Shown: piece after piece, positions 1 through 64,000 of the stretch
How the letters are laid out: every line of letters begins with the position of its first letter
Numbering within the stretch: the first letter of the stretch is position 1
From: a virus
IMG/VR virus record: IMGVR_UViG_3300035701_000001
Reading direction: 5' to 3' (one strand)
DNA length: 64,000 nt
Notes under the pieces: generated by a model
The model's input: only the letters and a program-made list of their open reading frames with translations
Told to the model about the DNA's origin: nothing
The model's database searches: none
Made by a program: the position numbers and the translations under genes

Positions 1-257
1 CACGCGCATCAGGGTCGTCCGTTTTTTGGAATGTAGGAGAACTGGAGTTCAGGGGTTTGAGGGGAGCGTTCTCAAAAGGCTTCTTCAAAAGTTCGTTTTC
101 AAGCTCTCTTGAATTCACTCTCACGCGCAACAGAGCCGTCCGCCTTTCGATTTCGCGATGTTGCGTTGCAGCATAGATATTCCATCTACGCGCTATAAGG
201 TCGTGTTGCCTTCCACAACCTTGATGTTGCATTGCAACAACAACGACAAAATACCGT

Positions 258-1244
258 CTATCTTACCATGGAATTCACCTTGCGAAACACGGGGATTCCA
301 CTGGGATGACGGTGTGAGAATGCATATTGTCCCATGTAGTTCTCGGGTCCATATTCTCTTCCCAGGAATTTCATGATCGGAAGATCCATGTCGTAGAAAT
401 GGTAGGTTCTTCCTCGCCACGCTCCGCGATCTAGGTAGCCTTTGTTTTGTCCGTTCTCGTCGATGATCCACACATCGTACTGTTGTCCGATGAATCCGGT
501 ACTCGGCTTCTTGTTTCGTGTGAACGAAGCGTATCCAGTACGTGGATGGAGGCTGTCTCCGGCGGACTGCGAAATACGGAGATAGTCCTGGAGTTCAGCT
601 TCTTCTTCCTTGATTTTTCTTTCGGATTCAGTCGATTCCCGCTCGGATTGTTCTTCCGGATCATCCGAGATGAACTCGATGATGTCCTTGTCTTCTTCCC
701 AGTCCGTTCGGTCTGGATCTTGTCCGTATCTTGTCCTGGTGGAAGGGGTTGGAGCCCATGCGATGTCTGTTGCAGTGGAGGGGACGGGTCTCAATTCCTT
801 GTTTTCATGGATGGATTCGAGGATCCAAATCCCTTGTTCATAGGGGGTTCCTACAACCTTGAATTTTCCGATTGGGTTTCCATCCGGGAATTCCGTTTCC
901 GTGTAAAGCGTACAAACATCCCCGACATCTGTCAGTGCATGCATGGGGCTGATGAACCCGTTCACTTCTCTTCTGTTCCACCAGACGATTGCCTTTTCGT
1001 CGTTGAAAAGAGTCGTTTTCCTCTTGGTTGTTGAGAATAGGTTTTTACCCTTTGTTCCTTGCAACGTTGTGTCCCAAGTCATTTCATGTTGAGACTTTGG
1101 GTTGAACCATTCTTTGGACAGGCTTGCCCTGTTTTGGCCGTATTTTGTTCCCTGGCAGTGACAGGTTCTCTTCCCCTGGTAGCCACTCAGTGTGTCCGCC
1201 AGTACGAGACCGAAAGCAGAAAGCCACAGGAGAGGGAGGAACAT
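258..1244 (-). CDS. Hypothetical exported protein with N-terminal signal peptide
   Basis: 328-aa ORF; N-terminus MFLPLLWLSAFGLVLAD is a hydrophobic signal-like segment; no family recognised. Confidence 0.7.
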   Translation of the reverse strand: MFLPLLWLSAFGLVLADTLSGYQGKRTCHCQGTKYGQNRASLSKEWFNPKSQHEMTWDTTLQGTKGKNLFSTTKRKTTLFNDEKAIVWWNRREVNGFISPMHALTDVGDVCTLYTETEFPDGNPIGKFKVVGTPYEQGIWILESIHENKELRPVPSTATDIAWAPTPSTRTRYGQDPDRTDWEEDKDIIEFISDDPEEQSERESTESERKIKEEEAELQDYLRISQSAGDSLHPRTGYASFTRNKKPSTGFIGQQYDVWIIDENGQNKGYLDRGAWRGRTYHFYDMDLPIMKFLGREYGPENYMGQYAFSHRHPSGIPVFRKVNSMVR

Positions 1245-1303
1245 GGTCGGCTCCGTGTTATGACTCTTTCATCTTCTATCCCATCCATTGGGTAGGAGGG
1301 ATC

Positions 1304-1729
1304 ATGGCTCGCAAGAAGATCACGGTCACACGCAAGCAACACACACGTCCGGCGCACCATCGCAAGGGGTATCACCGGGCAGACGGGACGTGGGTCAAGG
1401 GGACCGAGGTCAAGAGGACGGTCGTTCAAAAGAGTATCTTCCAGATCAAGGACCGTGGGGCTCCAGGCAAGGGTCCGAAGCTCATCACCATGAAACCGGG
1501 GGGGCTTGGGGGGCCGGGGTATATGTCCTCGGCAGAACGGACTCGTCACGCACGGCTCAACGCTTCGGTGCAGAAGGATGGCTACGAGAGGACGATGCAT
1601 CGGCTTACGGCGCTCACGGTGTACGGGAAGCGCACGATGACGGATCGGCAGAAGCGTCAACTCCAGAAGGACCGGGACTGGCTCTCCCAGCAGTATGGGG
1701 GACCTGGTTCCTATGGTCCCAGGAAGTAG
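1304..1729 (+). CDS. Small highly basic protein, candidate DNA-binding/core protein
   Basis: AGGAGG RBS before ATG 1304; MARKKITVTRKQHTRPAHHRKG is K/R/H-rich; three YG dipeptides near the C-terminus. Confidence 0.75.
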   Translation: MARKKITVTRKQHTRPAHHRKGYHRADGTWVKGTEVKRTVVQKSIFQIKDRGAPGKGPKLITMKPGGLGGPGYMSSAERTRHARLNASVQKDGYERTMHRLTALTVYGKRTMTDRQKRQLQKDRDWLSQQYGGPGSYGPRK

Positions 1730-1744
1730 GCTCCGGGAAGCACA

Positions 1745-2809
1745 TTGGAGCATCTGGTCGAGATTGCGAAGGGATCCAAGGATATTGTCGTCGGGATCTC
1801 TGGATTCGGGTCGGCTGGGTATGATTTTTCCCGGTGGAAAACCGCTGCCCAGTTGACGGGATGCACGACTTTCGTACTTCGGTATGATGCACAGACGCTT
1901 CCGTGGCCGGAAGGGGTCGATTGGTTTCCTCCCGATCCCGAAGTTCTTTTCGAACTTGGAATGCGTTGGAGGGATGCACGGAAGGGGGCAAAGACTGCAT
2001 CCAAGTATCTCTCAGGGTGGTTGCACCGTTGGGACCAGGCGGGTCGCAGGGTTCTCCTCCTTGGGTTTTCCCTGGGTGCCTACGTCGCGTGGAACGCGGT
2101 TCTATCGGGTTCATTTCGCAATGTGGACGTGGTGTTTTTGCTCGGAGCCGTGGGAGAGCCCGTTGTCCGTGGTAAGGATTTCCCTCCGGATCGTCTCGTT
2201 GTGAACCTGTTTTCTTCCGATGATTCGACCCTGAAGTACGTCTATCCTCACGCCGTGGGGTTTCCGGAGTCTCCTGCCGTGGGGACCAAGGCAGTGGACG
2301 GTCTTGTCAACGTGGATGTCACGGACCTGGTCCGGACGGATCACTCCTGGGGGTCCTATCATTTGCCGGTGCTGATTCGTTCGGGTCTCGGGTGGTATTG
2401 GCTCCATCGAGACCAGATTGTGGTTCCTGTTATCGAGGAAATGGATCAACTGGATTTTCTCTCGGACGCGACATTGGAGCGTCTGTATCGTTGGATGCAA
2501 ATCGACAACGAGCTTTCTGCTGTATTGGGGCAGGCGGTTTTTGGGCAGCCTGGATCGGTTGAATTCTGTAGGGAACTGGATGCCTGGTCCTTGCAGAAGC
2601 AGCGTCTTTCTTCCCTGATGGATATCGGACGTGTCTCGGATTCATTGCGAGAGGTTCGAAAGGGAAGTAAGGGGGAGTTGGCTGCCATCCGTTCGATGGG
2701 AAGGATTTCAGGGTTTCTTCATCATTGGTTGGAAGAATCATTCGAATCTGTATCTTCCGGAGGGAAGATGGAGTCGAACGGTTCCGATGGAAACTCGGCA
2801 TCCGTCTGA
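1745..2809 (+). CDS. Alpha/beta hydrolase (DUF726/lipase-like)
   Basis: Nucleophile elbow LLGFSLGAYV (GxSxG), then VNLFSSDDSTLKYVY and NVDVTDLV..DHS, matching the Ser-Asp-His layout of DUF726-type hydrolases; TTG start. Confidence 0.75.
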   Translation: MEHLVEIAKGSKDIVVGISGFGSAGYDFSRWKTAAQLTGCTTFVLRYDAQTLPWPEGVDWFPPDPEVLFELGMRWRDARKGAKTASKYLSGWLHRWDQAGRRVLLLGFSLGAYVAWNAVLSGSFRNVDVVFLLGAVGEPVVRGKDFPPDRLVVNLFSSDDSTLKYVYPHAVGFPESPAVGTKAVDGLVNVDVTDLVRTDHSWGSYHLPVLIRSGLGWYWLHRDQIVVPVIEEMDQLDFLSDATLERLYRWMQIDNELSAVLGQAVFGQPGSVEFCRELDAWSLQKQRLSSLMDIGRVSDSLREVRKGSKGELAAIRSMGRISGFLHHWLEESFESVSSGGKMESNGSDGNSASV

Positions 2810-3435
2810 GTCGGTGCGGGGCTTGGCATGAGAAGTGGGCTTCCTTTGACATAATGGACGCGTGGAGAGGTGACAGATTTTCTTGGAAGCCAACTGAATT
2901 TGACAATCATCAAAAACTGGACTGGAACGTGGTTTTTGACGTATTGATTTACAGGGCAGACACCTTGCGTGCTTTTCGATTTTCTGTTGTTCAGTGGGTT
3001 TTTCCAGTAGGATACCCCTTCGAATTCCAGGATCTGCTCTGGTTTCAAGAATGGATATTGAATGCGGATGGCAGGGTAGATGATGGTTTCTTCGTTGGGG
3101 GTCCAATGATGAAACTTGGTTTTTGCGAGCTTCTGTCCACCTTCTGGACCTGAGATCCGGTAGAGGTGACCCGTGATGTCACTGGGGAGCCAGGTATTGA
3201 ACAAGAGCATCTTGGGTTCGAACCGGATTGTGTCCGGGTCGTACTGCATGGGTCTTGGATATTGGCAGCTTTCTTTGAGGGATGGCATCCGGACGTAGAA
3301 CCGGAGAGCATTGCGTGCATAGAGAGGGCCGCTCACGAGTTGGACAATTCCGTTTGTCTTGGCGTCCAGAAGGGGAAGTGTGAGGGTACCATCGGTTCCC
3401 ACTGTGTGGATGAATGGTTCGAGTGCCTGGTTCAT
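2722..3435 (-). CDS. Hypothetical protein
   Basis: Start MNQALEPF overlaps the stop of 3432-3875 (ATGA coupling); part of a minus-strand run; competing plus-strand ORFs exist. Confidence 0.5.
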   Translation of the reverse strand: MNQALEPFIHTVGTDGTLTLPLLDAKTNGIVQLVSGPLYARNALRFYVRMPSLKESCQYPRPMQYDPDTIRFEPKMLLFNTWLPSDITGHLYRISGPEGGQKLAKTKFHHWTPNEETIIYPAIRIQYPFLKPEQILEFEGVSYWKNPLNNRKSKSTQGVCPVNQYVKNHVPVQFLMIVKFSWLPRKSVTSPRVHYVKGSPLLMPSPAPTQTDAEFPSEPFDSIFPPEDTDSNDSSNQ

Positions 3436-3875
3436 AGCCAGGTTTCCTGGAATGATGAAATATATTTGAATCTGTACTTGAACGATACACAAATCCATTT
3501 TTCGAACAGTGGCTCGGAAGGCAGTGTTCTACAGAGTATGTTCCTCAGTGTTTCCAAGAAATTCATGACGTCTTGCTTGATGTCTTCTTCTTCGTTTTCT
3601 CTTGTTGGGACGTATCTGAACTTCGCTATTGTCTTCTTGGATATATTCAATTTTCCGTTCGTCTTGTTTCTTGTCTTGCTTACTTGTTGAATAAGAATGG
3701 TCAGACCATCCCATTCTGGATTGTCGAGGAATGCACTTCTTGCTTTGAGATAGGAGATCTCTGGTCTGCGGTGTATGAATCGGTCACACGCTTCGTATGC
3801 TGTGATCTTGGGCCAGACTTCTGGACCACTATACCGAAGGAAATCCTTGTTTTCCAAAAAGGATAGGTGGTTCAA
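3432..3875 (-). CDS. Hypothetical protein
   Basis: 147-aa ORF coupled to both neighbours by start/stop overlaps. Confidence 0.55.
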   Translation of the reverse strand: MNHLSFLENKDFLRYSGPEVWPKITAYEACDRFIHRRPEISYLKARSAFLDNPEWDGLTILIQQVSKTRNKTNGKLNISKKTIAKFRYVPTRENEEEDIKQDVMNFLETLRNILCRTLPSEPLFEKWICVSFKYRFKYISSFQETWL

Positions 3876-5068
3876 ATGATTTTCCTCATGAGTTTCTTCC
3901 CAAGTTCTATGACTTCTCCCTTGTCATGTCCCTGGTCGAGCCATTGGTCCATCATCTCGGCCACTTCCTGGGGAGATCTTCCATTGAGCGGATTCTGGGA
4001 ACTGGAGGGCTCCGGATCTTCGTAGACGGATTCTTCGTATTCTTCGTCTACGTCTTCTGGAAATTCTCCTTCATCCGGGACAATGTCCTCTTCGGAGGTG
4101 TAGAAACCATCGTATTCTCCCTCGTCGTCATCTTCCGCGAGCGTATACTGGTCGTAGCCGAGATCGGGTTCTGGAGGAGTCTGGTTGACCATGGGCAATG
4201 CCCGTTGGTTCGGTGGGATGGGTAGGGAGGGATTCGAACGGACAGGCATGTTCATCAACTGGTTCACGGCGTTTCCGGCCTGCTGGTTTCCACCCGTCAG
4301 GATTCCTGATTGCATGGTGATTTTCAAGGCTTCGCCGAGGAGGTTCTGCCAGAAGGGCTGGTCCTGTCCCTGCTGTTGATTTTGCATCCAGGGAGGGGCT
4401 GCATTGACACCGCGCATGGCGTTGATGGCCGAGGCGGATGCGGCGATGACGTTGGTCGCCTGGCCGAACATCCGGGACATCATCTCATCCTTGTTCTTGT
4501 TTTCCTCGTAGAGGTGCTGGGTGAAATCATCCATTTCTCCCTTGTGTCCCGCCCCTTTGGAACCGGTGGGCAGGGTTCCGACGGCGACGGCTCCCCGGTA
4601 GCCTCCGAGGTAGGCCTTGTCCTTCTTTCGGACGATGCTCACCTCGATGTTTCCCTCGAAGGGGACGCCGATGGTCGCGCACAGCGATTTCATCAGGGTG
4701 ATGAACCCGCTTTTCCCATAGTCTTTCGTGTTCGGGTCGTAGGGGGAAGGACCGTAGTTTGCCGGGGGGGCGTTGTCGGGCATGACCTTGATGCGAATGA
4801 GCATCCGGTCGAGTTGGATGGGCCACCACTTCGGTTTTTTTCCGGAGACCAGGTCGTTGTAGAGTTCCGAGACATCTTCGATGTCCGGAGCTTCGGGAAG
4901 CCCGTCTTTGGTTCCACTGGCTTCGGCTTCATCGACTGCGTCGTGGTAGCTGGCGATGGCCAGTGCAGAGAGGACGGTTTCGTAGATGCGCTCGACGTCG
5001 ATTTCCTCGAATTCGAGCAGGGATTCCCATCCTCGGGCGGATGTGACGCTGGATTCCTTACGTGGCAT
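3872..5068 (-). CDS. Hypothetical acidic protein
   Basis: 398-aa ORF with strong GC3 codon bias, Q/N-rich middle and D/E-rich C-terminal part. Confidence 0.8.
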   Translation of the reverse strand: MPRKESSVTSARGWESLLEFEEIDVERIYETVLSALAIASYHDAVDEAEASGTKDGLPEAPDIEDVSELYNDLVSGKKPKWWPIQLDRMLIRIKVMPDNAPPANYGPSPYDPNTKDYGKSGFITLMKSLCATIGVPFEGNIEVSIVRKKDKAYLGGYRGAVAVGTLPTGSKGAGHKGEMDDFTQHLYEENKNKDEMMSRMFGQATNVIAASASAINAMRGVNAAPPWMQNQQQGQDQPFWQNLLGEALKITMQSGILTGGNQQAGNAVNQLMNMPVRSNPSLPIPPNQRALPMVNQTPPEPDLGYDQYTLAEDDDEGEYDGFYTSEEDIVPDEGEFPEDVDEEYEESVYEDPEPSSSQNPLNGRSPQEVAEMMDQWLDQGHDKGEVIELGKKLMRKII

Positions 5069-6101
5069 CGGGGAGAGTCTCCTGGGCGTGGGACTGGATG
5101 AGTTCGATGGCTTGTACCGGGGTGATCCAGGTCAGCCCGTGCCGTTCTGCGAATTGTTTGCGAGCTTCGACATCGGGGGGTTCGGCATAGCCGTTGTCGT
5201 AGAGGTTGCACCGGATGGCGGATGAGGCACATCCCATCATGCGGACTCCGTGTTCTTCGAGGTCTTCGAAGATTCCACGGAGCTTGGCACCTGAGGTGGG
5301 GTAGAGGTGTAGATCGTAGTTTCCTGCCGATCCTTCGATGGAGTAGCAGTAGGGGAACGGTTGTTCGACGACTCCCTTCTCATCGAGGGAGAAGTAGTGG
5401 GAGAAGACGTTTCCGAATCGGTTCTTGCGGATGGAGAGTCGTCGGAGTCCGGTCATGTCGTCGGGAATGTCGGCCAGCACGTCGACGAGGTGGCGAAGCT
5501 GGTTGGGTCCGAGAACATCTCCGTCTTTCGTGTACTGGGCGATGAAGATGCCTCGGGCTCGTGCGGCCTGGATCCGGTTGATGGCTGCCTTCATGACGTG
5601 GGTCGATTCCCAGGAGGTTGCAAGCTGGGAGATCGAGTCGACGACGATGAGGTCGTCTTTTTCGAGTCCGATGAGATCTTCTTCGAGTTCTTCCCACGTG
5701 TTGATCATGGAGAAGCGGGGGACGGGTGCCATGGGGTTGTGCTGTCCCACCACGCGGTTCCAGGAGGAGAAGACCATCTGGATCTGTTGTTCGGAGGACA
5801 TGTACCGGGTTGGGTTGGTCTTGAGCGCGATGGTCGTTTTTCCGGAGCCTGCATTTCCAGAGAGCAGGATGGTTCCTCCATGTTCGAGCTTGAGATGGGA
5901 CCAGGGGTGTGGAAGTGCCGGTGGATCTTCCAGGTCTGAGTATTTCCGGTTGGGGCGAGCCCTGCGGCTGTCGAGGTCGTTGTTGTTGCATCTTGGACAG
6001 GTGTGGACTTCTGGATCCAGGATGGGAAGCGTGCAGTTGTAACAGACCCGGTGGGGTTCGATGGCCAGGCTGTTTTGAATTTCGCTCTTATTTCCTTCCA
6101 T
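5058..6101 (-). CDS. radA: RadA/Sms-like ATPase lacking the Lon-like C-terminal domain
   Basis: Zn finger CYNC..CPRC, Walker A SGNAGSGKTT, Walker B LIVVDSISQL, TKDGDVLGPNQLRHLVD, and the RadA signature KNRFG. Confidence 0.85.
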   Translation of the reverse strand: MEGNKSEIQNSLAIEPHRVCYNCTLPILDPEVHTCPRCNNNDLDSRRARPNRKYSDLEDPPALPHPWSHLKLEHGGTILLSGNAGSGKTTIALKTNPTRYMSSEQQIQMVFSSWNRVVGQHNPMAPVPRFSMINTWEELEEDLIGLEKDDLIVVDSISQLATSWESTHVMKAAINRIQAARARGIFIAQYTKDGDVLGPNQLRHLVDVLADIPDDMTGLRRLSIRKNRFGNVFSHYFSLDEKGVVEQPFPYCYSIEGSAGNYDLHLYPTSGAKLRGIFEDLEEHGVRMMGCASSAIRCNLYDNGYAEPPDVEARKQFAERHGLTWITPVQAIELIQSHAQETLPDAT

Positions 6102-6433
6102 TTTTTATGACCTATGGTGCAGGATCTATTTTTTTTGGCGTGGTATTTTCGGATATATCGCGAGAAGTCCGGTAATACAAGTTTTTCTTCATGGGAGTCC
6201 TCTAAGTTGTTTTGAAGGTATCAACAGCCCTTTCGGTGTATTACGTCTTTATATGTTTGGACAGAACCTTTGAATAATGTAGTTCTGATTTACTTATCTT
6301 GTACCCCAGTGAATAGTATCAAAATGATTTGGGTCGGACGCCGGGTTTTCTTGCGCGCTTCCGTGGATCGCCTAGATTTCACAGGAAGGCGGTCTGTGGA
6401 AAGGCCGTTCGATTCCAACCACGGAGAGACAAC
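6102..6433. promoter_or_regulatory. AT-rich divergent intergenic region
   Basis: About 36% GC over 6101-6330 (hand count); lies between the minus-strand radA run and the plus-strand structural cluster. Confidence 0.55.
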
Positions 6434-6862
6434 ATGTTCGATGCATGGGCAATCGCGGGCGTTGGCGGCGGATCTGCAGCGCTGACCTACCTGGCATGCG
6501 GCTGGAAGCAGACGAAGGATGGCAAGCAGTGCATGCGCCTGTCCCTGGACGAGGGCTGCAGTCTCCTGGGTGACGTCCGTCTCCTGGGCGGCATCGGCAC
6601 GGGCATCGCGTCGATGTACGTCGGAGGTGCCGACACCAAGAAGGCCCTGCAGACCGTCTGCGCGGCAAGCCTGCTTTCGCTGGTCCAGACCGAGGTCATC
6701 CGGTGGCGTCTCGCCAAGCAGGGGAACACGGGCGTGGCGGAGAAGCTCCCCATCTTCCCGTCGGTCTTCCAGAAGGCCACCGAGGGGGCCTACGGCGCGC
6801 TTCCCGGCCCGCAGGCCTCGCACTCGACCAGCCAGCGCCAGTCGGCCTGGGCTCGTCGCTGA
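6434..6862 (+). CDS. Small hydrophobic putative virion/membrane protein
   Basis: GGAGAG RBS; strong GC3 bias; Gly/Ala-rich hydrophobic segments; GAYGA near the C-terminus. Confidence 0.8.
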   Translation: MFDAWAIAGVGGGSAALTYLACGWKQTKDGKQCMRLSLDEGCSLLGDVRLLGGIGTGIASMYVGGADTKKALQTVCAASLLSLVQTEVIRWRLAKQGNTGVAEKLPIFPSVFQKATEGAYGALPGPQASHSTSQRQSAWARR

Positions 6863-6953
6863 TCTTCGGATCTCCGGACAGGGCGGGGGATGACTCCGCC
6901 CTACGATGACATCTTCATCCACAAGACGCCCTTCGGGGCAAGAGGACACAACC

Positions 6954-7754
6954 ATGGAACAGTACGGAGGATTCCTCGGAATCCACACCAACCCGCAGGC
7001 ACGGCTTGCACAGATCGATGGGAAGCTCGCAATCGAACTGTCCAAGCCCTCCGGTGCCCAGCGCACCCAGAAGATCGCCCGCCTCATGGGGCTGCGTGAC
7101 AAGGTGCTCGCGAAGGTCGCCGCCCGCAAGGGCGCCGAACTCGCAGCGGCCTCCATCCCCGGCCTGGCCGGTGGACTGGCCAGCAGCGGCATCCGGGGCA
7201 TGGACGTCATCGAACACGAGTTCTCCCCCGAGGTCGTTCGCCAACACAACCTCGAAGGCGCGGCCCAGGGCCTCCGCCAGATGTCCGTCGCCCCTCCGGG
7301 CTCCGGCCGCCTGGTCCCGATCCCCTTCGTCACGTCCGCGAGCACGGTCCCCGTTCACGTCGTGACGGGTGGCGGTGGTGCGCTCGGTGCCGCAGTGGGC
7401 AACCTGCAGACCGAACCGGTGAACTGGGCGGTGCTTCGCATCGTCGCGCTCACCACGCAGACCATCGCGGCGGCCACGGGCGTCGTCGGCGTCATGCAGG
7501 ACTTCAAGATCGGAGGCAGCCCCAACCTGTTCCTCTCCGAGAACTGGGTCCTGATGGACGACTACGACACCGACAAGGAGCAGTTCGCAGGGCTCCGCGC
7601 GTACCCGGTCCTCATCAGCCCGAACATCGCCTACGTCACGACCAACACGTGGGCCCCAGCGGGTCAGAACCTGTACTACGCCGTCAGCCTCGTGACCGAG
7701 GTTCTCCGCGACGACGCCTTCGGACCGGGCCTTCCCGGCGGATACGCGCGGTAG
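6954..7754 (+). CDS. Candidate major capsid protein (single-jelly-roll-like, beta-rich C-terminal domain)
   Basis: AGAGGAC RBS, extreme codon bias, flanking hairpins; about 140-aa alternating-hydrophobic beta domain; clear paralog at 55866-56645; fold is inferred, not searched. Confidence 0.55.
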   Translation: MEQYGGFLGIHTNPQARLAQIDGKLAIELSKPSGAQRTQKIARLMGLRDKVLAKVAARKGAELAAASIPGLAGGLASSGIRGMDVIEHEFSPEVVRQHNLEGAAQGLRQMSVAPPGSGRLVPIPFVTSASTVPVHVVTGGGGALGAAVGNLQTEPVNWAVLRIVALTTQTIAAATGVVGVMQDFKIGGSPNLFLSENWVLMDDYDTDKEQFAGLRAYPVLISPNIAYVTTNTWAPAGQNLYYAVSLVTEVLRDDAFGPGLPGGYAR

Positions 7755-7759
7755 ACACT

Positions 7760-7848
7760 GCGCTCTGGAGGAATCAACCCCTCCAGGCGCGGGTCCGCCC
7801 CGCGAGCCGAACAACAACGGGGTCGGGGTGAAAGCCTCGGCCCCGTTG
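7760..7848 (+). terminator. Two stem-loops downstream of the capsid candidate
   Basis: GCGC(T)CTGGAGG/CCTCCAGGCGC at 7760-7790; 15-bp stem with GAAA tetraloop at 7815-7848; only a short T run follows. Confidence 0.6.
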
Positions 7849-7903
7849 CCGTTTCCAGATCGGTTTCGAATCCTTCTTCCATTCTTTTTCTCTGGGGAAG
7901 TCC

Positions 7904-9172
7904 ATGTCGGGAACCAGCGCAGTCAGCAACCAGCATCCACGGTATGGATTCACCGAGCAGAGGATGTATGCGACCCTGCCGGGCAGTGGTCTCTCGAATG
8001 TCAATCCGACCGGGGCATCGTTCGAACGTCCTCCCGGTGTCGGGACCGTGGCCGTCGTCGGAGTTTCGACCGCACTCGCAGGCGGTGCCCAGGTCAACAT
8101 GATCCTGGAAGGGTCGAACGACAACGTGAACTTCCTGGTTCTCGCCCAGCTTGCGGTGGCGGACTCCTTCACGGTGGCCGTTCCCCCTGGTCCCGCAGAG
8201 ACGAAGGTCCTGAACGCGGCGGTCGATCAACAGGTCGATGTCCAGCGGTTTGCCTACCTGCGTGTGCGTACGTTCTCCCCAGGGGGTACCTACGCCATCA
8301 ACGTGGTTGTGACGGGCATCGCGCTCGACTCCGAGAAGTTCATCTATCGGTGGAACTTCGGTCGTCTTGGTCTTACACCGACGTTCCAGAACGGTCTGGT
8401 CTACATCCGTCCGGCTGGAACGAAGTTCACGAACGTCCAGGTTTCTGCGACCATCGTGAACCTGGGGGGCATCCTCGGGTTCAACTTCATCCTGCAGGGA
8501 TGTCCGAACTACGTCGCCGGGTCCCTTGCAAATATCTGGGTGGATCTCTCCTCTGTTTTCGTGAACGGAGTCGGCTCCTACTTCCTGCAGCAGAACGGCA
8601 CCACGGAGATGGATCTCGGGAGCTACACGCACTTCCGGGTGCGTGTGATCGACGATCCGACCAATCCTCCGGGACCTCTCACGGCGTACATTGCCAGTGT
8701 CTACCTCACACTCGACTCGATGGACTGGGTCGATTCCCAGGAAGCGGCGAGTGGAGGAGGGGGTGGGGGAGGTATCGCAGACAACGCTCTGCTGAACGCG
8801 ACATTCGGGGCACCGGGTCCCGAGGTCGGCAACACCATCCCGGTCGACCTCTACCTGCTCGATGTCGCGGGAAATCCGCTTCCGGGGTCTCGCCGGGTCG
8901 AATGCCTCCTATACGATACTCCGAATGCGGGGGACCTCGATCTCGCGACGAACGCGGTGTTCTCGGCGGTCGGAGGCGGGGCTGTCGCCATCAGTGGCAT
9001 CGGCACGAACCGGGTCGTTCTCACGACGGACGCAACGGGGCATGCCATCCTCTCGGTTCTCGATGCAGCCGTCGAGTGGGTCTACCTCACGGCGGTCACG
9101 CCCAAGGGGCCCCTCACGGACCCGACCATCGTCTACAAGTCGCAGCAGTCGGCGCTGCAGTTCGTGCCGTGA
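7904..9172 (+). CDS. Putative spike/receptor-binding protein (beta-sandwich repeats plus Ig-like domain)
   Basis: Beta-rich; repeated ILEGSNDNVNF / ILQGCPN motifs; SGGGGGG linker; C-terminal VDLYLLDVAGNPLPG..TTDATGHAILSV resembles bacterial Ig-like (Big) domains. Confidence 0.6.
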   Translation: MSGTSAVSNQHPRYGFTEQRMYATLPGSGLSNVNPTGASFERPPGVGTVAVVGVSTALAGGAQVNMILEGSNDNVNFLVLAQLAVADSFTVAVPPGPAETKVLNAAVDQQVDVQRFAYLRVRTFSPGGTYAINVVVTGIALDSEKFIYRWNFGRLGLTPTFQNGLVYIRPAGTKFTNVQVSATIVNLGGILGFNFILQGCPNYVAGSLANIWVDLSSVFVNGVGSYFLQQNGTTEMDLGSYTHFRVRVIDDPTNPPGPLTAYIASVYLTLDSMDWVDSQEAASGGGGGGGIADNALLNATFGAPGPEVGNTIPVDLYLLDVAGNPLPGSRRVECLLYDTPNAGDLDLATNAVFSAVGGGAVAISGIGTNRVVLTTDATGHAILSVLDAAVEWVYLTAVTPKGPLTDPTIVYKSQQSALQFVP

Positions 9173-9207
9173 TCTAGTTGAATCCTCGAATTTTCTAGGG
9201 ACAGTCC

Positions 9208-10338
9208 ATGATCCATCCGTATTTCAACCTCACGGGCGACGAGGCCAGGGGGCTGTTGTACGGGCTGCTCGAAGTGGACAAGATCCAGTTGAAGGCGAAT
9301 CCTTCGATGCCTTCGATCCGGAAGTTGATTCAGGAAGGCAGTATTCGTTACGAGCGGTCGGATCCTCAGGAACACTGGCAGTCCTACCGGGAACTCGTCG
9401 AACAGGTCCAGCAGGGCGGGGTCGGGTACGGGGATTGCGAGGACTTCGCCCCGGCAATTGCAGCCGAGGATCAGGTTCGACGTGGATTGAAATCAATTCC
9501 TGTGGCGTATACCCCTAAAGAAGGACTGTTTCACGTGGTGACAGCGGTTCCGACTTCGGGGGCGTCCTATGGAGTCACCCGGTTTCCAGACGCCCTCGGG
9601 GCTCCCAGGATGTCTGGGTATGTCCTCGAAGATCCTTCGGCAGCCGCAGGGATGGAAACCTTTGGGAGTACCGGGGTTCGTGGCAAGTCGGTGGGAGAGG
9701 CGAGGGAGCGGTTTGGTGGGATGCGGGAATTCCGGGAATTTTACGGAATAAAGGATGGTTCTTCCAAGTACACTCCTTCTCGTATCCTGGTCGAATCCGC
9801 GATGGGGCTTGCCGCCATCGAGGCGGAGGACTTTGGAAGGGCCGAGGAACTGGCCCGGAAGGTCTCCTCGATGCTCCGTGACATCCGAAAGCGCATGCCA
9901 GGCTATGACATCGATCCGGATACGCAGGAATTGCTGGAATGGTACGCCGATTTGTCGAGGGGTGAGGACACGGGGTACGAAGTCGAGTTTCCCGAGGATT
10001 CTGGTTTTGGAGCGATGGACAGGGGGGGAGAAACCCTGCGGGTGGATGCCGAATACCGGGATCGGTTGCGTCGACTGGGGGGGCAGGGGACCTGGTCTAC
10101 ACCCGTTGTCTCGATGTACTTTCGGGTTCGCAGGACAGTCCGTATCGGGCAGGGGTGTTTGATCCCCTCGTCTCTCTTGGACTTCCCTGTTCGTTCCGTG
10201 AAACCGGCTCCGAGTTCTATCGAGGAATTCGCTGGTTGTTACGGTTCTCTTTCGCTGTTTGGAGATCCGTTGCGGGACATCGAGGAACTCGATGACCTGG
10301 AACTCATGGATGAACCTGGAGTTTTTGAAGAGGATTGA
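9208..10338 (+). CDS. Transglutaminase-fold cysteine protease, candidate virion maturation protease
   Basis: GDCEDFA (Cys), FHVVTAV (His), LEDPS (Asp) in papain-like triad order; sits inside the structural cluster. Confidence 0.7.
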   Translation: MIHPYFNLTGDEARGLLYGLLEVDKIQLKANPSMPSIRKLIQEGSIRYERSDPQEHWQSYRELVEQVQQGGVGYGDCEDFAPAIAAEDQVRRGLKSIPVAYTPKEGLFHVVTAVPTSGASYGVTRFPDALGAPRMSGYVLEDPSAAAGMETFGSTGVRGKSVGEARERFGGMREFREFYGIKDGSSKYTPSRILVESAMGLAAIEAEDFGRAEELARKVSSMLRDIRKRMPGYDIDPDTQELLEWYADLSRGEDTGYEVEFPEDSGFGAMDRGGETLRVDAEYRDRLRRLGGQGTWSTPVVSMYFRVRRTVRIGQGCLIPSSLLDFPVRSVKPAPSSIEEFAGCYGSLSLFGDPLRDIEELDDLELMDEPGVFEED

Positions 10339-10412
10339 ATTAGAATCGAGGAGAGGTCCGGGTGCCGGAAATGGGTGGCCGGACTATGTTTCCCCCTGGA
10401 GGACATCTGACC

Positions 10413-12758
10413 ATGTACGGAGCATCGGACATCTACAACTCTCCCCTGTCTCGCAAGGAAATGTTCGGGGTCGAGGGTGGCATCTTCGTGGGAGGGATCA
10501 AGTCCAGGAAGGCACGGATCGAGCGTCTCTGTGACAAGATCAAGGGCTTCGTTTCGAAGACCGATCCGGATGCAGGGCCTGCGAACCTCAACGTGAAGAA
10601 GGTCACGAAGTGGGCAGGCAAGATCTCCAAGCACGTCGGAAAGGTGCTTGAAAAGGAATCGTCCTGGAAGGTTTCTCCGACGGTTCAAGCCATCCTCGAC
10701 TTCAGCAACTCGAAGGACTTCGAACAGCTTCACCAGGACCTCGGATTCTCGGTGGGTGGGGCTCGTTCTGCGGCGGAAGATGTCTCCGAGGCGGGGGAGT
10801 ACGCTCCCGAGGAAGATACCTACCAGGACATCGAGCGCAGTGCCTGGGAGGATCCCTACTCCATGGCCGAGTATGGCCCAGAAGGAGGGTATACCACTCC
10901 CGAGGGGACCTACGTGGCTCAGGGCTTCCCGACCGCCTCGCAGTACTACGAGCAGTACCCCTCCGCGTTCCAGACGGGTCCCTCCTACCCGTCTCCGCTC
11001 TACCCGCGCTGGAACCGGTGGGCGGAACGGCATCCGCACAAGGCCTATGCATTGACCCATCCGCATCGAGCGGCTCGCCAGGCGGCTCGTCATGCGGCTC
11101 GGCAGTCGGCCTATACCTATCGTCCCACCACGCACGCGATGCCGATGCGGAGGGCGGGTCCGATCTCTCGCGGAGCCGGACTCCGGGGAGCCGGACGTCG
11201 GTTCGGTGGAGTCGAGGGGGCGATCTACGCAGGTGTGGGCGATGCTTTCGATCGGGTGGACCTCTTCGGAAAGAAAGACACTCGTAGCCACGATGAAATC
11301 TGGCGCGAATTTGCGGCAAAGAACCCGAGGAAGGCACTCAAGATGTTGGAAGACATTCGTCAACGTGGGGAAGGATCTGCAGAATCGCGTCGTGAAAGAG
11401 GGCGTGTCTTTGACTTGTGGGCCTCTCGTCATCCGAAGAAGGCACACAAGTACATGATGAAGATGAAGGAAGAAGCAAGGGAAAGATCAGAGGAACGGGA
11501 AGGGTTTTCCGGTTTCTTGGATGAGTCCATCTATGCGGGGGTGGGCGATGCGATGGATCGCCAGGACCTGTTCGGTGGACTGCAGCGCACCGATCTGTTC
11601 GGTGGACTGCAGCGCACCGATCTCTTCGGTTCGGCCACGGGCATGGATCCGACCATTGGGCTCGGATCGTTCATGCCCATTCGCGAGAACCAGAGCCTCG
11701 ACCGGCTCGACACGCTCTTCGAGGACTTCGAGGAGTCGGACGAGGATGCGGCTCTCCTGGACCTCGACCTGGATGACGAGTCTGGGGAACTGGAAGAGGT
11801 GGGCTTCCGCCCTGGTCGTGGCAGGCGGGGACCCGGTCGCATGGCCCGTATGGAATCTCGTCAGCAGCACAAGCTCGGCAGGGCTCAGCTTCTCCGTGAG
11901 AAGGCAGCCGCCATGGCGGCCACCCATCCGCGCCGGGCGGCTCGGCTGAATTGGCTCGCGGATCTGGCCGAGAAGCGCGCAGGGCGGATCGAACAGCACC
12001 AGCAGCAGATCGAATCTCGCAGAGGTACGGCGGCCTACGGGGCCCTGACCTTCTGGCAGCAGCACGAAGCGGCTCGTACCGACCAGATCGAGGCGGCTCT
12101 GCAGGCAGCGGATCCCGCTTCCCTCGATTCCATCAGCGCGCTCGTCGAGCACTACTACAACAACACGAATGATCCGGACGACCGGGTCCAGCGCAAGATG
12201 GACAAGCTGGCCGAGAAGATCATGGGCCGGCTCGGGGCCACCTGGCAGCCGATGGATTACGAGACCCAGACGGCGTTCAACACGGGAGCTTCTGCCTTCG
12301 AGGCGGCGACCAGCGATGTCGAGCACCTGGCTTCCTACGGTTTCCTCGCCCGTGACGTCGCCCGTCGTCTGACCCGTCTGCAGCGTGAGTACGCCCAGGT
12401 TCGCCGGGCGGGTGGCAAGAACGCGGAAGAGAAGGCCGAGAAGATCCTCGGGGAGATCGCGGTTCTCTCGAAGCGCATCGAGGCCTTGAAGGCCATGCCG
12501 AACGTCGGGGTGATGGGGCAGGAGTCCAGTGCTCCCTATGCTCCCATGCGGACGCCCGAGGAATTGGGCGATGGATCCCAGGCCGAGCCCAGGGCTTCGT
12601 ATGCGCCGACGGACGAGGAGATCTCCAGGGCCATTCAGCCGAGGAAGGTACTTCCCTTCGGTGTGGGCGAGGATGTTCCGGACGATCCCGAGGTGGATCA
12701 GTTGGAAGAAGACGAGGATTGGGATGATCTCAACGTGTCCAGCCTCGGTGGTGACTAG
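10413..12758 (+). CDS. Large modular virion protein / candidate core polyprotein
   Basis: GGAGGAC RBS; MYG start; alternating basic and acidic modules; internal repeats; strong codon bias. Confidence 0.8.
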   Translation: MYGASDIYNSPLSRKEMFGVEGGIFVGGIKSRKARIERLCDKIKGFVSKTDPDAGPANLNVKKVTKWAGKISKHVGKVLEKESSWKVSPTVQAILDFSNSKDFEQLHQDLGFSVGGARSAAEDVSEAGEYAPEEDTYQDIERSAWEDPYSMAEYGPEGGYTTPEGTYVAQGFPTASQYYEQYPSAFQTGPSYPSPLYPRWNRWAERHPHKAYALTHPHRAARQAARHAARQSAYTYRPTTHAMPMRRAGPISRGAGLRGAGRRFGGVEGAIYAGVGDAFDRVDLFGKKDTRSHDEIWREFAAKNPRKALKMLEDIRQRGEGSAESRRERGRVFDLWASRHPKKAHKYMMKMKEEARERSEEREGFSGFLDESIYAGVGDAMDRQDLFGGLQRTDLFGGLQRTDLFGSATGMDPTIGLGSFMPIRENQSLDRLDTLFEDFEESDEDAALLDLDLDDESGELEEVGFRPGRGRRGPGRMARMESRQQHKLGRAQLLREKAAAMAATHPRRAARLNWLADLAEKRAGRIEQHQQQIESRRGTAAYGALTFWQQHEAARTDQIEAALQAADPASLDSISALVEHYYNNTNDPDDRVQRKMDKLAEKIMGRLGATWQPMDYETQTAFNTGASAFEAATSDVEHLASYGFLARDVARRLTRLQREYAQVRRAGGKNAEEKAEKILGEIAVLSKRIEALKAMPNVGVMGQESSAPYAPMRTPEELGDGSQAEPRASYAPTDEEISRAIQPRKVLPFGVGEDVPDDPEVDQLEEDEDWDDLNVSSLGGD
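11565..11630 (+). repeat. 27-bp in-frame tandem repeat (DLFGGLQRT x2 + DLFG)
   Basis: GA(C/T)CTGTTCGGTGGACTGCAGCGCACC at 11565-11591 and 11592-11618, partial third copy. Confidence 0.95.
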
Positions 12759-12761
12759 ACC

Positions 12762-12998
12762 ATGAACGGAGCGATCCGCTGCGTGGATGCCCACGGCAAC
12801 CCGATGGACTTCTGTCCGGTCGGGGTGCCAGGGGCTGCAGGGGATCGCTCCGGGGTCCGTCCCGGTTTCACCACGTTTGGTGGCTATTCTCCTGACCCTC
12901 TCCGGGATCGTGGGTACGAGTACAACAAGGCCGGGTATCTGCAGGGTAGCTACGATTCCTGGCGTGCACAGTTCCAGCGGTGGAGAAACCCACGATGA
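12762..12998 (+). CDS. Small hypothetical protein of the structural cluster
   Basis: 78 aa; fills the gap between coupled neighbours; ATGA overlap with the next gene. Confidence 0.65.
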   Translation: MNGAIRCVDAHGNPMDFCPVGVPGAAGDRSGVRPGFTTFGGYSPDPLRDRGYEYNKAGYLQGSYDSWRAQFQRWRNPR

Positions 12999-14473
12999 GC
13001 CCGAAGCTTGACGATGTAGATGAGTTCGACATCTCGAAGGAAACCCTGTACGTAGGGGATCCAGACGAGAGCGAAGACGAGGACGAAGAGGAAGACAAGG
13101 ACAAAGCCTTGCTGGAAGCTTTGTTCAGTGATTCCTCTGACCCTTCGGCTGACGATTCCTTGGACGAGGAGATCGACTCTGCCCTGTCGGACGAGTCCCC
13201 TACACAGAGACTGTGGGAGTTTCCGGACGAATCCCTCAACGTTCAATCATTTGAACACCAGGAGACCCGCAAGCCCAAGGTGAGTCGCCGTGCATTTGCT
13301 TCCGATGCTCGCCGTTCGATGGACGTTTCCCATGAGGAATCCTATGGGCTCGGCTACGAGTCGGGCTACGTGCAGGCCCTGAAGGATATGGGCGTCGAAG
13401 GGGATACCCTATGGGATGCCTACGGCGGACTCGTGAAGAAGGGCATCCAGGGAGCAGGTGGTATCTTCTCCTCGGCAGCCCGTGGGTTCCTCGGGACCAC
13501 TCCCAAGGAAGCTGCGAAGGAACTTCGTGGAGAAGTCGGCAAGGAACTCCAGGGACAGATCCGCAAGCAACTCGGTGTGGCTGGCAAGCCGACCCAGATG
13601 GCCGAAGAATTGGGCAAGCAGTTGCGCCAGCAGGCCCTTGGGGTTGTCGAGGCGGATGAGTCGACACTTCCCCCCGTGTACGTGGAGGACAAGGAGGGGT
13701 TCGAGGAGGACCTGGCACTCGATGAAGGGTCCGAACCCATCGAACTGGACGACAGCCTTCTGGTCCAGGAAGAGTTCGGGGCGACGGCGAAGCACGGGTT
13801 CTTTGCGAGTCAGCCCCGGCATCGCATCCGGGAAGCTGCGAAGAAAGCGATGATCGGTGGGCAGGCATCTCTCAAGACGGCCACTCCGTCGGGTCCTGCT
13901 CCTTTCGTCGAGGATCCCGAGGCGGCTCCGAAGCTCTACTCGACCGGTCGGATCGTGGATGCGGTCTACGGGGAGATGAGCCTGGTCCCGTGTCCGTCCT
14001 GCAGCCGGATCCCCGAGAAGTTTGCTGGGATGGGCAAAGCCGAGAACTGTCTGGTCTGCACGCAGTACGGGGCCATCCTGATTCCGAAGTCCGACATCAG
14101 CCACTACGTGGCTTCGACGAGCTACGGTATCTTGCCTTTGCTCGTGGCAGCGGTTTCCTCAGCCACCCCGAAGATCATGGAACAGGCTTCGAAGGGAAAG
14201 CTTTTCCCGAAGGCCATGGCCAAGCTGAAGACCTGGCTGTCCGGCAAGAAGGCCAAGACCGAGGCACTTCCCTCTGATTCCAGTATCGATCTCGATCTGG
14301 ACAAGGAGAGCGAGGAAGAGTCCGAGACGGATCCCTATGACATCTCTGGAGTCGAAGAGATGTTCGGTGGAGTCGAGGAAGAACCAGAAGAGGACGTCGA
14401 GGAACAGGATCTTCCGGAGGAGTATGGGGTCGTCCGTGCTCTCGTTCCGAGTCGGTACCGGTTCAACCGGTAG
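12995..14473 (+). CDS. Acidic modular virion protein with CxxC..CxxC and a pX-like peptide
   Basis: D/E-rich ends; eight [YF]G sites; CPSC..CLVC; SYGILPLLVAAVSS. Confidence 0.8.
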   Translation: MSPKLDDVDEFDISKETLYVGDPDESEDEDEEEDKDKALLEALFSDSSDPSADDSLDEEIDSALSDESPTQRLWEFPDESLNVQSFEHQETRKPKVSRRAFASDARRSMDVSHEESYGLGYESGYVQALKDMGVEGDTLWDAYGGLVKKGIQGAGGIFSSAARGFLGTTPKEAAKELRGEVGKELQGQIRKQLGVAGKPTQMAEELGKQLRQQALGVVEADESTLPPVYVEDKEGFEEDLALDEGSEPIELDDSLLVQEEFGATAKHGFFASQPRHRIREAAKKAMIGGQASLKTATPSGPAPFVEDPEAAPKLYSTGRIVDAVYGEMSLVPCPSCSRIPEKFAGMGKAENCLVCTQYGAILIPKSDISHYVASTSYGILPLLVAAVSSATPKIMEQASKGKLFPKAMAKLKTWLSGKKAKTEALPSDSSIDLDLDKESEEESETDPYDISGVEEMFGGVEEEPEEDVEEQDLPEEYGVVRALVPSRYRFNR

Positions 14474-14483
14474 GAGGGGCTCC

Positions 14484-14852
14484 ATGCGTTACGGTGGATG
14501 TACCTACGGGATGCGGGCTCCACGGCTCGGGGGAGGGGGGGGCGCTCACCCCATGATGACTCCACGTTCCTTTGGTTCTCCCCGTTCCTTTGGTTCTCCT
14601 CGTGGAATCGGAGCTTTTCCTCGTCTGGGGGGTGGGATTCATCCCCATCGGTTTCCTCCTTTTCACAGGGGGACTGGACGTGCCTGGTTTCATCCACGCC
14701 GTCGGTTTGTTCCGACGTACTACTCCCCAGGCTCTTACTGGGCCTATCCGTGGTATGTCCATCCCGTGGATGAAATTCCCTATGAAGTGACGGAACTGGA
14801 TCTCGATGAGTTGTCGGATCAGGCGGTCTTGGAGCTTGGATTTTCCGGATAG
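14484..14852 (+). CDS. Small Arg/Gly/Pro-rich protein with acidic tail
   Basis: AGGAGG RBS; MRYGGCTYG; PRSFGS tandem repeat (18 bp x2 at 14565-14600). Confidence 0.7.
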   Translation: MRYGGCTYGMRAPRLGGGGGAHPMMTPRSFGSPRSFGSPRGIGAFPRLGGGIHPHRFPPFHRGTGRAWFHPRRRFVPTYYSPGSYWAYPWYVHPVDEIPYEVTELDLDELSDQAVLELGFSG

Positions 14853-14862
14853 GAGCAGGAAC

Positions 14863-15645
14863 ATGAATCGGTGGTACGGTGATCAATACGGTGCGGTGCG
14901 GATGCCTTTCCGTCCCTCGGTTCGTTCGGGTGTTCTCTCCGGGAAGACTCCTCTGTCGACCGCCCGGTACCCGAACTTGATGTCCCGGATCCGGCAGGCA
15001 GCCTCTGCTCGCCAGGGATCGTCTCTCGTTCCTCCGCTTGCTCCTGGATCGTCTGGATGGGAAGGCCTGTCCCCGCAGTGGGCGGCCAGTCCCTATGCGG
15101 CTCCCGAGTATGTTCCCGAGTCTCCGGAGTACCAGGAGCCGGTGGAGATTCCCGAGGAGTTCTTCGACGATCTCTCCGAACAGGCACTCTATGACATTGG
15201 ACTCGGGGGGAGCCAGGTGCCGCTGGAGGAGATGGAGGAATTCGGATTCTTCAGCCCGGAACGTCTGAAGCGAGACAAGGTTGAAACCAATGGGGTACCT
15301 CACAAGGGAGCAGAGCTTGCAGCCGCTGGCTACGGCTCCATGCAGACGATGGATCCCTCCCATGGTCGTCGCCTTCCCATCCTCGCTTCTCATGCGCGGG
15401 CCATGGGTTCTTCCCAGAGGGGCCCCGATGAGCGTGCGAGGGAACGGCGGGGCATCATCGATCGGTTTGGATTGGAAGTTCCCCGTCCGGAAATCCTTCC
15501 TTCCTCCTACCGGACCCCGGTGGTCGATACGCGTCCTGACATGTCGTTCGAATCGAGTTTGAAGATGGGAGCGGGGATCGCAGTCGGTTTCCTGGCGGTC
15601 GGTGGGATCGCTGCTCTGCTGGGACATGCTTTTTCGGGACGGTGA
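14863..15645 (+). CDS. Putative virion membrane protein (C-terminal TM helix)
   Basis: AGGA RBS; MNRWYGDQYG; C-terminal GAGIAVGFLAVGGIAALLG. Confidence 0.8.
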   Translation: MNRWYGDQYGAVRMPFRPSVRSGVLSGKTPLSTARYPNLMSRIRQAASARQGSSLVPPLAPGSSGWEGLSPQWAASPYAAPEYVPESPEYQEPVEIPEEFFDDLSEQALYDIGLGGSQVPLEEMEEFGFFSPERLKRDKVETNGVPHKGAELAAAGYGSMQTMDPSHGRRLPILASHARAMGSSQRGPDERARERRGIIDRFGLEVPRPEILPSSYRTPVVDTRPDMSFESSLKMGAGIAVGFLAVGGIAALLGHAFSGR

Positions 15646-15693
15646 ACGTTCCGCGTGATACGAATTCCGAGTAACCTTGCACAAGAGGACACC

Positions 15694-16722
15694 ATGGCCA
15701 CACAACCTCCGTACAACGCCTTCGACGACATCTTCGACGACGAGAACCTGAATCTCGATCTCGAATTGGAGGACATCGACACGGACTCCCCGTACTACGG
15801 TGCCGGAGACGACGATGATCTTCCCGCACTCGAAGCCGAGGTGGATGCCGAGACGTTCGGACAGGAATCGGAGATCGAGTCTCCGGAAGACATCGAGTGG
15901 GCTTCCACCCCGTGGAGTCTGCCCGAGGCCGAAGAGACCTCCGAGGAGCAGTCCCAGTTCGCGGAGCCGATGGCCCAGGGCAACGTCGAGGATCTCTTCG
16001 AACTCGGCAACGTGCTGCTGCCGACCGCCTACCAGGACGGAACCCTCGAAACCCTCGTGAAGTGGGCGACGAGTTCGTTCGGTGGGGACGATGCGCGCGG
16101 TATCGTGACTGCCATGCAGGACATGAAGAACCCCTCGCTCGCGGACTGGAAGTCCATGAACGAGTCCCAGCGCGAGACGTTCGTGATGGACGCCATCAAG
16201 CGCGCGGCGATTCCCGGAATCCCGTTCCGTTCCTGGGACAAGCTCCAGGATGCCTGGAACCAGGGGAACGGACCCATCAACACCGCCTGGAAGCTCGTCA
16301 CGACCACACCGTCCGCGCTGTGGAGCCTCGTGTCTCGTGACTTCCCGACGCTGACCGCCGCCTGGATCGACGAGGTCATGCCGATTCCCGGTGTGGAACT
16401 GACCCGGCACGAGGTCCTGAACCAGAAGGCCATGTTCTACTGGTTCCTGGAGATGCTCGGCTACGACGTCGTCAAGGGAATCGCAGCCCAGATGACCGTG
16501 TACTTCGATCAGTACGGCTATCCCACCCCGGTGGGCGAGCAGGCCTTCGAGGTCCCGTCGACCGAGGTCGAGGTCGAGGAAGGGGGCGAAGCGTTCTTCC
16601 CCGGTCCCGCGATGGAGATCGCACCGCCCAGGGCCGAGTCGGTCCTTCCGCGTCCGCAGACCATCCTCGCGTTCGGATACGGGCTCATGATCGCCGGGTC
16701 GCTCACGGGCCTGATCAAGTAG
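15694..16722 (+). CDS. Putative abundant virion membrane protein (C-terminal TM helix)
   Basis: AGAGGACACC RBS; extreme codon bias; acidic N-terminus; C-terminal ILAFGYGLMIAGSLTGLI. Confidence 0.8.
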   Translation: MATQPPYNAFDDIFDDENLNLDLELEDIDTDSPYYGAGDDDDLPALEAEVDAETFGQESEIESPEDIEWASTPWSLPEAEETSEEQSQFAEPMAQGNVEDLFELGNVLLPTAYQDGTLETLVKWATSSFGGDDARGIVTAMQDMKNPSLADWKSMNESQRETFVMDAIKRAAIPGIPFRSWDKLQDAWNQGNGPINTAWKLVTTTPSALWSLVSRDFPTLTAAWIDEVMPIPGVELTRHEVLNQKAMFYWFLEMLGYDVVKGIAAQMTVYFDQYGYPTPVGEQAFEVPSTEVEVEEGGEAFFPGPAMEIAPPRAESVLPRPQTILAFGYGLMIAGSLTGLIK

Positions 16723-16728
16723 GTCCCG

Positions 16729-16965
16729 ATGGGCGCTCGCCCACGATATGGCTCTGCGACCGCTTCTCCTGTCGAAGTTCTCGACCGTGACCAGGTCATG
16801 AAAGAGAGTTTTCGCAGGGAGGCGGTCGAGTCACTTTCCCAGCAACTCGCGGCGGAGCGCCAGGAGCAGGCCGGGATCGGCCAGGCGGAGACCCTCACCG
16901 CGTTGCTCGTGACGACCGTGGTGGGCCTTGCGGTGTTCTCTGCGCTCACGAAGGGGGGGAAATGA
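16729..16965 (+). CDS. Small membrane protein
   Basis: 78 aa; C-terminal LTALLVTTVVGLAVFSAL; RYG near the N-terminus. Confidence 0.75.
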   Translation: MGARPRYGSATASPVEVLDRDQVMKESFRREAVESLSQQLAAERQEQAGIGQAETLTALLVTTVVGLAVFSALTKGGK

Positions 16966-17570
16966 CTCGCAAGGTACGGTACGGGCAGTCTTCTCTCGCA
17001 GCGTACGTTCCGGGGCTCCGTTCGTCTCCCGTGGATCAACACCTCGTTCGACCCCGTTCGAGTCCAGAGGGGCATCGGGGAATCGAGTTGACGATGTTTC
17101 CGCCTCAGGATGAGGTCCTGGGCGAGATCGAAGGGGACCTTGACGAGGACGAGGAGGAATTCGTCTTCGAGGAGGAGGATTCGGATATTCCGGATGAGCC
17201 CCTGAGCCCGATCGATGGATTCCTGGAGTCGATGTTTGAGATCCCTCCTTCTTTCGGGGTTCTCTACCCTTCGGCACCCTATGCGAAGCCGATGCCGAGG
17301 ACGCATGCGGATTCGGCTGTTCTCCGGACTCAGTCTGGATTCACTGGATATCGAGGGGCACGGGACCGTTTCCTCATCCCGCCTGCCGAGTCGGCTTCCT
17401 GGGATCCTTCTCTCTCTCCTCCGGGTTCTGCTCCACAGGAACCCGAACAGGAGACCTACGGCAAGTTTCCGGAGTCCTTCGAGTACGGGGGGGGATACGA
17501 GGGGAAAGCCCTCGCTTTGCTCGGTCTTGTGCTGCTCTATCGCATGGCGACCTCGGGGGAAGGCGAATAG
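16962..17570 (+). CDS. Putative membrane protein (C-terminal TM helix)
   Basis: ATGA-coupled; acidic middle; C-terminal ALALLGLVLLYRMA. Confidence 0.75.
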   Translation: MTRKVRYGQSSLAAYVPGLRSSPVDQHLVRPRSSPEGHRGIELTMFPPQDEVLGEIEGDLDEDEEEFVFEEEDSDIPDEPLSPIDGFLESMFEIPPSFGVLYPSAPYAKPMPRTHADSAVLRTQSGFTGYRGARDRFLIPPAESASWDPSLSPPGSAPQEPEQETYGKFPESFEYGGGYEGKALALLGLVLLYRMATSGEGE

Positions 17571-17594
17571 ATTTCCCCGTAGAGGACATTGACC

Positions 17595-18773
17595 ATGGCG
17601 AAGTACAGGGACCTGAGTGAATACGGTGGGATGATGCCGACACGGAGTTCGGCGGGGTTCATCCGCCGGTCGGGGATCCCGGAGATCCGTGGGGTTTCCC
17701 CCACTCCGTCTTTTCCTGACGATCCCCGTCTGAGGGGGTTGACCCCCGAACAGCTTCGCGGATCCCCTCTTCCCGATTCGACTACCCTTGCGGGCCGTGC
17801 CTACTCGGTGATGACGCCGGATCCGTACGCCGAAGTGGTCCGCCGGGAACTGGAGATCGGCAGGCGGTTGCCGAGGCCGTACCAGGCTCCGACGGCTCTG
17901 GCAGGCAGGCGGCTCATGCCGACCGAGTACTACGAATCGAACTACCAGCCACTCGACTCCGAGCGTGCCATCTATCCGGCTGCGGACATCGCAGGACGGC
18001 GTTCGACGCTTTCGGGGACCTTCGGCCAGGACATCGCCCAACCGATGCCGTGGTCTGCCCGAGAGCAGATGGGGTATACCGAGTCCCGGTCTCGGGGTCC
18101 CGGTCTCTCCAGCGAGTGGGACACACAAGCTCACCGGGAACGCATGTCGGGCAAGGTCTCTGCTCCAGGGACCTTTTCCCAGAGGGTGGATCCTCGGTAT
18201 CCGTTCTTCCATGTCATGGCGAAGGGAGATGGGACGGGTCTTCCGGAAGGGTATGCCTCTGCGGGAAATGCACGGGTCAAGGTGACGGTGGGTCGGTTCG
18301 AGACGGGGGGTGCGACGACCAGCCGGGAGTTCTACGTCGGAGGAGGGTTTACCGGGTTCTTCGATCTGCAGGGATGGGATCAACTGACCTTCGAGGTGGT
18401 CTACATCTCCCCCGGAACGGTCGTGGAGTTTTCCTGGACCACCACGGCGATTCAGGCGGGGAACAAGACCCTGTACTACCTCGAAGTACTGCACAATGGT
18501 GTAGGAAGTATCCAGCCTGTTCCCGAGGGAGCCTATTCGGTGATCGTCAACAAGATGGTGGGCTGGACTTCTGGATCGTTTTCCTGGTGGACGGACATCG
18601 GGGGTATTCCTACTTCTCTCATCATTCGGTTTGATGATGGAACCACAGGGTTGGTAAACCAGTTTGGAACACCGATTCCCGTGGCTGGAACGATGTATGC
18701 CCCTCCGGTCATCGTCGGGGGGGGGGTGGCTGGGCAGGACGTACCTGTCCTGTGGAATCTCCGTCCGATCTAG
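17595..18773 (+). CDS. Putative minor capsid/vertex protein (P/R-rich N-half, beta-rich C-half)
   Basis: AGAGGAC RBS; SEYGG near the N-terminus; about 190-aa aromatic beta-strand-rich C-terminal domain. Confidence 0.7.
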   Translation: MAKYRDLSEYGGMMPTRSSAGFIRRSGIPEIRGVSPTPSFPDDPRLRGLTPEQLRGSPLPDSTTLAGRAYSVMTPDPYAEVVRRELEIGRRLPRPYQAPTALAGRRLMPTEYYESNYQPLDSERAIYPAADIAGRRSTLSGTFGQDIAQPMPWSAREQMGYTESRSRGPGLSSEWDTQAHRERMSGKVSAPGTFSQRVDPRYPFFHVMAKGDGTGLPEGYASAGNARVKVTVGRFETGGATTSREFYVGGGFTGFFDLQGWDQLTFEVVYISPGTVVEFSWTTTAIQAGNKTLYYLEVLHNGVGSIQPVPEGAYSVIVNKMVGWTSGSFSWWTDIGGIPTSLIIRFDDGTTGLVNQFGTPIPVAGTMYAPPVIVGGGVAGQDVPVLWNLRPI

Positions 18774-18785
18774 GAGATTTTCAAC

Positions 18786-19184
18786 ATGTTCGTCGATTCT
18801 TACCTGCAGGATCTTCTTCAAGCCACTCCAGAGGAACTGGAATCTTTGACTCAGGCTTCCGAGTCGTTCGGTGGGCTGTGGAGTCCTCGTGCATTGCGGA
18901 AGCGGATGCTTCCCGAGCGCAGGGCCCGTGACGAGTTGATGGCCTGGTTTCGCGCAAGCGATGTCCCTGTGATTCCCCATGACAGTCCCCGCCTGGACAC
19001 CCCTCTCTGTTCCGTGATCGTCGCTTTGTCGAACCTGACGAGGGATCTTGCGGATGATGCGGAGCAGAAGGCCCTGGAACTCGCCTCTCGGTACGATATT
19101 GCCTGTCACATCTCGTCGAAGGCGGGGTCTCTTGTCTTCTCGTTTGGCAAGACCCCAAAGATCGCGGCCTCGTTGCTCGGCTGA
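18786..19184 (+). CDS. Hypothetical protein, last gene of the structural run
   Basis: AGGAG RBS; 132 aa; ESFGGLW. Confidence 0.75.
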   Translation: MFVDSYLQDLLQATPEELESLTQASESFGGLWSPRALRKRMLPERRARDELMAWFRASDVPVIPHDSPRLDTPLCSVIVALSNLTRDLADDAEQKALELASRYDIACHISSKAGSLVFSFGKTPKIAASLLG

Positions 19185-19185
19185 T

Positions 19186-19638
19186 TCAGTTCGAGGCGAG
19201 CCAGATTCTCGCTGCATGCAGGGTGAGAGTGACGGGAATGGAGAGGGACAAGAGGATCAGGATTCTCCGGATTCTCTTGTTTGTCTGGGTCTGATTCTTG
19301 TTCTGCAGTCGGAGTCCTACGGTGGACAGAGTATATCCACCTCGGAAGTAGTCCCAGGAAGTTGATTCGTAGGCGTTTGTGGGAAACGCTTCTGGGGTGA
19401 TCTGGTTTGTCTCGGGGTCTTTCGTGATTCGGTAGGTCATCCGATCCAGTCGAAGAATGACCTGGGTGGTTCCGGTATTCTGCAGGAGATCGAGAGTGGC
19501 CTTGTAGACGGGCTCGACGTGGGATCCGAGGTACTGATGCAGGAGGGACAGTCCGAGGTGGATGCTGGCTCCGCAGAAGACGAAGGAGAGCATCCATGTC
19601 CAGACCCATTCATCGAACTCTGAAACAAGGGAGTCCAT
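19186..19638 (-). CDS. Hypothetical membrane protein
   Basis: Two hydrophobic segments (WVWTWMLSFVFCGASIHLGL; ILILLSLSIPVTLTL). Confidence 0.65.
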   Translation of the reverse strand: MDSLVSEFDEWVWTWMLSFVFCGASIHLGLSLLHQYLGSHVEPVYKATLDLLQNTGTTQVILRLDRMTYRITKDPETNQITPEAFPTNAYESTSWDYFRGGYTLSTVGLRLQNKNQTQTNKRIRRILILLSLSIPVTLTLHAARIWLASN

Positions 19639-19639
19639 T

Positions 19640-20437
19640 CTATGGCTTCAGCGTATTGGGTCGTCCAGGCTTGGGGGGTTCTGGTTTCTTGCCCGTGGCT
19701 TTCTCGATGATGGCCCTCTGCTCTTCGATGGACAGGCCCGTGAAGGGGTTCACACGGGAAGACGGATCGAAGTTCTGGTCTTCCTCGAATTCTCCCTCGG
19801 GGAGGGTCGGGAGGGGGACGACAGGGGTCTTGGACGTCGTCGTGGGTTTTGGCATAGCCGATGGGCCGGTTGAGATGGGGGCTTTCGGTTGGACTGCCGG
19901 ATGGATGTCGAGCTTCTGCCCTTCGGAAGGATGGGGGGCTCCGCCTCCCCGATGGCGGATTCCGGTCTGGGCGATTCGGTCGAGCATCTGCTGCTGTCGT
20001 TGCTGGAACAACTCGATCATCGAGGGATCGATTCCTGCAGGGGGCGGGGCCGGGTTCGGTGGGGTAGCCTGTGTGGAGGCATGGATGGATCCTGGAGTTG
20101 TTTCCGTTGTTTGCGGGTTCCAGGACGATTCCGTCGGGTCGGGGATCTCGTCCCCCTCGTCGACTTCTTCCAGGTCGAGAGTAGGGAAGTCCTGGGGATG
20201 GGGTGGGTTTTGTGTTGTGGGGTACTGGGGGGAGGAAGATTGGGCTGGGGGGGTTCCCCTCGCAATGGTGCTGAAGATCTGGTTCAGCAGGTTTGGGACT
20301 TCCTCGGGCATGTCGACCTTGTAGCCGTAGTGACGCAGCACGTTCATGATCTGCGTGAGGGCCGAGGTTGAGTTTCCTTGCTCCCGGAGCAGCTTCTTGA
20401 ACTTTCTCTTTGCGTTTCCACCGTGCTGTCCTGGCAT
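19640..20437 (-). CDS. Proline-rich hypothetical protein
   Basis: 265 aa; basic helical N-terminus followed by a P/T/Q low-complexity region. Confidence 0.7.
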   Translation of the reverse strand: MPGQHGGNAKRKFKKLLREQGNSTSALTQIMNVLRHYGYKVDMPEEVPNLLNQIFSTIARGTPPAQSSSPQYPTTQNPPHPQDFPTLDLEEVDEGDEIPDPTESSWNPQTTETTPGSIHASTQATPPNPAPPPAGIDPSMIELFQQRQQQMLDRIAQTGIRHRGGGAPHPSEGQKLDIHPAVQPKAPISTGPSAMPKPTTTSKTPVVPLPTLPEGEFEEDQNFDPSSRVNPFTGLSIEEQRAIIEKATGKKPEPPKPGRPNTLKP

Positions 20438-20475
20438 CTCTCGACTCCAAGATGGGATGCGTTACACTAATCCAC

Positions 20476-20973
20476 ATGTCTGGTCAGGGCAATGCCAAGC
20501 CGTCGATGGATCGGGTTTCCCGTATGATCCGTTCTTGTCTGCGGGGAGCCCCTCTCCAGACCCGTGAGAGCGGCCTTCGGGTGCTCCGGACGATGCAAGA
20601 AGATGTCCGACCTGAGGTGGAGGATCTCTCCCGGCTCGTGTTGTGGCTTACCGAAGTCCATCGGCTGGATCGCATCGAGGTGCAGAAGCTCCAGGGGGAG
20701 ATTGGGCAGGCAGGGCAATCCACGAAGAAGAGAAGTCGATTCAACCGGTTGTCCCATGGTCTTACGTTTCGAGAGCAGTGGGAGGAGGCAGAGCAGAAGA
20801 ATCGGGAACAGGGCATGGATCAAGTCAGTCGGGAGGCAATGGAGGAAGCCGAGCATGCCCGAGACCAGTTCTATCGAGATCGGGTTGGGATTCCCGGAAG
20901 CACGGTTCGGGTCGATACGTATGGAAGGAGGGTGATCATTGTCCCAGGAGACGAAAATGACACGGACGGGTAG
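20476..20973 (+). CDS. Hypothetical protein
   Basis: Helical, charged ORF; overlaps the next gene. Confidence 0.6.
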   Translation: MSGQGNAKPSMDRVSRMIRSCLRGAPLQTRESGLRVLRTMQEDVRPEVEDLSRLVLWLTEVHRLDRIEVQKLQGEIGQAGQSTKKRSRFNRLSHGLTFREQWEEAEQKNREQGMDQVSREAMEEAEHARDQFYRDRVGIPGSTVRVDTYGRRVIIVPGDENDTDG

Positions 20974-21202
20974 CCCCAAGCGGGTGATGGAATGGATGGA
21001 TCAGGCGGGGCCCGAGGAGATCGGGGAAGCCTTGCTTGCACTCGGTCTCGACAAGGCCTCTCTGGTCGTCGGGTATCTTCTCTCGCGGTTCGGTCCGGAG
21101 GTGGGCCCTCGCATCGACGAGGCAGTGGCTCGGTTCCAGAAGGACCCGACCCGTTCCCTCGCACGGATGGCATTCCGGGGGCTCAAGGAGTTCTTGGGCT
21201 GA
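20957..21202 (+). CDS. Small hypothetical protein
   Basis: AGGAG RBS; 81 aa. Confidence 0.65.
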   Translation: MTRTGSPKRVMEWMDQAGPEEIGEALLALGLDKASLVVGYLLSRFGPEVGPRIDEAVARFQKDPTRSLARMAFRGLKEFLG

Positions 21203-21203
21203 T

Positions 21204-21539
21204 CTACTGGGGAACTCCCTTGGCCTGTTCGACGGCTTCGGTCAGTTCTTGCAGGTTTGCCTCGTCGGTGAGGTCCAGGTTCTTCACGGCGGTACGGTAG
21301 GGATCCTGGGTTCCGAGCCATGCGCGAAGGTCGGAGAACTGCAGATCGGAGAGGCAGAGCGTCCGCTTGATGGTCTTCAGTTGTTGAATGGACATCGAGC
21401 GGACCTTTCCCTCCCACGCAGACCAGAGTGTCCGGGACACACCGCATTCGCGTGCCGCTTCTGCCTGGCTTTTGCCTCTCAAGGCACGATAGCTGCGGAG
21501 TAGGTTGTCGTGATCGCCTTGCATCCGTCTCCTGGACAT
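21204..21539 (-). CDS. XRE-family helix-turn-helix transcriptional regulator
   Basis: LRSYRALRGKSQAEAARECGVSRTLWSAWEGKVR matches the HTH_3 pattern; start uncertain (ORF open to 21596). Confidence 0.85.
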   Translation of the reverse strand: MSRRRMQGDHDNLLRSYRALRGKSQAEAARECGVSRTLWSAWEGKVRSMSIQQLKTIKRTLCLSDLQFSDLRAWLGTQDPYRTAVKNLDLTDEANLQELTEAVEQAKGVPQ

Positions 21540-21600
21540 CCGGTTCCTCGGCTCCAGCCACTTCCATAGGATAAGCGGTTTGAATCCGGAGCACAACCTT

Positions 21601-21619
21601 TTGACACCATCGGTGGCAA
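21601..21619. promoter_or_regulatory. Operator-like inverted repeat 1 (TTGACAC-N5-GTGGCAA)
   Basis: Between the divergent XRE and RdgC-like genes; one mismatch from a perfect palindrome. Confidence 0.65.
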
Positions 21620-21731
21620 GTTGTTTCAGATAAAGTCAAGGTTACAGCTTTGATTTGATTCGTTCATTCCTCTTCTTTTTTGCCTTGTTTCTCTCGGGGT
21701 GATACCGTCTCTGAGGGACGGGGGTGTCGCG

Positions 21732-22688
21732 ATGCGGGACAGGCTGTTGACGGAGGGAGTGATTTCTGGACGGTTCTACCGTCATGAGGCCCCCCTGGAA
21801 TCGGAGACGAATTTCCTTCACAGGGTCCAGGAGTACACGTTTCCCGAGCACTGTGAGGTCCAGAAGCTTCTGCGTGGCTACTGCAACGGGGATCCTCCGT
21901 TCGGATCGAACCTGGAGGAGACTCAGATCGAGGGGTCCTATGCAGACGATGGCCACGGAATCTGGCGGATGTGGATTCGTGAAGACACTCGAAACGTGAG
22001 CCGGAACCAGGTTCTCCGAAAATCTGCCGAGCGTTGTCTCATCGAGTACAACCGTCCACTTTCTCAGGTTCCCCACAAGGACCGCAAGGAGATCGAGGCT
22101 CAGGTGAAGAAGGATCTTCTTCTCCTTGCCATTCCCAGTGTCCGCATCTTGCCGGTCGTCGCTTCGAGGGGTTGGACGTGGGTCGGTTGCCGTGCGGTCG
22201 ACAATGCGATCCGCGCCATCCTGTTCCCGGTGGTGGGCCGTGTCGACTTCGAGCCGGTGGCCTGGTCCTTCGACTCCGAGACGGGTTGGTCTTCTCTCTC
22301 TCTTGCCGGAGTGCAGTCGTATGCCGAGACGGGCAACCCGGATCTCGATGGGGATGTCCACCTCGTGTCGGTCGGATTGGAGAGCTTGGAGATCTCCTGT
22401 CGGATGCATGGGGCCAGTCAACATCTTTCCGAGATTTTGCAGAAGATGGTCGATCCTTCCGTCGCAGTCCGCGTTCTTTCTCTCACCTTCGAAGTCGAGA
22501 TGGACGGGGAGAAGACCGTGGTCTCACTGGATAAGGACGGTGTGTACCGTGGATTGTCTCCCTCTTCCTCGGGGGGGCTTTCTCATGAAGTTTTGATCCG
22601 TCGGTTCCAGGCCGTGCGTCAGTCGGCCGAGCGGGTGGGAGAGGTGTTGTCTGAGATTCTTCACCGTCGTACCTGTGGAGATTCATGA
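21732..22688 (+). CDS. RdgC-like recombination-associated protein
   Basis: LLTEGVISGRFY..IREDTRNV..KDRKEIEAQVKKDLLLLAIPSV fits the RdgC pattern as recalled; no search run. Confidence 0.5.
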   Translation: MRDRLLTEGVISGRFYRHEAPLESETNFLHRVQEYTFPEHCEVQKLLRGYCNGDPPFGSNLEETQIEGSYADDGHGIWRMWIREDTRNVSRNQVLRKSAERCLIEYNRPLSQVPHKDRKEIEAQVKKDLLLLAIPSVRILPVVASRGWTWVGCRAVDNAIRAILFPVVGRVDFEPVAWSFDSETGWSSLSLAGVQSYAETGNPDLDGDVHLVSVGLESLEISCRMHGASQHLSEILQKMVDPSVAVRVLSLTFEVEMDGEKTVVSLDKDGVYRGLSPSSSGGLSHEVLIRRFQAVRQSAERVGEVLSEILHRRTCGDS

Positions 22689-23182
22689 CGTTCTACCCGC
22701 GATGGGAGAAGACCGATCCGGACATTGCACTTCGGGAAGTCGGACCGAACCTGTATGTGGGGGCCTTCATGGCTCCTCCCGAAAAGTCCTGGGCTCTCGT
22801 CGTGGATCTTGCAGGGGAGTATCATACGAAGTTCGGACCATTGCGCTACCTGTTCTGTAAGCATGTGGTCTCGTTTCCTTTCCGGGACGGAGAACCGATT
22901 CCGGATGGCTTGCTCGATCAGATCTACTCGTTTGTCGTTCAGCACCTGTTGATGGGGCCCATTCTCATCCACTGCCAGGCTGGTGCTTCCCGATCCGTCT
23001 CGGTGGCGTATGCCCTGTTGCGCCGGATGTACGGGCTCACGCACAAGACTGCGCTTGCGCGGGTGCAGAACCCGCTGCTGGGGCCCGAATTTCCTGCCGA
23101 GGCCACCTTGCAGTCTGCGAGGGACTGGGCGGAGGATGCACTGCAGGAGATGGTCCGTCACAAGCGTTCTGGGGACCATTGA
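22685..23182 (+). CDS. Dual-specificity (CX5R) protein phosphatase
   Basis: ILIHCQAGASRSVSVAYALL active-site loop; NLYVGA; PFRDG acid loop. Confidence 0.9.
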   Translation: MTFYPRWEKTDPDIALREVGPNLYVGAFMAPPEKSWALVVDLAGEYHTKFGPLRYLFCKHVVSFPFRDGEPIPDGLLDQIYSFVVQHLLMGPILIHCQAGASRSVSVAYALLRRMYGLTHKTALARVQNPLLGPEFPAEATLQSARDWAEDALQEMVRHKRSGDH

Positions 23183-23190
23183 TCCAGAGA

Positions 23191-23330
23191 AAAACGAGGG
23201 GATCACCACGAAGAACACGAAGGGCACAAAGGATCGGACGGATCAAACTCCGCGTTCTCCGCGTTCTTAGCGGTGGAAAAGAACGAGAAGGTCACCACGA
23301 AGGACACGAAGGACACGAAGGATCGTACGA
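23191..23330. repeat. Dispersed 9-mer-based repeat element, copy A (two subunits)
   Basis: CACCACGAAG(A/G)ACACGAAG... units at 23201 and 23291 with linker AACTCCGCGTTCTCCGCG..GCGGTGGAAAAGAACGAG; between convergent genes. Confidence 0.85.
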
Positions 23331-23352
23331 ATCAGACTCTGTGCGTTGTAGA

Positions 23353-23946
23353 CTAGAACGGCAGTTCGAAACCTTTGGGGCCTTCCCGGTAGATGCGGTG
23401 GAGTGTCTGGCGGGTCGATTCAGACAGCATACGGGTCGGGTCGATGGGGATGGGAGAGGTCACGGCACGCAGCGCGATGACTTCATCGAGACGACGTGGA
23501 GGAACGATCTGGACTTTTCCCTCGGAATATCCATCCGGGGCACTCAGTCGTTCGTAGGTGTCGTAGGTTCGTTGCCACTTGAGGAGGTCCAGGTAGGCAT
23601 CGCAGAGAATTTCGTCCTTGTCGACAAGCGGTTTGCGTGCCAGGAATATCCGGTCTCCCATCTCGACGATGCGGGAGAGGATGGACAGGATGTCCAGGTG
23701 CACGGCACAGCCATACGGAGTGGGGAAGATCCGCGTCACGTGGGTGAGTGGGGTCAGGCTGCAGGCTTCCGAGGTGCACAGGGGGAAGCCGGGGTAGGGC
23801 AGTCGTCCGAGTGCTTCGATGGCTCGTCCACAGAGTGCACACGGCCAGACCTTCTTCGGGGCGATGGGTCGTCCTGCATAGGGCAGGGCGCGTATCTTGC
23901 CGAGCACTCGTTCCTTTTCTGGATGTGGCCAGCAGATGTCGTCCAT
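23353..23946 (-). CDS. Hypothetical Zn-binding protein
   Basis: AAAGGGG RBS before MDDICWP; CALC..CTSEAC; the longer upstream ORF overlaps a plus-strand gene. Confidence 0.65.
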   Translation of the reverse strand: MDDICWPHPEKERVLGKIRALPYAGRPIAPKKVWPCALCGRAIEALGRLPYPGFPLCTSEACSLTPLTHVTRIFPTPYGCAVHLDILSILSRIVEMGDRIFLARKPLVDKDEILCDAYLDLLKWQRTYDTYERLSAPDGYSEGKVQIVPPRRLDEVIALRAVTSPIPIDPTRMLSESTRQTLHRIYREGPKGFELPF

Positions 23947-24051
23947 TCCATCCCCTTTGTCGGGTGCGTGTGACAACATAACATCCGTGGTCTTGTCTGT
24001 CCTGGGCGGTTGGTTACCTGGGGGGGGTGTGAGACGGGAGTCGGGGAGGGG

Positions 24052-24939
24052 ATGCGGTTGCGATTTGCTGTGCTGGAGACGGGTTCCATCCCGTGCTGGG
24101 CGTCTGCCTGTGTCTGGAAGGGTGTCGAGTCCGTGAGTCTTTCTCACGTCGATATCCTGTCCGGGCCCAAGGTCCAGTCTGCCCTGTCCACGCTTTCTGG
24201 AGCCCTCGACGTCTTGCTCGTCGATGTCCGCAATGGGCTTGGATTTTCGACTGTGGCAAGTTGGACGCATCTGCTCCGTAGGACGCAACCCCGTCATCTC
24301 CTCGTCTTTGCAGCAACAGAAGGCGATGGGGCGGACCAGGGTCGTTTTCTCGTGAACTGGCTGGATGGACGGGAGCATCTGCACCTCAAGAAGACCGAGG
24401 TATCCCTCCTGGAATCCTTTGGCGCTCCGTTGATCGGACGGATGGTGGTTTCCCTGTTCTCTCAGGTCATTGGAACGGGTTCTTTGGAGTTTCCGCAGCC
24501 CGTGACGGGGTTTTCGAGGGGTTCTCCTTACATCCCATGGAGTACTTCTAGGTACCGTGGGTTGGGCAGTCCGATCTCCAGGGACAGCCTGGCGGTCATC
24601 GACTGGAACCTTGCTTCCTTCCTCGGAGGTCCCCAGTTCGTTCTTCCGGGATACCCCTTTGCACTTCCCGCTCAAGCACCCCGTATCCGTGATGTCGAGT
24701 ACGAGGGATTCGGAATGCTCTGCCATTCGGTGGATGCTCCGTCTTCCTTCGTCGTTCTCTCCATCTCTGACTTGTTGCATCTCCTCGGCTATCCGGGATC
24801 GCTGTTGGACGAGCATCCCGTCGATCTGCAGTGGGGCTTGCTCAAAACCCTTCTCCCTGCTTCCTTCTCCGACCATTGGTTGGGGTGGGCACAGGAGAAC
24901 CTCGGGTCTGTCGAAGACCCTTCAACCCAGACCGAATAA
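24052..24939 (+). CDS. Hypothetical protein, possibly a degenerate C5 DNA methyltransferase
   Basis: GGGGAGG RBS; LLRRTQPRHLLV and LSISDLLHLLGYPG resemble MTase motifs VI and IX; no catalytic PC. Confidence 0.55.
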   Translation: MRLRFAVLETGSIPCWASACVWKGVESVSLSHVDILSGPKVQSALSTLSGALDVLLVDVRNGLGFSTVASWTHLLRRTQPRHLLVFAATEGDGADQGRFLVNWLDGREHLHLKKTEVSLLESFGAPLIGRMVVSLFSQVIGTGSLEFPQPVTGFSRGSPYIPWSTSRYRGLGSPISRDSLAVIDWNLASFLGGPQFVLPGYPFALPAQAPRIRDVEYEGFGMLCHSVDAPSSFVVLSISDLLHLLGYPGSLLDEHPVDLQWGLLKTLLPASFSDHWLGWAQENLGSVEDPSTQTE

Positions 24940-24965
24940 ACGCCGACAGGCAAAAGGAATCTGCT

Positions 24966-25967
24966 ATGCCGAAAGCCGAGAAGAACATCGAGACGACCGA
25001 GGTCAAGGAGCCCGTCGAGGTCAAGGAACCCGTCGAGGTCCAGGACAACGACATGTTCGGGATCGACGTCGAGGTTTCCGACCCCGCGTTCGGAAGCATC
25101 TACCCCATCGTCCAGTGGGTCAACGGGGATCGCACGAAGAAGAAGTCCGAGGACATCGACTACACGGGTGGCTTCTTCGTCTCCGCCGAGCAGGGCATCG
25201 AGATCCCCGGCGCGCACCCCTACAAGCTCATGACCCAGGAAGGCCAGGAGGTCGATGGGTTCGCGATCCGCGATCTCGTCCTCCACCCCCTGCGCTACCG
25301 CCGGTCCTGGATCTGCCTGCCCAAGGAAGGTGGGCTGCAGATGCGCTTCCCGTGGGATGCCTACGAGGATGCCAAGGAACACGACTGCAAGAACTCGCCG
25401 CGTGGACGCGGTCAGCTTCTCGCGGTCATCGAAGGCATGAACCAGCCCGTCTGCCTGACGTTCTCGGGCATGGTCTCCGCCCACGTCTTCTCCCGTGGCA
25501 AGGACCGGGGCGTGCTCTCCAACTACGGCCAGGTCATCGTCGGCAGGGCGCGGGCACTGGCCCGCCGCAAGGGACGCGACATCGAGTACCCGCTCTGCGC
25601 GTTCAAGCTCTCCATGGGCCCCGAGCGCAACGCGGAAGGTCCGGTCTTCACGAAGGTCGGCCAGGGCACCGCGACCAACTACGTCGTCTACCCGGTGTGG
25701 CTCGACAAGCCCGCTGGCATCCCCGGCGAGGACCACATCGGTCGCCTGTTCGCGGGTCGCGAACTCTTCGCGAAGCTCCAGGACTGGCACCGCGAGGCGG
25801 ACGAGTGGGTCGCGCAGTGGTCGACCAAGGCGCTGATCGAGCAGCTCAAGACCTTCCTCACCAACAAGTCCAGCCTGGCCGAGAGCCTCAAGGGCATGGG
25901 CACGAGCGAAGGCGAGACGGCGGCCGAGGGCGAGGGCCTTCCGGGCGAGCGCGAGGTCCCGTTCTAG
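24966..25967 (+). CDS. Putative single-stranded DNA-binding / recombination protein
   Basis: AAGGA RBS; extreme codon bias; acidic C-tail ending EREVPF like bacterial SSB (DIPF); next to nrdJ. Confidence 0.55.
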   Translation: MPKAEKNIETTEVKEPVEVKEPVEVQDNDMFGIDVEVSDPAFGSIYPIVQWVNGDRTKKKSEDIDYTGGFFVSAEQGIEIPGAHPYKLMTQEGQEVDGFAIRDLVLHPLRYRRSWICLPKEGGLQMRFPWDAYEDAKEHDCKNSPRGRGQLLAVIEGMNQPVCLTFSGMVSAHVFSRGKDRGVLSNYGQVIVGRARALARRKGRDIEYPLCAFKLSMGPERNAEGPVFTKVGQGTATNYVVYPVWLDKPAGIPGEDHIGRLFAGRELFAKLQDWHREADEWVAQWSTKALIEQLKTFLTNKSSLAESLKGMGTSEGETAAEGEGLPGEREVPF

Positions 25968-25998
25968 TCCGGTTCCGACCTCATGTCGGTTCCAAGTG

Positions 25999-26033
25999 CG
26001 GGCGGGGGAGCCAGGTGTTTCCCCCGCCCGTTT
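25999..26033 (+). terminator. Rho-independent terminator-like hairpin
   Basis: CGGGCGGGGGAG-loop-TTCCCCCGCCCG (12 bp) followed by TTT, 30 nt after the stop. Confidence 0.7.
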
Positions 26034-26068
26034 CGTCTGTCGAATCGGGTTTCTGGCAGGGGGATGAG

Positions 26069-29000
26069 ATGTCGAAGAAGAACGGAGAGTTCCATGTCGA
26101 ACGGGTTTTCACGGAGGGACTCTCGGATCCGTACCAGGGGATTGACTTCGAACAGCGGGATTCGATCATCCGTCAGCCGAATGGAGATGTCGTCTTTAAG
26201 ATGAGGGGAATCTGGGTACCGACGCACTGGAGTCCGGATGCAACCCGTATGCTCATCCAGAAGTACCTTCGCAAGGCCGGAGTCCCCTCCGATACGGTCC
26301 GTGTGGAGGAATCCGGGGTTCCTGTCTGGTTGCAGCGGTCTGTTCCCGCTGCAGGTGCGGAATTGGGGTTCGAGAAGAGCCTGAAGGACGTCTTTCACCG
26401 GATGGCAGGGTGTTGGACGTACTGGATCTGGAAGAGCGGCTTGTTCGATTCCGAGTCTTCGGCACGGGTCTTCTACGAGGAAATCGTGCGGATGCTCGTA
26501 TTCCAGGTCGCTGCACCGAATTCTCCCCAGTGGTTCAACACCGGGCTTCATTGGGCTTATGGGCTCATGGGTCCTGCGCAGGGGCACTACCACGTTCCCA
26601 TTCCGGGAGGTCCTGCGGTGGCTTCCACGAATGCCTACGAACACCCCCAGGTTCATGCCTGCTACATCCAGGCATGCCAGGACGAACTCGTGGGGCCGGG
26701 TGGGATCATGGATCTGTGGGTGCGGGAAGCTCGCCTGTTCAAGTACGGGTCCGGCACGGGGACGAACTTTTCTCGCCTGAGGGGGCAGGGGGAAAAGCTA
26801 TCGGGAGGCGGTGCCAGTTCAGGGCTCATGTCGTGGTTGGCCATCGGGGATCGCGCAGCGGCTGCCGTGCAGTCGGGGGGAACGACCCGTCGAGCCGCGA
26901 AGATGGTCCTCGTGGACGTGGATCATCCGGACATCCTGGATTTCATCCACTGGAAGGTCGAGGAGGAGCACAAGGTTGCCTCTCTGGTGGTGGGATCCCA
27001 TGTACTGGACGTTTCGCTCTCGGCTGTCGTCTCAGCCTGTTGGCCCGAAGGATCAGAAACTCCCTCTCTGGTTCTCTCGGAGAACAAGGCCTTGCGCCGT
27101 GCGATCCGCAAGGCGCGTGAGGCAGGGGTTCCCGAGGCTCGCATCATCCGGGAACTGGATCTCGTCCGGATGGGGAACCAGGAGTACAACGATTCGGTCT
27201 ACAACACGTCCTGGGAAGGAGTCGCCTACCAGACGGTCGGTGGACAACAGGCCAACAACAGCGTTCGTGTGACGGACAAGTTCCTTCGTGCGGTGAAGGA
27301 GGATCAGGATTGGTCTCTTCTCCGCCGGACGGACGGGAGTGTCTCTCGGACCTTGCCTGCCCGTGAAGTCTGGGCGGCCATCGTGGATGCCGCATGGTGC
27401 TGTGGAGATCCGGCGTTGCAGTACCATGATACCACGAACGCCTGGCATACCTGTCGCAATGACGGAGAGATCGTCGCGTCCAATCCCTGCAGTGAATACC
27501 TGTTCTTCGAGGAGACAGCCTGCAATCTCGCTTCGTTGAACCTGGTTTATTTTATAGATTGGACAAATCCGTCTCGTCCGTTCCTGATGGCTCGTTACCT
27601 GCAAGCCATCCTGCTCTGGACGGTGGTGCTCGATGTTTCGGTCACGATGTCCCAGCTTCCTTCCCAGGCGATAGCGGAGGGAACAGACCGGTACCGGACA
27701 CTTGGGCTCGGATATGCGAATCTCGGTGCCTTTCTCATGAGAAACGGGATTCCCTACGACAGCGAGCGGGGGCGCTGCGTGGCTGCAGCCCTCACCTCGC
27801 TGCTCACCGGGGAGGCCTACCGGACCTCCGCGATGCTTGCTGGAATTCTGGATCCTTTTCCCCGGTATCCCGAGAATCGGACCTCGATGGAGAAGGTCAT
27901 TCATCAGCACGTGGACGTCTGTGATCGGTGGATGGCGGGACTGGAATCCTATGCTCCCCTCGAACGAGGAATCTGGTCTGAAGCACATTTTCAGTGGGAG
28001 AACGCCAAGAAACTCGGAAGGTTGTTCGGATATCGCAATGCCCAGGTGACATGCCTGGCTCCCACGGGGACCATCTCCTTCGTGATGGACTGCGACACCA
28101 CGGGATGTGAGCCGGACTATTCTCTCGTGAAGTTCAAGAGTCTCGCAGGGGGAGGCTATCTCGGGCTCGTGAATCACTCCGTGCGTCTCGCGTTCGAGAC
28201 CCTCGGGTATTCGGCTGAGGTGATCTCTCGGATGATCACTGCGTTGCTCGGAACTCGGAAGATCCAGGGGGATTGGCTTTCCAGCCTGGTCGGTAAAGGG
28301 TTCACCCCCGAGATGATCGACCGGGTCGAAAGGGATCTCCCCACGAGCTACCATGTCTCTTTCGCCGTGACTCCTGAGATCGTTGGTAAAAAAGAGTGCA
28401 CCGAGTACCTTGGTATTCCGCAGAATGAGATAGGGACGGAGGATGTGACTCTTCTTGGAACCGGGCTCCTTTCTCGCCTTGGTTTTTCCTCGACGGAGAT
28501 CGAGGCGTTCAACACCGAGGTCTGTGGGTGCAAGTCCATGGAGTTCGTCTCCGAACTGTCCCCCGAACATCTGCCGGTTTTCGACTGTGCCAGTCGTTCG
28601 GGGTTGGGGACGAGGACGCTTTCCGTGATGGGACATCTTCTCATGATGGAAGTCCTTCAGCCGTTCCTCTCCGGTGGCATCAGCAAGACCGTGAATCTTC
28701 CCCGTGATGCGACGAGAGAGACGGTGGCGGAGGTCTATGCGTGGGCCTGGGAGCATGGGCTCAAGTCCATCGCGATCTACCGGGACGGGTCCAAGTTGTC
28801 CCAGCCGCTTTCCAGTGGTCTTGTGGAACGGATGCTGGATGCGGGATCCGAGGACGAGATGTCGAAGGAGAAGACGGTCGAGGAGGTCGTGCGGGTCGCG
28901 GAGAAGATCTCGGTCCGTTACCTCGCGAAGCGTCGTCGTCTGCCCTATCGTAGGCGTGGATACACCCAGAAGGTCACCATCCAGAACCAGAAGCTCTTTT

Positions 29001-29578
29001 TGCACACGGGGGAGTACGAGGACGAGAATCTGGGGGAGATCTTCATCACCACGAACAAGGAGGGTGCAACGGTCGGCGCGTTGATGAACGCGTTCTGTGT
29101 GGCCATCTCCATCGGGTTGCAGCACGGGGTTCCGTTGGAACGGTTCGTCAACCTCTTCTGTTTCTGGAAGTTCGATCCCCAGGGTCCTGTGAAGGGAGAT
29201 GATCGCATCAAGATGTGCACGAGTCTGATCGACTACGTGTTCCGGCATCTGGCAGTTCATTACCTGGGCCGGGACGATCTGGCCCACGTAAGTTCCGAGG
29301 ATGCACTCGTGGCTTCTGTCGAAGAGGAACCCGAGTGGGAAGAGGAGGAGATTCAGGAAGTCCAGGAGGCTCCTCTTTCCGTGAATGTAGGGACGGCTCC
29401 GACGCAGACCGTTTCCAAGAACAAGGCAGGGGCTTCTCCTCCGAAAAATGAAACGGATGTGACCCAGGAGATGGGATACACGGGAGAGATGTGTCCTTTG
29501 TGCGGTCACTCGACGCTCGTCCGGGAAGGCCCCTGTGTGAAGTGCCGTACCTGCGGGGCCAATCCTGGATGTTCCTGA
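26069..29578 (+). CDS. nrdJ: Class II (B12-dependent) ribonucleotide reductase with C-terminal TSCPD and Zn-ribbon
   Basis: SPQWFN, PQVHACYI, GSGTGTNFS, SGGTTRRAAKM, NPCSEY, ACNLASLN, APTGTIS, SGGISKTVN; C-terminal CPLCG..CRTCG..CS. Confidence 0.95.
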   Translation: MSKKNGEFHVERVFTEGLSDPYQGIDFEQRDSIIRQPNGDVVFKMRGIWVPTHWSPDATRMLIQKYLRKAGVPSDTVRVEESGVPVWLQRSVPAAGAELGFEKSLKDVFHRMAGCWTYWIWKSGLFDSESSARVFYEEIVRMLVFQVAAPNSPQWFNTGLHWAYGLMGPAQGHYHVPIPGGPAVASTNAYEHPQVHACYIQACQDELVGPGGIMDLWVREARLFKYGSGTGTNFSRLRGQGEKLSGGGASSGLMSWLAIGDRAAAAVQSGGTTRRAAKMVLVDVDHPDILDFIHWKVEEEHKVASLVVGSHVLDVSLSAVVSACWPEGSETPSLVLSENKALRRAIRKAREAGVPEARIIRELDLVRMGNQEYNDSVYNTSWEGVAYQTVGGQQANNSVRVTDKFLRAVKEDQDWSLLRRTDGSVSRTLPAREVWAAIVDAAWCCGDPALQYHDTTNAWHTCRNDGEIVASNPCSEYLFFEETACNLASLNLVYFIDWTNPSRPFLMARYLQAILLWTVVLDVSVTMSQLPSQAIAEGTDRYRTLGLGYANLGAFLMRNGIPYDSERGRCVAAALTSLLTGEAYRTSAMLAGILDPFPRYPENRTSMEKVIHQHVDVCDRWMAGLESYAPLERGIWSEAHFQWENAKKLGRLFGYRNAQVTCLAPTGTISFVMDCDTTGCEPDYSLVKFKSLAGGGYLGLVNHSVRLAFETLGYSAEVISRMITALLGTRKIQGDWLSSLVGKGFTPEMIDRVERDLPTSYHVSFAVTPEIVGKKECTEYLGIPQNEIGTEDVTLLGTGLLSRLGFSSTEIEAFNTEVCGCKSMEFVSELSPEHLPVFDCASRSGLGTRTLSVMGHLLMMEVLQPFLSGGISKTVNLPRDATRETVAEVYAWAWEHGLKSIAIYRDGSKLSQPLSSGLVERMLDAGSEDEMSKEKTVEEVVRVAEKISVRYLAKRRRLPYRRRGYTQKVTIQNQKLFLHTGEYEDENLGEIFITTNKEGATVGALMNAFCVAISIGLQHGVPLERFVNLFCFWKFDPQGPVKGDDRIKMCTSLIDYVFRHLAVHYLGRDDLAHVSSEDALVASVEEEPEWEEEEIQEVQEAPLSVNVGTAPTQTVSKNKAGASPPKNETDVTQEMGYTGEMCPLCGHSTLVREGPCVKCRTCGANPGCS

Positions 29579-29603
29579 AAACGAGGAGATAGGAGGGGGC
29601 GAA

Positions 29604-30131
29604 ATGTCTGTATTGAGCGAGAAGATCCGTGATTTTCTCGGAGAGATAAACCCCGAGGCACTCGTTGCGGATGGTTATGACGAGGCCATCATCGGGACTG
29701 TCCGGCGGTTCTCCGATGGGCCACTGGTGCTGTATGATTACAACCAGTGCCTTGCGATCCTTATGCGGGACCAGGGCATGTCCTGTGAGGAAGCCGAGGA
29801 ATGGATGGAGTTCAATGTACTCGGTGCCTGGGTTGGGCCGGGAACTCCCTGTTATGCGGTGGTAGGAGACCCCGAGCAAGCCATGAATTTCCCCAATGGG
29901 AAGTCCTACGAGGTTCCTGCCACGCTGGATCTCGAAGGAGACTTGGAGGAGGAACCCAAGGTGACGGTTCGGGAAGAGGAACTCTCTTCGATTCCCGATG
30001 CGACCCTGGTGTTCACGGGGCATGGCAGTCCGTGGGTCGTCTCCTTTCTTCGTTGTACAAACGAAGATCCCGTCGAGATTCACCTGGAACGGGCGGGGCG
30101 GACCCTTGTGTTTGCCCTGCGGGAGGACTAG
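29604..30131 (+). CDS. Phage-type conserved hypothetical protein
   Basis: AGGAGG RBS; ADGYDEAIIG..EEAEEWMEFNVLGAWVGPGTP, a pattern I recall from uncultured phages. Confidence 0.75.
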   Translation: MSVLSEKIRDFLGEINPEALVADGYDEAIIGTVRRFSDGPLVLYDYNQCLAILMRDQGMSCEEAEEWMEFNVLGAWVGPGTPCYAVVGDPEQAMNFPNGKSYEVPATLDLEGDLEEEPKVTVREEELSSIPDATLVFTGHGSPWVVSFLRCTNEDPVEIHLERAGRTLVFALRED

Positions 30132-31162
30132 AGGTCGAGATCGAAGGAGTGTGGCAGTTGCTGCATCTTGTGGTCCAAGAGGAGCCAGAGGACATGGGAA
30201 GGTTGCATCTGGCCTGTATCCTCTTGTAGAACGGCTTTTGTCTTTGGATCGAGGATGCGGTAGCTGGGGACTCGGTACTTCGTACCTGTGAGGGGGTCCG
30301 TCTTGTCGAGATATCCGTATCGTACCTCTGCAATTCCAGGGATCAGGAAGTCCACGTTTTGATTTCCGAGGACATCCTGGATGAGGTTGGGAACGACTTC
30401 GATGGAAGGCCAGAACAATCGCCCGATTCCACTTTTCACGAACTGGTAGGTGGGGATGGGCTTGCCTCCTTCTTGCAAGTAGTGTTCGTCCGCAGAAGAC
30501 CACTGTTCGTCGATATTCTCCATTGTATCTCTGACGCATTCCTGGAGGAGTCCCTCGGTCATCTCCTTCGTGTTTGAGTAAGGGCCCAGTTCCTGGACGT
30601 CCTGGTCGGGGGGGCTCCAGTACCCTTCTCCCGTGGTGACGGTGACGGTGACGGACCACTCAATTTTCCTCGGAAGTCCTTTGTTTTTCCTGTATTGTTT
30701 CGGATAGCATGGCTCGATGCAAAATCCATACGGTTTGAGTTCGAGCATCCCGTGAGATGGCTCGATGGCTCCTTCCTCGTTGAATTCGAGTGTCGGGGTA
30801 CCCAAGAGGGAAAGCTTTGATAGTATCGCTTCTTTTGTGTATTCCAGTGTCACGGAATCTTGCAGGGAAGGAACGACTCGGTACTTGGCTTTGTGGGTGC
30901 GTGTCCGCTGGGATCCCTCTTGGATGTCTTGGACATAGGTCGTATCGAACCGCCATTGGTTCGGGAGCTTGCCTTTCGATTGAAGCTGGATGGCTTGTTC
31001 CTTGGACCTCTTCCGTTTATATGTCGAGAATTTGTGTTCTACGGCCTGCAGCATGCGCCACCAGGTCGACCAGGCCCAGGAACGCTCGTCGGGTCTCGAA
31101 GGAGGTTCGGAGCCCTCCGAGAGGGCGGCTGCGGCGAGAGAAAGGGCAAACGCCTCGATCAT
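30128..31162 (-). CDS. Hypothetical exported protein
   Basis: N-terminus MIEAFALSLAAAALSEG; 344 aa. Confidence 0.75.
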   Translation of the reverse strand: MIEAFALSLAAAALSEGSEPPSRPDERSWAWSTWWRMLQAVEHKFSTYKRKRSKEQAIQLQSKGKLPNQWRFDTTYVQDIQEGSQRTRTHKAKYRVVPSLQDSVTLEYTKEAILSKLSLLGTPTLEFNEEGAIEPSHGMLELKPYGFCIEPCYPKQYRKNKGLPRKIEWSVTVTVTTGEGYWSPPDQDVQELGPYSNTKEMTEGLLQECVRDTMENIDEQWSSADEHYLQEGGKPIPTYQFVKSGIGRLFWPSIEVVPNLIQDVLGNQNVDFLIPGIAEVRYGYLDKTDPLTGTKYRVPSYRILDPKTKAVLQEDTGQMQPSHVLWLLLDHKMQQLPHSFDLDL

Positions 31163-31229
31163 ACAGAACGTGTCCTCTCTTTCGTCCTAACTCGTTTGTC
31201 CAGGCCCGATCCGGGAGCTAGGTTGTCTC

Positions 31230-31937
31230 ATGGCAATGACCCGCGTGCAGGCCCTGGAACGGCTTGGTCTTTCGCTCGGCGCAACCGAGACCGAGATCAA
31301 GAAAGCGTTTCATCGGGCTGCGCTGCGGACGCATCCGGATCGAGGAGGTACCGAAGCTGCGTTTCGACGGGTGAAGGACGCCTATGATTGGCTGACGTCG
31401 TCCGGGAAGGAATCAGGAAAGACCGAATCGACTCCCGAATCAGATGTCGAGGAGGAGCGGCTCGACATCGGGTCCTTTCTTTTTGTCGAGCACCTTGTCC
31501 TGGACGGAAAGGTCTACACCGGCAGGATGACGGCACAGGTCACCGTGATCCAGGAAGAAATCCTCGTCGGGGTCACCCTGAATCCTTCTCATTTTGGCAG
31601 CAGTGGTCGCATCTGCATCACGCTACGGGAATCTCCGGATCGGCCCGAGGTATCGGTCTACGAAGCAGACGTGCTGCAGCGGTCGATGGACATCCAGCAG
31701 GGTCTCAGCATGTTGTGGTTTTCCCCGTTTCCCGAGCGGTTGCGGGTTGATGGACATCCGGTCGGGTACAAGCCGGAACCCCCTCTGGCTTCCCCTCCTT
31801 GTTCGGATCGCAGGCCGAGGGGGTCTCCCCGTCGTCCTGCTCCGTATTCCCGTTTTTCTTCCTTTCGGTCTTCCCGCTGGGATCCCGATCTCTACGATCC
31901 CGATCTCCCCTGGACCTGGCCCGAGTGGGGATGGTAG
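31230..31937 (+). CDS. J-domain (DnaJ-like) protein
   Basis: ALERLGL..EIKKAFHRAALRTHPDRGG..FRRVKDAYDWL with intact HPD. Confidence 0.85.
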   Translation: MAMTRVQALERLGLSLGATETEIKKAFHRAALRTHPDRGGTEAAFRRVKDAYDWLTSSGKESGKTESTPESDVEEERLDIGSFLFVEHLVLDGKVYTGRMTAQVTVIQEEILVGVTLNPSHFGSSGRICITLRESPDRPEVSVYEADVLQRSMDIQQGLSMLWFSPFPERLRVDGHPVGYKPEPPLASPPCSDRRPRGSPRRPAPYSRFSSFRSSRWDPDLYDPDLPWTWPEWGW

Positions 31938-31959
31938 TCGTCTGTTTTCTTTCATGGAT

Positions 31960-32406
31960 TCAACTGGAAGGATTGCGACTCGACTGGCTCTGGACGGCCT
32001 TGTTGTTGAGCAGGCGGACCTCGTCGAGGATGGCGGCGAAGATGTTCTTCCGGCCGAGTACCTGGGAGCGGTGCGAGAGGTAGGAGAAGATCATCGCGTT
32101 GAACATCGTGAGGCCTTGTCCGTAGACCGCGATGACGGATTCCAGGTCTTTTCCATCGGATTGGGTTGTTTCCATCGCGGCGAACAGGGAATCCATGGCC
32201 CGTGCGATCTGGTTCTGGACCGTCCCGATCTTGTCGGAGAGGTTCGGGACTTCGATGCCCTTCTGCATCATGGGCAAATACGTTGTTTCGATCTCGTTCC
32301 AGGCAGAGATGGCCTGTTGCAGTTCCTTCACCTCTTTTTCACAGGCATGGTTCTTCCGGGACGAGGTGAGATCGGGAAGCGGGGGGATGTCGGTGGGGTT
32401 TGGCAT
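31960..32406 (-). CDS. Hypothetical helical protein
   Basis: Starts 1 nt after the dnaE stop with a GGAG RBS; strong codon bias. Confidence 0.7.
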   Translation of the reverse strand: MPNPTDIPPLPDLTSSRKNHACEKEVKELQQAISAWNEIETTYLPMMQKGIEVPNLSDKIGTVQNQIARAMDSLFAAMETTQSDGKDLESVIAVYGQGLTMFNAMIFSYLSHRSQVLGRKNIFAAILDEVRLLNNKAVQSQSSRNPSS

Positions 32407-32407
32407 G

Positions 32408-35400
32408 TCATCTCCGTTTGTGAGGTGTACTGGGGATTCGCAGAGCATCCGGTCGTCCGGTCCTGCGTTCAATTTCATCGAAGAGTTCCTGGGTGGGAAC
32501 GACCTTATAACCAAGGTCTTCACACCAGCCAAGGGGAGATTCTTGTCCTGTCTCTTGTACGGCGATTTGGACGGGACAGGTCCCCCGGTATTCCGCGAAC
32601 AGGTCGAGTAGCGAGGAAAGAAAGGATCTCTCGGTTTCTTCCCTTGTGAGATAGAGATGGAGCGTGGTGGCGATTTGGGCCCGTAGAGTTGGCAAGTCCG
32701 TCAGGTCCTGGACTTGTATCTTTCCTTGGCCCTCTGAAGCCTCTGGAACTCCGCTTACCAGCAAGGGGGCTCCTACCTGGATCTTCTTCTTGTGTCGTTC
32801 GTAGACTTCTGGGAACAGGACCACCTCGGTCATCCCGATGCGGTCGGCAATCGTGAGGAAGGTCATGAGGTCCCCGTGGCGGGTCTGGATGCGGTGGATC
32901 TTCGTGAGGATGCCGACCAGGTTGACCGGAGTTCCTCGGATGAGGGACTCGACTTCCAGTGTCGTGGCGGTCCGGAACCGGACTTCGACATCGTGATACC
33001 GGTCGAGGGGATGTCCGGTCACCCAGAATCCCAAGCGTTCGGCCTCGCGTTCAAGTTGTGCGGTCGTGGTCCATTCCAGGGGCGTTTTCTCCTCTTCTTC
33101 GTGTGGAGAATCTGGTTTCGACTCTGTAGAGATCAGTTCAGGCTGGAGTGGATTCCGGGTGATCTTCTTCTTGTCTTTCTGGGCTTCGATCCGGTGGAAG
33201 AGTTCCTTGCGGGATATTCCGAAGCTATCCAGGGCTCCTGCGTGAAGGAGTGCCAGGACGGAGGCTTTCGTGACTTTCTTGGGCTTTCGCCGGAGGAAGT
33301 CTTCGAGATCCTGGAAAGGACCTCTCTGTTGTCTTTCGGCCCACAGGTCTTTGTAGGCTGCCTCTCCGAATCCCTTGATGGCAGAGAGCCCGTAGCGGAT
33401 GGCCTTCTTGTCTTCGGGCAGGCAGATCACGGTGAACCGGTCTGTGCTTTCATTGATGTCCGGGGGAAGAACAGGGATGTCCGCCTGGATGCAATCGTAG
33501 ACGTACTGGGTCAACTGCTCGCGTTTGGCCTGCTCCCAACTCATCACAGCGGCCATCAATTCCGCTCTGTGGTATGTTTTCAACCAAGCGGTTTGATACG
33601 TTATGATGCCATAAGATGTGGAGTGGGCTTTATTAAATCCATACCCACTGAAATGATCAATCAAGTCGAAAATAGACTCTGCTATTTCTTTTCTCACTTC
33701 ATTTGAGATAGCACCTTCTACAAACCTTGACTTTTGTTTTTGCATTTCGGCTGCAATCTTTTTGCCCATGGCACGACGCAGCAGATCGGCTTCTGCCAGG
33801 GAATATCCTGCGAGGACTCGGGCGGCGTTCATCACCTGTTCCTGGTAGACGATGACGCCGTACGTCATGGAAAGGACAGGTTCGAGCATGGGATGTGGGT
33901 AGGCAATCTCGGCTCGTCCGTGTTTGCACTCCACGAACTGATCGACCATGCCGCTCTTCAAGGGTCCTGGCCGGTACAGGGCCAACAAAGCGATGACATC
34001 CTCGATGTGCTCGGGCTTGAGCCGTTTCATGAGCAGGCGGAGTCCATGACTTTCGACCTGGAAAAGACCGAGTCCGTCTCCCCTTGAGAGCAGTTCGAAG
34101 ACCTTTGGATCATCGAGGGAAATGGAGAGCAGATCGATGTCTTTTCCCGTGGTTTCCTTGACGTTGTGGATGGCTTCCTTCAGGATGTCCAGTGTCTTGA
34201 GGCCGAGGAAGTCAAACTTGACCGCTCCGAGGGTTTCGGCTGCCTTCATGTCGCAGCCCATCAGGGTACGGCCATCGGATGGATCGGTATGAACGGGGGC
34301 AACCGAAGCCAACGTTCGGCTGGAGATGACGATTCCTGCGGCATGCACACCTGGTTGTCTCGGAAGTCCTTCCACGGTCTTTGCCAGATCGATTACGGTT
34401 CGGAAGGAGGGGCTGCTCTGGTAGAGCAAGAGGGGTTCTTCCTGTTTCATCCCTTCTTCGATGGAATCCACATCCTCGAAGTAGTGGGACCACTGGTTCT
34501 GTTCCTCGAAGTGGACATTGAGGCTGCGGGCCGTGTCTCGGAGTGCCTGTTTTGCTCCCATGGTTCCAATGGTGAGGATCTGTCCGACCTTGTCGGTTCC
34601 GTACTTTTCACGGACATGTTCAATGACCTTTTCCCGGTCTGCCTGGGAGAAGTCCATGTCGATATCGGGCATGGAGATGCGGGCCGGGTTGAGGAATCGT
34701 TCGAACATGAGTCCGAATTGCAGTGGATTGACGTCGGTGATTCGCATGGTCCAGGCAACGAGAGACCCTGCAGCGCTTCCGCGTCCTGGACCGACCGAGA
34801 CCCCGTGGTCTCGTGCCCAGTTCACGAATTCGGCTACGATGAGCAAGTACGTCGGGAACTTCATTCGGACGATGGTCTGGATTTCCATCTCCAGGCGCTC
34901 GGCATATTCCTGGGGATTGCCGTATTTTATCGCCTCGGGGAATTCCTGCAGGCGTACCTCCAATCCTTTGCGGGCATACCAGGCAAAGTACGCGGCATCG
35001 AGCGGCCAGTCCTCTGGAAATTCAGGTGGCGGTTCTTTTCTTCGTTCCCCGAAATTGTTTGGAGTCGGAATCCAGCTTTTCAGCCATTCCCACTTCTGTC
35101 CGAGGGTCGGCAGGGTCTCGGGAGGGAGCGTGATGGGGAGGTAGGTCACGTTCCGTTCGAGATCGAAGAGGCATCGATCTGCAATCTCCTGGGTTCGTTC
35201 AATCAGTTCTGACTCGAAGAGGAGGGTCATTTCCGAGGGGGACTTGTAGTAGGCCTGGTCCGTTGAAAATGGATTTTCCGAGGAGTTGATTCCGAAGAGA
35301 GACTGGCTTTTCGCGATGCAATGCATGAGTTCCAAGGAAGAGGACTGCTCCCTTGTCCGATACTGGCAGGCATTTGTCGCAAGGAGAGGCAGTTCGAGGT

Positions 35401-36034
35401 GATGTGCGATTCTTCGGTTTACTTCGTTGTTTTTTGCATCTCGTTTGAGTCCGTGGTCGTGTAGATCGATCAGGAGATCTCCGGGGACGATTGCTTCCTT
35501 CCAGAGACGGATCGTATGCAGGGCTTCTTCCTCGGGAAGCATCCCGGCAGGCCCGTAGGTTCCCCCGATGAGAACGAAGAGTCCTTCGAGTCGTGAGAAG
35601 GCGAGAGCCGGGGAGAGACGGGGAGCGTAGTGGTAGGTCTTATGGGCGAGTGTGAGGAGTTCACACAGGTTTTTGTATCCGACAGCGGATTTTACCAGGA
35701 AGGCTACCTGGTATCCCTTGTTCTGATAGATAATTTCTGCAGCGGTGTCTTGGAACAGGGAGGGAAACAGGGAAGTTGGCTCGGGAATCGACTGGGTGTC
35801 GGGGAGTATCCAGATTTCTGCCCCGTAGATAGGCCTCACTTTTTTCTTGAGGTCTTTTGCTACCTTTTCACAGGCCTTTGACAGATCGACAGCCCCACAT
35901 AGGTTGGCGGAGTCGGTGAGGGCCACGTGCGTCATGTCCATCTCGGCTGCGGCCTTCACCATGTCGAGGGGCTGCATGAGTCCATCCAGGAAGGAAAAGC
36001 AGCTATGGGCGCGCAGATGGACGTAGCCCGGCAT
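32408..36034 (-). CDS. dnaE: DNA polymerase III alpha subunit (family C)
   Basis: PHP motif VHLRAHSCFSFLDG, VGPGRGSAAGSL, RISMPDIDMDF, KFDFLGLKTL, GYGFNKAHS, C-terminal OB fold; no intein. Confidence 0.97.
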   Translation of the reverse strand: MPGYVHLRAHSCFSFLDGLMQPLDMVKAAAEMDMTHVALTDSANLCGAVDLSKACEKVAKDLKKKVRPIYGAEIWILPDTQSIPEPTSLFPSLFQDTAAEIIYQNKGYQVAFLVKSAVGYKNLCELLTLAHKTYHYAPRLSPALAFSRLEGLFVLIGGTYGPAGMLPEEEALHTIRLWKEAIVPGDLLIDLHDHGLKRDAKNNEVNRRIAHHLELPLLATNACQYRTREQSSSLELMHCIAKSQSLFGINSSENPFSTDQAYYKSPSEMTLLFESELIERTQEIADRCLFDLERNVTYLPITLPPETLPTLGQKWEWLKSWIPTPNNFGERRKEPPPEFPEDWPLDAAYFAWYARKGLEVRLQEFPEAIKYGNPQEYAERLEMEIQTIVRMKFPTYLLIVAEFVNWARDHGVSVGPGRGSAAGSLVAWTMRITDVNPLQFGLMFERFLNPARISMPDIDMDFSQADREKVIEHVREKYGTDKVGQILTIGTMGAKQALRDTARSLNVHFEEQNQWSHYFEDVDSIEEGMKQEEPLLLYQSSPSFRTVIDLAKTVEGLPRQPGVHAAGIVISSRTLASVAPVHTDPSDGRTLMGCDMKAAETLGAVKFDFLGLKTLDILKEAIHNVKETTGKDIDLLSISLDDPKVFELLSRGDGLGLFQVESHGLRLLMKRLKPEHIEDVIALLALYRPGPLKSGMVDQFVECKHGRAEIAYPHPMLEPVLSMTYGVIVYQEQVMNAARVLAGYSLAEADLLRRAMGKKIAAEMQKQKSRFVEGAISNEVRKEIAESIFDLIDHFSGYGFNKAHSTSYGIITYQTAWLKTYHRAELMAAVMSWEQAKREQLTQYVYDCIQADIPVLPPDINESTDRFTVICLPEDKKAIRYGLSAIKGFGEAAYKDLWAERQQRGPFQDLEDFLRRKPKKVTKASVLALLHAGALDSFGISRKELFHRIEAQKDKKKITRNPLQPELISTESKPDSPHEEEEKTPLEWTTTAQLEREAERLGFWVTGHPLDRYHDVEVRFRTATTLEVESLIRGTPVNLVGILTKIHRIQTRHGDLMTFLTIADRIGMTEVVLFPEVYERHKKKIQVGAPLLVSGVPEASEGQGKIQVQDLTDLPTLRAQIATTLHLYLTREETERSFLSSLLDLFAEYRGTCPVQIAVQETGQESPLGWCEDLGYKVVPTQELFDEIERRTGRPDALRIPSTPHKRR

Positions 36035-36166
36035 GAGGAGGTCCTTATCGGATTCTCCTGTCTGTGTCAATCTGCATTGACATGTAGCAGTTTGTCAAAC
36101 CTGGAGATGGAGGCTGGAGATTGTAGGAAACAATCGTCCACTGTCCGTTCCGACTTCCTGTCTACG

Positions 36167-36208
36167 GCCTATCGCCTACAGCCTACAGCCTACAGCCTAC
36201 AGCCTATA
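36167..36208. repeat. Heptamer tandem repeat (GCCTACA)n
   Basis: GCCTATC, GCCTACA x4, GCCTATA directly after the stop of 36209-36928. Confidence 0.95.
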
Positions 36209-36928
36209 TCAGGCCTGTGCGGGCGGTTCGGTCGGGACGGGGATCTGGGCGGGGACCTCTGCCGTGACTATTTCCTTCGCCCATTCCAGGAACTCGGCCA
36301 CCGGACAGGTTCCGGTGGTTCCGTTCGGGATGCGCTTGTTTGCGCTCTTCGTGATCTTGTACTCGACGGTGCCGTTGTCGAGCTTCATGATTTCGCGAAG
36401 CGCTCCCTTCTGGTTCGAGTAGGTCTTGCCCTGGGCAAGCTGCAGCGTCGGCTTCTCGGGGATCGCGGGAGGGGTGGCAGGCAGTTCGAGCCCGTCCATC
36501 TCCTCCAGTTCCTTCTCGACTTCCTTTTCGGGTGTCTCCTCGGCAGGGCCTGCGAGGCGGAAGGAGAATTGGACCTTGTGCTCGACGATATCGTATCCGG
36601 CCTCTTCGACCAGGTATTCCATCGCGTAGGTCATCGTTTCGATCTGGGTCTTGGCGCGGGCATCTGCCTTCAGACGCGCATGGGCTTGCTTGGCCAGATC
36701 CTGGATGTTGATCTCGACGTCGACCTCGATCTTGCGTTCGGCTGCCGCGATCTCGATGGCACGGCGGGATGCGGTCTGCAGGGCCATGTCGAGCCACTTG
36801 GACAGGTTTTCTCTGCGCTTTCCGGTTCCTTCGTCGAGCCATGTCAGGATGTCCGAATCCATCTTGTCGACGATTCCGAAGTAGTGCTCCATGCAGCGGC
36901 GGTACAGTGTCGCGGGGTCGATGATCAT
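36209..36928 (-). CDS. Hypothetical protein, probably highly expressed
   Basis: 239 aa; very strong GC3 bias. Confidence 0.85.
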   Translation of the reverse strand: MIIDPATLYRRCMEHYFGIVDKMDSDILTWLDEGTGKRRENLSKWLDMALQTASRRAIEIAAAERKIEVDVEINIQDLAKQAHARLKADARAKTQIETMTYAMEYLVEEAGYDIVEHKVQFSFRLAGPAEETPEKEVEKELEEMDGLELPATPPAIPEKPTLQLAQGKTYSNQKGALREIMKLDNGTVEYKITKSANKRIPNGTTGTCPVAEFLEWAKEIVTAEVPAQIPVPTEPPAQA

Positions 36929-36985
36929 GAGAATCCCTCCGCCCCCTCTCTACCCACCGGACTCTAAAAGGTCAACCCCGTTGGC

Positions 36986-37435
36986 CTATCCTTTCAGCGT
37001 TCTCTGTCTCCACCAGGATCGGTCCAGGCGAATGCCAAGGAGTTTCGTCGCAATTTCGTCGCAGGTTGTTTCTTCCGGGTCGAGTTCGTGGAAGGAGTCA
37101 CCTGCGGGATCGAGTGGAGGTCTCTGGTCCAGGAGGTGTTTTCGGATCGAGGATTCCTGAAGGATGCGTTGGTGGCAGAGTTCATGAGCCATGAGCCAGG
37201 CAATACTTTTCTTCGTCTCGGTCGAATCGACAAAGAGATGAGATCGCCCGTCGTGGGAGAAGGCACGGAAGGAATAGGGTAGGGTGGGTCGTTCGATGAC
37301 GTGGGGAATGAGAGGACGTGGCCACAGGTGGACTTCCACCTCGGGCAGATCGAAGGCAGACTGCAGAATCTTTCGATCTTCTTTTTCAGGGACCCAGGGT
37401 CTGCAGCCAGGATGTACGAGGAGTCGAAAGCTCAT
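36986..37435 (-). CDS. ImmA/IrrE-like zinc metalloprotease
   Basis: LFVD..SIAWLMAHELCH (HExxH) and downstream EETTCDEIATKLL. Confidence 0.7.
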   Translation of the reverse strand: MSFRLLVHPGCRPWVPEKEDRKILQSAFDLPEVEVHLWPRPLIPHVIERPTLPYSFRAFSHDGRSHLFVDSTETKKSIAWLMAHELCHQRILQESSIRKHLLDQRPPLDPAGDSFHELDPEETTCDEIATKLLGIRLDRSWWRQRTLKG

Positions 37436-37710
37436 GGCCAGGCGTCCAACCCGCAGAAAATGGAGTCGGCATCTGATTCATCCGGAGCAAGGGTCTCGGC
37501 CAGAAGGGAGACCTCTTCCTCGGTCAGCGCGTCGAAGATCCCGAATCCGTGTTCCTGGTAGAGGGTATGGTCTGCCCACCGGAAGAACTCCTGGGCCCTT
37601 GCAAGGGGGTGGAGTTCCTTGAACTGGAGGTAGACCGACCAGAGCGAGGTCGGGGTCGTCGAGAGGAGTCGTCCGTATTCCTGCTTGTCCTGGTCCGTCA
37701 GAAAGGGCAT
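37432..37710 (-). CDS. Small hypothetical protein
   Basis: 92 aa; ATGA overlap with the metalloprotease gene. Confidence 0.75.
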   Translation of the reverse strand: MPFLTDQDKQEYGRLLSTTPTSLWSVYLQFKELHPLARAQEFFRWADHTLYQEHGFGIFDALTEEEVSLLAETLAPDESDADSIFCGLDAWP

Positions 37711-37720
37711 GTCGGGTTTC

Positions 37721-38965
37721 TCACTTGAGCCGGAAGGTCACCGGGACGTTGGGACGGGCCCAGCAAGTTCGGCAATTGGCTTCGTTGCAGCTTTCCGGGT
37801 ATCCGCCGTGTGGAATCACCGGACAGAGATAGGTCGGTTTTCCGTTGGAATCCGAGGTGGGAAGGTATTCCCCTTTGATCATCCGTGTGATGGTGGTCCC
37901 TGCAGAGAGCCCTGGGATCATCGGTGCCGGTTCGAACAGGTACGCCGCTGAGGGTCGGAAGAGGATGTTCTTTGCTGTTTTTTTTACTTCTTTCAGTTTT
38001 TTGAGAAAGGTTTCCCGAATCCAGAGCCGGGTCGGAGCCCAGAACAACACGTGGGGAAATTCGTGGGCGACCTGGGCCCATGCATCCAGGTAAGCAACGC
38101 TTTGGGCTGTGGTTCCGACGGAAAAATCCCCAGAATCGTGCAGCCGGAAGAACCCGGTGATTTCTCCTTCCATCGGAGGGGGTCTCATCCTTGCGAACAC
38201 GTCGGTCGAGGTCGAGTACTTCGTCCAGGGGGCAAGTTCCACTTCTCGCAGGGGAGTCCAGAGATCGGGACGATTTCTGCGAGGAAACCGATCCAGTGCC
38301 TGGATGCGACCCCTCTTCCAGACACCGAGTTCACTCTTGTCTCGTTCGGACTCGAAGGCTCCCCCATGGATGGGGATTTTCTCCGCGAAGCTCCGGATGG
38401 CCGAGATGAGGTCTTTCGCGATGGAATTTCCGGATGGATCCCGTTCCAGGCTTGTCAGGATCCATTCTCTTCGGGCCATGAGGCTGAAGATGGACTCATC
38501 ATGGATGTAGTTTCCGTTGGACGCGTAGCAGTGGTTGCAGACGAAGTTTCGATCCCCGAGTCCATCGTTCGAGACCACACAGGAACCCCCTTGATCATGA
38601 GGGCCGGAAGGCAGGGAGAACGAGGGGCAGGGCATCTTGTTGGCGTCTGAGAAGATTCCGGTTGCTCTCCTTCCGTTTCCCGAGGAAGGCCAGGGAGATC
38701 CGTCCTTGTGGGTTCCATGGCAGGAATGGCCGCAGAAGTCGAGGTAGGGATCGTGGTAGCTCGTTGTTCCGTCAGGGTCCGTCTTTGTGATTCCGCCGTA
38801 TCGAATGCCGGTGGCACGGAAGAGTCCGGGTTCATCCGGAGTCGAATGCAGGGCGAAGAGCGGGTGTTTCTCTTGATGGGCCGTCTGGACGGATTCGTTG
38901 ATGCTGAATCGAGCCTTCAGGCGTTGATCTGCAACGTATTGCACGACGGGCTGGGTTCGGGCCAA
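37721..38965 (-). CDS. GP88-like phage protein
   Basis: KMPCPSFSLP..GSC..VCNHCYA..GNY, FFRLHDSGDF and LFWAPTR match the phage GP88 family pattern; TTG start. Confidence 0.7.
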   Translation of the reverse strand: MARTQPVVQYVADQRLKARFSINESVQTAHQEKHPLFALHSTPDEPGLFRATGIRYGGITKTDPDGTTSYHDPYLDFCGHSCHGTHKDGSPWPSSGNGRRATGIFSDANKMPCPSFSLPSGPHDQGGSCVVSNDGLGDRNFVCNHCYASNGNYIHDESIFSLMARREWILTSLERDPSGNSIAKDLISAIRSFAEKIPIHGGAFESERDKSELGVWKRGRIQALDRFPRRNRPDLWTPLREVELAPWTKYSTSTDVFARMRPPPMEGEITGFFRLHDSGDFSVGTTAQSVAYLDAWAQVAHEFPHVLFWAPTRLWIRETFLKKLKEVKKTAKNILFRPSAAYLFEPAPMIPGLSAGTTITRMIKGEYLPTSDSNGKPTYLCPVIPHGGYPESCNEANCRTCWARPNVPVTFRLK

Positions 38966-39000
38966 GAGCGTCCTCTCTTCTGTCAGGATAACCTACCTGT

Positions 39001-39600
39001 ATGGATACGTCCTTTCCAGGCTCTTCGCGCGTCCAGGGTCTTTCGGAACTCTGTACGGAACTCGTCCGGGTGGGTCGGGAGGATCTGTTGTCCGAGATGG
39101 GAGAACGGAGTCCGGATGTCGAGCGGATGCTGCGCCAGATCCTGGAACTCTTCCCCCTCTCCCTCGTGGACGTGGTCTCGGATCTGCTCGAAGAAGTTGC
39201 CCGGAAGTTCAAGGACAGGGATCTGCTCTGGAGGATTCGGGTCGAGCGGTATGACCCGAGAACTCCGCAAGAAGCCTCGGACATTCTCGTCGGGTTTTCC
39301 GAGGAGATCTGGACAAGACCGCTCTTGGACTCGACCGTGGACGAGAGCCTGAAGGTACTGGAATCCCAGGGGGTACTCGGGGAGAGGAACCTCCGGCGTT
39401 TGCTCCGTTTCTTCGAGGTCCTCCAGCGGACAGGAACCCGGCAACTCGTCTTCGATGGGATGTTCTTCGGGGTACGGGACGAGTGGTTCGGCACCGATGA
39501 GATCCGGCAGATCGCCGAGTCATACCTGGACCATGACCCTGAGTGGGGAAAAAAGGCCGTTCAGGAAGTACTTTCTCCCAAGACCAAGAAACCGGGATGA
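39001..39600 (+). CDS. Hypothetical protein
   Basis: 199-aa helical ORF; ATGA overlap with the next gene. Confidence 0.7.
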   Translation: MDTSFPGSSRVQGLSELCTELVRVGREDLLSEMGERSPDVERMLRQILELFPLSLVDVVSDLLEEVARKFKDRDLLWRIRVERYDPRTPQEASDILVGFSEEIWTRPLLDSTVDESLKVLESQGVLGERNLRRLLRFFEVLQRTGTRQLVFDGMFFGVRDEWFGTDEIRQIAESYLDHDPEWGKKAVQEVLSPKTKKPG

Positions 39601-40748
39601 TCGGGTCTGTTGCCTTGGCAGTGGTTGGGCTTGCTCTCGGTTCGGATGCAGAAGGAGCCGGGACGACCCCTGAACCATACGTGACTGTTTATTCCTGGGC
39701 GGACGGGACTCAGATCGTTCGAATCACGGCAGTGGACGATGCATTCTACGAAGAAAAGCTTCAGGTATTTACGGGAATGTCTGTCGAATTGATCCGGATG
39801 GTCCTTGGATTTCCGTATGAAACGGTCTTTTTGTACTTTGATTCTGATTCGAATCCACGATTCCTTCTTTTTGGAAGTGTGAGATACGGGGTTAATTCTA
39901 CGGAATTAGGTGTGAGAGATATTTTTGATGTGATTCGTTTTTTCTCGGTCGATCAGCAGATGCCATCTGGGCTGGAACGGGCTCGTATCTATGAGTTTCT
40001 TGGCTGGATTGACCAGGGAATCGAAAAAGTCTCCCTGGATGTTCTTGCACTGTATCTGCTTGGAGTTGCAGCGGTTTCTCTTCATTTTCCCAAGAGAGAC
40101 GAGGAAATACGGAAGCAATCCCGGTTGAAGAGGCGGGTGGTTGCCCTGCTGGCACAGGAACAATCCTCTTTTTCAAATGAGACGGACGTTCGGATGGCTT
40201 TGCGGGATCTATTGGAGACGGCAGGGATTCTCACCGCGAAAACTATGTCAGACAAGTATGTTTCCAGGGTTTGCGAGAGGGGATTTTATCGCTTCGATTG
40301 CCATGACAACTTCCTGATCGGATCCGAGGAAGGGGTTGCCGTTGTTGAGTATGACAAGCGGATGTACATGGGGGACGGGGCGGGTTATGTCTCCGATCAT
40401 TTCCGAATCACGACGGCCTGGGAGAACGACGGTCTTCTCTGGAAGGTCACCCATCATCAGAACGAGGGTCCTGGAGTTCTTCTTTCAACTTCTACAAAAG
40501 GTCCCTACGATGCGTTGTTTCAAACAGATCGATTCTTTTGTGCTGGTGTTCCTTCCAACCTTTCCTATCCGGAATTGGTGAAGGCACGGAGATCCGCCAA
40601 GATGGATGTACTCTCCTCCCTGGCTTCTTCGGATGGCGTTCCATTGAAAGGATGCATGATTCCGCAGATGATCCAGAATCCGAATCCTGCGTTGGCTTTG
40701 CTTCCCAAGTTCTTGCAACAGTATGGGACTAGAGCGGCCGGAACTTGA
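39597..40748 (+). CDS. Hypothetical exported protein (lower GC)
   Basis: MIGSVALAVVGLALGSDAEG signal-like N-terminus; more A/T-ending codons than its neighbours. Confidence 0.75.
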   Translation: MIGSVALAVVGLALGSDAEGAGTTPEPYVTVYSWADGTQIVRITAVDDAFYEEKLQVFTGMSVELIRMVLGFPYETVFLYFDSDSNPRFLLFGSVRYGVNSTELGVRDIFDVIRFFSVDQQMPSGLERARIYEFLGWIDQGIEKVSLDVLALYLLGVAAVSLHFPKRDEEIRKQSRLKRRVVALLAQEQSSFSNETDVRMALRDLLETAGILTAKTMSDKYVSRVCERGFYRFDCHDNFLIGSEEGVAVVEYDKRMYMGDGAGYVSDHFRITTAWENDGLLWKVTHHQNEGPGVLLSTSTKGPYDALFQTDRFFCAGVPSNLSYPELVKARRSAKMDVLSSLASSDGVPLKGCMIPQMIQNPNPALALLPKFLQQYGTRAAGT

Positions 40749-41547
40749 CCTGTCCGTCCCAGTACAGCCGGTACATCCCGTTGGTTTCCAGCGTGACTTT
40801 TGCACCGGTAAGCGGGCTTTCATTCCACAGGATTGTGTAGGTCCCGGCAGGCACGGCCCCCGGTTTGACTGTTCCATCTGGTCCAGAGAGCCCGATGCGC
40901 GGGTCATCGGTTTCCCAGGTGGCGAGGGAAGGTCCACACTCGAAGAAGGAACTCACCCAGTCGAAGAATCCCGGCTCTTCTTCCTCGATGACGGGTTTGG
41001 GGGTCGGTTTTTCGACCGATGGACGTGTGGGTCCCGAGGTCGAGAACAGGGAAGCAGGCAGGACGTCCCGAGGATCTACGAAGGGTTGGCTCGGATTCAC
41101 GTACAGGCATGTGGCCAGGTGGAGGTGGGGACCGGTCGTGTGTCCGGTCATTCCAACGATCCCGATCTGCTCTCCTCGTGCAATGGGAGTTCCACTGTAG
41201 GATTTCGTCTTGTAGCCCTTCATGAGTTTCGAGGAGAACGCATTCATGTGGCAGTAGATGTAGTGCAGACCGGATGTATTTCCCTGGATGGTCACGGATC
41301 GTCCGGCCAATGGAGAATCCCAGGTTATCCAGCGGACGGTACCTTCCTCCACGTTGAAGATGGGGTCTCCGACGGAAGCCGCCAGATCGATGGCTCCATG
41401 CATCTTGCCGGTGGTACGGTAGAACTCGCTCACGACGCGGAGGGGTGGGTTGGACAGGGGGGAGGCTACCTTGTCGGGCAGTTTGAGGTCCACGGGGAAC
41501 GTGGTCTTGTCCCAGTGATACGCTTCAACGGTCTTTGATAGGGACAT
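40729..41547 (-). CDS. M23-family peptidoglycan endopeptidase
   Basis: HGAIDLAA (HxxxD), IYCHM, GMTGHTTGPHLHL (HxH). Confidence 0.9.
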   Translation of the reverse strand: MSLSKTVEAYHWDKTTFPVDLKLPDKVASPLSNPPLRVVSEFYRTTGKMHGAIDLAASVGDPIFNVEEGTVRWITWDSPLAGRSVTIQGNTSGLHYIYCHMNAFSSKLMKGYKTKSYSGTPIARGEQIGIVGMTGHTTGPHLHLATCLYVNPSQPFVDPRDVLPASLFSTSGPTRPSVEKPTPKPVIEEEEPGFFDWVSSFFECGPSLATWETDDPRIGLSGPDGTVKPGAVPAGTYTILWNESPLTGAKVTLETNGMYRLYWDGQVKFRPL

Positions 41548-41560
41548 GGGTTCTCTTTTG

Positions 41561-42409
41561 CTAGAGGGGTTTGAACTTGACCGTGGATCCTTCCCGTACG
41601 GCCCGGTAGCTCTTGCCCCCTTCGAACTGGACCGTTGCACCAGGGACCGTCTTGCCATCCCAGACGAGGGAGTAGGTGCCCGAAGGGACGGTACCAGGTG
41701 AAATTTTTCCGTTCGGACCTGCAAGTCCGATGCGGCGATCCTCGGAAGTCCAGGTCGAGGTCTGGGGTTCGGAGGTGAAGAAGGAAGCTACCCAGTCGAA
41801 AAACCCGTTTTCTTCTTCTGCATCGGGCGCGGGAAGCGGAGTTCCGGCACGGGGAGCCAAGGGGGTCGTCACGAAGTCGGGGAACAGCCGGACCGCAAGC
41901 TTGCGCCTGCGGGTATCTTTTTCGGCGTTGTATTGGGGGCGTTCGACGTAGCACAGGAAACCGGCGGTGAGGTGTCCGACTTCACGGACACCTCGATCGT
42001 GGGCATCCAGTGGATGCTCGATGGCATAGGCAGGGACGCAGCCTGGCTTTTTCTTGCGGGTCGAGAAGAGTTCCTTCAGGATGATCTGCGTGTTGGTGAC
42101 GGGATCCTTGCGTTCCTCGACGGTCATCCCGGCTCCGGCTGCGCCAGGGGCTCCGTGAAGCTGGAAGAGTCCAACTGAGTCGTACCCGGATTTTTCCCGG
42201 TAGATTGCGCCGGGTTCGAGGTTCGATTCCCCCATGGCGTTGGCCACCATGGCCATTGCGACAGCAGGGGGGACCTTGTAGTTCTGGGCCTCCTCTTCGA
42301 TGATCTCGACCATGTCTCGTTGCGAGGTATTCAACACCCCTCGGGGAATGTACCGGGAGATGGGGTAGGCAGCCTCGGGAATCGCGCTGTATCGTTCGGA
42401 GGGGTTCAT
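41561..42409 (-). CDS. Lysozyme/lytic-transglycosylase-like muralytic enzyme
   Basis: AMVANAMGESNLEPGA..SVGLFQL (catalytic ES and GLFQ motifs). Confidence 0.75.
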   Translation of the reverse strand: MNPSERYSAIPEAAYPISRYIPRGVLNTSQRDMVEIIEEEAQNYKVPPAVAMAMVANAMGESNLEPGAIYREKSGYDSVGLFQLHGAPGAAGAGMTVEERKDPVTNTQIILKELFSTRKKKPGCVPAYAIEHPLDAHDRGVREVGHLTAGFLCYVERPQYNAEKDTRRRKLAVRLFPDFVTTPLAPRAGTPLPAPDAEEENGFFDWVASFFTSEPQTSTWTSEDRRIGLAGPNGKISPGTVPSGTYSLVWDGKTVPGATVQFEGGKSYRAVREGSTVKFKPL

Positions 42410-43068
42410 TGGACTTCTCCGGAAATCACCTTCTGGAGGAGTTCGAACTCGGGTTTCCAGATGTCTTCCCTGGCAGAGAGGGCGAACCGCTTGTCCTGGA
42501 GGATCTTTACGAGCTTTTTCACATTCGGTAGAAGCTCTTCGAAATGGCTTTTCTTCTTGGTGAGTTCTTCGAAGGCTTGCAGAGCGAACCCCTCGTATCT
42601 CTCCATCTCTCGTACGAGCCGTGCAGAGGTATTCTTTTGTTCATACCCTTCTTCGTCTACCGCGTAGAGGGATCCGTTCTTCACGTGGAGAAGAACATTC
42701 CGGTACGCGTAAAGCCAGGGGGGGCGGAGAATCAGGGAACCTGTTTCGAGTGCGAACTGGAGTCGGTCGGGTCGGAAGTCGATTTCCACGTCGTCCTTGC
42801 CGATGCGGTTCGGGAAAATACCTTCGAGGATCGCCTGGGCGACCTTGCGGTTCTGGACGAAGGCCAGCATGAGTTCGATGGCCCAGTCCGGATCTCCTGA
42901 GTACTGGTTCATCGCCATGCGGAACACGCCTGCCGAGTTGCACCACTGGGTGCTGATGAAGTGCAGGGTACAGGGTTCTTGGAAAGAAGGCATGGGGTGA
43001 GCCGGATGTTGGGACTCTCCATCACTTGCTGTTGCAAGGGTCAGGGTGGTGAGGGCCAACAGGGTCAT
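42406..43068 (-). CDS. Hypothetical exported protein
   Basis: MTLLALTTLTLATASDG signal-like N-terminus; coupled to the lysozyme gene. Confidence 0.75.
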   Translation of the reverse strand: MTLLALTTLTLATASDGESQHPAHPMPSFQEPCTLHFISTQWCNSAGVFRMAMNQYSGDPDWAIELMLAFVQNRKVAQAILEGIFPNRIGKDDVEIDFRPDRLQFALETGSLILRPPWLYAYRNVLLHVKNGSLYAVDEEGYEQKNTSARLVREMERYEGFALQAFEELTKKKSHFEELLPNVKKLVKILQDKRFALSAREDIWKPEFELLQKVISGEVQ

Positions 43069-43194
43069 CCGGGCTCCTGGATGGGGATCTCCTATCCTGG
43101 TCCAGGACCATCTGCCGGGTTCAAAGCCCTGGAAGATTTGACCGGGTCCAAAGATCCGGATTCTTTGGCGGTATGGATCGGGTTAGGGAGTTCC

Positions 43195-43884
43195 ATGATC
43201 TTCGAGATTGCCCTTGCCACGCTTCTCGCTTCGCTCGGTGCGGACATTTTCGTGTTCGAGGACAATCCGGCCCTTCCGATAGCTTTGCTCATTGGAGAAT
43301 GGGAGTCCTATTTCCGAACGCGGTTTCCGGATCCGAAGAAGTGGCATGCGCTGTTGTTACAGATGGCTCGATGGGTAACCGAGTCCGAAACCCTGGAAGA
43401 CCTGAAACATCGGCTGGAGAAATTTCACGAGGTCCAGGTCCCCATCAACCATGTGCGGCAGGAGTTCATCTTGAAGCGGAAGCTCAAGGAGAACAGTCTT
43501 CCACATCCTCATGAGGAGGCGTACCTCTACCCGGCTTCCGAGCAGATCCTTTTCAAGATATTGTCTTCCTCATTGGAGGAACGGAAAAATCATGCTCCCA
43601 TCACGCGTTACGCCCTGGATATTCCGGTATTTGATTCGGCGGTACGGAATGGATCTCGCCCTGCCGTCATTGTGACAGACCATCGCCGAAACACGTATAG
43701 TCTGGATTGGGGTTCCTCTGTCGATTTATATTCCTGGATGCAGTTTCGTTCCTACGATACGACCATCATCTGGTCCTGGGACAAGGACCGGATTCTCATC
43801 GAGGACGAAGAAGTTCATTATCCGGAGATTCGATTCTTGATTTTGAAGCGTCTGCCTGTGGATCCCAGCGTGTTCAAGTCGTGA
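43195..43884 (+). CDS. Hypothetical exported protein
   Basis: AGGGAG RBS; MIFEIALATLLASLGAD. Confidence 0.7.
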   Translation: MIFEIALATLLASLGADIFVFEDNPALPIALLIGEWESYFRTRFPDPKKWHALLLQMARWVTESETLEDLKHRLEKFHEVQVPINHVRQEFILKRKLKENSLPHPHEEAYLYPASEQILFKILSSSLEERKNHAPITRYALDIPVFDSAVRNGSRPAVIVTDHRRNTYSLDWGSSVDLYSWMQFRSYDTTIIWSWDKDRILIEDEEVHYPEIRFLILKRLPVDPSVFKS

Positions 43885-43896
43885 GCTTCTGTGCAA

Positions 43897-44577
43897 TCAG
43901 GCGGTCTTTTTCTGTTCAGAAGCTTCTTTTTTCCCATAGCCACGATCCATCTTCCATCGCTTCAAGCGCCACAGGAGGCGGTCCCAGGCGTTCGCACACA
44001 GAAGCTTATTGAAGACCGCACGGGTCCGCAGGACATCCACGAGGGCCCCATGGGCATTCTCGTTCGGTATCCCGAGCGTCTTGCACGTGGAGGCAAGGGA
44101 AGGAGACTTTTGGATACCGGGAACGAGAAGGTGTTCCCAGATGAGGGTTGCCGTATCCAGGCAATAGATCTTCGGAACCTCGACTCCGTGTTCCCGTAGG
44201 GTAGCCACCAGGAAGGAGTAGTCGAACGGGATGTTGTGGCCGCAGAGGCGTTTGCCGTCGATGATCTTCACGATCTCGGGGAGCCAATGGGACATGGGCT
44301 TCGCGTTTTCCCAGTCGTGCTCGTTGTACCCATTGATCTTCAGGGCTTCTGCTTCCGCGCAGCCGGGGCGGGAGGGCTTGATGCGCCGCCAGTAGATGTC
44401 GAGCCCCTTCAGGTAGGGATCGTAGAGGGCAGGGGCCATCGGCAGTTCGGGGTGGGCGTTGAAAGTCGGGGGAGCATCGGGGTGCGTAGGTCTTGCAAAA
44501 CAAAACTCGATGATCTCGTGCTTGCCCGTGGAGCAGTCGAGTCCGGTGGTTTCGCAGTCGAAGAAAATCTCATTCAT
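43897..44577 (-). CDS. DEDDh 3'-5' exonuclease (DnaQ/epsilon-like)
   Basis: FFDCETTG (ExoI), CGHNIPFDYSFL (ExoII), AHGALVDV (ExoIII). Confidence 0.9.
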   Translation of the reverse strand: MNEIFFDCETTGLDCSTGKHEIIEFCFARPTHPDAPPTFNAHPELPMAPALYDPYLKGLDIYWRRIKPSRPGCAEAEALKINGYNEHDWENAKPMSHWLPEIVKIIDGKRLCGHNIPFDYSFLVATLREHGVEVPKIYCLDTATLIWEHLLVPGIQKSPSLASTCKTLGIPNENAHGALVDVLRTRAVFNKLLCANAWDRLLWRLKRWKMDRGYGKKEASEQKKTA

Positions 44578-44987
44578 GGCAGGGATTCCTTTTTTTCGTC
44601 CTGGAGCGAGGTGGCACGGTGCCATTGGTCGACCTGGTGGCGTTGTTCCAGGATCCAGACGCAGCAGAGGACTTCCAGGCTTTCGATGGGGAACAGTCGT
44701 CCTTCCAGTTCTTCATCCCGGTAGGCCTTTCCATATCCTTCATCGGGTTTCAGGTAGAGAGAGCCGTGACTCTGTCGTTTCACGGTTCCGAGCCGGGGAG
44801 GTTCCGGGGGAAGGTAGACGAGAACCCGTTGGGGATCTCGAATCCGCAGGCACAGGAGTGCCGGGACATATTGGACGGCTAGCGTTTGCAAGAGCCGTTC
44901 GATGCTGACCTCCTTGGCTTTGTCGATCACGATGGATGTGACGCGGATTCCTTCCCGACGAACGCTCCAGGTCTCGGGTGGCATCAA
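44574..44987 (-). CDS. Hypothetical protein
   Basis: 137 aa; ATGA overlap with the exonuclease gene. Confidence 0.6.
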   Translation of the reverse strand: MMPPETWSVRREGIRVTSIVIDKAKEVSIERLLQTLAVQYVPALLCLRIRDPQRVLVYLPPEPPRLGTVKRQSHGSLYLKPDEGYGKAYRDEELEGRLFPIESLEVLCCVWILEQRHQVDQWHRATSLQDEKKESLP

Positions 44988-45109
44988 GCTATTCCCCGGC
45001 GATCAGAATGTCAATTGTTTTGGCCAATTCGTTTGACGAAACCGTGGGATTCGGCGAATGCGAATTTCACGGTTAGGTTCCTCCTACGGTCCACTGGGGG
45101 AACGGTAAC

Positions 45110-45310
45110 ATGGCCAAGGATCGAACGACGCTGACCACGGTATTTCTTCTTGCCGCGAGCGCGGGTCTTGTCTATGCGGCCTACGAGTCGGGCCGTGCGT
45201 CCCAGGCGATCTCGGATGCCAAGGCCATCGTGCGTCGGAACTCGGGCCGACCGTTGGACGAGGAACCGCCTCTGGACGAGGAACCCGAGTCTCCTGTTGT
45301 CCATGGATAG
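45110..45310 (+). CDS. Small membrane protein
   Basis: TTVFLLAASAGLVYAAY TM segment; acidic tail. Confidence 0.7.
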   Translation: MAKDRTTLTTVFLLAASAGLVYAAYESGRASQAISDAKAIVRRNSGRPLDEEPPLDEEPESPVVHG

Positions 45311-45316
45311 GTTTTG

Positions 45317-45335
45317 TTGACACATCGGGTGTCGT
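45317..45335 (+). promoter_or_regulatory. Operator-like inverted repeat 2 (TTGACAC-N5-GTGTCGT)
   Basis: Upstream of the Zn-ribbon/SCP2/RuvC operon; -10 weak. Confidence 0.6.
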
Positions 45336-45371
45336 CTGCTACTCCTCGGAGGACAGCCGAGGAGGAAGTTC

Positions 45372-45572
45372 GTGCCGACCCGAGTGGAAACCGTGGTGTG
45401 TGCGTGTGGACAGAGCTATCGGAGTAAGCTGAGGAGAGGCAAGACCACTGCTTGTTGTCCTCAGTGCGGACGGTTCAACCAGATCGTCCGACGTCCCGAT
45501 GGAAGAGGGGTTGTCGAAACCCTGGAATGCAAGAAGTCGAGCCCAAAGCTCGAAGTGAATGAGAGGCGGTGA
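45372..45572 (+). CDS. Small zinc-ribbon protein
   Basis: GGAGG RBS, GTG start; CACG..CPQCG. Confidence 0.7.
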   Translation: MPTRVETVVCACGQSYRSKLRRGKTTACCPQCGRFNQIVRRPDGRGVVETLECKKSSPKLEVNERR

Positions 45573-45895
45573 TGATGGAGTCCTTTTCATCGGTTTTCCG
45601 CGAGATTCAAGGTCGTATCGCGGAGAAAGGACTCGGGTCCTTGAAGGGGATCTACCGTTTCGAAATCGGATCAGAGGTTTACCGTCTCGCACCCAAGGAA
45701 GGAGGGGGCCATACCCTGGGAAAGGATCCGGGGGGACCTGTGGACTGTACCATCTGCATGTCCCCCTCTGACTTCGTCTACCTGATCCGGAGTCCGAACC
45801 ACGTCGTGAACATGTTCTTGCAGGGCCAGATCCAGATTACGAACACTCCGAAGGCTTTGGAGTTGGGATGGGCTCTGCAGAAGCTTGCCCGGTAG
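45569..45895 (+). CDS. SCP2 sterol/lipid-binding domain protein
   Basis: KGIYRFEIG..VDCTICMSPSDFVYLI..MFLQGQIQIT..ALEL matches the SCP2 pattern. Confidence 0.75.
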   Translation: MMMESFSSVFREIQGRIAEKGLGSLKGIYRFEIGSEVYRLAPKEGGGHTLGKDPGGPVDCTICMSPSDFVYLIRSPNHVVNMFLQGQIQITNTPKALELGWALQKLAR

Positions 45896-46467
45896 TTCTC
45901 GGAATCGGAGCCGATCCGGGTCGTCACGGAGGGGTGGCACTGGTCGAGCGCAGGGTGGGCCTGCGTCCGCTTCTACATGCAGTCTGGGAACTCAAAGGGG
46001 AGGGAAGAATCTGGTTTCGTCGTTGCAAGGTCGTCCATGAAAACCTGGTTTTCCAATGTAGATCCCTGGGGGTTCATCCCGAGTCCTTGCTCTATTATGT
46101 CGAACGGCCTCCCCCTGTCTCTCGTAAAGGTACGCTCAAAGGTGACAAACGGGGGCAACAGACCTGGTATGGGATGGGTCGGTACACGGGCAAGATCGAG
46201 GCGGTCTGGTCGCTCCTCTCGGGAGGAGAGGTCGTTCTCCTTGATCAGGCAAAATGGACGTCCTGCTTGCATCCCCATGTCCGTGGCCACAAGGTGGGGG
46301 GAGGAGTCCATCGCGTCACCGAAGCCTTGTTTCTAGTCGAAGGCGTGGACCATGGAATGTCCGAGGTCTCTTCCGGTTGCCGAATTGACTGTGCCGAGGC
46401 CATCCTGCTCGCAGTGGTCGCCGCGAACCATGCATCATTGCAAGTTGACACAACATGTGGCGGGTGA
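45868..46467 (+). CDS. RuvC-like Holliday junction resolvase
   Basis: LGIGADPGRHGGVALV, YVERP, YGMGRYTG, AKW, IDCAEAILLA; exact start uncertain. Confidence 0.7.
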   Translation: MGSAEACPVVLGIGADPGRHGGVALVERRVGLRPLLHAVWELKGEGRIWFRRCKVVHENLVFQCRSLGVHPESLLYYVERPPPVSRKGTLKGDKRGQQTWYGMGRYTGKIEAVWSLLSGGEVVLLDQAKWTSCLHPHVRGHKVGGGVHRVTEALFLVEGVDHGMSEVSSGCRIDCAEAILLAVVAANHASLQVDTTCGG

Positions 46468-46473
46468 TAACCT
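46445..46473 (+). promoter_or_regulatory. Sigma70-type promoter with operator repeat 3
   Basis: TTGACA-17-TAACCT with TG extension; TTGACAC-N5-GTGGC. Confidence 0.65.
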
Positions 46474-46489
46474 GCCTGCGGAGTTCGAG

Positions 46490-46726
46490 ATGCCCAAACC
46501 CTCTTCCGAAGAACGTGCCCGAGCCCAAATCCTGCAGCGCATCCTCGTTGACCTGGTCGCATTGGTTGACTGGGAGGATATGAAGGAGAACCTCCTGTCA
46601 ATGGGAGAGGATCCCGACGAGATCGTTGCGGCCGTGGCCTGGCTCGCGGAAGAGGCGGGGGAAGAACCCGTTTTCGAGATCGGGGCTCTTTCCGAGGAGG
46701 AGGTCGACGATCCCACCGAGTTTTAA
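46490..46726 (+). CDS. Small acidic hypothetical protein
   Basis: GGAG RBS downstream of the promoter; 78 aa. Confidence 0.7.
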   Translation: MPKPSSEERARAQILQRILVDLVALVDWEDMKENLLSMGEDPDEIVAAVAWLAEEAGEEPVFEIGALSEEEVDDPTEF

Positions 46727-46740
46727 CCACGCACCGTACC

Positions 46741-46887
46741 GTCGGATGGGAGGGTGCGCTCCGAAACATCCGACTTGACCTGGAAGGAGGAGGGCTATCC
46801 TCTGTTTGGAGGGGACCGGGGGGTTGGGAAGCCTTCCGGTCGCGTGATTTTGAGATGACCCGCTGGGTGGAAAACCACCTGGCGGGT
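46741..46887 (+). ncRNA. Candidate structured RNA/leader (four consecutive hairpins)
   Basis: Stems GTCGGATG/CATCCGAC, GAGGA/TCCTC, GACCGG/CCGGTC, and 13-bp ACCCGCTGGGTGG/CCACCTGGCGGGT; no family recognised. Confidence 0.35.
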
Positions 46888-46905
46888 TTCTCGTGAGGGA
46901 GAATC

Positions 46906-47484
46906 ATGGCGGTCACGGCCATCCTGTTCTGGAATGGTTCTATCCATCCCAAGGATTTCACGGGGAAGATCGAGATCATTCCCGTGAATGTCCGCAGGGC
47001 CGTTCTTCGGTGTCTTCAAAAAGGGCAACCCTGTGCTGTCTACGGGGAACCGTACCGTTGCCTGATCTGTGGAAGTCGACTGGGAAATCACGATTTGACT
47101 GATGGGGAGTTTTTGTGGCCGGAACAAGCGGGACACTACCTCGAAGCCCATGGCATCTGGACCCCGGATTGTTCGATGTTCGTACGGTCTCTCGTGAAGA
47201 AGTTCCAGCAGAAGAAAACCCCTCCTGTCGAGTCCAAGAAACCCATGGGGCGTATCGAGACCTGTCGGTATGCGGCCATCGAGACGTTCGGTCAGATCTC
47301 TCGGGTATTGCAGCAGTTGTCCCTTGCCTCCCAGGAGATGATTCCCGTTGTGCTCGACCGTTCCGGTACCGAGGTGCCGGTGGGAGTACTCATCCGGTAC
47401 CGGGAGGGAAAACCCGTGCTCGTCCTGCTTGCCCAGGATGAGGTGCACAACGCTCCACCCCGCAAAGGCGGAATGGAGCGGTAG
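46906..47484 (+). CDS. Hypothetical protein with Cys motifs
   Basis: GGGAG RBS; CLIC; 192 aa. Confidence 0.7.
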   Translation: MAVTAILFWNGSIHPKDFTGKIEIIPVNVRRAVLRCLQKGQPCAVYGEPYRCLICGSRLGNHDLTDGEFLWPEQAGHYLEAHGIWTPDCSMFVRSLVKKFQQKKTPPVESKKPMGRIETCRYAAIETFGQISRVLQQLSLASQEMIPVVLDRSGTEVPVGVLIRYREGKPVLVLLAQDEVHNAPPRKGGMER

Positions 47485-47492
47485 AACGTGCA

Positions 47493-48836
47493 TCAGAGAA
47501 GCAGAGCGGTTCCTGCAAGCAGCGTGGCGATCCAGGCCTCGTTGTCGTGGGGAGCTTGCTGAAAATCACGCAGGATCAGCCGGTTGGTCCGTGCGTAGGA
47601 TTGCACCCCGAGGGCCTGTCCATTTTCCAGTTCGAACCAGCAGACGATGTTTGCCTCCGGACCGGGCCATGCGGTAAAACCGGGGAAGGGTGGATTGGGA
47701 TATTGGTTTGACTCGAAAATGTCTCTCTGGTCGTGCTGGGGGATCATCCAGTGGATTCGGTGGATGGCGACGTTTTTGTGTCGTCGTGCGGTCTTTCTGG
47801 CGTCCTTCTGCCACTTCTTCTCTTCCGCGTGGGGTCCGGTGAAGTGCAAGACGGGGTCTTGCTCGATGAGGAAGAGGGATTCATCGAAGGGAACCCTTGG
47901 TTCTTTTCCGGAGATCTGTCTTTTGCAATTGGTGGGTTCCTGGTCGAATAGACTGCCGACTGTGAGTAGGGGAGAGTGCTTCTTGTCGATTCGATCCATG
48001 ATCTCCAGGAGATTTTTTCCCCGGAGTTGCTTCTCTGTCGTTTTCGGTATCGTGTAATTGTAGTACGGATGCTGTACCTGTACCGTTTCTGGATACCAGG
48101 CCACGAATCCGGCAGGGGTCTTGTAGATCCGGATGTCGGGACGATTGCTTTTCCAGGCCCTGCGGACGAGGAGAGGAGCGACAGGGTGTGAATGCTTTTC
48201 GTCGGAGAGTGAGAAGAGATCGCTCGGAACGCATCGATCCCAGGGCTGGTATCCAGTCATCCCATCGATCATCGGCGCGAGGTCGAGGAAGTAGGCTTCG
48301 CGGTTCACAGAGCCATCCGAGTGCAGTCGGATGGAACTCTTACCAGGAGCGAAGGGGATCCAGGGGAAGAAGCTCTGGTAGTAGTAGCCACCTCCCCATG
48401 GACTGGGGGGTGAGTATTCCCGGTTTCTGATGGCGATTCTCAGGGTTTCGTACTGTGCACGGGGAAGATGGATTTCCAGGACGTTGGCCGGTTTTCCGAT
48501 GATTTCTTCGACGGGGGAATTCCACCACTCGTGTCTGCGGACACGTTTGTAGACCTCCCGGCGCAAGAGGCTGACGCACGCACGGGTGAACTCCTCGATG
48601 CGGTTCACGGTCATGCGGGTCGCGAATCCACAGTGATCGACCTGGATCGTTCCATCGGGATACCAGGTCGCGACATTGGAATGGTAGTATTCGAGGTGGA
48701 TTTCTCCCTTGTTGTTCTTCCAGATCTCTGTATTTGTCCGGTTGGGGACGCGACGTTTTTCCTTCCCGGCCAGAAATTCGAGGGCGTCCGCATAGGACCA
48801 GTTCCGAGGAGAATGGGAGACGGCAAAGGCGATCAT
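47493..48836 (-). CDS. Phage-type hypothetical protein
   Basis: AGAGGA RBS; NTEIW..IHLEYYHSNVATWYPDGTIQV..GFATRMTVNRI N-terminal domain. Confidence 0.75.
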   Translation of the reverse strand: MIAFAVSHSPRNWSYADALEFLAGKEKRRVPNRTNTEIWKNNKGEIHLEYYHSNVATWYPDGTIQVDHCGFATRMTVNRIEEFTRACVSLLRREVYKRVRRHEWWNSPVEEIIGKPANVLEIHLPRAQYETLRIAIRNREYSPPSPWGGGYYYQSFFPWIPFAPGKSSIRLHSDGSVNREAYFLDLAPMIDGMTGYQPWDRCVPSDLFSLSDEKHSHPVAPLLVRRAWKSNRPDIRIYKTPAGFVAWYPETVQVQHPYYNYTIPKTTEKQLRGKNLLEIMDRIDKKHSPLLTVGSLFDQEPTNCKRQISGKEPRVPFDESLFLIEQDPVLHFTGPHAEEKKWQKDARKTARRHKNVAIHRIHWMIPQHDQRDIFESNQYPNPPFPGFTAWPGPEANIVCWFELENGQALGVQSYARTNRLILRDFQQAPHDNEAWIATLLAGTALLL

Positions 48837-48881
48837 GGAGTCCTCTCTCTTCCTGCTTATCCCAGAAGGGGATTGACTGGG

Positions 48882-48910
48882 TTGACACAAGTTGTGTCAT
48901 GTGGTATGTT
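48882..48910 (+). promoter_or_regulatory. Sigma70-type promoter with operator repeat 4
   Basis: TTGACA-17-TATGTT with TG extension; TTGACAC-AAGTT-GTGTCAT. Confidence 0.8.
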
Positions 48911-48929
48911 GGCTGCCCTGGGAGGACAC

Positions 48930-50969
48930 ATGAGCGCATTGGACCATCCGATCAAGTTCAAGGAGTTACAGCGAAAACTACGGGAGGCCGGGTGGTTCAA
49001 GGACCGGATGAACGGAACCCACGAGACCTGGAAAGAGCCGGGGGGGCACGTGGTCGTCATCACGTTCACGAACGGGGATGCGGATCGCTCGGCGGTGAAA
49101 GATGTGAATCGAGCGATTCGAACCTGGACTCCCGAGGGAGCGAATCTCCAAGATGCGGTCGAAGCAAAGGGGCAGTCCCTCGGCGTCGAGTTTGAATACC
49201 TCTATCTACCGCAGCGAACGGTCGTTGTTTCGCAGGACCGTGTGCTCGACGTGCTTTTGGCGAATCCAGATCTCTGGTCGAAGAATCAGGAGGAGGCCAG
49301 AGAATTGGCCCTCGTCGAGCATTCAGAGATTTCTTTGTGTCTCTACCGAGCGTGCCTCTGGACTCCGAGCCAGGAGACACGCATCGAATTTTTGCAGGAA
49401 GTCGAGGGGTCCAAGCCGTCTTGGGTCGAGATCTACTCCGGATACTCCCTGTCCTTCTATCGTGGAATGTCTCGAACGATCCAGGTGAAGCAGACGAGGG
49501 CCGTTGTGCAGCCAAGGGATGAGGAGGTGACTCTCGGGAAGTTTCATTGGAGGATCGGGTTCGCCCGAAGCGAGGGGGGTCTGTTCTACCCGGTGGACGA
49601 GCGAGAGGGAACCCATCGCGACATCCTCAGACTCCTGAACGAGTGGAGCACCCAGCGAGAGCGTTGTCTTCCTCCTTCTCTTCTAAGTCTGGAGGGGTTG
49701 TACACTCCGCTGTATGCCTGGCCGTTGAAACCGGACGGTGTCTGGACGTACGTGGCCGATCACGACGATTCCCAAATCTGGAAGGGAGATCGAAAAGCTG
49801 TGCAACTGGAGAAAGACATGATTCCCTGTGAAGTTTTTCCCGGTTTCAATCCTGTTGAACCTTCTCCTTCTGAGCCCGAGACGGACTCGTCCATTCCCCC
49901 TGTGGAGTTCGGGGTCGAGAACACGGATGAGGAGGCCGGGTATCCTGGTCCTCAGCGTCATGGTCCCGTGACGTTTTACAAGGACAGACCGGATTCAAAG
50001 GGTCGACATGTCTGGGTTGCCCGTCTCATCCTCGTGAATGCGAAGGGAAAAAAGGTGATCAGGACCCATCGGGTTCCTGGGAAGAAGAAGGAGGAACTGG
50101 AGCCCATCGCACGGGCGATGTGCGAGGAGTTCTCGGTTCCCTTCGACTCGGCCAGGAGTCTGGAGAATCCTCCGTATGAGAGTCCGGTTCTTCCGAAACG
50201 GGAGGACCCCTCTGAAGCCGTTGAGAAAAAGCCTTCGAAACCCGTGCTGTACAACCTCGTTTTTGACAAGGTACTGGCTCTCTGTGACAAGCAGGGGGCA
50301 GAGGGTCTCTTCCATTACCGTGTTCGAAATCGTGACAACAAGGATCGGAAGTGGGTTTTTTCTGGGTGGTTCATCCCCGAAGGGGTCATTCAGGCCGTAG
50401 AGGAGAAGGGGTTCACGTTCCTCGGGTATCGTCGTTGTGACGAGCGCGGTAGGAAGTTGTTGCCGAACCTGCCTGGCTATGAACCGAAATCGTTGTCTTT
50501 CGAGGGCCGGGAAGTTCCGGAAGCCTTGGCTCCTTCGACCTCTCTCCAGGCTCCTCAGACTTCCCTCTCTCCTTCTTCTGTTCAGGAGTCGATTCATGTG
50601 TCCATTCCGTCTTCTGAGATTCTTTCCCATGAGAAATCGGAACCCGAAGAGGGACCCATGGATGATCCTGTTCAGAAGCTGTTGTCCCGTGCTTCTGCTC
50701 TGGCAATCCGGTTGAGCACGCCCGAGGTCCGATTCCTGATCGGAGAGGTCACAGCCGAGGAGGTTCTGCATCGTGCACTCCTGGGGATAGGAGCCCAGTT
50801 GAGCGAGCCATATGTCTCCTCTGCTCTTCCCTGGCTTGACCATGCGACCCTGTTGGCCAACCGGCTGTCCACTCCCGAGGTGAAGCTCCTCCAAGGGGAT
50901 GTGACTGCCGAGGAAGTCGTTGAACTTGCGCTGGGTCGCTTGGAGACTTCCCTGGGGATGTCGAGTTGA
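48930..50969 (+). CDS. Multidomain protein with N-terminal HicA-like domain
   Basis: GGAGG RBS; IKFKELQRKLREAGW..MNGTHETWKEPGGHVVVI fits HicA; duplicated C-terminal RLSTPEV..VTAEEV motif. Confidence 0.75.
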   Translation: MSALDHPIKFKELQRKLREAGWFKDRMNGTHETWKEPGGHVVVITFTNGDADRSAVKDVNRAIRTWTPEGANLQDAVEAKGQSLGVEFEYLYLPQRTVVVSQDRVLDVLLANPDLWSKNQEEARELALVEHSEISLCLYRACLWTPSQETRIEFLQEVEGSKPSWVEIYSGYSLSFYRGMSRTIQVKQTRAVVQPRDEEVTLGKFHWRIGFARSEGGLFYPVDEREGTHRDILRLLNEWSTQRERCLPPSLLSLEGLYTPLYAWPLKPDGVWTYVADHDDSQIWKGDRKAVQLEKDMIPCEVFPGFNPVEPSPSEPETDSSIPPVEFGVENTDEEAGYPGPQRHGPVTFYKDRPDSKGRHVWVARLILVNAKGKKVIRTHRVPGKKKEELEPIARAMCEEFSVPFDSARSLENPPYESPVLPKREDPSEAVEKKPSKPVLYNLVFDKVLALCDKQGAEGLFHYRVRNRDNKDRKWVFSGWFIPEGVIQAVEEKGFTFLGYRRCDERGRKLLPNLPGYEPKSLSFEGREVPEALAPSTSLQAPQTSLSPSSVQESIHVSIPSSEILSHEKSEPEEGPMDDPVQKLLSRASALAIRLSTPEVRFLIGEVTAEEVLHRALLGIGAQLSEPYVSSALPWLDHATLLANRLSTPEVKLLQGDVTAEEVVELALGRLETSLGMSS

Positions 50970-50994
50970 CACTCTTTGTGTCAACCGCTATGGT
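50966..50994 (+). promoter_or_regulatory. Sigma70-type promoter with operator repeat 5
   Basis: TTGACA-17-TATGGT; perfect GTTGACAC-TCTTT-GTGTCAAC palindrome. Confidence 0.8.
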
Positions 50995-51017
50995 TTCGGA
51001 AGTCGGGGGTCAGAGTC

Positions 51018-51269
51018 ATGTGGACGAATGCAGAGATTCACTATGCGACGAACCTTTGCTTGAAAAATCTCCTGGAGCGCCTGGCCAAAGACACTCCGGT
51101 TGCGACCGGAGAACCGGTTCGTCTCCAGGTGACTCTGGAAGGGAATGAGGTCGAGATCTGTGCGACCTGTACGACTTCCGAAGGCAAGAGCACCCGGAAA
51201 GGTCGTGCAAAGTCGTTCACGCTCGCCATGGAAGAGATCATCCGGTCCGACTGGACAAAGGAGTCGTGA
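51018..51269 (+). CDS. Small hypothetical protein
   Basis: First ORF after promoter 5; coupled to the next gene. Confidence 0.65.
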   Translation: MWTNAEIHYATNLCLKNLLERLAKDTPVATGEPVRLQVTLEGNEVEICATCTTSEGKSTRKGRAKSFTLAMEEIIRSDWTKES

Positions 51270-51835
51270 TGTCTCGCAAGAAGAAGGAAGAGGTCGTCGA
51301 AGTCGAGCCGGTGGCCGAGTCCGTGGCCGAGCCAGTGATCGAGCCTGTGGCCGGACCGGTGACCGAACCCATGACCGAGCCCATGGTCGATCCGGACCTC
51401 GATCCAACGCTGGATGAAGCATCCGTTCCCAGTGGACTTTTCACTCAGAGTCTCATCGAGTCGATCCCCACCCAGTTCTTCGACACGCCCCAGTTCATCA
51501 TGGGCTGCTTCCCGCTGGAAGCCTTCTGGATCGGTCGGATGAAGCGCCGGATCGCGAAGAAGATCATCAAGAACCACATGACTCGCCCCGGCTCCTATTC
51601 CAAACGCCAGATCTTCTCGGCTTACGCAACGGCATACCGGGACCTCAACCGGCTCAAGATTCACACGTACCAGGCACTCACCGACCAGGAACGCCAGGAG
51701 ATCAAGAACAAGCGCATGCTGCAGTCGGCGGGGATCTCGATGGCAGGGCTCTACTTGATGTTTCGGGAAAGAAAGCTCGATCTCGATCTTTCCCCGGAGG
51801 TGCCCCAGGAGATCCCCAAGGGGAACAATCCATGA
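51269..51835 (+). CDS. Hypothetical protein with EPV(A/T) 4-aa repeats and basic C-half
   Basis: AAGGAG RBS; EPVAESVAEPVIEPVAGPVTEPMTEPMV; strong codon bias. Confidence 0.8.
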   Translation: MSRKKKEEVVEVEPVAESVAEPVIEPVAGPVTEPMTEPMVDPDLDPTLDEASVPSGLFTQSLIESIPTQFFDTPQFIMGCFPLEAFWIGRMKRRIAKKIIKNHMTRPGSYSKRQIFSAYATAYRDLNRLKIHTYQALTDQERQEIKNKRMLQSAGISMAGLYLMFRERKLDLDLSPEVPQEIPKGNNP

Positions 51836-52920
51836 ATACCCTCCGTAATGCCGGAACGTTCACGCTGCTCACGGAGCCCGAGGATCTGATCCGCCAGCTT
51901 CCCGTCATCGAATTGGCTGGGCGTACCTGTTACCAGAGCTACGAGGGGAAGGAAATCACCCTGGAGAGCGCTGCAGCCTTCTGTCGGATGTTGATCGACC
52001 GGCCGCATGACAGTGTGCTCGAACATTCGCACATGACGGTTCGGTTCGAGAAGTTGAGCCGAGGTTTTACCCATGAGATGGTTCGGATGCGCCTGTGTGC
52101 GTTCTCCCAGGAGTCGACTCGGTACGTTGACTACAAGCTCGAAAAGCACGAAGCCTCTGCCGTAGCTCCGCCGGATTCGTCCGATGCCTTCGACAAGGCC
52201 TTCGATGCGGCGTTCGCTGCCTATGTGGACCTTCGCAACCAGAAGGTTCCCTCCGAGGATGCCCGCCAGGTGCTGCCGACCGGACTCGTGTCCGAGATCG
52301 TGGTGACGGCCAATTTCCGGGAATGGCGTCACATTTTCGAGCTTCGCTGCGACAAACCGGCTCACTGGGAAATCCGGGGGGTCATGGTGGCGCTGCTCCA
52401 GCACCTCCAGGGGTTCCTCCCTGGCCTCTTCGAGGATTTCCTTCGGGCAGGAACCTGCAAGAAGGGGATTTCATACTACAAGAAGCTCCTTCCATTGCAC
52501 GTTCTGGACGAGCAGATTGCACTGCGGGTCCAGCACGGGTTGTCCTTGCCTGCGAGTGTGGAAACGGGTCTTTCGAATATCAGCGGAAACGACAGGCGTA
52601 TCCTCGTTCACAATCCGAGTTCGAAAGCCATTCAAGAGGCTCGTATGCAACTGATCGATGCAGGATACCGTCCTGTAGTGTTGCTGTGCGTGGATACTCC
52701 GGATTCAACGGCGTTTGATCGGATGTTGCAGACCGATCCGACAGCATGGACGTGGTATGACCGTGGTATCACGGGGTTTCAAGGTACGAAGGAACAGTTC
52801 ATGGGGCTACAGGTCTACCGGGCAAAGGTGGGGCCGGACCCTGGAATTTTTGTTGCTCCCGATCCAGAAGTTCTCGTGATTATCGGGGTCACTTCTGGAG
52901 ATGAGAGAAAGAAGGCATGA
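51832..52920 (+). CDS. thyX: FAD-dependent thymidylate synthase with C-terminal extension
   Basis: AGRTCYQS, HDSVLEH, SRGFTHEMVRMRLCAFSQESTRY, EDARQVLP, TANFREWRHIFELRC..AHWEIR. Confidence 0.93.
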   Translation: MNTLRNAGTFTLLTEPEDLIRQLPVIELAGRTCYQSYEGKEITLESAAAFCRMLIDRPHDSVLEHSHMTVRFEKLSRGFTHEMVRMRLCAFSQESTRYVDYKLEKHEASAVAPPDSSDAFDKAFDAAFAAYVDLRNQKVPSEDARQVLPTGLVSEIVVTANFREWRHIFELRCDKPAHWEIRGVMVALLQHLQGFLPGLFEDFLRAGTCKKGISYYKKLLPLHVLDEQIALRVQHGLSLPASVETGLSNISGNDRRILVHNPSSKAIQEARMQLIDAGYRPVVLLCVDTPDSTAFDRMLQTDPTAWTWYDRGITGFQGTKEQFMGLQVYRAKVGPDPGIFVAPDPEVLVIIGVTSGDERKKA

Positions 52921-53555
52921 AAAAAATCTACATCTGCCATCCGCTGGTCGGGGACGGTTCTCTCGAATGGGGGGACATGGCTCGGAATGTGGATCGATAT
53001 CTCCGGTTCGTAGCCCTCGCGATGAACCAGGGGCATTGTGTCCTTTCCTGGGTCCATCATTACGAGGTGGATCGCCGGGGATGGACAAGGGGAAAGGCTC
53101 AGTTCTACCTGGAACGGGACATGCTGCTCTTACAGCATGCGGACGAGGTCTGGATTGCGGGTCCTCTCTCCGTCTCCAAGGGGATGCGGCAGGAGTATAA
53201 CTTTGCCTGTCGCTACGGGATTTTCGTTCGAAAAGATCCACAATGGGAGGATCCGAAGTTTCTGCCCGGTGTTTTTCCAGATCCGTCGACAGGAGAGATC
53301 GAATCCAGTTCCTCCATATTGGAGACAGTCGATCACCCAGTTCACTACGGAGGCGCGGACGATGTCTATGAGGCGATCAAGGTGATCGATGCCTGGGGTC
53401 TTGGGTTCAGCCTCGGAAACGCGGTGAAATACCTCTGCCGGGCCGGAAACAAAGATCCTGGGAAGACCCTTGAGGATCTGAAGAAAGCTCGATGGTATCT
53501 CGACCATGAGATCGGACTGAGAGAACTTGGATTGTCTGAGAGATTCCATGCCTGA
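52917..53555 (+). CDS. Fusion of a nucleoside-deoxyribosyltransferase-like (DUF4406/DUF1937-type) domain and DUF3310
   Basis: KKIYICHP..ADEVWIAG..SKGMRQEY; C-terminal VDHPVHYGG..YEAIKVI..GNAVKYLCRAGNK..EDLKKARWYL. Confidence 0.75.
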   Translation: MKKIYICHPLVGDGSLEWGDMARNVDRYLRFVALAMNQGHCVLSWVHHYEVDRRGWTRGKAQFYLERDMLLLQHADEVWIAGPLSVSKGMRQEYNFACRYGIFVRKDPQWEDPKFLPGVFPDPSTGEIESSSSILETVDHPVHYGGADDVYEAIKVIDAWGLGFSLGNAVKYLCRAGNKDPGKTLEDLKKARWYLDHEIGLRELGLSERFHA

Positions 53556-53940
53556 CCAGGGGCTGTCCGAGAAGAATTACGAGTTTCCGGCCGCCGGTCG
53601 GACTTGGATTGTGCCAGAATATCCCTTGTCTTGTTTGCGGGATGGCACTCTGGGGGTCCGGTTCTCAGACCTGAGGCGTATCCATCGTTTTATCGCTTGG
53701 AAGCTCTGTCAGGAAGAAGGAACTCTTTCCTTGGAGGAATTCGAGTTTTTGGCTGATATTTCAGATCTAAACATACGTTCGGATGGTCTTTACAAAAAAA
53801 TGGAAGAAAAATGGAAGTCTGAGTTGGGAGACGTTGTTCGGAAGGAGTTTCAGTTTTTTTTATTCGGCATGGATTTTTCTCCCGTTCAGGATCTGGGTAT
53901 TTACGAAAAGGGGGCTCGGATACGGAATGAAGGCTCTTGA
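53548..53940 (+). CDS. Hypothetical protein (lower GC)
   Basis: Overlaps the upstream stop; IHRFIAWKL..LSLEEFEFL. Confidence 0.6.
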   Translation: MPDQGLSEKNYEFPAAGRTWIVPEYPLSCLRDGTLGVRFSDLRRIHRFIAWKLCQEEGTLSLEEFEFLADISDLNIRSDGLYKKMEEKWKSELGDVVRKEFQFFLFGMDFSPVQDLGIYEKGARIRNEGS

Positions 53941-54082
53941 AATTGAAGCGGGATACTATTGCAAAATACTGAGGTATCTTTTCGATTTTCCTACGTGTTC
54001 TGAATGGCTTGGACCTTCGGATAGTCCCTGGACGCAATAAGAGAGGACCCTGGGAGTCCTCTCTCATGCTTCTGGAACCGCC

Positions 54083-54460
54083 ATGCGCCGAGGGTCGCAC
54101 GGGATGACTCTGCTTCCCATCTGGGATTCTTCCCTGCAGGAGGCCCTGTGCATCCGGCAGTGCCTTCTACGGCTCGGATATAAGTCCGAGGAGATCTGCG
54201 TGGAGGAGATCTCCGGGAAGTTCCGCGTTCTGCTCGTCCATGTCGATCACGTGTTCTACTTCGACTTGCGGCCGATGCAAAAAGAAGAACCTGATCTACA
54301 GGACCGTTGGAAACAGGCAATTTCCGAGTGGGATGGAATTGAACCGTCTCTCTTGGTGACGAAGTATCAGACCTCCTGGGCTTCTCAGAATCAGGAGTAC
54401 ATGATCTCCGAATTGCAGCGCGTGGGGATGTATCCTCCACGCAAGATCGGACTCTGCTGA
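54083..54460 (+). CDS. Hypothetical protein
   Basis: 125 aa; follows hairpin 54041-54063; start may be 54104. Confidence 0.65.
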   Translation: MRRGSHGMTLLPIWDSSLQEALCIRQCLLRLGYKSEEICVEEISGKFRVLLVHVDHVFYFDLRPMQKEEPDLQDRWKQAISEWDGIEPSLLVTKYQTSWASQNQEYMISELQRVGMYPPRKIGLC

Positions 54461-54466
54461 GGATAA

Positions 54467-54563
54467 GATCACCACGAAGAACACGAAGAACACGAAGGAT
54501 CGGACCGGCCGAACTCCGCGTCCTCTGCGGTGGAAAAGAACGAGGGAATCACTACGGAGGATC
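54467..54563. repeat. Dispersed 9-mer-based repeat element, copy B
   Basis: GATCACCACGAAGAACACGAAGAACACGAAGGATCGGAC..AACTCCGCGT..GCGGTGGAAAAGAACGAG, near-identical to copy A; between convergent genes. Confidence 0.85.
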
Positions 54564-55329
54564 AGTAGTTCTGCAGCAGGAAGTCCAGGTCCGTGTGGAA
54601 CGACATGCGGGGGGTCGTGTCCTCGATCCATTCCGAGTAGCTGTAGTAGGTGCTGGGGGAGTCCCGGAACAGGACGAGTCGGACGGCTCCCATCTGGTGC
54701 AGGGCCTCGACGATCAGGGTTGGGTTGAAGAAGGAGTTTTTGTCTACCTTGATTTCCTTTGGATTTTTTCGTTCTTCCCTACGGAATTCCGAGGTGTTCT
54801 CCCACTCGATCCGATGGATGATCTTGCCGAGTTTGTCCAGGAACTTCTTGGCGTTCACGATGGCATCGTAGGTGTCGATGTCTTCCAGATGGGGTTCGAG
54901 GTATCGAGTGGCGTCGTACCAGTAGGGGGATCCGGATTCCCTGCGTTCCGGGGTGTATTCCTGGAAGGACAACTGGAACCTTCCCAGGTGCTCCGAACCG
55001 TAGTGCGAGGTGCTGTAGTGGAAGTCGGTGCCGAGATCCAACATCTTTTGGTAGAACGCCCTCCACTTCAGGTTCGTCTCCTCGTTCGAGGAGATTTCTC
55101 CTGGTTTGAACGTTTTTTCCAGGTATTCCTGGTTGGAATGCTCCTGGACGGCAAACAATCGGATTCTAAGTGTGGTGTATCCACCCGAGGAGGTTTCCCG
55201 GTCGAGGACGTATCCCTGGAGCTTGTCTTTTCTTGCGGTTTTCCGCTTTCTCTTTGCATGGGTCTTGGCAGTCGTCTCCGAAGAGGCGGTCGCGAACCCG
55301 AGGGCAAGGATGGCCAGGGTCTCGATCAT
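54562..55329 (-). CDS. Hypothetical exported protein
   Basis: MIETLAILALGFATASSE followed by a basic stretch. Confidence 0.8.
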   Translation of the reverse strand: MIETLAILALGFATASSETTAKTHAKRKRKTARKDKLQGYVLDRETSSGGYTTLRIRLFAVQEHSNQEYLEKTFKPGEISSNEETNLKWRAFYQKMLDLGTDFHYSTSHYGSEHLGRFQLSFQEYTPERRESGSPYWYDATRYLEPHLEDIDTYDAIVNAKKFLDKLGKIIHRIEWENTSEFRREERKNPKEIKVDKNSFFNPTLIVEALHQMGAVRLVLFRDSPSTYYSYSEWIEDTTPRMSFHTDLDFLLQNY

Positions 55330-55778
55330 GGGGTCTGCTCTCGAATGGCCTGGAATTCTTGTTCCAGATCCACACCGGGAAGCACGAAGAGGTACTCGAT
55401 GCCGCTGTGCACGAGAAACCAGGCTGTCGATCCGCTCGGCAGAACTGTCTCTCGGTATTGGATGGAGTCATAGCGGGGGAACTCCGAAATATCCTCCTGG
55501 GTGAATCCCGGAACGTAGGAGAAGTGCTTCTCCCAGTCCGTAACAGAGATGATCTGGATGTCATGGCCCCGTTTGGGCGGTGGAGGCAGGGTGGAGAGGT
55601 CAACGAGAGAAGCAAACGCATCGACGTCGAGCGTTCGATTCACGTGGTCGTAGAGCCACCGTACGACTTCGGCAGGACCGAGGGGGCATGCCCAGACGTA
55701 GTGGGCACGGGTAGGTTCCGAAGCGTCCGCCAGGGTCGCGAGGAGCAGGCTCATGGCAGGGACGATTCCGAGGACCAT
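55326..55778 (-). CDS. Hypothetical exported protein
   Basis: MVLGIVPAMSLLLATLADASE; coupled to 54562-55329. Confidence 0.75.
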   Translation of the reverse strand: MVLGIVPAMSLLLATLADASEPTRAHYVWACPLGPAEVVRWLYDHVNRTLDVDAFASLVDLSTLPPPPKRGHDIQIISVTDWEKHFSYVPGFTQEDISEFPRYDSIQYRETVLPSGSTAWFLVHSGIEYLFVLPGVDLEQEFQAIREQTP

Positions 55779-55865
55779 GGGTCTCCTTTATCTTGTTTCT
55801 CTGTACCGCGCGTGGACTTGGCTTTGTCGATTCGGGTGATTATCCTGGGTGTCCAGGGAGGTCGC

Positions 55866-56645
55866 ATGTCAGAACCAGGTTCGGGCTCGGTGCGGGGGTT
55901 GTTTCGTCAGTGGGCTCGGAAGATGCTCGGTACGGTGGTGAACGAAACCATCGATCGATTGCTCGAAGTGAGCGTGGAACTCGGTGAATCCGATGGGTCT
56001 CTCGCAGAGGGAGACGAAGGAGATCTGGATCTCGACGGATCCATGGAACAGGACGAGGCATCGAACCGACTTGTGCCTCGGTCTCCTCCTTTCGCGTTGC
56101 GCCGTTTGCCCCCCAAGGGGGAACGTTGGACTCCTCCTGTCGAAGGGGAGAAGCGTGAGTTCCGGTTTCTTCCTTTCTGCATCGAAGGCGGAGAGGAGAA
56201 CGTCCCTCTCGCTGGATGTGGAACCGAAGAGGTCCAGATTCAGTCCATGACATTGCGCTGTGCAAACCTTCCGACGGGCTGGATCCAGATCGTTGGATTC
56301 CGTGCTCTTCTTTCCTCGGATCCGACCGTCAAGGCCTTCGTGAAGGCGCTGCGTGTCGGAACGGAGGGGGACTCCCTTTTCCTCGCAAAAGGGTGGACGG
56401 ATCTCTCGGAGTTCGTCCGCAACCCGAACGGGATCGAGGGCCTTCCTCGGCTGCGTCGGTTCCCGACTCTCTATGTGAAGGACGGAGTCGTATCGGGGGG
56501 AGGCAATTTCGATGCGGTCTATGTGGATGCCTTCGCGTGGGGAGAAGGCCAGGCGCTGTGTCGCATGGATCTCGTCGTGGAGATCTTGGATTCGTCCATC
56601 GAGTCGGAGCCGCCTTTGCCTTCTTGGGAAGGAGAGAACCTGTAG
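55866..56645 (+). CDS. Divergent paralog of the capsid candidate (second jelly-roll-like protein)
   Basis: GGAGG RBS; C-terminal 150 aa align colinearly by eye with 6954-7754. Confidence 0.7.
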   Translation: MSEPGSGSVRGLFRQWARKMLGTVVNETIDRLLEVSVELGESDGSLAEGDEGDLDLDGSMEQDEASNRLVPRSPPFALRRLPPKGERWTPPVEGEKREFRFLPFCIEGGEENVPLAGCGTEEVQIQSMTLRCANLPTGWIQIVGFRALLSSDPTVKAFVKALRVGTEGDSLFLAKGWTDLSEFVRNPNGIEGLPRLRRFPTLYVKDGVVSGGGNFDAVYVDAFAWGEGQALCRMDLVVEILDSSIESEPPLPSWEGENL

Positions 56646-56652
56646 TTCTCGA

Positions 56653-57252
56653 TCATCTCCTCTGGAAGGTCTCGTGGACAGCCACCTGTGCGACCCGGTC
56701 CATCCAGCCGTAGGCCTCGGATACTTCGGATTCGAGAGAGGACAGCCCTGCTTCTTCTGAGGATTCCTCGGCAGTCGTCACCTCGGACTCCAGTCCTTCG
56801 AGGTCATCGGTCTCGGTTCCTTGTTCGGAGGCCGTCACCTCGGACTCCAGTCCTTCGAAATCCGAAAAGTCCAGGTCGGCTTCTTCGTCGGTCCCTGTAC
56901 TGGGAGAGGGAGTTCCCGTGGGCCTCGTGAGGGAGGTTCCCGGATGGGAGGGGCCAGGTGGTGTCGAACGACCTTTGCTCGGATCTTTTCCATGGAGGTC
57001 GTGCTTCTTCTTTTTCTTCTTTTTCTTGTCTTCCTTTTTCTTGATCCCGAGCAGGCTGCGCGCTCCTTCCTGGGCTTTTTCACGCCCTTCTTTCGTACTC
57101 AGGACGGCTGCTGCGATGGGAATCAGGAGAGGGAGGAATCCGTAGCCCTCGTCGGTCATCTGCTGAGTCACTTGTTCCGCGATGGCTCTGGAATCTGGCC
57201 GTTCGGGCAGGTTGTAGAGCGTCGAATAGCCGTATTTCCAGAGTCTGGGCAT
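56653..57252 (-). CDS. Putative virion protein with pX-like peptide, poly-Lys tract and acidic repeats
   Basis: AGAGGACACC RBS identical to gene 15694; GYGFLPLLIPIAAAVL; KKKEDKKKKKKKK; EGLESEVT repeats. Confidence 0.8.
   Translation of the reverse strand: MPRLWKYGYSTLYNLPERPDSRAIAEQVTQQMTDEGYGFLPLLIPIAAAVLSTKEGREKAQEGARSLLGIKKKEDKKKKKKKKHDLHGKDPSKGRSTPPGPSHPGTSLTRPTGTPSPSTGTDEEADLDFSDFEGLESEVTASEQGTETDDLEGLESEVTTAEESSEEAGLSSLESEVSEAYGWMDRVAQVAVHETFQRR
56777..56858 (-). repeat. 25-bp direct repeat, period 57 (EGLESEVT)
   Basis: GTCACCTCGGACTCCAGTCCTTCGA at 56777-56801 and 56834-56858. Confidence 0.9.
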
Positions 57253-57274
57253 GGTGTCCTCTCTTCTTGGGAAT

Positions 57275-58171
57275 CTATCGGCCAGACCCCCATGCGGCCA
57301 TGAGAGCGAGTACCGTGAGCCCGGTGGCAATGGCCGTGGATGTTCCACTGGAAGCTCCATCTCTTCCCGAGGGAAGCTGCCCCGAGTCTGTCGTATCGTC
57401 TTCAAGAATCCATCCTTCTTCTTGCTGGATCCAGGTCTGTGTGCTCGGCTGGTATTCCATGGCAATCCCGAGGGCACCGAACTGGGAGACGTAGAGTTCG
57501 GGATAGTGATCCCGTAGGGCTTCCCAGAGACCACTCTGGAACTCGTGCTTGGCGGTTTCGAGGAGGACGTAGGGAACCCCTTGCTCTTTGGCTGCTCTCT
57601 TGGCAATGGACTGTACGTCCCCGGAGGAGAACCGGGGAAGTCCGATCACGACTTCGACGCCCGCAGGGACTTTCCAGTTTGGAGCGATCGGAGTGCCGAC
57701 CGGGATGTGGAACTGGATGTCGACACCGATCTGGATTGCGAGTTCTTTCAGGGAAGAAAGGTGTCCTTTTTCCCTTCCTCCTCCTACGAGGCAAGCCACC
57801 AGGATTTTCGAAGAACCGATTTCGTAGTAAGGTACGAACTCGGTGAGGAAGGTCTCTTTGTCGACTTTCTGCATCTTGCCGACCCAGGGATCCAGGTAGG
57901 TGACGATGCCTGCATTCGTGTATTTCACGAGGATGGTGAAGGATTCCTCTTGGGTTGACCGGAATTCTTCGGGCTGGTAGACCCACTTCGAATCTGGGGC
58001 GGGAGGCCAGGCACTCACGTACTGGGAGGGCCACTTCTCTACGGGTACGCGAGGGGTGGTCCCTTCTCCGTGGACATCTTCGAGGTACACGTAGCGTTTG
58101 TCCACGGAGTTGACGCGGTAGACATGTCCACGAATCGACCAGTGGCTGCCTCGGATGGGAAGAGTCGACAT
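57275..58171 (-). CDS. Membrane-anchored protein with DUF2325-like domain
   Basis: ACLVGGG..VEVVIGLPRFSS..AKRAAKEQGVPYV; C-terminal TM AIATGLTVLALMAAW. Confidence 0.65.
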   Translation of the reverse strand: MSTLPIRGSHWSIRGHVYRVNSVDKRYVYLEDVHGEGTTPRVPVEKWPSQYVSAWPPAPDSKWVYQPEEFRSTQEESFTILVKYTNAGIVTYLDPWVGKMQKVDKETFLTEFVPYYEIGSSKILVACLVGGGREKGHLSSLKELAIQIGVDIQFHIPVGTPIAPNWKVPAGVEVVIGLPRFSSGDVQSIAKRAAKEQGVPYVLLETAKHEFQSGLWEALRDHYPELYVSQFGALGIAMEYQPSTQTWIQQEEGWILEDDTTDSGQLPSGRDGASSGTSTAIATGLTVLALMAAWGSGR

Positions 58172-58220
58172 GCGGAACGCTCCAGTGAGGTTAGAGTATC
58201 CCGTAGAGGAGGGTCTCTCC

Positions 58221-58835
58221 ATGTCGGGTCGCATCACGGGTTTCTTTCCATCTCCCCCATCGGATTCCTGTCCTTTCGCAGAGCCTGCTGCGGAGCAGGC
58301 CCTTGCAGAGGCCTACGGGCATTTCCAAGTTTCCGGTGTGGGAATCGACCGACTCGGTTCCGCACGTGGGGTCTTCGAATTCATGTCCTATGGGGCTCTC
58401 GAACAGGCTATCCGGGAAGGAGTCGACAGCTTTGGTTCGGAATATGAATACTGGAACCCGATGTCCGTTGGCGAGATGGAAGAGGATGAACAGAGTCCAC
58501 TGTTCGAAGACGAGGAGGATCCGAGGCTTCACATACCGGATTTGCTTCCAGGACCAGAGCCTCAGTTCGGGGGCCATCGCAGGAAAGATCAGGATGCAGT
58601 CTCGGTTGTCGAAGAAGACGAGAACGACGACGAGTTGTCTCAGATGGAAGAGGAAGAAGATTCGGACTTCGACCTGGAGGAGATCCTGCCAGGAACCCAG
58701 AATTGGCTGGATCGGGGTGTTCCCGAGGAATACCGTTCCACCGTGGAACGGCTGAGGAGTCTCCGGCAGGTTTCCCAGATCGAGGACCCGAGGCTTCGCC
58801 GCAAGGGCCTTCGCCAGATTCGCCGTACCTACTAG
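58221..58835 (+). CDS. Acidic putative virion protein
   Basis: GAGGAGG RBS; four [YF]G sites (EAYG, MSYG, DSFG, PQFG); D/E-rich. Confidence 0.75.
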   Translation: MSGRITGFFPSPPSDSCPFAEPAAEQALAEAYGHFQVSGVGIDRLGSARGVFEFMSYGALEQAIREGVDSFGSEYEYWNPMSVGEMEEDEQSPLFEDEEDPRLHIPDLLPGPEPQFGGHRRKDQDAVSVVEEDENDDELSQMEEEEDSDFDLEEILPGTQNWLDRGVPEEYRSTVERLRSLRQVSQIEDPRLRRKGLRQIRRTY

Positions 58836-58850
58836 GGTGAGGAGCCTTTC

Positions 58851-59600
58851 ATGCGCGGAATTCCCGATTCTTTTCTCTCGGACTCCTTCCTGAACCAGGC
58901 AGCGGGGGAAGCCCTGCAGGAGGTCTATGGAGAAGCTCCGATGTGGGCCAAGAAATTGGCCAAGAAGGTGACAACGGGAATTGCGAAAGGAGTCGAGGAC
59001 ATCAGCAAGCTCCGCCTGTTGCCGAAGACCCGGTTCGACTGGTTGAAGAGCGAGGTCATCCGGCTTCGTAAACGGGGAGATCCCAAGGAGAAAAAGAAGC
59101 TCAACCGTCTGGAAAGGCGGATGGTCGAGTTGGCGTATCCGAAATTCACCTATCTGACAGACGAATCGGTCCATAAATACGCTGAACTTGTCTTGCAGGG
59201 GTACATCAGTGGAGATGCGGCCTGGTTCCAGGACCAGGTCTCTGGAGTCTACGGTGCTGGATCCGTAGACAAGGAAGAGGATCCGGACACTGCGTTTCTG
59301 CTCGGTGGATACGAGGGATTCGGGTCCTTGACGACCAAAGAGATCGATCCCGAGATGGCGTTCTGGCTCGATGGGTATGGCGGATTCGGAGCCGATCCAT
59401 CTCCGACCTCGGTTCAGATCGATCCCCAGTGGAAGAATGTCGGACGTGTCCGGGAACAGGAGGTACAGGTTCCGGAGGGGAGGCCTTTGACCGAAGAGGA
59501 TCTCTATCCGTTCTACGAGACGGAGAATCTCCTGGCCAAACGGTGGGGGCCCGGTTCGGTCCAATTCTCGATCCGAGAAGACATATTGCCGGAGCTTTGA
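58851..59600 (+). CDS. Putative virion protein
   Basis: GAGGAG RBS; EVYG, GVYG, EGFG, DGYGGFG. Confidence 0.75.
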   Translation: MRGIPDSFLSDSFLNQAAGEALQEVYGEAPMWAKKLAKKVTTGIAKGVEDISKLRLLPKTRFDWLKSEVIRLRKRGDPKEKKKLNRLERRMVELAYPKFTYLTDESVHKYAELVLQGYISGDAAWFQDQVSGVYGAGSVDKEEDPDTAFLLGGYEGFGSLTTKEIDPEMAFWLDGYGGFGADPSPTSVQIDPQWKNVGRVREQEVQVPEGRPLTEEDLYPFYETENLLAKRWGPGSVQFSIREDILPEL

Positions 59601-59932
59601 TGCCTTCTCTTGTTCCAGGAATTCGCGTGGTCTGGTTGGAGAGGGCTCCGCTTTCCCAGAAGAGATCGGGGGTCCTGGTCTATGATGGACCTCCCTGTGA
59701 TGGGATTCCTACCTACGATGTGAAGCACTGGTCGAGTCTGGAGGAGTACGAGGCCGTTCAACAGGGCAATGGCCGGATCCGGTTCACCTCGGTTTTCCAG
59801 GGGCTCATCGTCCGGGTGGATCGGTCGCATCCGGAGACGGGACAGTCCCTTGTACCGTGGTACTATGCTCCAGATCGCGCCAGGACCTGGCCCGAGACCA
59901 AAGAAAACCGAATCGAACCCGAAGGCAGATGA
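59600..59932 (+). CDS. Hypothetical protein
   Basis: TGATG coupling upstream and ATGA coupling downstream. Confidence 0.65.
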   Translation: MPSLVPGIRVVWLERAPLSQKRSGVLVYDGPPCDGIPTYDVKHWSSLEEYEAVQQGNGRIRFTSVFQGLIVRVDRSHPETGQSLVPWYYAPDRARTWPETKENRIEPEGR

Positions 59933-60531
59933 ACGCAGGCACGACCAACAGCCGACGATTGCTCCGCTTGTTTCGTCGGGATGGAGCCAAGTGTTTCTGG
60001 TGTGGTCACCCCATCCTGACCCATCGGCAACTTCGGATCCGTGCGGAACGAGGTGCTTCGACACGGGGCATTCGCATGGCGACGGTGGACCATGTCCTTC
60101 CTCGATCCCAGGGAGGGTCGAGTCACCTCTACAATCTGGTGGCTTCCTGTGCCGAGTGCAATGTTGAACGGTCGAGGCCAGGGAATGCCATCGACGAGAA
60201 GATCCAGAAGGGGGAGTATGTCCTTCCCCAGCGACCCCCTTCGCATTCCCCCCTCTTTCGTCCTTCTTCTGCCCGTTCTTCTCCCGTACTCCCCGTCCTC
60301 GATCAGGATCGGTATGTCCAGGCCATTCCCTGGCGAATGGACAAGGATCCGACCGAGGAGGGGCTCTACCTTGTGACGATGCCAGGTCGATGGCGAGTCC
60401 TGCTTGTTCCCGTCGTACGACAGGGTGGACATGCCTATGTACTGCAGGGGGAACAGAGCCGGGTCTGGGAATCTCAGTGGTGGTGGTGTCCACTGGATGA
60501 TTTGTTGGACGATTCTGACGAAGAACGATGA
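59929..60531 (+). CDS. HNH endonuclease
   Basis: RRDGAKCFWCG..ATVDHVLPRSQGGSSHLYNLVASCAECN. Confidence 0.9.
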   Translation: MNAGTTNSRRLLRLFRRDGAKCFWCGHPILTHRQLRIRAERGASTRGIRMATVDHVLPRSQGGSSHLYNLVASCAECNVERSRPGNAIDEKIQKGEYVLPQRPPSHSPLFRPSSARSSPVLPVLDQDRYVQAIPWRMDKDPTEEGLYLVTMPGRWRVLLVPVVRQGGHAYVLQGEQSRVWESQWWWCPLDDLLDDSDEER

Positions 60532-60558
60532 GCGAGAGGCAGGGTCACTGGGATTGCA

Positions 60559-61035
60559 TCATCCATTCCCTCTGTTTTTCCTCTTCTGTTTCCTACGAAA
60601 TTCCATCTCTGAAATCGTAGCTTCTTTGTGGGCTTCTTCGTATGGTTTTCCTTCTCGGATCATGACCTCTGTTTCCATGTGTTCGTGGTATGCAATGGCA
60701 GCCACATCCTTGGGATCTCCCTCTTCGACCCAGATTTCTCCCTTTGGAACGTAACGGTATCGGGCTGGGTTACCGCCCAGGCAGAAGTTCACGTCCACCT
60801 CGTCTCGAATCACCCCGCCGTTTACGGACCAAACGGTGTATTTACCTGTCATTCCCACTTTTCGACGGTGGATTCTCTGGAGGAGCTTCGAAGGAAGAGG
60901 AGAAGTTCGTTCTCCCGGACTGGGGGGTGTGATGGGGTATTTTTTGCCGTTTTTCTTCGGATGGATTCTGTTTGGGTTTCCAACCCACCAGGTGAATCCT
61001 CCAAGTGTCGCCAACAGTGCCAGTAGTTCGAACAT
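60559..61035 (-). CDS. Membrane-anchored phage-type protein
   Basis: MFELLALLATLGGFTWWVG anchor; C-terminal YHEHME..YEEAH motif. Confidence 0.75.
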   Translation of the reverse strand: MFELLALLATLGGFTWWVGNPNRIHPKKNGKKYPITPPSPGERTSPLPSKLLQRIHRRKVGMTGKYTVWSVNGGVIRDEVDVNFCLGGNPARYRYVPKGEIWVEEGDPKDVAAIAYHEHMETEVMIREGKPYEEAHKEATISEMEFRRKQKRKNRGNG

Positions 61036-61037
61036 TC

Positions 61038-61334
61038 CTAGTTTCCGCGCTTGTGCATTTTCTTTTCAGATTCTTCCAAAATCGAATAATAATCGTCGTA
61101 TTCTGCGAGGTGGTCCAGAGCGATTTCCTGTGCCAACCGCCGATTGGAGGCTTTGTCTCCGGTCCGGATGTGTTCACGCTCGTGGCGGATGCCTTTGCTG
61201 AGTTCCACCGGGTCCACGTCCTTCAGACGGAGGGTATCCCCTCGTCCCCCTTTCAGACGATTTTCCAGTCGATCCTGCCCGACAAGCCAGGCAAATCCAC
61301 CGAGGACTCCAACGAGGGCCAACAGTTCGAACAT
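61038..61334 (-). CDS. Membrane-anchored DUF5661-like protein
   Basis: MFELLALVGVLGGFAWLVG anchor; GGRGD..ELSKGIRHEREH..AQEIALDHLAEYDDYYSIL. Confidence 0.75.
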   Translation of the reverse strand: MFELLALVGVLGGFAWLVGQDRLENRLKGGRGDTLRLKDVDPVELSKGIRHEREHIRTGDKASNRRLAQEIALDHLAEYDDYYSILEESEKKMHKRGN

Positions 61335-61407
61335 GGGGTCCCCCTGAGCTTCTGCGGAGAACCTAACCCGCTCCAAACGCGTTAGGTTGTCCAAGCTGGA
61401 GGATGCG

Positions 61408-62880
61408 ATGCCGTCCCTGTCTTCAAGCCAGACATCCCTTTCGATTCTACAGGATTCTCCGCTTGTCGTCGGAGAGGTCTACTCGAATCGAATCGGGGAA
61501 AAGCGGACTCTTTGGCATCGCGGTATGACCGTGGGACTGATGGGGGTTTCCTGGTGTGCATGGGTGGGGACCCGGTGGATCGGGACGGTGATCGAAAAGG
61601 GAATTTCGACCGAGGAGGAATTCCGTTCTTGGATGCGATTCGACTACATCGATCCCCATCCACATCTTCGGATGAACAGGTCTGCATCCTATTTCCTTGT
61701 CAACCTCCAGGGGCAGTTGTCCGGGAAACCATGGATGATCGAGTCCGATTACCGTAAACAAGTTGCAAAGGGACTCGTCGGAAGTACCGAGTCGGTGGAA
61801 CGAGTTCTTTTCGAGGCGTGTGGCAAGGGCATGCCCGAGGATTGCCTGTCTCGTCCGGTCGAGAAACCCCTGCTCGTGCTGCCGCTTCAATCAGGAGCAG
61901 CCTATCTGAACCAGATCGGAGACGTGCGTATCCTGCGCTATGTCACGGGGGTGGAGGGTTCGGAGGGGTGGTGTACCTGGGTCGGAACGGAGTGGGTGAG
62001 TTCCCAGGAACTCGAACAGGGGGTCTGTTCGCAAGCTGAATTTCGTGCCTGGGTACAGTCGAACCAGATCTCTTCCTCCGAGAATCGCAAGAAGTCTCGT
62101 GTGAGCCCCTTGCTCATCGGCTGGCTTCGCTCTGTACAAGGGCTTCCTTCTCTGTACTCGGGGGACTACGACAAGCTGTCTCGCAAGGGGGCTCTCCCCT
62201 CTGTCGGATCCGTAGAAGCTGACATCCTGAGAACCCTGGAAGATCATGGCCTCATCGAGTCTTCATTCGATTCTCTGTTCTATGCCCGGCGTATCGAGGA
62301 AGCTCTCGAACCTCTCCGGGAATCCCGTCGGGAAGAGAAGGATCTAGAGGGAATGACGGAGATTTCTGGTTTCATCGAATCGGAGGAGCATGAGATTCGC
62401 CGGTTCTTGAAGAAGACTCCTGGTCTATCCATTCGGATCGAAGACATCCCGGTGCAAATCGTCCGTCCTGTCCTTGCTCGTTCTCCGGTTCCCGATCCGT
62501 GGCCTGTCTTGCCTTCCCCTGGGCCTTCCGAGGTGGAGAAGGGGGCCATTGCCGTGGTGGAACCTGTCTGGACCCCTGTTCTCTTGCCCTTCTTTTCTAC
62601 CGGTCCCATTCCCATTGAAACCCCTGTTCCTGCCGCATTCCAGGAAAAGAAGTTTATCGAGGAAATCGTCGAGGAGGAAGAGCCTGTAGAAGGAGATGTT
62701 CTTCCCCTTCAAGTCTCCGAGCACGAACTCCTGTTGAGACACAAGGTTTCCGAGGTTGTGAAAGCCATCGAGACCGGAGAGTGGGACACGGAACTCGACC
62801 GGCTCGAAGAACTCGAATCAAACGGCAAGGCGCGCAAGAAGATCCTTCGGGCCATCGAATTGCGCCGAGACGGGTCGTGA
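61408..62880 (+). CDS. Hypothetical protein with internal duplication
   Basis: GGAGG RBS; two WC(A/T)WVGT(R/E)W..EFR(S/A)W units; helical C-terminal module. Confidence 0.8.
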   Translation: MPSLSSSQTSLSILQDSPLVVGEVYSNRIGEKRTLWHRGMTVGLMGVSWCAWVGTRWIGTVIEKGISTEEEFRSWMRFDYIDPHPHLRMNRSASYFLVNLQGQLSGKPWMIESDYRKQVAKGLVGSTESVERVLFEACGKGMPEDCLSRPVEKPLLVLPLQSGAAYLNQIGDVRILRYVTGVEGSEGWCTWVGTEWVSSQELEQGVCSQAEFRAWVQSNQISSSENRKKSRVSPLLIGWLRSVQGLPSLYSGDYDKLSRKGALPSVGSVEADILRTLEDHGLIESSFDSLFYARRIEEALEPLRESRREEKDLEGMTEISGFIESEEHEIRRFLKKTPGLSIRIEDIPVQIVRPVLARSPVPDPWPVLPSPGPSEVEKGAIAVVEPVWTPVLLPFFSTGPIPIETPVPAAFQEKKFIEEIVEEEEPVEGDVLPLQVSEHELLLRHKVSEVVKAIETGEWDTELDRLEELESNGKARKKILRAIELRRDGS

Positions 62881-63488
62881 TCTTCGCCTGGGTGTTGTTT
62901 GCCGCGCTGGCCTCCGATGTATTCTCGGAAGCTGAGAAGCGACAGTTGGCTTCCACGTTGCCGATGTTCTGGAAGCGATTCCAGATTGTAGAAACAGCCC
63001 GGAGTCTTTCCCGCCGGGAATTTCCCCATGTCCATGCATCGGGTCGTTGTCTCTACGATACGGCGTGTCTTCTTTTCGTCGCGGCGCGGGAAGGGATCTT
63101 TCTGACTCCCCAGGCAGGCAGTGCGTTCTGGCGCGTCGTTCCCGAAGAACAGGACGATGGAGTCAGCATCACGCACTTTGGGTATGAGTGGGAACCGGAT
63201 TCAGCCCTGACACACTTTGCCCTGGCACAGGGTCTGTTGCCCGAGATGCATGTCTGGGCGGGAGATCCCGTTCGACAGGAGATCGTGGATGTCACGACCT
63301 GGGAGTTTCCCGACCAGGCGAGAGAACTCATCGGGGCCGAGTGGAAGACGCCTCTTCCTCCTGATTTCCTGTGGTGCAAGACCTCTGAGATTCCCCAGGA
63401 TGCCGAGTACAAGCCCTCGAAGAGCGCGACGGAAATCGCGTGGAAGCTTATGCAGAGGGTGATGCGGGAACGTGGGCTGTCGAGATGA
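62877..63488 (+). CDS. Exported transglutaminase/papain-like protein
   Basis: GTG start overlapping the upstream stop; MIFAWVLFAALASD; GRC..MHVW..IVDVT triad-like order. Confidence 0.6.
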   Translation: MIFAWVLFAALASDVFSEAEKRQLASTLPMFWKRFQIVETARSLSRREFPHVHASGRCLYDTACLLFVAAREGIFLTPQAGSAFWRVVPEEQDDGVSITHFGYEWEPDSALTHFALAQGLLPEMHVWAGDPVRQEIVDVTTWEFPDQARELIGAEWKTPLPPDFLWCKTSEIPQDAEYKPSKSATEIAWKLMQRVMRERGLSR

Positions 63489-64000
63489 TTCCCTGGATTA
63501 CCGGGATGACGCTTGGATTGGCCGGAGCAGTGGACGTTTCTGAACCGTCTGAAATGGAGAGGGAGCAGGAACGGGAATCCATTATCTACGAGATCATGGC
63601 GTGGAGGGAACTGCATGATGATCTCGGTTGTTTCGATGCTTATGCGGATCCTCCCGGTGGGGATTACCACAATTTTTTGGATCATCCGAAGAACTTGAAA
63701 AAATGTGCTCTTGCACTGCAGAAAGATGAATTTCTGGAGCCTGAGCCTCTCTGTCCATCTGGATTCCGGTTGGAGGGAGTCGATTTCTTTGCAAGGGTCC
63801 TGTTTCCCGATGTGAGGAAAAGTCCCTACTTCATTCTCCGTCGTCTGCAATTCTCGGTTCCCACCGGGTTGTCCTGGGAGCAAATCAGGAAGCTCTTCCA
63901 GGAATACATCGACGCTTTTTTCGATGGACCTGGTTCTGGCATTTTATGGTCGATGGACGCCTGGTCCCTGTCCCTTGACCGGGAGCCCCGTCACATTCCC
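63485..64000 (+). CDS. Hypothetical exported protein (truncated by window end)
   Basis: ATG 63485 overlaps the upstream stop; MIPWITGMTLGLAGAVD; frame read by hand, open for 172 codons to the window edge; absent from the ORF track. Confidence 0.7.
   Translation, partial: MIPWITGMTLGLAGAVDVSEPSEMEREQERESIIYEIMAWRELHDDLGCFDAYADPPGGDYHNFLDHPKNLKKCALALQKDEFLEPEPLCPSGFRLEGVDFFARVLFPDVRKSPYFILRRLQFSVPTGLSWEQIRKLFQEYIDAFFDGPGSGILWSMDAWSLSLDREPRHIP

What the first reader, a model, noticed from the sequence alone, without database searches (positions are those of the whole stretch)
6434..19184. Structural module of a candidate large non-tailed, membrane-containing bacterial virus
Fourteen co-oriented, tightly coupled genes, several with extreme codon bias and a shared GAGGAC RBS. 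They include a jelly-roll-like protein, an Ig-like spike, a beta-rich vertex candidate, four membrane-anchored proteins and a cysteine protease. No terminase, portal, HK97 or tail gene is seen. Known single-jelly-roll prokaryotic viruses (P23-77, SH1 types) have genomes of a few tens of kb at most. Here the module sits with DnaE, NrdJ, ThyX and an exonuclease in at least 64 kb, which would be a much larger, replication-autonomous lineage.
Basis: inference. Interest (0 to 1): 0.92.

Follow-up and report, generated by a model that had tools for sequence, protein, structure and literature searches.

The report
Orphan jelly-roll particle module, huge phage-like genome
A conserved 13-gene block with no known relatives sits at one end of very large (100-385 kb) phage-like genomes found in many waters and sediments; it looks like a new kind of virus-particle building kit, but whether the virus lacks a tail could not be decided.

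Summary
The block is real. It holds 13 solid and 1 doubtful co-oriented genes at 6434-19184, and none matches Pfam or PHROGs.

- 6954-7754 is a helical arm plus an eight-stranded jelly roll.
- 7904-9172 is two tandem jelly rolls plus a Big/Ig domain.
- 9208-10338 starts with a transglutaminase-fold Cys-His domain.
- Three, perhaps four, proteins end in a transmembrane helix.
- [YF]G dipeptides are twice as frequent as expected, in this block only.
- A second, divergent jelly-roll paralogue lies at 55866-56645.

The module is conserved in at least 40 metagenome contigs. Seven are long (104-385 kb), and in each of them it lies 2.5-8 kb from a contig end. It has no relative in GenBank phages, IMG/VR, PLSDB or GTDB genomes.

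Best reading: a particle-building module of a new lineage of huge bacterial viruses. The "non-tailed" claim is open, at about 0.2.

The parts
1745..2809 (+). DUF726-type alpha/beta hydrolase. It is the outermost conserved gene of the locus, next to the contig end.
   Evidence: Pfam DUF726, E 2.7e-6. Conserved in at least 7 loci. It is the first gene on several long contigs.
3872..5068 (-). Conserved 398-aa protein of unknown fold, with Q/N-rich and acidic regions. It overlaps the end of the ATPase gene.
   Evidence: Conserved in 11-13 loci at 23-39% identity. No Pfam or PHROG hit. The ESM Atlas model is poor.
5058..6101 (-). RadA/Sms-like RecA-fold ATPase (N-terminal zinc ribbon, Walker A, KNRFG motif, no Lon domain). 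It is transcribed divergently from the module.
   Evidence: PDB RadA, E 1.7e-5. Weak Pfam KaiC/AAA_24/AAA_25 hits. PHROG Sak4-like, E 1.1e-7. Motifs were read. Syntenic in at least 19 loci.
6434..6862 (+). First module gene: a 142-aa glycine-rich, hydrophobic, basic protein.
   Evidence: ATG at 6434 after an AT-rich divergent intergenic region. Conserved in 18 loci at 31-59% identity.
6954..7754 (+). Jelly-roll protein of 266 aa: an N-terminal [YF]G motif, a basic helical hairpin and an eight-stranded jelly roll. It is the best conserved and most codon-biased gene of the module.
7755..7903 (+). Two GC-rich hairpins followed by a U-rich stretch, just after the jelly-roll gene. Possibly an attenuator or a transcript stabiliser.
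   Evidence: RNA fold -76.1 kcal/mol, z -5.0, with 0 of 200 shuffles as stable. Not called by the terminator scan.
7904..9172 (+). 422-aa protein with two tandem jelly-roll domains (16-141 and 143-272), a poly-Gly hinge and a Big/Ig domain (293-422).
9208..10338 (+). Transglutaminase-fold cysteine protease domain (residues 1-150) fused to a disordered tail rich in [YF]G.
   Evidence: Invariant D76-C77-E78-D79, H109 and E55-H56-W57 in 19 sequences. ESM Atlas feature score 0.95-0.96; Transglut_core clusters at TM 0.61-0.65. 10 [YF]G dipeptides against 3.5 expected.
10362..12758 (+). 798-aa charged, low-complexity, helix-rich protein; a candidate substrate or scaffold.
   Evidence: No family hit. 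11 [YF]G against 5.2 expected. Poorly conserved.
12762..12998 (+). 78-aa protein.
   Evidence: An ORF with coding-type composition. L032 carries an 85-aa gene at the same position.
12980..14473 (+). 497-aa very acidic protein (net charge -48) with a CxxC...CxxC ribbon and a short hydrophobic peptide.
   Evidence: Sequence read. Conserved in 7 loci at 30-37% identity. Orthologues carry 1-2 hydrophobic helices. 8 [YF]G against 2.4 expected.
14572..14790 (+). Doubtful 72-aa hydrophobic ORF (an alternative frame is 14498-14773).
   Evidence: Weak coding score. Not checked in relatives.
14806..15645 (+). Tail-anchored membrane protein, 279 aa.
   Evidence: C-terminal transmembrane (TM) helix at 254-272, Kyte-Doolittle (KD) score 2.13. 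Orthologues in L032 and L013 end in the same way.
15655..16722 (+). Tail-anchored, very acidic membrane protein (probable start at 15694). Second most codon-biased gene of the module.
   Evidence: GC3 0.83. C-terminal TM helix; net charge -45.
16729..16965 (+). 78-aa tail-anchored membrane protein.
   Evidence: TM helix at 55-73, KD 2.11.
16962..17570 (+). 202-aa acidic protein with a weak C-terminal hydrophobic segment.
   Evidence: Below the KD threshold here. The L032 orthologue passes, at 253-271.
17595..18773 (+). 392-aa protein with a disordered R/P-rich N-terminal half and a beta-rich C-terminal half. Its fold was not determined.
   Evidence: Sequence read. Orthologues in L032 (36% identity) and L019 (28%). 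Unrelated to the jelly-roll family.
18786..19184 (+). Last module gene, 132 aa. It is followed by convergent genes on the - strand.
55866..56645 (+). Divergent paralogue of the jelly-roll domain, 48 kb away.
   Evidence: hhalign against family alignment A1: probability 94.7%, E 6.1e-8, 106 columns. BLASTP alone gives only E 0.034.

Best explanation
The block is most likely the particle-building (virion morphogenesis) module of a so far undescribed lineage of very large bacterial viruses.

Proposed mechanism:
- The genes are transcribed rightward from the AT-rich divergent region at about 6100-6430.
- The jelly-roll protein (6954-7754) is made in the largest amount, as an abundant shell or shell-associated subunit.
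- The tandem jelly-roll/Big protein (7904-9172) is an outward-facing, fast-evolving surface or host-contact protein.
- The large acidic, disordered proteins and several N-termini carry [YF]G sites.
- The module's own papain/transglutaminase-fold cysteine protease cuts these sites (aromatic at P2, Gly at P1) during maturation.
- The three or four tail-anchored proteins and the small glycine-rich protein sit in a membrane. That membrane is either a lipid layer of the particle or the host membrane during assembly or entry.

Shown: the genes, their folds, the conservation, the motif enrichment and the position at a contig end.
Inferred: virion association, the cleavage, and the role of each part.
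Not decided: whether the shell itself is built from the jelly-roll protein or from an HK97-type protein encoded in the unread 140 kb.
For: 1. The replicon is virus-like. The same 64 kb holds DnaE, NrdJ, ThyX, a DnaQ-like exonuclease, DUF3310, an M23 peptidase and an SLT lysozyme.
2. The module is an evolutionary unit. The same gene order, from DUF726 through the RadA-like ATPase, small protein, jelly roll, tandem jelly roll/Big and protease to the acidic proteins, recurs in 29 JGI loci and further ENA/Logan contigs.
3. The jelly-roll protein is the most conserved gene: 58-75% identity in the loci compared, against 42-53% for the ATPase and 28-40% for the next gene. It has the strongest codon bias and is followed by a very stable hairpin pair. 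This is the usual profile of a major structural protein.
4. The folds are of the kinds used in virus particles: a jelly roll whose best matches include SPV1, SPMV, HHIV-2 and SH1 capsid proteins, and tandem jelly rolls plus a Big domain.
5. A dedicated Cys-His protease domain is present. [YF]G is enriched twofold in this module only, 57 observed against 29.1 expected, while other window proteins show 42 against 43.4. A [YF]G lies at the same N-terminal place across the 13-sequence alignment of jelly-roll homologues.
6. The C-terminal membrane anchors are conserved.
Against: - ESM Atlas look-alikes of the jelly roll are unnamed proteins.
- No packaging enzyme of any type was found in the window. 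The neighbouring ATPase is RadA/Sms-like, a recombination type.
- No expression, proteome or particle data exist.
- Jelly rolls, Big domains and membrane anchors also occur in cell-surface and secretion systems.
- Only 31% of the contig was examined.
Confidence: 0.55

Rival explanations
1. Refinement A: a tailed huge phage. HK97 capsid, portal, terminase and tail genes lie in the unread 140 kb. This block encodes accessory virion parts: a jelly-roll cement or decoration protein, a Big-tipped head or tail fibre, internal or ejection proteins with membrane-inserting ends, and a processing protease.
For: - All known bacterial viruses above 100 kb are tailed (established knowledge).
- The nearest ESM Atlas clusters of both the jelly roll and the protease domain are labelled Uroviricota.
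- Acidic processed internal proteins are known from phiKZ-type phages (established knowledge).
- An unchecked first-stage note reports S/G/A-x-E leaders in a paralogue array of this contig, which is the T4/phiKZ prohead-protease motif.
Against: - No hallmark family was found in the 64-kb window or in 89 ORFs around the module in 7 relatives.
- Contigs of 104-232 kb from JGI metagenomes that carry the module are absent from the IMG/VR copy, although the same peptide patterns find them in the metagenome collection.
- No relative of the jelly-roll protein occurs in 50,697 phage records.
Confidence: 0.35
2. Refinement B: the first reader's reading. This is a non-tailed, membrane-containing virus whose shell is built from the jelly-roll protein, with the 55866 paralogue as a second shell or vertex protein. 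7904 is the spike and the tail-anchored proteins sit in an internal membrane.
For: - There are two jelly-roll paralogues.
- Three or four membrane proteins lie inside the module.
- No tailed-phage hallmark was found in the window or in relatives' flanks.
- The lineage is invisible to the phage and IMG/VR collections.
Against: - No FtsK/HerA/A32-type ATPase was found; the syntenic ATPase is RadA-like.
- The paralogue is 48 kb away, not adjacent as in P23-77- and SH1-type viruses.
- 7904 is not a rigid double jelly roll.
- No known jelly-roll shell packages 200-385 kb in bacteria.
- 69% of the contig is unread.
Confidence: 0.2
3. Not a virion module. The block is a membrane- or envelope-associated apparatus of a giant linear extrachromosomal element or phage, for example for host-surface remodelling, exclusion, adhesion or transfer. 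It is kept at the genome end together with a RadA-like recombination ATPase.
For: - The module always lies at a contig end next to a recombination-type ATPase.
- One homologue cluster (P0175) is listed with the sources 'ncbi' and 'gem'.
- Jelly-roll, Big and tail-anchored proteins are common in surface systems.
- No packaging or capsid hallmark was found anywhere examined.
Against: - The strong codon bias and top conservation of one small jelly-roll protein, a built-in protease with an enriched cleavage-like motif, and phage-type nucleotide metabolism and lysins on the same contig fit a virus better.
- No relative in 72,556 plasmids or in GTDB species genomes.
Confidence: 0.2

Closest known systems
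P23-77 / SH1-type viruses (Helvetiavirae: Sphaerolipoviridae, Matsushitaviridae, Simuloviridae)
   Different: Those genomes are 16-31 kb, against at least 204 kb here. Their ATPase is FtsK/HerA-type, while this one is RadA/Sms-like. Their two capsid genes are adjacent, while these are 48 kb apart. There is no sequence similarity, and the structural scores are not specific.
Sulfolobus polyhedral virus 1 (Portogloboviridae) major capsid protein
   Different: SPV1 is an archaeal virus of 20 kb. Sequence identity is 7%. The score is tied with PHM and satellite-virus coats.
Jelly-roll cement or decoration proteins of tailed phages (BPP-1, KHP40, Pam1)
   Same: Small, abundant jelly-roll proteins encoded in head modules. 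They appear among the matches of both models.
   Different: Those proteins sit on an HK97 lattice whose gene is normally adjacent. No HK97 gene was found here. This protein also has a long basic helical arm and a conserved C-terminal DDxFGPGLPGxYA tail.
Cysteine-protease maturation of large DNA viruses (adenovirus adenain, ASFV pS273R, poxvirus I7; cleavage after Gly-Gly or Ala-Gly)
   Same: A virus-encoded papain-superfamily protease, and small-residue P1 sites repeated in several structural precursors and polyprotein-like proteins.
   Different: The fold here is transglutaminase-like, not Ulp1/adenain-like. The motif is [YF]G. Cleavage has not been shown. Those hosts are eukaryotes.
phiKZ-type jumbo phage inner-body proteins and prohead protease
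   Same: A huge genome, many acidic virion proteins processed at a short repeated motif, and paralogue families.
   Different: phiKZ uses a serine protease that cuts after S/A/G-x-E, and it has recognisable HK97 capsid, portal and terminase genes. There is no sequence relation.

Membership tests
Helvetiavirae (P23-77/SH1-type single jelly-roll viruses) | Major capsid proteins with a single, vertically oriented jelly-roll barrel | tested here: inconclusive
Helvetiavirae (P23-77/SH1-type single jelly-roll viruses) | Two capsid-protein genes adjacent to each other and to an FtsK/HerA-type packaging ATPase gene | tested here: not met
   The second paralogue is 48 kb away. The adjacent ATPase is RadA/Sms-like, with a zinc ribbon and a KNRFG motif.
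Bamfordvirae (double jelly-roll capsid viruses, PRD1/PM2/STIV type) | [quoted passage not shown] | tested here: inconclusive
Bamfordvirae (double jelly-roll capsid viruses, PRD1/PM2/STIV type) | A32/FtsK-HerA-type genome packaging ATPase | tested here: inconclusive
   None was found among the window ORFs scanned with Pfam (about 50) and PHROGs (77). 140 kb of the contig was not examined.
Caudoviricetes (tailed phages) | HK97-fold major capsid protein, portal and large terminase | tested here: inconclusive
   No such Pfam or PHROG family in the window or in 89 ORFs of 7 related loci. Only two proteins were folded, and 69% of the contig is unread.
Transglutaminase-like cysteine protease superfamily (PF01841 clan) | Cys-His-Asp triad on a papain-like core, with Cys in a G-x-C-x-x-F/L-A context | tested here: inconclusive
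   Invariant C77 in G/A-D-C-E-D-F/L-A, invariant H109, and a QDPS Asp in the full-length members. ESM Atlas structure matches to Transglut_core clusters at TM 0.61-0.65. No Pfam HMM hit and no PDB sequence hit.
RadA/Sms | N-terminal zinc finger, RecA-like ATPase with a KNRFG motif, and a C-terminal Lon-like domain | tested here: inconclusive
   The zinc ribbon, Walker A and KNRFG motif are present, and PDB RadA matches at E 1.7e-5 over residues 75-250. The Lon-like domain is absent: the protein ends at residue 347. It is RadA-like but not a full member.

The most novel reading that the evidence does not exclude
A widespread, undescribed lineage of bacterial viruses has linear genomes of 100-385 kb and builds a non-HK97, jelly-roll-based, membrane-containing particle without a tail. 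The particle is matured by a transglutaminase-fold protease at [YF]G sites. This would be a bacterial counterpart of the large membrane-containing eukaryotic viruses and a new high-rank virus group.
Probability: 0.2. Interest if true: 0.95.

Novelty: new variant of a known kind. Interest (0 to 1): 0.7.

Why it matters
All 13 solid genes of the module lack any Pfam or PHROG family. Yet the module is conserved on contigs of 100-385 kb from marine sediment, groundwater, lakes and the ocean. None of these is present in the phage, plasmid, IMG/VR or species-genome collections searched.

At the least, this defines a new lineage of huge phage-like genomes that standard virus detection appears to miss. 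It also supplies a marker protein, the jelly-roll family, with which to find them.

If the shell proves to be jelly-roll-based, the rule that large bacterial viruses are always tailed HK97 viruses would fall.

The [YF]G motif together with the transglutaminase-fold protease is a directly testable new maturation system.

Tried and rejected
- **Packaging-ATPase reading of 5058-6101.** Rejected in favour of RadA/Sms-like.
- **Sequence searches of the jelly-roll family and the protease domain against PDB sequences.** Only coiled-coil noise or nothing.
- **BFVD and ESM Atlas fold searches of the jelly-roll model.** Only weak or unnamed matches.
- **hhalign of the jelly-roll family against 17595-18773 and against the 7904 family.** No relation.
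- **Searches for relatives.** Nothing in GenBank phages by DNA or protein, in PLSDB, in IMG/VR or in GTDB genomes. One IMG/VR contig (L036) holds a 25%-identical transglutaminase-like gene among replication genes, which is a different context.
- **Attempts to read the rest of the contig.**
  - No genome is held for the window.
  - An exact 40-mer is absent from the viral and JGI collections.
  - Metagenome records cannot be searched by handle.
  - Look-ups of window proteins returned only 6-18 kb contigs from other assemblies of these sequences, without DNA.
- **Terminal repeats.** No conserved end sequence among contig ends and no inverted terminal repeat in L024.
- **ESM Atlas search for 3872-5068.** Uninformative.
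- **Complex prediction.** Not used, because a homo-oligomer result would not separate the hypotheses.

Full report
**What is in the sequence**

The window is a high-GC (0.50-0.63) stretch with genes on both strands. From 6434 to 19184 there is an unbroken run of + strand genes with gaps of -19 to 149 nt. It starts after an AT-rich divergent intergenic region and ends where convergent - strand genes begin at 19186. Thirteen genes are solid; the small ORF at 14498-14790 is doubtful.

Third-position GC is 0.84 for this gene and 0.83 for 15655-16722, against 0.64-0.76 for their neighbours. The 'shared GAGGAC RBS' is an ordinary Shine-Dalgarno-like sequence and is not enriched. None of the 14 products matches Pfam or PHROGs.

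**The jelly-roll protein**

An exhaustive phmmer search found 120 cluster representatives. Only the C-terminal 110-170 residues are shared by all of them, and this region always lies at the C-terminus of proteins of 230-700 aa. With an 81-sequence alignment, AlphaFold2 gave pLDDT 82.6. The model has a helical hairpin (30-82), two short helices and a beta sandwich at 136-270.

So the fold is an eight-stranded jelly roll. Viral coats are at the top, but within the range the tool itself calls non-specific. A profile comparison shows that 55866-56645 carries a real, divergent copy of this domain (probability 94.7%, E 6e-8). BLASTP alone gave E 0.034.

**The other parts**

- **The first 150 residues of 9208-10338.** They are conserved in 21 loci, with invariant DCED, His109 and EHW. 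Their nearest ESM Atlas clusters include Transglut_core clusters at TM 0.61-0.65. This supports a papain/transglutaminase-fold cysteine protease, although no HMM or PDB sequence hit exists.
- **C-terminal hydrophobic helices.** They end 14806, 15694 and 16729, and weakly 16962. The same holds in orthologues on two other contigs.
- **[YF]G dipeptides.** They occur 57 times in the module against 29.1 expected from composition. In 25 other proteins of the window the count is 42 against 43.4. In the jelly-roll family a [YF]G sits at the same place, between acidic N-terminal segments and the basic helices. Aromatic P2 is the classical preference of papain-like enzymes (established knowledge). This makes [YF]G-directed processing a reasonable but untested inference.

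**Context and relatives**

The window also holds:
- DnaE (34% identity or less to any phage DnaE), NrdJ, ThyX and a DnaQ-like exonuclease;
- DUF3310, DnaJ, an HTH protein and a dual-specificity phosphatase;
- an M23 peptidase, an SLT lysozyme and nucleotide kinases.

The ATPase transcribed divergently from the module has a zinc ribbon, a Walker A motif and the KNRFG motif. It matches RadA in the PDB (E 1.7e-5) and Sak4-like PHROGs. It is recombination-type, not FtsK/HerA/A32-type.

The jelly-roll family has no relative in 50,697 phage records, 72,556 plasmids, the IMG/VR copy or GTDB species genomes. The same peptide patterns, however, found 29 loci in JGI metagenomes. The word-index search found 62 further clusters from JGI, ENA, Logan and Tara. 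Gene order from DUF726 to the acidic proteins is conserved. The jelly-roll gene is the most conserved member: 58-75% identity, against 42-53% for the ATPase and 28-40% for 7904.

**An unexpected regularity**

The contig holding the window is 204,502 bp. Homologues lie on contigs of 385,225, 231,512, 141,709, 120,941, 106,390 and 103,560 bp. In every one of them the jelly-roll gene is 2.5-8 kb from a contig end. An independent Logan assembly that carries an identical copy of gene 258-1244 also stops about 100 nt outside that gene. The window very probably starts at the contig end too, because all other first-stage notes lie beyond its 3' end. The ends share no sequence. This points to a physical genome terminus, or to a universal assembly break next to a variable region.

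**Hallmark genes**

No terminase, portal, HK97 capsid, sheath, tube or baseplate family was found in any of these sets:
- about 50 window proteins scanned with Pfam;
- 77 window ORFs scanned with PHROGs;
- 89 ORFs from seven related loci scanned with both libraries.

Two 'tape measure' PHROGs hit one window ORF that the summary does not identify. The M23 or SLT lysin domain is the likely cause, but that is an inference.

These scans cover the same genomic neighbourhood in all the genomes. The remaining 140 kb of this contig could not be reached. The JGI contigs of 104-232 kb are missing from the IMG/VR copy. That is indirect evidence that marker-based virus detection does not recognise them, but the copy may be a subset.

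**Weighing**

- **Virion module (0.55).** A virion-building role best explains four things together: the expression and conservation profile of the jelly-roll gene, the particle-type folds, the built-in protease with its enriched motif, and the phage-like replicon.
- **Non-virion apparatus (0.2).** A membrane apparatus of a giant linear element remains possible.

**Earlier notes of this scan**

The notes on the same contig described the paralogue, the protease, the tail anchors, the [YF]G motif, the two-sandwich/Ig protein and the hairpins. I tested these and they hold as observations. Notes on tRNA, tmRNA, a Cas12f-like gene and paralogue arrays further along the contig gave context only and were not checked.

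Noticed in passing
window 1-2000; L013, L032, L038, L045, L046 starts: On every long contig that carries the module (104-385 kb, seven contigs including the window's own), it lies 2.5-8 kb from a contig end. An independent assembly with an identical copy of gene 258-1244 breaks at the same place. The ends share no sequence. The first 200 nt of the window hold three ACGCGC-containing repeat units, and L013 starts with short G-rich tandem repeats. This may be a physical genome terminus.
   Followed up: partly
window 24557-29578 (+): The NrdJ reading frame is 1673 aa long. The reductase domains start only at residue 542, the barrel domain matches in two stretches, and a TSCPD domain lies at 1469-1569. 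The first 540 codons overlap a strongly codon-biased gene in another frame (24831-25967, GC3 0.86). A wrong upstream start and an insert or intein in the barrel are both possible.
   Followed up: no
window 36209-36928 (-): This 239-aa protein has the highest codon-adaptation score in the window (GC3 0.80) and has no Pfam or PDB match. It ends an operon with a GP88-family protein, an SLT lysozyme and an M23 peptidase. It is probably another very abundant protein of unknown role.
   Followed up: partly
proteins P0007-P0034; alignment A2: A distant branch of the jelly-roll family has 350-700-aa proteins. In these, long poly-Asp/Glu runs, one or two [YF]G motifs and a very basic Arg/Lys coiled coil precede the jelly roll. 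The pattern fits an acidic propeptide followed by a nucleic-acid-binding arm.
   Followed up: no
L022, L024, L025 (freshwater contigs, GC 0.66-0.69); L026, L028 (GC 0.38-0.39): In distant relatives the protease domain is a free-standing 135-aa protein, not fused to a disordered tail. L028 has a 299-aa gene at the expected jelly-roll position, while the detected jelly-roll homologue is a second gene further on. This lineage may also have two paralogues, here close together.
   Followed up: no
L015, L017, L031 (record names 'Hain-H43-01um', 'Hain-H51-01um'): Several related contigs carry sample names that suggest a 0.1-um filter fraction of groundwater. If so, the carriers pass 0.2 um, as large virus particles or ultra-small cells would. 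This reading of the names is my inference.
   Followed up: no
window 5058-6101 (-): A RadA/Sms-like ATPase that lacks the Lon domain is kept divergently next to the module in at least 19 loci. It is overlapped at its end by a conserved 398-aa Q/N-rich protein. Why a recombination-type ATPase is fixed at this genome end is unexplained.
   Followed up: partly
L036 (IMGVR_UViG_3300025518_000002) 9917-10501: An ordinary low-GC phage contig carries a 25%-identical transglutaminase-like protein next to helicase and exonuclease V genes. The protease domain family therefore also occurs in conventional phages, outside any structural block.
   Followed up: partly

Follow-up and report, generated by a model that had tools for sequence, protein, structure and literature searches.

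A selected acidic-x-Tyr/Phe-Gly motif in the virion proteins of a probably tailless bacterial virus, and a putative maturation enzyme encoded with them

An acidic-x-Tyr/Phe-Gly motif recurs in many virion proteins of a large virus and its relatives, both near the N terminus and throughout the chain, with a frequency and conservation far beyond what chance would give. It is a real, selected and directional signal at the protein level, and is best explained as a short linear motif for recognition, with the sequence [DE]-x-[YF]-G and a small or hydrophobic residue after it, common to most proteins of the virion module. The window analysed, the full 64,000 nt of IMG/VR virus record IMGVR_UViG_3300035701_000001, derives from a large, uncultivated virus of bacteria, probably tailless. 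Its capsid is probably of the double-jelly-roll type, and no portal, terminase or HK97-type gene was matched in PHROG scans or in Pfam scans of module and flanking proteins. The module under study comprises the 14 plus-strand proteins of positions 6434-19184, 4078 aa in total (Table 1).

Table 1. Proteins and motif sites of the module and of one gene outside it. Arrows mark the boundary after Gly.
Feature	Coordinates	Strand	Motif sites and remarks
142-aa small hydrophobic protein (MFDAWAIAG...), first gene of module	6434..6862	+	start by gene caller
266-aa capsid-like protein	6954..7754	+	leader MEQYG; YG codons 6963-6968
422-aa protein	7904..9172	+	leader MSGTSAVSNQHPRYG↓F; YG codons 7943-7948
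376-aa protein (9208 enzyme)	9208..10338	+	residues 1-150 transglutaminase-like Cys-His-Asp domain; 151-376 disordered tail
9208 catalytic triad	C77 9436-9438, H109 9532-9534, D142 9631-9633	+	
9208 domain/tail junction site	9661-9666	+	FG
781-aa protein, largely disordered, acidic/basic	10413..12758	+	MYG 10416-10421, EMFG 10464-10469
492-aa acidic protein	12995..14473	+	8 [YF]G
122-aa basic Gly/Arg/Pro-rich protein	14484..14852	+	MRYG↓G, YG codons 14490-14495; 4 [YF]G
260-aa protein, C-terminal hydrophobic anchor	14863..15645	+	MNRWYGDQYG (14875-14880, 14887-14892)
342-aa acidic protein, C-terminal hydrophobic anchor	15694..16722	+	6 [YF]G
78-aa protein	16729..16965	+	leader MGARPRYG↓S, YG codons 16747-16752
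202-aa acidic protein, C-terminal hydrophobic anchor	16962..17570	+	MTRKVRYG↓QSS, YG codons 16980-16985
392-aa protein, beta-rich C-terminal half	17595..18773	+	MAKYRDLSEYG↓G, YG codons 17622-17627
132-aa protein, last gene of module	18786..19184	+	2 [YF]G (positions 28, 120)
199-aa protein outside module	56653..57252	-	MPRLWKYG start

Recounting gave 61 [YF]G dipeptides in the module, 13 in the 1208 aa of DnaE and 3 in the 1187 aa of NrdJ, in agreement with the hand count of the preliminary description (about 60 in about 4100 aa, 13 and about 3). The bulk enrichment had been called modest. It is stronger than that, approximately 1.9-fold: composition-preserving shuffles, in which each protein kept its own composition, gave an expectation of 31.7±5.0, and none of the 2000 was as high as the observed value. 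A bias towards N termini had also been noted, and 8 of the 14 proteins contained [YF]G within their first 15 residues, against 1.5±1.2 expected (0/2000 shuffles). The N-termini quoted as examples, from MEQYG at 6954 through HPRYG at 7904 to MPRLWKYG at 57252, were all present. The remaining 56 window proteins showed no excess, either in bulk (75 versus 72.4) or N-terminally (3/56 versus 3.4), and the difference between them and the module was significant (Fisher test, p=4e-5). When dipeptides were ranked by over-representation within the module, YG came first and FG third.

An artefact of chance, composition or annotation would be favoured by the Gly-rich composition of the module (10.2% versus 7.3% elsewhere) and by the fact that some starts had been picked in the preliminary description. 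The likelihood of such an artefact is negligible. It is refuted by the shuffles and by the conservation of sites in relatives at 40-80% identity; a motif-blind gene caller and three outside pipelines gave the same result. The gene caller, which relied on codon usage and Shine-Dalgarno sites, chose the same starts as before except at 14484, a gene that it missed and whose start was set by an AGGAGG site 6 nt upstream of the ATG. The pipelines supplied independent third-party gene calls for six related metagenomic loci, where 394 [YF]G were found in bulk against 183 expected and 39 of 78 proteins had a site in the first 20 residues against 10.7 expected. Genes flanking these loci were at expectation (59 versus 52.7 in bulk; 4/49 N-terminal).

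The extended motif has the form [DE]-x-[YF]-G-[AGSF]. FG and YG had z-scores of 12.3 and 9.6, and 24% of all Phe and Tyr residues precede a Gly. LG and GG occurred at about 1.0 times expectation, and WG at 0.54 times. [DE]x[YF]G was found 169 times against 26 expected; the corresponding values for the window were 23 and 3.7±2.0. Since the Gly codon of the motif varies (GGA, GGG, GGT, GGC), the signal lies at the protein and not the DNA level. Weak multivalent contacts between aromatic residues and Gly, without a dedicated reader, might be proposed on the model of FG-nucleoporins and FUS-like domains, forming condensates in a viroplasm or internal core. The majority of sites do fall within disordered stretches that are long and acidic or Gly-rich, and a basic RG/FG-rich potential partner is encoded at 14484-14852. 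Such a generic grammar is nevertheless improbable, because the signal is directional ([YF]G 2.15 times expectation, the reverse G[YF] only 1.15 times), excludes Trp, and has an extended context, acidic at -2 and Ala, Gly, Ser or Phe after the Gly. Single sites are also invariant at exact positions, including residues 2-3 of the 781-aa protein, and the motif is missing from other window proteins that are acidic and disordered (none in the 188-aa protein at 51269-51835).

The 266-aa protein is the most conserved of the module, being 71-81% identical to its L001-L006 counterparts. Of 60 homologs, about 49 start with M-x(1-8)-[YF]G and three carry [YF]AG. Nine lack [YF]G, and five of these nine are leaderless, their first residue being the one directly after Gly in their relatives (P0063, MGILGIP; P0069-71, M[SA][LF][FL]..; P0093). 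P0065 (MGLFGDPG, its FG in a different register) is also leaderless, with the same start after Gly. These orthologs, all of one family, are consistent with the register suggested earlier, in which Gly would be P1 and the aromatic residue P2. Cleavage in another register, between the aromatic residue and Gly or before the aromatic residue, or by a host or other viral protease, has a low probability. An aromatic residue followed by Gly is a classic chymotrypsin-type site, P1 aromatic specificity being seen for example in enterovirus 2A protease, which cuts at Tyr↓Gly; vasohibins, which are transglutaminase-like too, remove Tyr after acidic residues, and acidic residues are enriched at -2 relative to the aromatic residue here (Glu 3.5-fold, Asp 2.5-fold). 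In enteroviruses, as may be the case here, Tyr-Gly marks a viral processing site, but there a chymotrypsin-like enzyme cuts a polyprotein between the two residues, whereas the boundary here would fall after Gly: the leaderless orthologs align with the residue after Gly, not with Gly itself. Moreover, Pfam scans of the module and flanking proteins, a part of the window, detected no serine or chymotrypsin-like protease.

In an AF2 model (pLDDT 85) the 422-aa protein has two jelly rolls and a C-terminal Ig-like domain, and it is a candidate for the major capsid protein. Foldseek matched it to a capsid protein of an iridovirus and to PRD1/PR772 P3 (prob 1.0, TM 0.16-0.24). Residues 1-13 form a disordered leader in the model (pLDDT 36) and the first strand begins at residue 16, so that YG14-15 lies between the two. 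Sites had been said to sit at boundaries between modules, and in two AlphaFold models, this one and that of the 9208 enzyme, they lie where a disordered leader or tail meets a folded domain. All eight sequences of one alignment (A1) contain hP[RK][YF]G[FW], P12 and G15 being invariant and position 14 Tyr or Phe throughout. Among ten orthologs the motif was kept in six; the other four retain the extension, with [YF]GF replaced by PKFQF, PRMTF, PLSQF or LRDGF, which counts against a strict requirement for the motif.

Conservation of N-terminal sites ranged from 2/7 to 9/9 orthologs per family. The 781-aa protein, which is scaffold- or core-like, contains 11 [YF]G, including a threefold DLFGGLQRT repeat at 11565-11633. 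M1, Y2, G3, D6, Y8, P11, F18 and G19 are invariant in its orthologs from eight genomes (alignment A5), although the intervening spacer differs in both length and sequence; both MYG and [DE]xFG are thus conserved within an otherwise unalignable stretch. Sites of the 492-aa protein include EEFG↓AT, SYG↓ILPLLVAAV and, 14 residues from the C terminus, EEYG↓VVRALVPSRYRFNR. In its family FGAT, [YF]G-(a/s)(i/l)l and sYG(f/i) are kept in 4/4 genomes, YGe is restricted to the window and L001, with hGe/hGd in its place in L004 and L006, and the acidic stretches hold a variable number of extra sites. The 199-aa protein encoded outside the module follows the same grammar, with DEGYG↓FLPLLIPIAAAVL, a poly-Lys run, acidic repeats and SEAYG↓WMDRVAQVAVHETFQRR after its MPRLWKYG start; it and the C-terminal third of the 492-aa protein are colinear (BLASTP only E=1.5).

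Among the anchored proteins, orthologs of the 202-aa protein begin ..AQYG↓QSSH, ..DHYG↓QSSH, MSDYYG↓LGSSH or MSFG↓YSSH, and the site is kept in 6/8. It is kept in 6/8 orthologs of the 342-aa protein as well, the window copy being without it; relatives of this protein start M..D(L/M)FG↓(Y/F) and carry tandem SLFAEE(E/A)YGA repeats. The 260-aa family has an N-terminal [YF]G in 4/8 orthologs. For the 392-aa protein (36% identity to L001 18133-19287), a site occurs within the first 20 residues in only 2/7 orthologs. The 142-aa protein (54-59% identity in L001-L005) has a single [YF]G, near its C terminus.

A protease had been proposed to be encoded at 9208, and this gene does encode a Cys-His-Asp enzyme of transglutaminase-like fold, for which a protease role is putative. 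C77, H109 and D142 are invariant in 39 homologs. The N-domain was modelled by AF2 with pLDDT 83-98 across residues 11-150, with the Cys at a helix N terminus and the His and Asp on or beside the following strands. Its fold matches were PeiP (Z 6.8; rmsd 3.5 Å over 113 residues), PeiW (6.6), BDI_1141 (6.2), TG3 (5.9) and LapG (4.9), together with a viral Transglut_core cluster in the Atlas. Every match belongs to the transglutaminase-like clan, which includes the LapG and CPR-C4 proteases and the PeiP and PeiW isopeptidases, and the assignment is of moderate strength (Z 5-6.8, Foldseek E >= 0.02). At the sequence level the domain matched nothing in the PDB, nor in Pfam at a threshold as loose as E<=10. 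LapG/BTLCP, CPR-C4, PeiP and PeiW share its predicted core, with the Cys at the helix N terminus, and are its best structural matches, but show no sequence-level similarity to it. LapG, which cuts at di-alanine, and PeiW, which cleaves a cell-wall isopeptide bond, both lack a disordered tail laden with motifs. The clan also includes cross-linking transglutaminases, and the 9208 enzyme may be a lysin, isopeptidase or cross-linking enzyme instead of a protease. Seven of the ten [YF]G of the 9208 protein are in its tail; in the tails of the 39 homologs there are 292 against 96 expected, approximately threefold. The junction site, F152-G153, follows directly after the folded domain; of the 39 homologs, 35 have F/Y and 31 have G there.

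A serious rival, possible though less probable than cleavage, is that [DE]x[YF]G stays uncleaved and serves for docking: it would fit into a pocket of a capsid or membrane protein, thereby recruiting proteins to the assembling particle. A single N-terminal copy would then be an address tag, and many copies in a disordered acidic protein a multivalent scaffold. The motifs of CsoS2 and FG-nucleoporins are likewise tiny, present in many copies in a disordered protein and could bind a shell or partner multivalently; repeated [VI][TS]G motifs of CsoS2 bind the shell proteins of alpha-carboxysomes. Unlike the present motif, these are not concentrated at N-termini and adjoin no dedicated Cys-His-Asp enzyme. 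Docking predicts the same statistics and conservation as cleavage. It accounts better for the three-residue MYG N-terminus, which offers a protease little to grip and is not easily understood as a propeptide, and it accounts for orthologs that lost the motif but kept the extension. The 9208 enzyme would be incorporated through its tail motifs and have another job, such as cell-wall digestion at entry. The folds nearest to it are lysin-type isopeptidases; because its best matches, PeiP and PeiW, are virus-encoded cell-wall (pseudomurein) isopeptidases, it could be an entry or exit lysin. On the other hand, the receptor in capsid or membrane is hypothetical, and docking alone leaves unexplained both the leaderless orthologs that start exactly after Gly and the conserved site at the 9208 domain/tail junction. 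Docking and cleavage are in any case compatible, as the leaders of adenovirus pVI and pVII dock in hexon and are also cut.

Cleavage after Gly by the 9208 enzyme is the best reading, and we hold it tentatively. Against it, several [YF]G occur within folded regions, for example GVGYGDC beside the catalytic Cys of the 9208 enzyme, and these copies must be structural. A parallel to adenovirus, poxvirus and African swine fever virus (ASFV) had been drawn; it stands as a functional analogy but does not extend to the enzyme, which is not of the adenain/Ulp1 fold. Adenain cuts (M/I/L)xGG↓x and (M/I/L)xGx↓G, poxvirus I7 AG↓x and ASFV pS273R GG↓x. In each case one cysteine enzyme, whose gene lies with the structural genes of a virus of double-jelly-roll lineage, recognises a minimal Gly consensus that is spread over numerous capsid, core and scaffold precursors and also occurs in short N-terminal leaders, and acidic and basic core proteins are cut small, as they would be here. 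The adenain-type enzymes belong to clan CE (His..Asp/Glu..Cys), whereas the 9208 triad runs Cys, His, Asp on a transglutaminase-like fold; the putative sites here would have an aromatic P2 and an acidic residue two residues before it, and the host is bacterial. In T4 and phiKZ-type phages, several unrelated head proteins likewise carry a short N-terminal leader ending in the protease consensus (about 10-residue capsid-targeting leaders ending L/I-x-E↓ for gp21, (S/A/G)-x-E↓ for phiKZ-type) and the scaffold is degraded at many internal sites, but these phages are tailed and of the HK97 fold, their enzymes are serine proteases, and the sites end in Glu rather than Gly.

We infer that the 9208 enzyme is a protease and the motif its site. 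The aromatic residue would occupy the S2 pocket and Gly S1 of the Cys77-His109-Asp142 enzyme, and the cut would fall after Gly. Cleavage would remove the 3-15-residue N-terminal leaders of capsid, membrane-anchored and core proteins, and, at the conserved AAGM-x-x-[FY]G junction, would separate the enzyme from its tail. During particle maturation the long acidic disordered proteins (781, 492, 342 and 202 aa) would be chopped into small pieces, much as T4 gp21 and the adenovirus protease act on scaffold and core precursors.

The virion gene block of the window (the module) encodes 14 proteins totalling 4078 aa, and these contain 61 Tyr-Gly or Phe-Gly dipeptides ([YF]G), against 31.7 ± 5.0 when the residues of each protein were shuffled; none of 2000 shuffles reached 61. 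Eight of the 14 proteins carry a site within their first 15 residues (1.5 ± 1.2 expected, again 0 of 2000 shuffles). The remaining 56 window proteins are at expectation, both in bulk (75 sites against 72.4) and at the N-terminus (3/56 against 3.4), and the comparison of the module with the rest of the window gives p = 4e-5 in Fisher's test. When the over-represented dipeptides of the module were ranked, YG came first and FG third. The preliminary description had counted about 60 sites in about 4100 aa and had pointed to their N-terminal bias, and both observations hold under composition-preserving shuffles; it had also called the bulk enrichment modest, which understates the excess found here.

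The pattern was replicated in six related metagenomic loci (L001 and L007-L011), with genes called by the JGI, NCBI or Logan pipelines. Their module proteins contain 394 [YF]G sites where 183 are expected, and N-terminal sites (within 20 residues of the start) occur in 39 of the 78 proteins (10.7 expected), against 59 sites (52.7 expected) and 4/49 N-terminal occurrences in the flanking genes (Fisher p = 7e-7). The first 20 residues are about twofold enriched even relative to the high [YF]G density of the module itself, and a weaker peak lies 10-15 residues before the C-terminus. Chance, as an account of a pattern that no shuffle reproduced, is very nearly out of the question.

The excess is specific to a directional, extended motif. 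In the six loci the z-scores are 12.3 for FG and 9.6 for YG, and 24% of Phe and Tyr residues taken together precede a Gly. Trp-Gly is depleted (0.54x), Leu-Gly is at expectation, the reversed dipeptide G[YF] reaches just 1.15x, and the spaced forms [YF]xG and Gx[YF] occur as often as expected. Flanking residues are also selected, with 169 occurrences of [DE]x[YF]G against 26 expected and 200 of [YF]G[AGSF] against 62. Within the window, the module has 23 copies of [DE]x[YF]G (3.7 ± 2.0 expected) and the remainder 14 (9.8 expected). A signal at the DNA or RNA level was ruled out: the Gly codons differ among sites (GGA, GGG, GGT and GGC), and the signal is therefore in the protein. Disordered proteins could also accumulate aromatic residues next to Gly as a generic sticker grammar, but a directional signal that excludes Trp and has preferred flanking residues speaks against this improbable explanation and favours a dedicated reader. 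In the 781-aa protein one motif has been triplicated, as DLFGGLQRT three times in tandem with a 27-bp unit.

The window has a G+C content of about 58%, and long spurious ORFs are numerous. The genuine frames of the module are on the + strand and are conserved in the related loci; they were chosen by a caller based on codon usage and Shine-Dalgarno sequences, and their start codons agree with those of the preliminary description. One gene missed by the caller begins MRYG and has AGGAGG six bases upstream of its start. Three antisense ORFs were rejected as genes, since matches to related loci are absent or far weaker than those of the overlying + strand frames; the long antisense ORFs are thus artefacts of G+C content. 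A public gene call over the 266-aa ortholog in L010 seems to be another such artefact. Searches of Pfam and PHROGs with the ten module proteins of at least 124 aa, a set without the small genes starting at 12783, 14484, 16729 and 18786, returned no matches. Related loci were found by a metagenome scan with alignment A2, and a scan of IMG/VR with the alignment of the 422-aa family (A1) found no relative. The features discussed are collected in the table.

Features of the window and of related loci, with identities to counterparts in the related loci
Feature	Sequence	Coordinates	Strand	Remark
DUF5771 match	window	1304-1729	+	domain match
DUF726 (alpha/beta-hydrolase-like) protein	window	1745-2809	+	syntenic upstream of module in L001, L002, L005, L008, L009, L010
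Orphan, ~400 aa	window	3872-5068	-	with ATPase, divergently upstream of module
P-loop ATPase (RadA/KaiC-like)	window	5058-6101	-	48-52% identity, conserved in all related loci
Antisense ORF	window	6290-7345	-	rejected
Module	window	6434-19184	+	14 proteins
Frame of 266-aa protein	window	6894-7754	+	71-81% identity
266-aa protein	window	6954-7754	+	by far the most conserved module gene (71-81% in loci fetched)
Frame of 422-aa protein	window	7832-9172	+	37-40% identity
422-aa protein	window	7904-9172	+	candidate capsid protein
Frame of 9208 enzyme	window	9199-10338	+	55-68% identity over first ~165 residues
Triplicated motif, 781-aa protein	window	11565-11633	+	27-bp unit
Hydrophobic peptide after Gly	window	14114-14200	+
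Antisense ORF, 691 aa	window	14335-16410	-	rejected
Gene missed by caller	window	14484-14852	+	begins MRYG
Antisense ORF, 899 aa	window	16518-19217	-	rejected
DnaE	window	32408-36070	-	encoded outside module
GP88 domain match	window	37721-38965	-	E 3e-16
833-aa ORF	window	48468-50969	+	HicA-like stretch inside, below cutoff
259-aa protein	window	55866-56645	+	weak BLASTP match to 266-aa protein
Hydrophobic peptide after Gly	window	56653-57252 (199-aa protein)	-
Peptide searched against PDB	window	57100-57144	-
422-aa paralog	L001	644-1975
422-aa paralog	L004	2851-4482
422-aa paralog	L007	8667-9992
422-aa ortholog	L004	1502-2731
422-aa ortholog	L006	728-2080
Public antisense gene call	L010	6333-7391	-	over 266-aa ortholog

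Conservation of the sites differs among protein families. An N-terminal site is kept in 9/9 genomes in the family of the 9208 enzyme, 8/8 for the 781-aa protein, 6/6 for the paralog of the 422-aa protein, 6/10 for the 422-aa protein itself, 5/8 for the 266-aa protein and 2/7 for the 392-aa protein. Conservation in homologs, which the preliminary description had made a test of its proposal, is strong but not universal, and the motif has a turnover like that of short linear motifs. When the 422-aa protein was aligned with seven metagenomic homologs, hP[RK][YF]G[FW] was found at residues ~11-16 in 8/8, with P12 and G15 invariant. In eight genomes the 781-aa protein has invariant M1, Y2, G3, D6, Y8, P11, F18 and G19, and the spacer separating its two N-terminal sites differs in length and sequence. 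The 492- and 342-aa families have conserved islands such as (S/T)(S/T)FGA(T/A) and sYG(I/F), between which DDEFG/EEEYGA units vary in number within acidic stretches; relatives of the 342-aa protein contain tandem SLFAEE(E/A)YGA repeats. In 110 representatives of remoter relatives of the 266-aa protein the [YF]G excess drops to 325 against 220; some of them, such as MSNDDLYGDDFDLAAFGDDDDLFG..., have it clearly.

Several sites lie at predicted boundaries between disordered and folded segments. For the 422-aa protein AlphaFold (pLDDT 85) predicts disorder over residues 1-13 and a first strand from residue 16 onward, with YG between them at residues 14-15. The 9208 model has a folded domain to about residue 150 and disorder from residue 156, and across its family residues 145-153 read AAGM-x-x-[FY]G almost without variation (F/Y in 35/39, G in 31/39). 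Among 60 cluster representatives of the 266-aa family, about 49 begin with Met, one to eight mostly acidic or polar residues and [YF]G, and three have [YF]AG. Five of nine members of this family lacking [YF]G are leaderless (MGILGIP..., M[SA][LF][FL]TRDP..., MSAIALT...), as is MGLFGDPG..., in which FG is in a different register. All leaderless members start exactly at the residue that follows Gly in their relatives, so that loss of the initiator Met would leave the same N-terminus as a cut after Gly. This register is read solely from the leaderless sequences of one family; we give cleavage in a different register, or by a different enzyme, a slim chance.

A candidate for the reader is the 9208 enzyme, a 376-aa module protein. 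Its first ~150 residues have 39 homologs (47-70% identity), whose C-terminal tails are of unequal length (271-655 aa in total) and contain 292 [YF]G sites against 96 expected, with the consensus [DE][DE]x[FY]G[AGF][LD]. D76, C77, E78, D79, H109 and D142 are invariant in the 39 sequences. In the model C77 opens helix 77-92, H109 opens strand 109-115 and D142 lies just past strand 138-141; in transglutaminase-like enzymes, too, the Cys begins a helix and the His and Asp lie on beta strands after it. Every N-domain match, whether listed by Foldseek or found when 48,161 chains were compared exhaustively, is a member of the transglutaminase-like clan: PeiP (Z 6.8), PeiW (6.5-6.6), the putative protease BDI_1141 (6.2), Transglutaminase 3 (5.9), the Cytophaga cysteine protease 3isr (5.7), TgpA (5.4), CPR-C4 (5.1) and LapG (4.9). 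The ESM Atlas gave N-domain matches in a viral cluster (92% Transglut_core; TM 0.54) and in small, unnamed viral proteins (TM 0.66-0.80). The Foldseek matches have E values of at least 0.02, Pfam at E up to 10 (Transglut_core and BTLCP included) gave no match to the enzyme domain, and the enzyme profile run against PDB sequences produced matches to the tail alone, in acidic low-complexity sequence. As fold scores are moderate and a sequence-level match is absent, we grade the modelled transglutaminase-like fold class as likely. The clan includes proteases, isopeptidases, amidases and cross-linking enzymes, one fold with four activities.

We think it quite possible, if somewhat short of probable, that this putative cysteine protease recognises [DE]x[YF]G and cuts after the Gly. 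Such cuts would take short leaders off N-termini, separate the enzyme from its own tail and break up the disordered acidic proteins. We favour this reading because the motif is specific and directional, because sites lie at disordered/folded boundaries, because leaderless orthologs start after Gly, and because a suitable enzyme is present and itself bears the motif. Against it, the enzyme may instead act as a lysin, the 422-aa protein has four orthologs that retain the N-terminal extension but not the motif (PKFQF, PRMTF, PLSQF and LRDGF), and a three-residue MYG 'propeptide' is odd. A complex prediction that paired enzyme residues 1-160 with residues 1-40 of the 781-aa protein (score 0.02, mark 0.32) was counted neither way. 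The main rival, an uncleaved docking or targeting motif, is in our view serious but less likely. Docking and cleavage coexist in adenovirus pVI and pVII, and by that analogy the two readings of [DE]x[YF]G can be compatible.

A hydrophobic peptide, G↓(I/F/V)(L/I)PL(L/A)(I/V/A)P.. (the arrow marks the presumed cut point), follows Gly at several places, including two in the window and the homolog representatives P0120, P0143, P0157 and P0163. The copy in the 492-aa protein reads SYG↓ILPLLVAAV; a 199-aa protein 38 kb away has GYG↓FLPLLIPIAAAVL followed by a poly-Lys run; and distant relatives of the 266-aa protein have QFG↓VIPLAIPLVL, QFG↓ILPLLALLPG and ELG↓IVPLLALIPAG. The sole PDB match of GYGFLPLLIPIAAAVL was an 80-aa chain named 'PX' (9lr9_E, GFLPLLAPIIAAAIGA) at a non-significant E of 0.86, and another copy, SYGILPLLVAAV, matched designed armadillo repeats instead; a resemblance to adenovirus pX is therefore unproven. 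No mention of 9LR9 was found in the literature.

The 422-aa protein is a candidate capsid protein. Its AF2 model comprises two jelly rolls (beta sandwiches 16-141 and 144-273) and a C-terminal Ig-like domain. Foldseek matched it to P3 of PRD1 and PR772 and to an iridovirus capsid protein with probability 1.0 but TM of only 0.16-0.24; taken singly, the jelly rolls score Z about 8 against viral coat proteins, and the Ig domain has matches at Z about 10. The cellular two-jelly-roll proteins PNGase F and XepA match with equally good scores. A 441-543-aa paralog with the leader ..P(R/Q)[FY]GW adjoins the candidate capsid gene in most relatives; in L001 it is a few kb upstream rather than adjacent, and in the window none was found adjoining the gene. 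Several 422-aa orthologs (P0001, P0004-P0006 and those of L004 and L006) begin MGS(S/N/T)N(S/T)P, which resembles the eukaryotic N-myristoylation consensus, probably by coincidence given the bacterial-type viral genes. The last ~170 residues of the 266-aa protein are found again in 122 cluster representatives (90-700 aa), and in many of these a long, unrelated extension precedes them. The 259-aa window protein weakly matches the C-terminal part of the 266-aa protein (BLASTP E = 0.035 over 74 residues). For the two capsid-like proteins, Pfam at E up to 10 gave nothing and ESM Atlas look-ups gave only unnamed viral clusters. The P-loop ATPase upstream of the module, with a PDB match to RadA (E 1.7e-5) and a Pfam match to KaiC below threshold, may be a packaging ATPase. 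Taken together, the modelled jelly rolls, the paralog and the ATPase fit a tailless virus with a jelly-roll capsid; the fold evidence is not conclusive. ThyX and a class II ribonucleotide reductase are encoded elsewhere in the window, which has no tRNA genes; its own contig is 204.5 kb, and those of relatives reach 385 kb.

By function, the closest known systems are Gly-directed maturation in adenovirus, poxvirus and ASFV and the capsid-targeting-sequence system of T4. The preliminary description had drawn the former parallel, which stands at the level of function and not of fold, catalytic order or site. Clan CE enzymes (adenain/Ulp1-like) have the order His, Asp/Glu (Gln), Cys and cut at sites ending GG or AG, whereas the 9208 enzyme has Cys77, His109, Asp142 and transglutaminase-like matches, and neither pair is enriched here (GG 317 against 305.5 expected, AG 0.94x in the six loci). 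As in T4, N-terminal leaders end in a consensus (on the 8/14 and 39/78 module proteins), but T4-type systems use a gp21/HK97 serine prohead protease in an HK97-fold capsid, and here the candidate capsid protein is predicted to consist of jelly rolls, and the ten module proteins scanned gave no Pfam or PHROG match. We place the motif system in neither group: its enzyme departs from clan CE in fold and catalytic order, neither GG nor AG is in excess, and no HK97-type genes were detected.

More tentatively still, we picture a clade of uncultivated bacterial viruses, with contigs of 200-385 kb and jelly-roll capsid proteins, in which maturation resembles that of adenoviruses and giant viruses, with an independently recruited transglutaminase-fold protease that would cut at least ten virion proteins after [DE]-x-[YF]-G, stripping leaders and dismantling disordered scaffold or core polyproteins. 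We know of no maturation protease with a consensus site described for prokaryotic jelly-roll (PRD1-like) viruses. Literature searches found nothing relevant on a transglutaminase-like capsid maturation protease or on large DJR phages with DnaE, and proteases go unmentioned in a 2018 survey of prokaryotic DJR viruses (PMC5894146). Ours would be the first proposal of such a system in a jelly-roll virus of prokaryotes. Should the motif mark cleavage, this capsid lineage evolved consensus-site maturation on at least two occasions, through unrelated cysteine enzymes, and the motif is a simple sequence rule that predicts the mature virion proteome of an entire uncultivated virus clade and singles out virion proteins among orphan genes, the 6-fold enrichment of the extended motif in the window being confined to the structural module. 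Should it instead serve for docking and stay uncleaved, it is a new signal for virion targeting.

Follow-up and report, generated by a model that had tools for sequence, protein, structure and literature searches.

A candidate particle-maturation protease with a transglutaminase-like fold and an [FY]G-rich tail, encoded beside jelly-roll capsid-like genes of bacterial viruses

Results

The protease-plus-tail gene and its surroundings

We analysed a window of 64 kb from a 204.5-kb viral contig, and the gene neighbourhood was read within this window. An open reading frame on the + strand (9208..10338) encodes a 376-aa protein with an N-terminal catalytic domain and a long C-terminal tail. Its ATG is preceded by a plausible ribosome-binding site (AGGGAC), the frame is well backed by its codon-usage score, and 38 homologs were found at E values of 1e-23 to 1e-79. 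The open reading frame, the positions of its motifs and its excess of [FY]G, all noted in an initial annotation of this DNA, were confirmed to be real. The N-terminus, MIHPYFNLTGDEARG, contains no hydrophobic signal; the catalytic domain begins the protein directly, and wall-binding repeats are absent. Searches of Pfam and PHROGs returned no match for the protein or its neighbours, the Pfam models (PF01841 included) did not match the protein even at E 10, and among PDB sequences the full-length alignment, used as a profile, found nothing but low-complexity acidic stretches.

A gene for a 266-aa, single-jelly-roll capsid-like protein (6954..7754, +) is separated from the protease gene by a gene for a beta-rich, Ig-like protein of 422 aa (7904..9172, +). 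The latter was assigned from synteny and from its structural neighbours in the ESM Atlas, which have Big-like domains; it contains no [DE]x[FY]G and shows no enrichment of the motif. For the two upstream proteins, the ESM Atlas gave just unnamed viral clusters and Ig-like neighbours. On the opposite strand (5058..6101, -), and thus transcribed divergently, lies a gene for a RecA/KaiC-like P-loop ATPase, with weak Pfam matches to KaiC and AAA_24 and a match to RadA at E 1.7e-5. The ATPase is part of a conserved module; it has homologs in the small elements L021 (E 2e-36) and L022, and both it and a small membrane protein are common to the window and to L021, an 18.7-kb contig bearing an integrase.

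Downstream, a gene preceded by the ribosome-binding site GGAGGAC (10413..12758, +) encodes an acidic protein of 781 aa, which starts with MYGASDIY and carries DLFG repeats. Its N-terminus, MYG.SD.Y.SP, is invariant in five genomes. The next protein (497 aa; 12980..14473, +) is also acidic, with a Cys-rich core, and its EEYG and FGA sites are invariant in three orthologs. Two further motif-rich proteins with hydrophobic C-terminal ends are encoded at 14806-15645 and 15655-16722 (both +; start codons uncertain).

The catalytic domain has a predicted transglutaminase-like fold

The initial annotation had proposed a transglutaminase-fold enzyme with Cys-His-Asp motifs within the first ~150 aa. We found these motifs at residues 75-81 (GDCEDFA), 108-111 (FHVV) and 141-144 (EDPS), within a catalytic domain of residues 1-153 (9208..9666, +). 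Residues 10-150 were modelled by AlphaFold with pLDDT values of 85-98. In the model, Cys77 lies at the N-terminus of a helix (residues 77-92), and His109 (9532..9534, +) and Asp142 (9631..9633, +) are found on two later strands, the former within strand 107-115 and the latter at the end of strand 138-141, a placement that agrees with the triad proposed. Cys77, His109 and Asp142 are invariant in 33 close homologs, in 17 sequences with identities down to 32%, and in 67 family members that are mostly stand-alone. The acidic residues flanking the cysteine in the sequence D76-C77-E78-D79 (9433..9444, +), which from conservation and alignment with LapG are putative Ca2+ ligands, are invariant or at least 90% conserved in all three sets.

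In a structural search of the PDB, 49 of the 50 matches listed cover residues 8-163 with modest Z scores (5.0-7.0), and these 49 are transglutaminase-like or closely related Cys-His-Asp folds. In Foldseek and a wider structural search, likewise, every match over residues 8-161 was transglutaminase-like, and small viral PF01841 clusters are among the structural neighbours of the domain. The top matches were PeiW and PeiP (Z 7.0, rmsd 3.3-3.9 over 105-115 aligned residues), and others included TG3 (Z 6.1), factor XIII (Z 5.6) and LapG (Z 5.1). Taken with the invariant triad, the model and its matches support the assignment of the domain as a transglutaminase-fold Cys-His-Asp enzyme.

Sequence comparisons placed the enzyme more closely. 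The best solved relative of the family profile is LapG, two chains of which were matched at E 0.0079 and 0.054, and the alignment passes through the segment W..t..e...G.GDCED.A; identity between LapG and the catalytic domain is 17-19% in structural alignment. PF01841 was matched by 24 of the 67 family members (best E 1.1e-6), one member has a precomputed weak match to it, and PF06035 (Peptidase_C93) was matched weakly by six of the 67 (best E 0.033). Since the 376-aa protein has no PF01841 match of its own and its relatives do, it belongs to PF01841 by transitivity only. We read the gene product as a LapG-type member of the bacterial transglutaminase-like cysteine proteases (BTLCP), on a branch specific to viruses. 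In LapG/DvhG, the catalytic triad and the D and E that flank the Cys are required for Ca2+-dependent proteolysis, and these D and E residues are required for Ca2+ binding (PMC13090378). The D-C-E-D motif of the viral protein suggests, by analogy, that its activity may be gated by calcium.

The same fold and triad are seen in cross-linking transglutaminases such as TG3 and factor XIII. The triad by itself cannot tell hydrolysis from transamidation, and large capsids need reinforcement, so that an enzyme which forms isopeptide cross-links in capsid or internal proteins, and thereby stabilises a very large particle, should be considered. We regard such an activity as quite unlikely. The nearest sequence relatives of the viral enzyme are LapG and other BTLCP proteases and not cross-linking transglutaminases, as the initial annotation had anticipated in calling it a protease; the D-C-E-D motif points the same way, and the conserved motifs of the putative substrates contain no conserved Gln or Lys.

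That cell-wall isopeptidases, PeiW and PeiP, are the top structural matches raises another alternative, a virion- or lysis-associated peptidase that cuts murein cross-links at entry or exit in the manner of the phage pseudomurein endoisopeptidases. In small relatives, one of the first three genes downstream codes for a peptidoglycan hydrolase or a PG-binding protein: directly after the protease gene in L019 and L017 comes a gene for a membrane-anchored protein whose repeats are PG_binding-like, and L021 and L022 have a gene for an M23 peptidase or a muramidase two or three positions further on. However, relatives at the sequence level are LapG and transglutaminase-core proteins rather than Pei, and the 376-aa enzyme has no signal peptide, membrane anchor or wall-binding domain that could be recognised from its sequence. 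The window already encodes dedicated wall hydrolases (SLT/lysozyme), the protease gene adjoins the jelly-roll gene and not the hydrolase gene, and the motif-rich tail would be left unexplained. A wall peptidase is therefore an unlikely reading, if somewhat less so than a cross-linking enzyme.

Stand-alone and tailed members of the family

The catalytic domain defines an unannotated family of ~2,900 clusters at 50% identity. Among the 164 best-scoring members that we examined, about half have no tail, and these stand-alone proteins are 111-190 aa long; the tail is specific to a large-genome clade, found on contigs of 92-385 kb. Stand-alone relatives stop 0-6 residues (a few up to 12) past the invariant GM at residues 148-149, and tail-bearing relatives run on past it as xx[FY]GG[LV][RP]GK, so that the [FY]G falls 2-5 residues after the end of the domain. 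We had also considered that a C-terminal Gly in the stand-alone proteins might mimic a processed end, and this idea was dropped, as these proteins end in a range of residues (R 25, E 12, G 11, others).

A tblastn search of 50,697 deposited phage genomes gave no match to the whole protein, to a stand-alone relative or to the jelly-roll protein, and IMG/VR contained no relative. Species genomes were searched with a degenerate DNA pattern for DCEDLA.A..AE, and relatives were located in Myxococcota MAGs. The replicon of the window encodes a bacterial-type DnaE. Small transglutaminase-like proteins are also present in clusters labelled as tailed phages.

An [FY]G motif is common to the tail and to neighbouring proteins

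The tail (residues 154-376; 9667..10335, +) is acidic and mostly predicted to be disordered (pLDDT <50), with helices around residues 190-250 at pLDDT 50-75. Its length varies among homologs, some of which carry a membrane helix in this region. The first [FY]G, F152-G153 (9661..9666, +; TFG), lies on the boundary between domain and tail, as judged from the ends of the relatives, and is present in 28 of 33 aligned tails. It is followed by [FY]G at residues 169 (RFG), 179 (FYG), 209 (DFG), 267 (GFG), 345 (CYG) and 351 (LFG). All the motifs listed in the initial annotation, which had described the tail as studded with [YF]G, are thus present, and the DFG at 209 is an addition to that list.

Their number exceeds chance. 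The whole 376-aa protein contains 10 [FY]G against 3.4 expected from shuffles (z 3.8), and the 33 homologous tails contain 272 against 86.5, with 32 of the 33 at more than twice their own expectation. Seven positions of the tail have [FY]G in 16-28 of the 33 aligned sequences. In the surrounding gene module, [DE]x[FY]G occurs 21 times (2.9 expected), compared with 11 times (8.5 expected) elsewhere in the window, and the corresponding gene block of the related genomes L001 and L002 is enriched as well. The 10413 and 12980 products contain five [DE]x[FY]G each (0.84 and 0.53 expected); these two proteins, named as substrates in the initial annotation, share the conserved [FY]G motif and are candidate substrates. 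For the 14806 and 15655 products, z scores for [FY]G are 2.4 and 3.4, with three and two [DE]x[FY]G, respectively. These counts support the view that [FY]G is a real conserved short linear motif, common to the tail and to neighbouring proteins of the structural module. The runs of [FY]G also bear a loose resemblance to beta-clamp-binding motifs and to the cohesive motifs of FG-nucleoporins, and these two explanations were set aside, as the context gives them no support.

The jelly-roll protein and its candidate cleavage sites

The 6954..7754 product, which we consider the most likely substrate, has 41-80% identity to 59 of its 62 homologs. Its model consists of a helix hairpin and an eight-strand sandwich, and fold matches were obtained to HHIV-2 (6h82_b, Z 7.2), the SPMV coat protein (Z 7.2) and STIV A223 (Z 6.5). 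As a prediction from scores of about Z 7, the capsid assignment is weak. A second capsid paralog, proposed at 55866-56645 in the initial annotation, was rejected; its pairwise E is only 0.041, and it has no C-terminal motif.

The protein begins with the leader MEQYG, contains AAAS at residues 64-67 and ends in DDAFG-PGLPGGYAR. An [FY]G is found within the first 16 residues of 51 of 60 homologs (mean of shuffles 14.2, maximum 25), preceded by acidic leaders of 3-10 residues; one homolog begins directly after the [FY]G position. Leaders persist in distant proteins of about 30% identity (EDSEFGAS in L006, DDAEFGAS in L021). At the C-terminal end, DD.[FY]G.G[LI]P..Y is kept in 59 of the 60 homologs. 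In some lineages (L028), the aromatic residue of this site is replaced by His or Val, and the nine residues past the [FY]G are conserved as well as the rest; the C-terminal site therefore fits a structural or docking element better than it does a discarded peptide.

A morphogenetic protease could also be envisaged for which [FY]G is an uncut docking or assembly motif and [TSA]-A-A-[GS] is the scissile sequence, with removal of the helical hairpin from the jelly roll. In such a scheme, [FY]G would bring the tail and the acidic proteins to the membrane or to the inside of the capsid. LapG/DvhG cut [T/A/P]AAG between the two Ala residues, just past a targeting helix (PMC13090378), and the linker of the jelly-roll proteins contains TAAG (L021), SAAG (L006-3, L007), AAAG twice (L006-1) or AAAS (the clade of the window), each with a chance probability of 2-14%. 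Paralogs that lack the helical domain begin close to the linker site, the linker KGA.LAAASIPG is nearly invariant in the clade of the window even though it is predicted to be disordered, and KGAELAAAGYG occurs in the 14806 product. On the other hand, Ala-rich motifs are frequent at the GC content of this DNA, the scoring covers about four independent lineages with a motif that was defined after the data had been seen, and the presence of [FY]G at the ends of acidic leaders of variable length is left unexplained. We consider this scheme as a whole rather doubtful; as a candidate cut site, the LapG-type AA sequence in the capsid linker nevertheless looks equally good as [FY]G.

Conserved adjacency to jelly-roll genes

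In L006 (three paralogs), L007, L013, L021 and L025/L028, the protease gene follows directly on one or more jelly-roll genes; in the window and L001-L005 a single Ig-like gene separates the two. This adjacency persists to about 30% identity and includes integrase-bearing elements of ~18 kb. Neither a LapD-type partner nor a type 1 secretion adhesin is encoded near the protease gene, whose neighbours are genes of the viral structural module. Since the protease gene is always beside genes for jelly-roll capsid-like proteins, the enzyme is probably the particle-maturation protease of that virus group, and the link to virion morphogenesis drawn in the initial annotation is strengthened.

The enzyme could instead be a packaged effector that cuts a host protein, such as a surface adhesin or a defence protein, with the tail used for packaging only. 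Host adhesins are cut by LapG-type enzymes (PMC13090378), the tails and neighbouring proteins resemble internal or ejected proteins, and the membrane helix in some tails would fit such a role. Even in minimal elements of 18 kb, however, the protease gene lies strictly next to jelly-roll genes, and the same short motif occurs in the structural proteins of the virus itself; this is the least probable of the alternatives, and we give it very little weight.

Discussion

Our results are best accommodated by a morphogenetic (maturation) protease with a scaffold-like tail, belonging to bacterial viruses with single-jelly-roll capsid-like proteins, a reading to which we assign a probability of about one half. 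From the motifs and the synteny, the protease would trim short acidic leaders or extensions off the capsid-like protein, and the downstream acidic, partly membrane-anchored proteins would be trimmed likewise. Cleavage may occur after [DE]-x-[FY]-G, with the aromatic residue at P2 and Gly at P1, and/or at the LapG-type [TSA]-A-A-[GS] in the stretch that joins the N-terminal helical hairpin to the jelly roll. An aromatic P2 and a Gly P1 are typical of papain-like enzymes. In the large-genome clade, the variable, acidic, partly helical tail is likely to act as a scaffold does and take the enzyme into the particle during assembly, and a cut at the FG exactly on the domain boundary probably sets the tail free. 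We infer both cleavage at [FY]G and self-cleavage from the motif pattern. Since the 10413 product begins MYG, cleavage at that point would take off three residues only. A conventional capsid module with its own protease may be present elsewhere on the 204.5-kb contig, of which the window covers 64 kb. Taken as a whole, the interpretation given in the initial annotation is partly supported.

A more specific version, which we put forward tentatively, is that of a calcium-gated, LapG-like maturation protease of an undescribed group of jelly-roll (sphaerolipovirus-like) bacterial viruses, which would remove acidic leaders ending in [FY]G from capsid and internal proteins and which, in the giant members, would cut off its own scaffold-like tail. 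The lineage concerned would range from temperate elements of roughly 18 kb, several of them in Myxococcota MAGs, up to replicons of 200-385 kb.

Tailed phages mature by means of serine proteases of other folds. To our knowledge, the prokaryotic jelly-roll viruses (PRD1-, PM2-, P23-77- and SH1-like) do not use a maturation protease, and we know of no such role for the transglutaminase/LapG fold; no account of a transglutaminase-like protease from jelly-roll viruses turned up in our literature search. If the proposed role is correct, the prokaryotic jelly-roll viruses would gain their first known maturation protease, an independent invention of the job that adenain performs in eukaryotic ones. 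A conserved cysteine protease welded to a capsid-gene cluster would mean that the assembly of such viruses includes a further step, that of processing, and the D-C-E-D motif suggests a simple trigger for maturation, namely calcium outside the cytoplasm. Because a recognisable short motif is present in the neighbouring proteins, the proposed cut sites are open to direct test. The family, a large one, goes unseen in Pfam, PHROGs, IMG/VR and the deposited phage genomes, and could thus serve as a marker gene for a missed virus group, revealing viruses that current pipelines overlook, replicons of >200 kb included.

Comparison with known systems

The closest likeness is to LapG/DvhG (BTLCP, MEROPS C93, PF06035), which are calcium-dependent periplasmic cysteine proteases. 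The Cys-His-Asp order and the G-D-C-E-D motif, whose D and E bind calcium in LapG, are shared, and by analogy the viral enzyme may plausibly prefer small residues where it cuts; candidate [TSA]AA[GS] sites follow a helix in the jelly-roll proteins of about four lineages. Unlike LapG, the viral enzyme has no signal peptide, LapD-type partner or nearby adhesin and is encoded within a viral structural module. It also has a distinct N-terminal helical region with a conserved Y48/E55/W57 block, and the tailed clade has no counterpart among LapG proteins. With PeiW/PeiP (PF01841 superfamily, methanogen phages) the predicted fold is shared (Z 7.0), but the viral protein lacks wall-binding repeats and adjoins capsid-like genes rather than a lysis cassette. 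The Pei enzymes (C71) act in lysis in phages of methanogens, whereas here the DnaE is of bacterial type and relatives occur in Myxococcota MAGs.

Fusions of a protease with a scaffold are known from capsid assembly in the herpesvirus protease/scaffold precursor, P2 gpO and lambda gpC/Nu3, all of them serine proteases of unrelated folds from HK97-type viruses; in T4 and phiKZ heads, many co-packaged proteins share one cut site. The arrangement proposed here would be analogous, with an N-terminal protease, an elongated C-terminal tail that goes into the procapsid, a cut site where the two join and the same site in many co-packaged proteins. The likeness is one of position only, with [FY]G 2-5 residues past the end of the domain. 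In contrast to those fusions, the enzyme described here is predicted to be a cysteine protease of transglutaminase fold encoded beside jelly-roll proteins.

Eukaryotic jelly-roll viruses have cysteine proteases of clan CE (adenain, poxvirus I7 and ASFV pS273R). In the staphylococcal phage 80alpha, another cysteine protease, Prp, cuts short leaders that end in aromatic-plus-small residues from the N-termini of the capsid and scaffold proteins. The comparison with adenain and I7 made in the initial annotation holds as an analogy of role and does not extend to the catalytic order, which is His-Asp/Glu-Cys in adenain and Cys77-His109-Asp142 here, as in papain and the transglutaminases; the fold is different, and no homology is implied. 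What the viral enzyme would have in common with adenain, I7 and Prp is its proposed role, the maturation of virion proteins at sites with Gly or a small residue at P1.

Sequence and fold of the protease domain

The open reading frame at 9208-10338 (+ strand) encodes a 376-aa protein; a purine-rich ribosome-binding site, AGGGAC, precedes its ATG, and its codon usage resembles that of the window's secure genes. The Cys-His-Asp motifs that the initial annotation had assigned to the N-terminal ~150 aa were located as GDCEDFA (residues 75-81), FHVV (108-111) and EDPS (141-144). Comparison with 38 metagenomic homologs revealed similarity limited to the first 150-160 residues (40-69% identity), with tails that vary in both length and sequence. 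Residues D76, C77, E78, D79, H109, D142, S144, G148 and M149 were invariant in the alignment of the metagenomic homologs; the same residues are fully or almost fully conserved in 17 sequences, which go down to 32% identity, and in 67 family members, mostly stand-alone. An AlphaFold2 model generated with the alignment (pLDDT 85-98 over residues 10-150) showed Cys77 opening helix 77-92, His109 within strand 107-115 and Asp142 closing strand 138-141, a predicted placement that matches the papain and transglutaminase families.

Foldseek searches of the PDB with the catalytic domain returned 3isr (a putative cysteine protease), a transglutaminase, LapG, CPR-C4, TG3, TgpA and PeiP (E 0.02-0.5), and VIA-align matched PeiW/PeiP (Z 7.0), TG3 (6.1), TglA (6.0), factor XIII (5.6) and LapG (5.1). 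The VIA-align scores are modest, yet the list of matched folds was uniform, with no unrelated folds over this domain. No Pfam model matched the 376-aa protein itself; PF01841 was matched by 24 of the 67 family members (best E 1.1e-6) and Peptidase_C93 by six, and the transglutaminase fold proposed initially was borne out by the fold comparisons. The best solved relative of the family profile was LapG (E 0.0079), in an alignment running through the block W..t..e...G-GDCED-A. All comparisons of predicted fold and of sequence agree in direction.

LapG/DvhG are active only with a C-H-D triad and a calcium site next to it, and DvhG is inactivated by C317A or by D316A/E318A, the residues flanking Cys317 (2026 paper, PMC13090378). 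Their D-C-E-D motif is the same as the invariant one found here, and the enzyme is probably calcium-dependent. The conserved residues form what looks to be an intact BTLCP-type active site, and the protein is very probably a cysteine peptidase, predicted to be active, of the BTLCP branch of the transglutaminase-like superfamily. LapG is periplasmic, whereas the window enzyme lacks a signal peptide and lies in a different gene context, and we therefore rejected orthology to periplasmic LapG. Two other activities were considered for this fold: a cross-linking transglutaminase, and a cell-wall peptidase, as suggested by the PeiW/PeiP matches and by peptidoglycan-binding or hydrolase genes close by in small relatives. 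Both fit the gene neighbourhood and the common motif described below less well than a protease does.

A large family with lineage-specific tails

A family profile search covering 1.84 billion representative proteins gave 2,895 matches at E ≤ 0.001 and 1,956 at E ≤ 1e-10, with no named proteins among the members sampled. In the best-scoring 164 members, surveyed for architecture, approximately half were stand-alone proteins of 111-190 aa that terminate 0-6 residues (a few up to 12) past the invariant Gly-Met, and some were tandem duplications. Tails extended the remainder to 300-1,100 aa, with xx[FY]GG[LV][RP]GK directly after Gly-Met, which argues that the tail is a lineage-specific addition. 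It occurs in a clade with contigs of 92-385 kb, that of the window being 204.5 kb. The product of 9208-10338 is a real, well-defined feature, representing a new, large viral family in a known enzyme superfamily.

Many members carry tandem copies of the protease domain (homologs P0041, P0042, P0044 and others, of 245-310 aa, and contigs L018 and L020); the first copy in L018 seems to be without the catalytic Cys motif. Tails of the homologs P0027, P0028, P0030 and P0037 contain a predicted membrane-spanning stretch, LPSW.LPAA.G.A.GA..VG..VAL, so that the protease may be membrane-anchored in those viruses.

Linkage to a capsid-like gene

The window encodes DnaE, a class II ribonucleotide reductase of 1,673 aa, ThyX, a proofreading exonuclease, nucleotide kinases and a lysozyme-like protein, and no terminase, portal, HK97 capsid or tail protein was seen within these 64 kb of the 204.5-kb contig. 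The reductase (24557-29578) is far above the usual length, with ~540 residues preceding the first Pfam domain and a terminal TSCPD domain, and may contain inteins or extra domains. A segment weakly similar to HicA toxins (E 2.6e-5, short of the Pfam cut-off) lies in an 833-aa protein (48468-50969), and a 354-aa protein (1745-2809) matches DUF726 (alpha/beta hydrolase-like).

The gene block around the protease is syntenic in related contigs. In order, it comprises a divergently transcribed RecA/KaiC-like ATPase (5058-6101, - strand), a small membrane protein, a ~265-aa protein (266 aa in the window, 6954-7754) that is the best conserved by far (59 of 62 homologs at 41-80% identity), either one or two Ig-like proteins of ~400-540 aa, the protease gene and, finally, a series of acidic proteins. 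The ATPase, whose gene keeps its place beside the capsid-like genes, is similar to RadA/KaiC-type RecA-fold ATPases (RadA, E 1.7e-5) and gave no match to FtsK/HerA packaging ATPases, which are expected for PRD1- or P23-77-like viruses. Its homolog in a related 128-kb contig has 717 aa and a weak LAGLIDADG match, which suggests an intein.

In the model of the 266-aa protein, a helical hairpin at the N-terminus is joined by a disordered linker to a sandwich of eight strands. The sandwich matched a capsid protein of HHIV-2, a membrane-containing archaeal virus (Z 7.2 over 124 residues), satellite panicum mosaic virus coat protein (Z 7.2) and STIV A223 (Z 6.5), and Foldseek returned polyhedrin and picornavirus-type coat proteins. 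Although the scores are weak, the model indicates a single jelly roll like those of viral capsids. A candidate second capsid paralog at 55170-56645 was not confirmed: pairwise BLASTP aligned 74 residues at E 0.041 only, and DDx[FY]G is missing from the C-terminus.

Counterparts of the ATPase, membrane protein, jelly-roll protein and protease are all present in the 18.7-kb contig L021, which additionally encodes an integrase, SSB, Dam and an M23 peptidase. In L006 (three paralogs), L007, L013, L021 and L025/L028, the protease gene directly follows jelly-roll genes. This conserved neighbourhood, shared as a block in L021 and as adjacency in distant contigs, argues that the protease gene belongs to the core of an undescribed virus-like module and is tied to a capsid-like gene across deep divergence. 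An injected effector was also considered, and fits the adjacency and the common motif less well than a protease. Matches in species genomes were mostly to Myxococcota MAGs, one within a 1.95-Mb contig; neither IMG/VR nor 50,697 deposited phage genomes contained a match to the protease or the jelly-roll protein.

In some small relatives (L006 244-3464, L025/L028) three tandem jelly-roll paralogs precede the protease gene, resembling capsids built of several single-jelly-roll proteins; one paralog carries a large insertion of ~200 aa. After the wall hydrolase gene, L021 (9569-9700) and L022 (12565-12708) encode a very basic 43-47-aa protein ending in GRQGRLF, perhaps a terminal protein or one that condenses DNA.

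An [FY]G motif common to the enzyme's tail and neighbouring proteins

As described initially, the tail is studded with [FY]G (residues 152, 169, 179, 267, 345 and 351, and in addition 209); over the full length of the protein there are 10, where shuffled sequences give 3.4 (z 3.8), and this density is not a composition effect. Only five consecutive genes, 9208-16722, were enriched (z 3.8, 2.7, 4.1, 2.4 and 3.4; together 40 observed versus 14.7 expected). [FY]G with an acidic residue two positions upstream occurred 21 times in the module (2.9 expected) and 11 times in the rest of the window (8.5 expected). The same block was enriched in L001 and L002, and the ATPase and Ig-like proteins were not. 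The consensus is [DE]-[ESLM]-[FY]-G-[AG]. Across 33 tails there were 272 motifs (86.5 expected) and seven recurrent positions, and single sites were invariant amid poorly conserved regions in ortholog comparisons.

The capsid-like protein is, from its sequence, the most telling case. An [FY]G lies in the first 16 residues in 51 of 60 homologs (shuffled N-termini: mean 14.2, maximum 25), closing acidic leaders 3-10 residues long, and the next residue is usually Gly or Ala. One homolog starts exactly past the motif. The C-terminus reads DD.[FY]G.G[LI]P..Y in 59 of 60. Lineages at ~30% identity retain the leaders EDSEFGAS and DDAEFGAS and the C-terminal DDN[FY]G...PG.YAR. Papain-type specificity typically has an aromatic residue in P2 and Gly in P1, and these features are those expected of propeptide boundaries. 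We regard [FY]G as a cut site only tentatively: in L028 His or Val replaces the aromatic residue at the C-terminal capsid site, the residues past that site are highly conserved, and a cut in the 10413 product, which begins MYG, would remove only three residues. Alternatively, [FY]G could be a docking motif, with cleavage at a LapG-type site instead; this accounts less well for the adjacency together with the common motif.

A candidate site in the jelly-roll linker

The LapG/DvhG cleavage site lies within [T/A/P]AAG, between its two alanines, and follows a targeting helix (PMC13090378). Because of this specificity we inspected the linker between hairpin and jelly roll, which contains TAAG (L021), SAAG (L006-3, L007), AAAG twice (L006-1) or AAAS (window clade), and jelly-roll paralogs without the hairpin begin near this site. 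With chance probabilities of 2-14% each and only ~4 independent lineages, we grade these [T/A/S]AA[G/S]-type candidate cut sites as a lead; if right, the enzyme would strip a scaffold-like helical domain off the capsid protein.

KGA[AE]LAAA followed by Gly/Ser-rich sequence is common to three otherwise unrelated proteins: the jelly-roll protein (6954-7754), in its invariant, predicted disordered linker KGA.LAAASIPG.AGGLASSGIRGMD; the 14806-15645 product, in KGAELAAAGYGS; and the protease homolog P0038, within its tail.

A possible morphogenetic protease

A protease explains the capsid-gene adjacency and the common motif better than any of the four rivals, and we put the probability that it is morphogenetic at about 0.5. 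The substrates of such an enzyme, processed while particles assemble or afterwards, would be the jelly-roll protein and the acidic proteins, some of which are tail-anchored; calcium would gate the enzyme's activity. In the large-genome clade the tail would act as a scaffold-like or packaging handle and would be removed by a cut at F152-G153. If true, this role would be new for the transglutaminase-like fold and for prokaryotic jelly-roll viruses. Protease-scaffold fusions are known in herpesviruses and phage P2, and many co-processed head proteins in T4 and phiKZ. The window protein is similar to the former in architecture but unrelated in fold, and its motif-bearing neighbours would be counterparts of the co-processed head proteins of the latter, whose enzyme fold is likewise unrelated.
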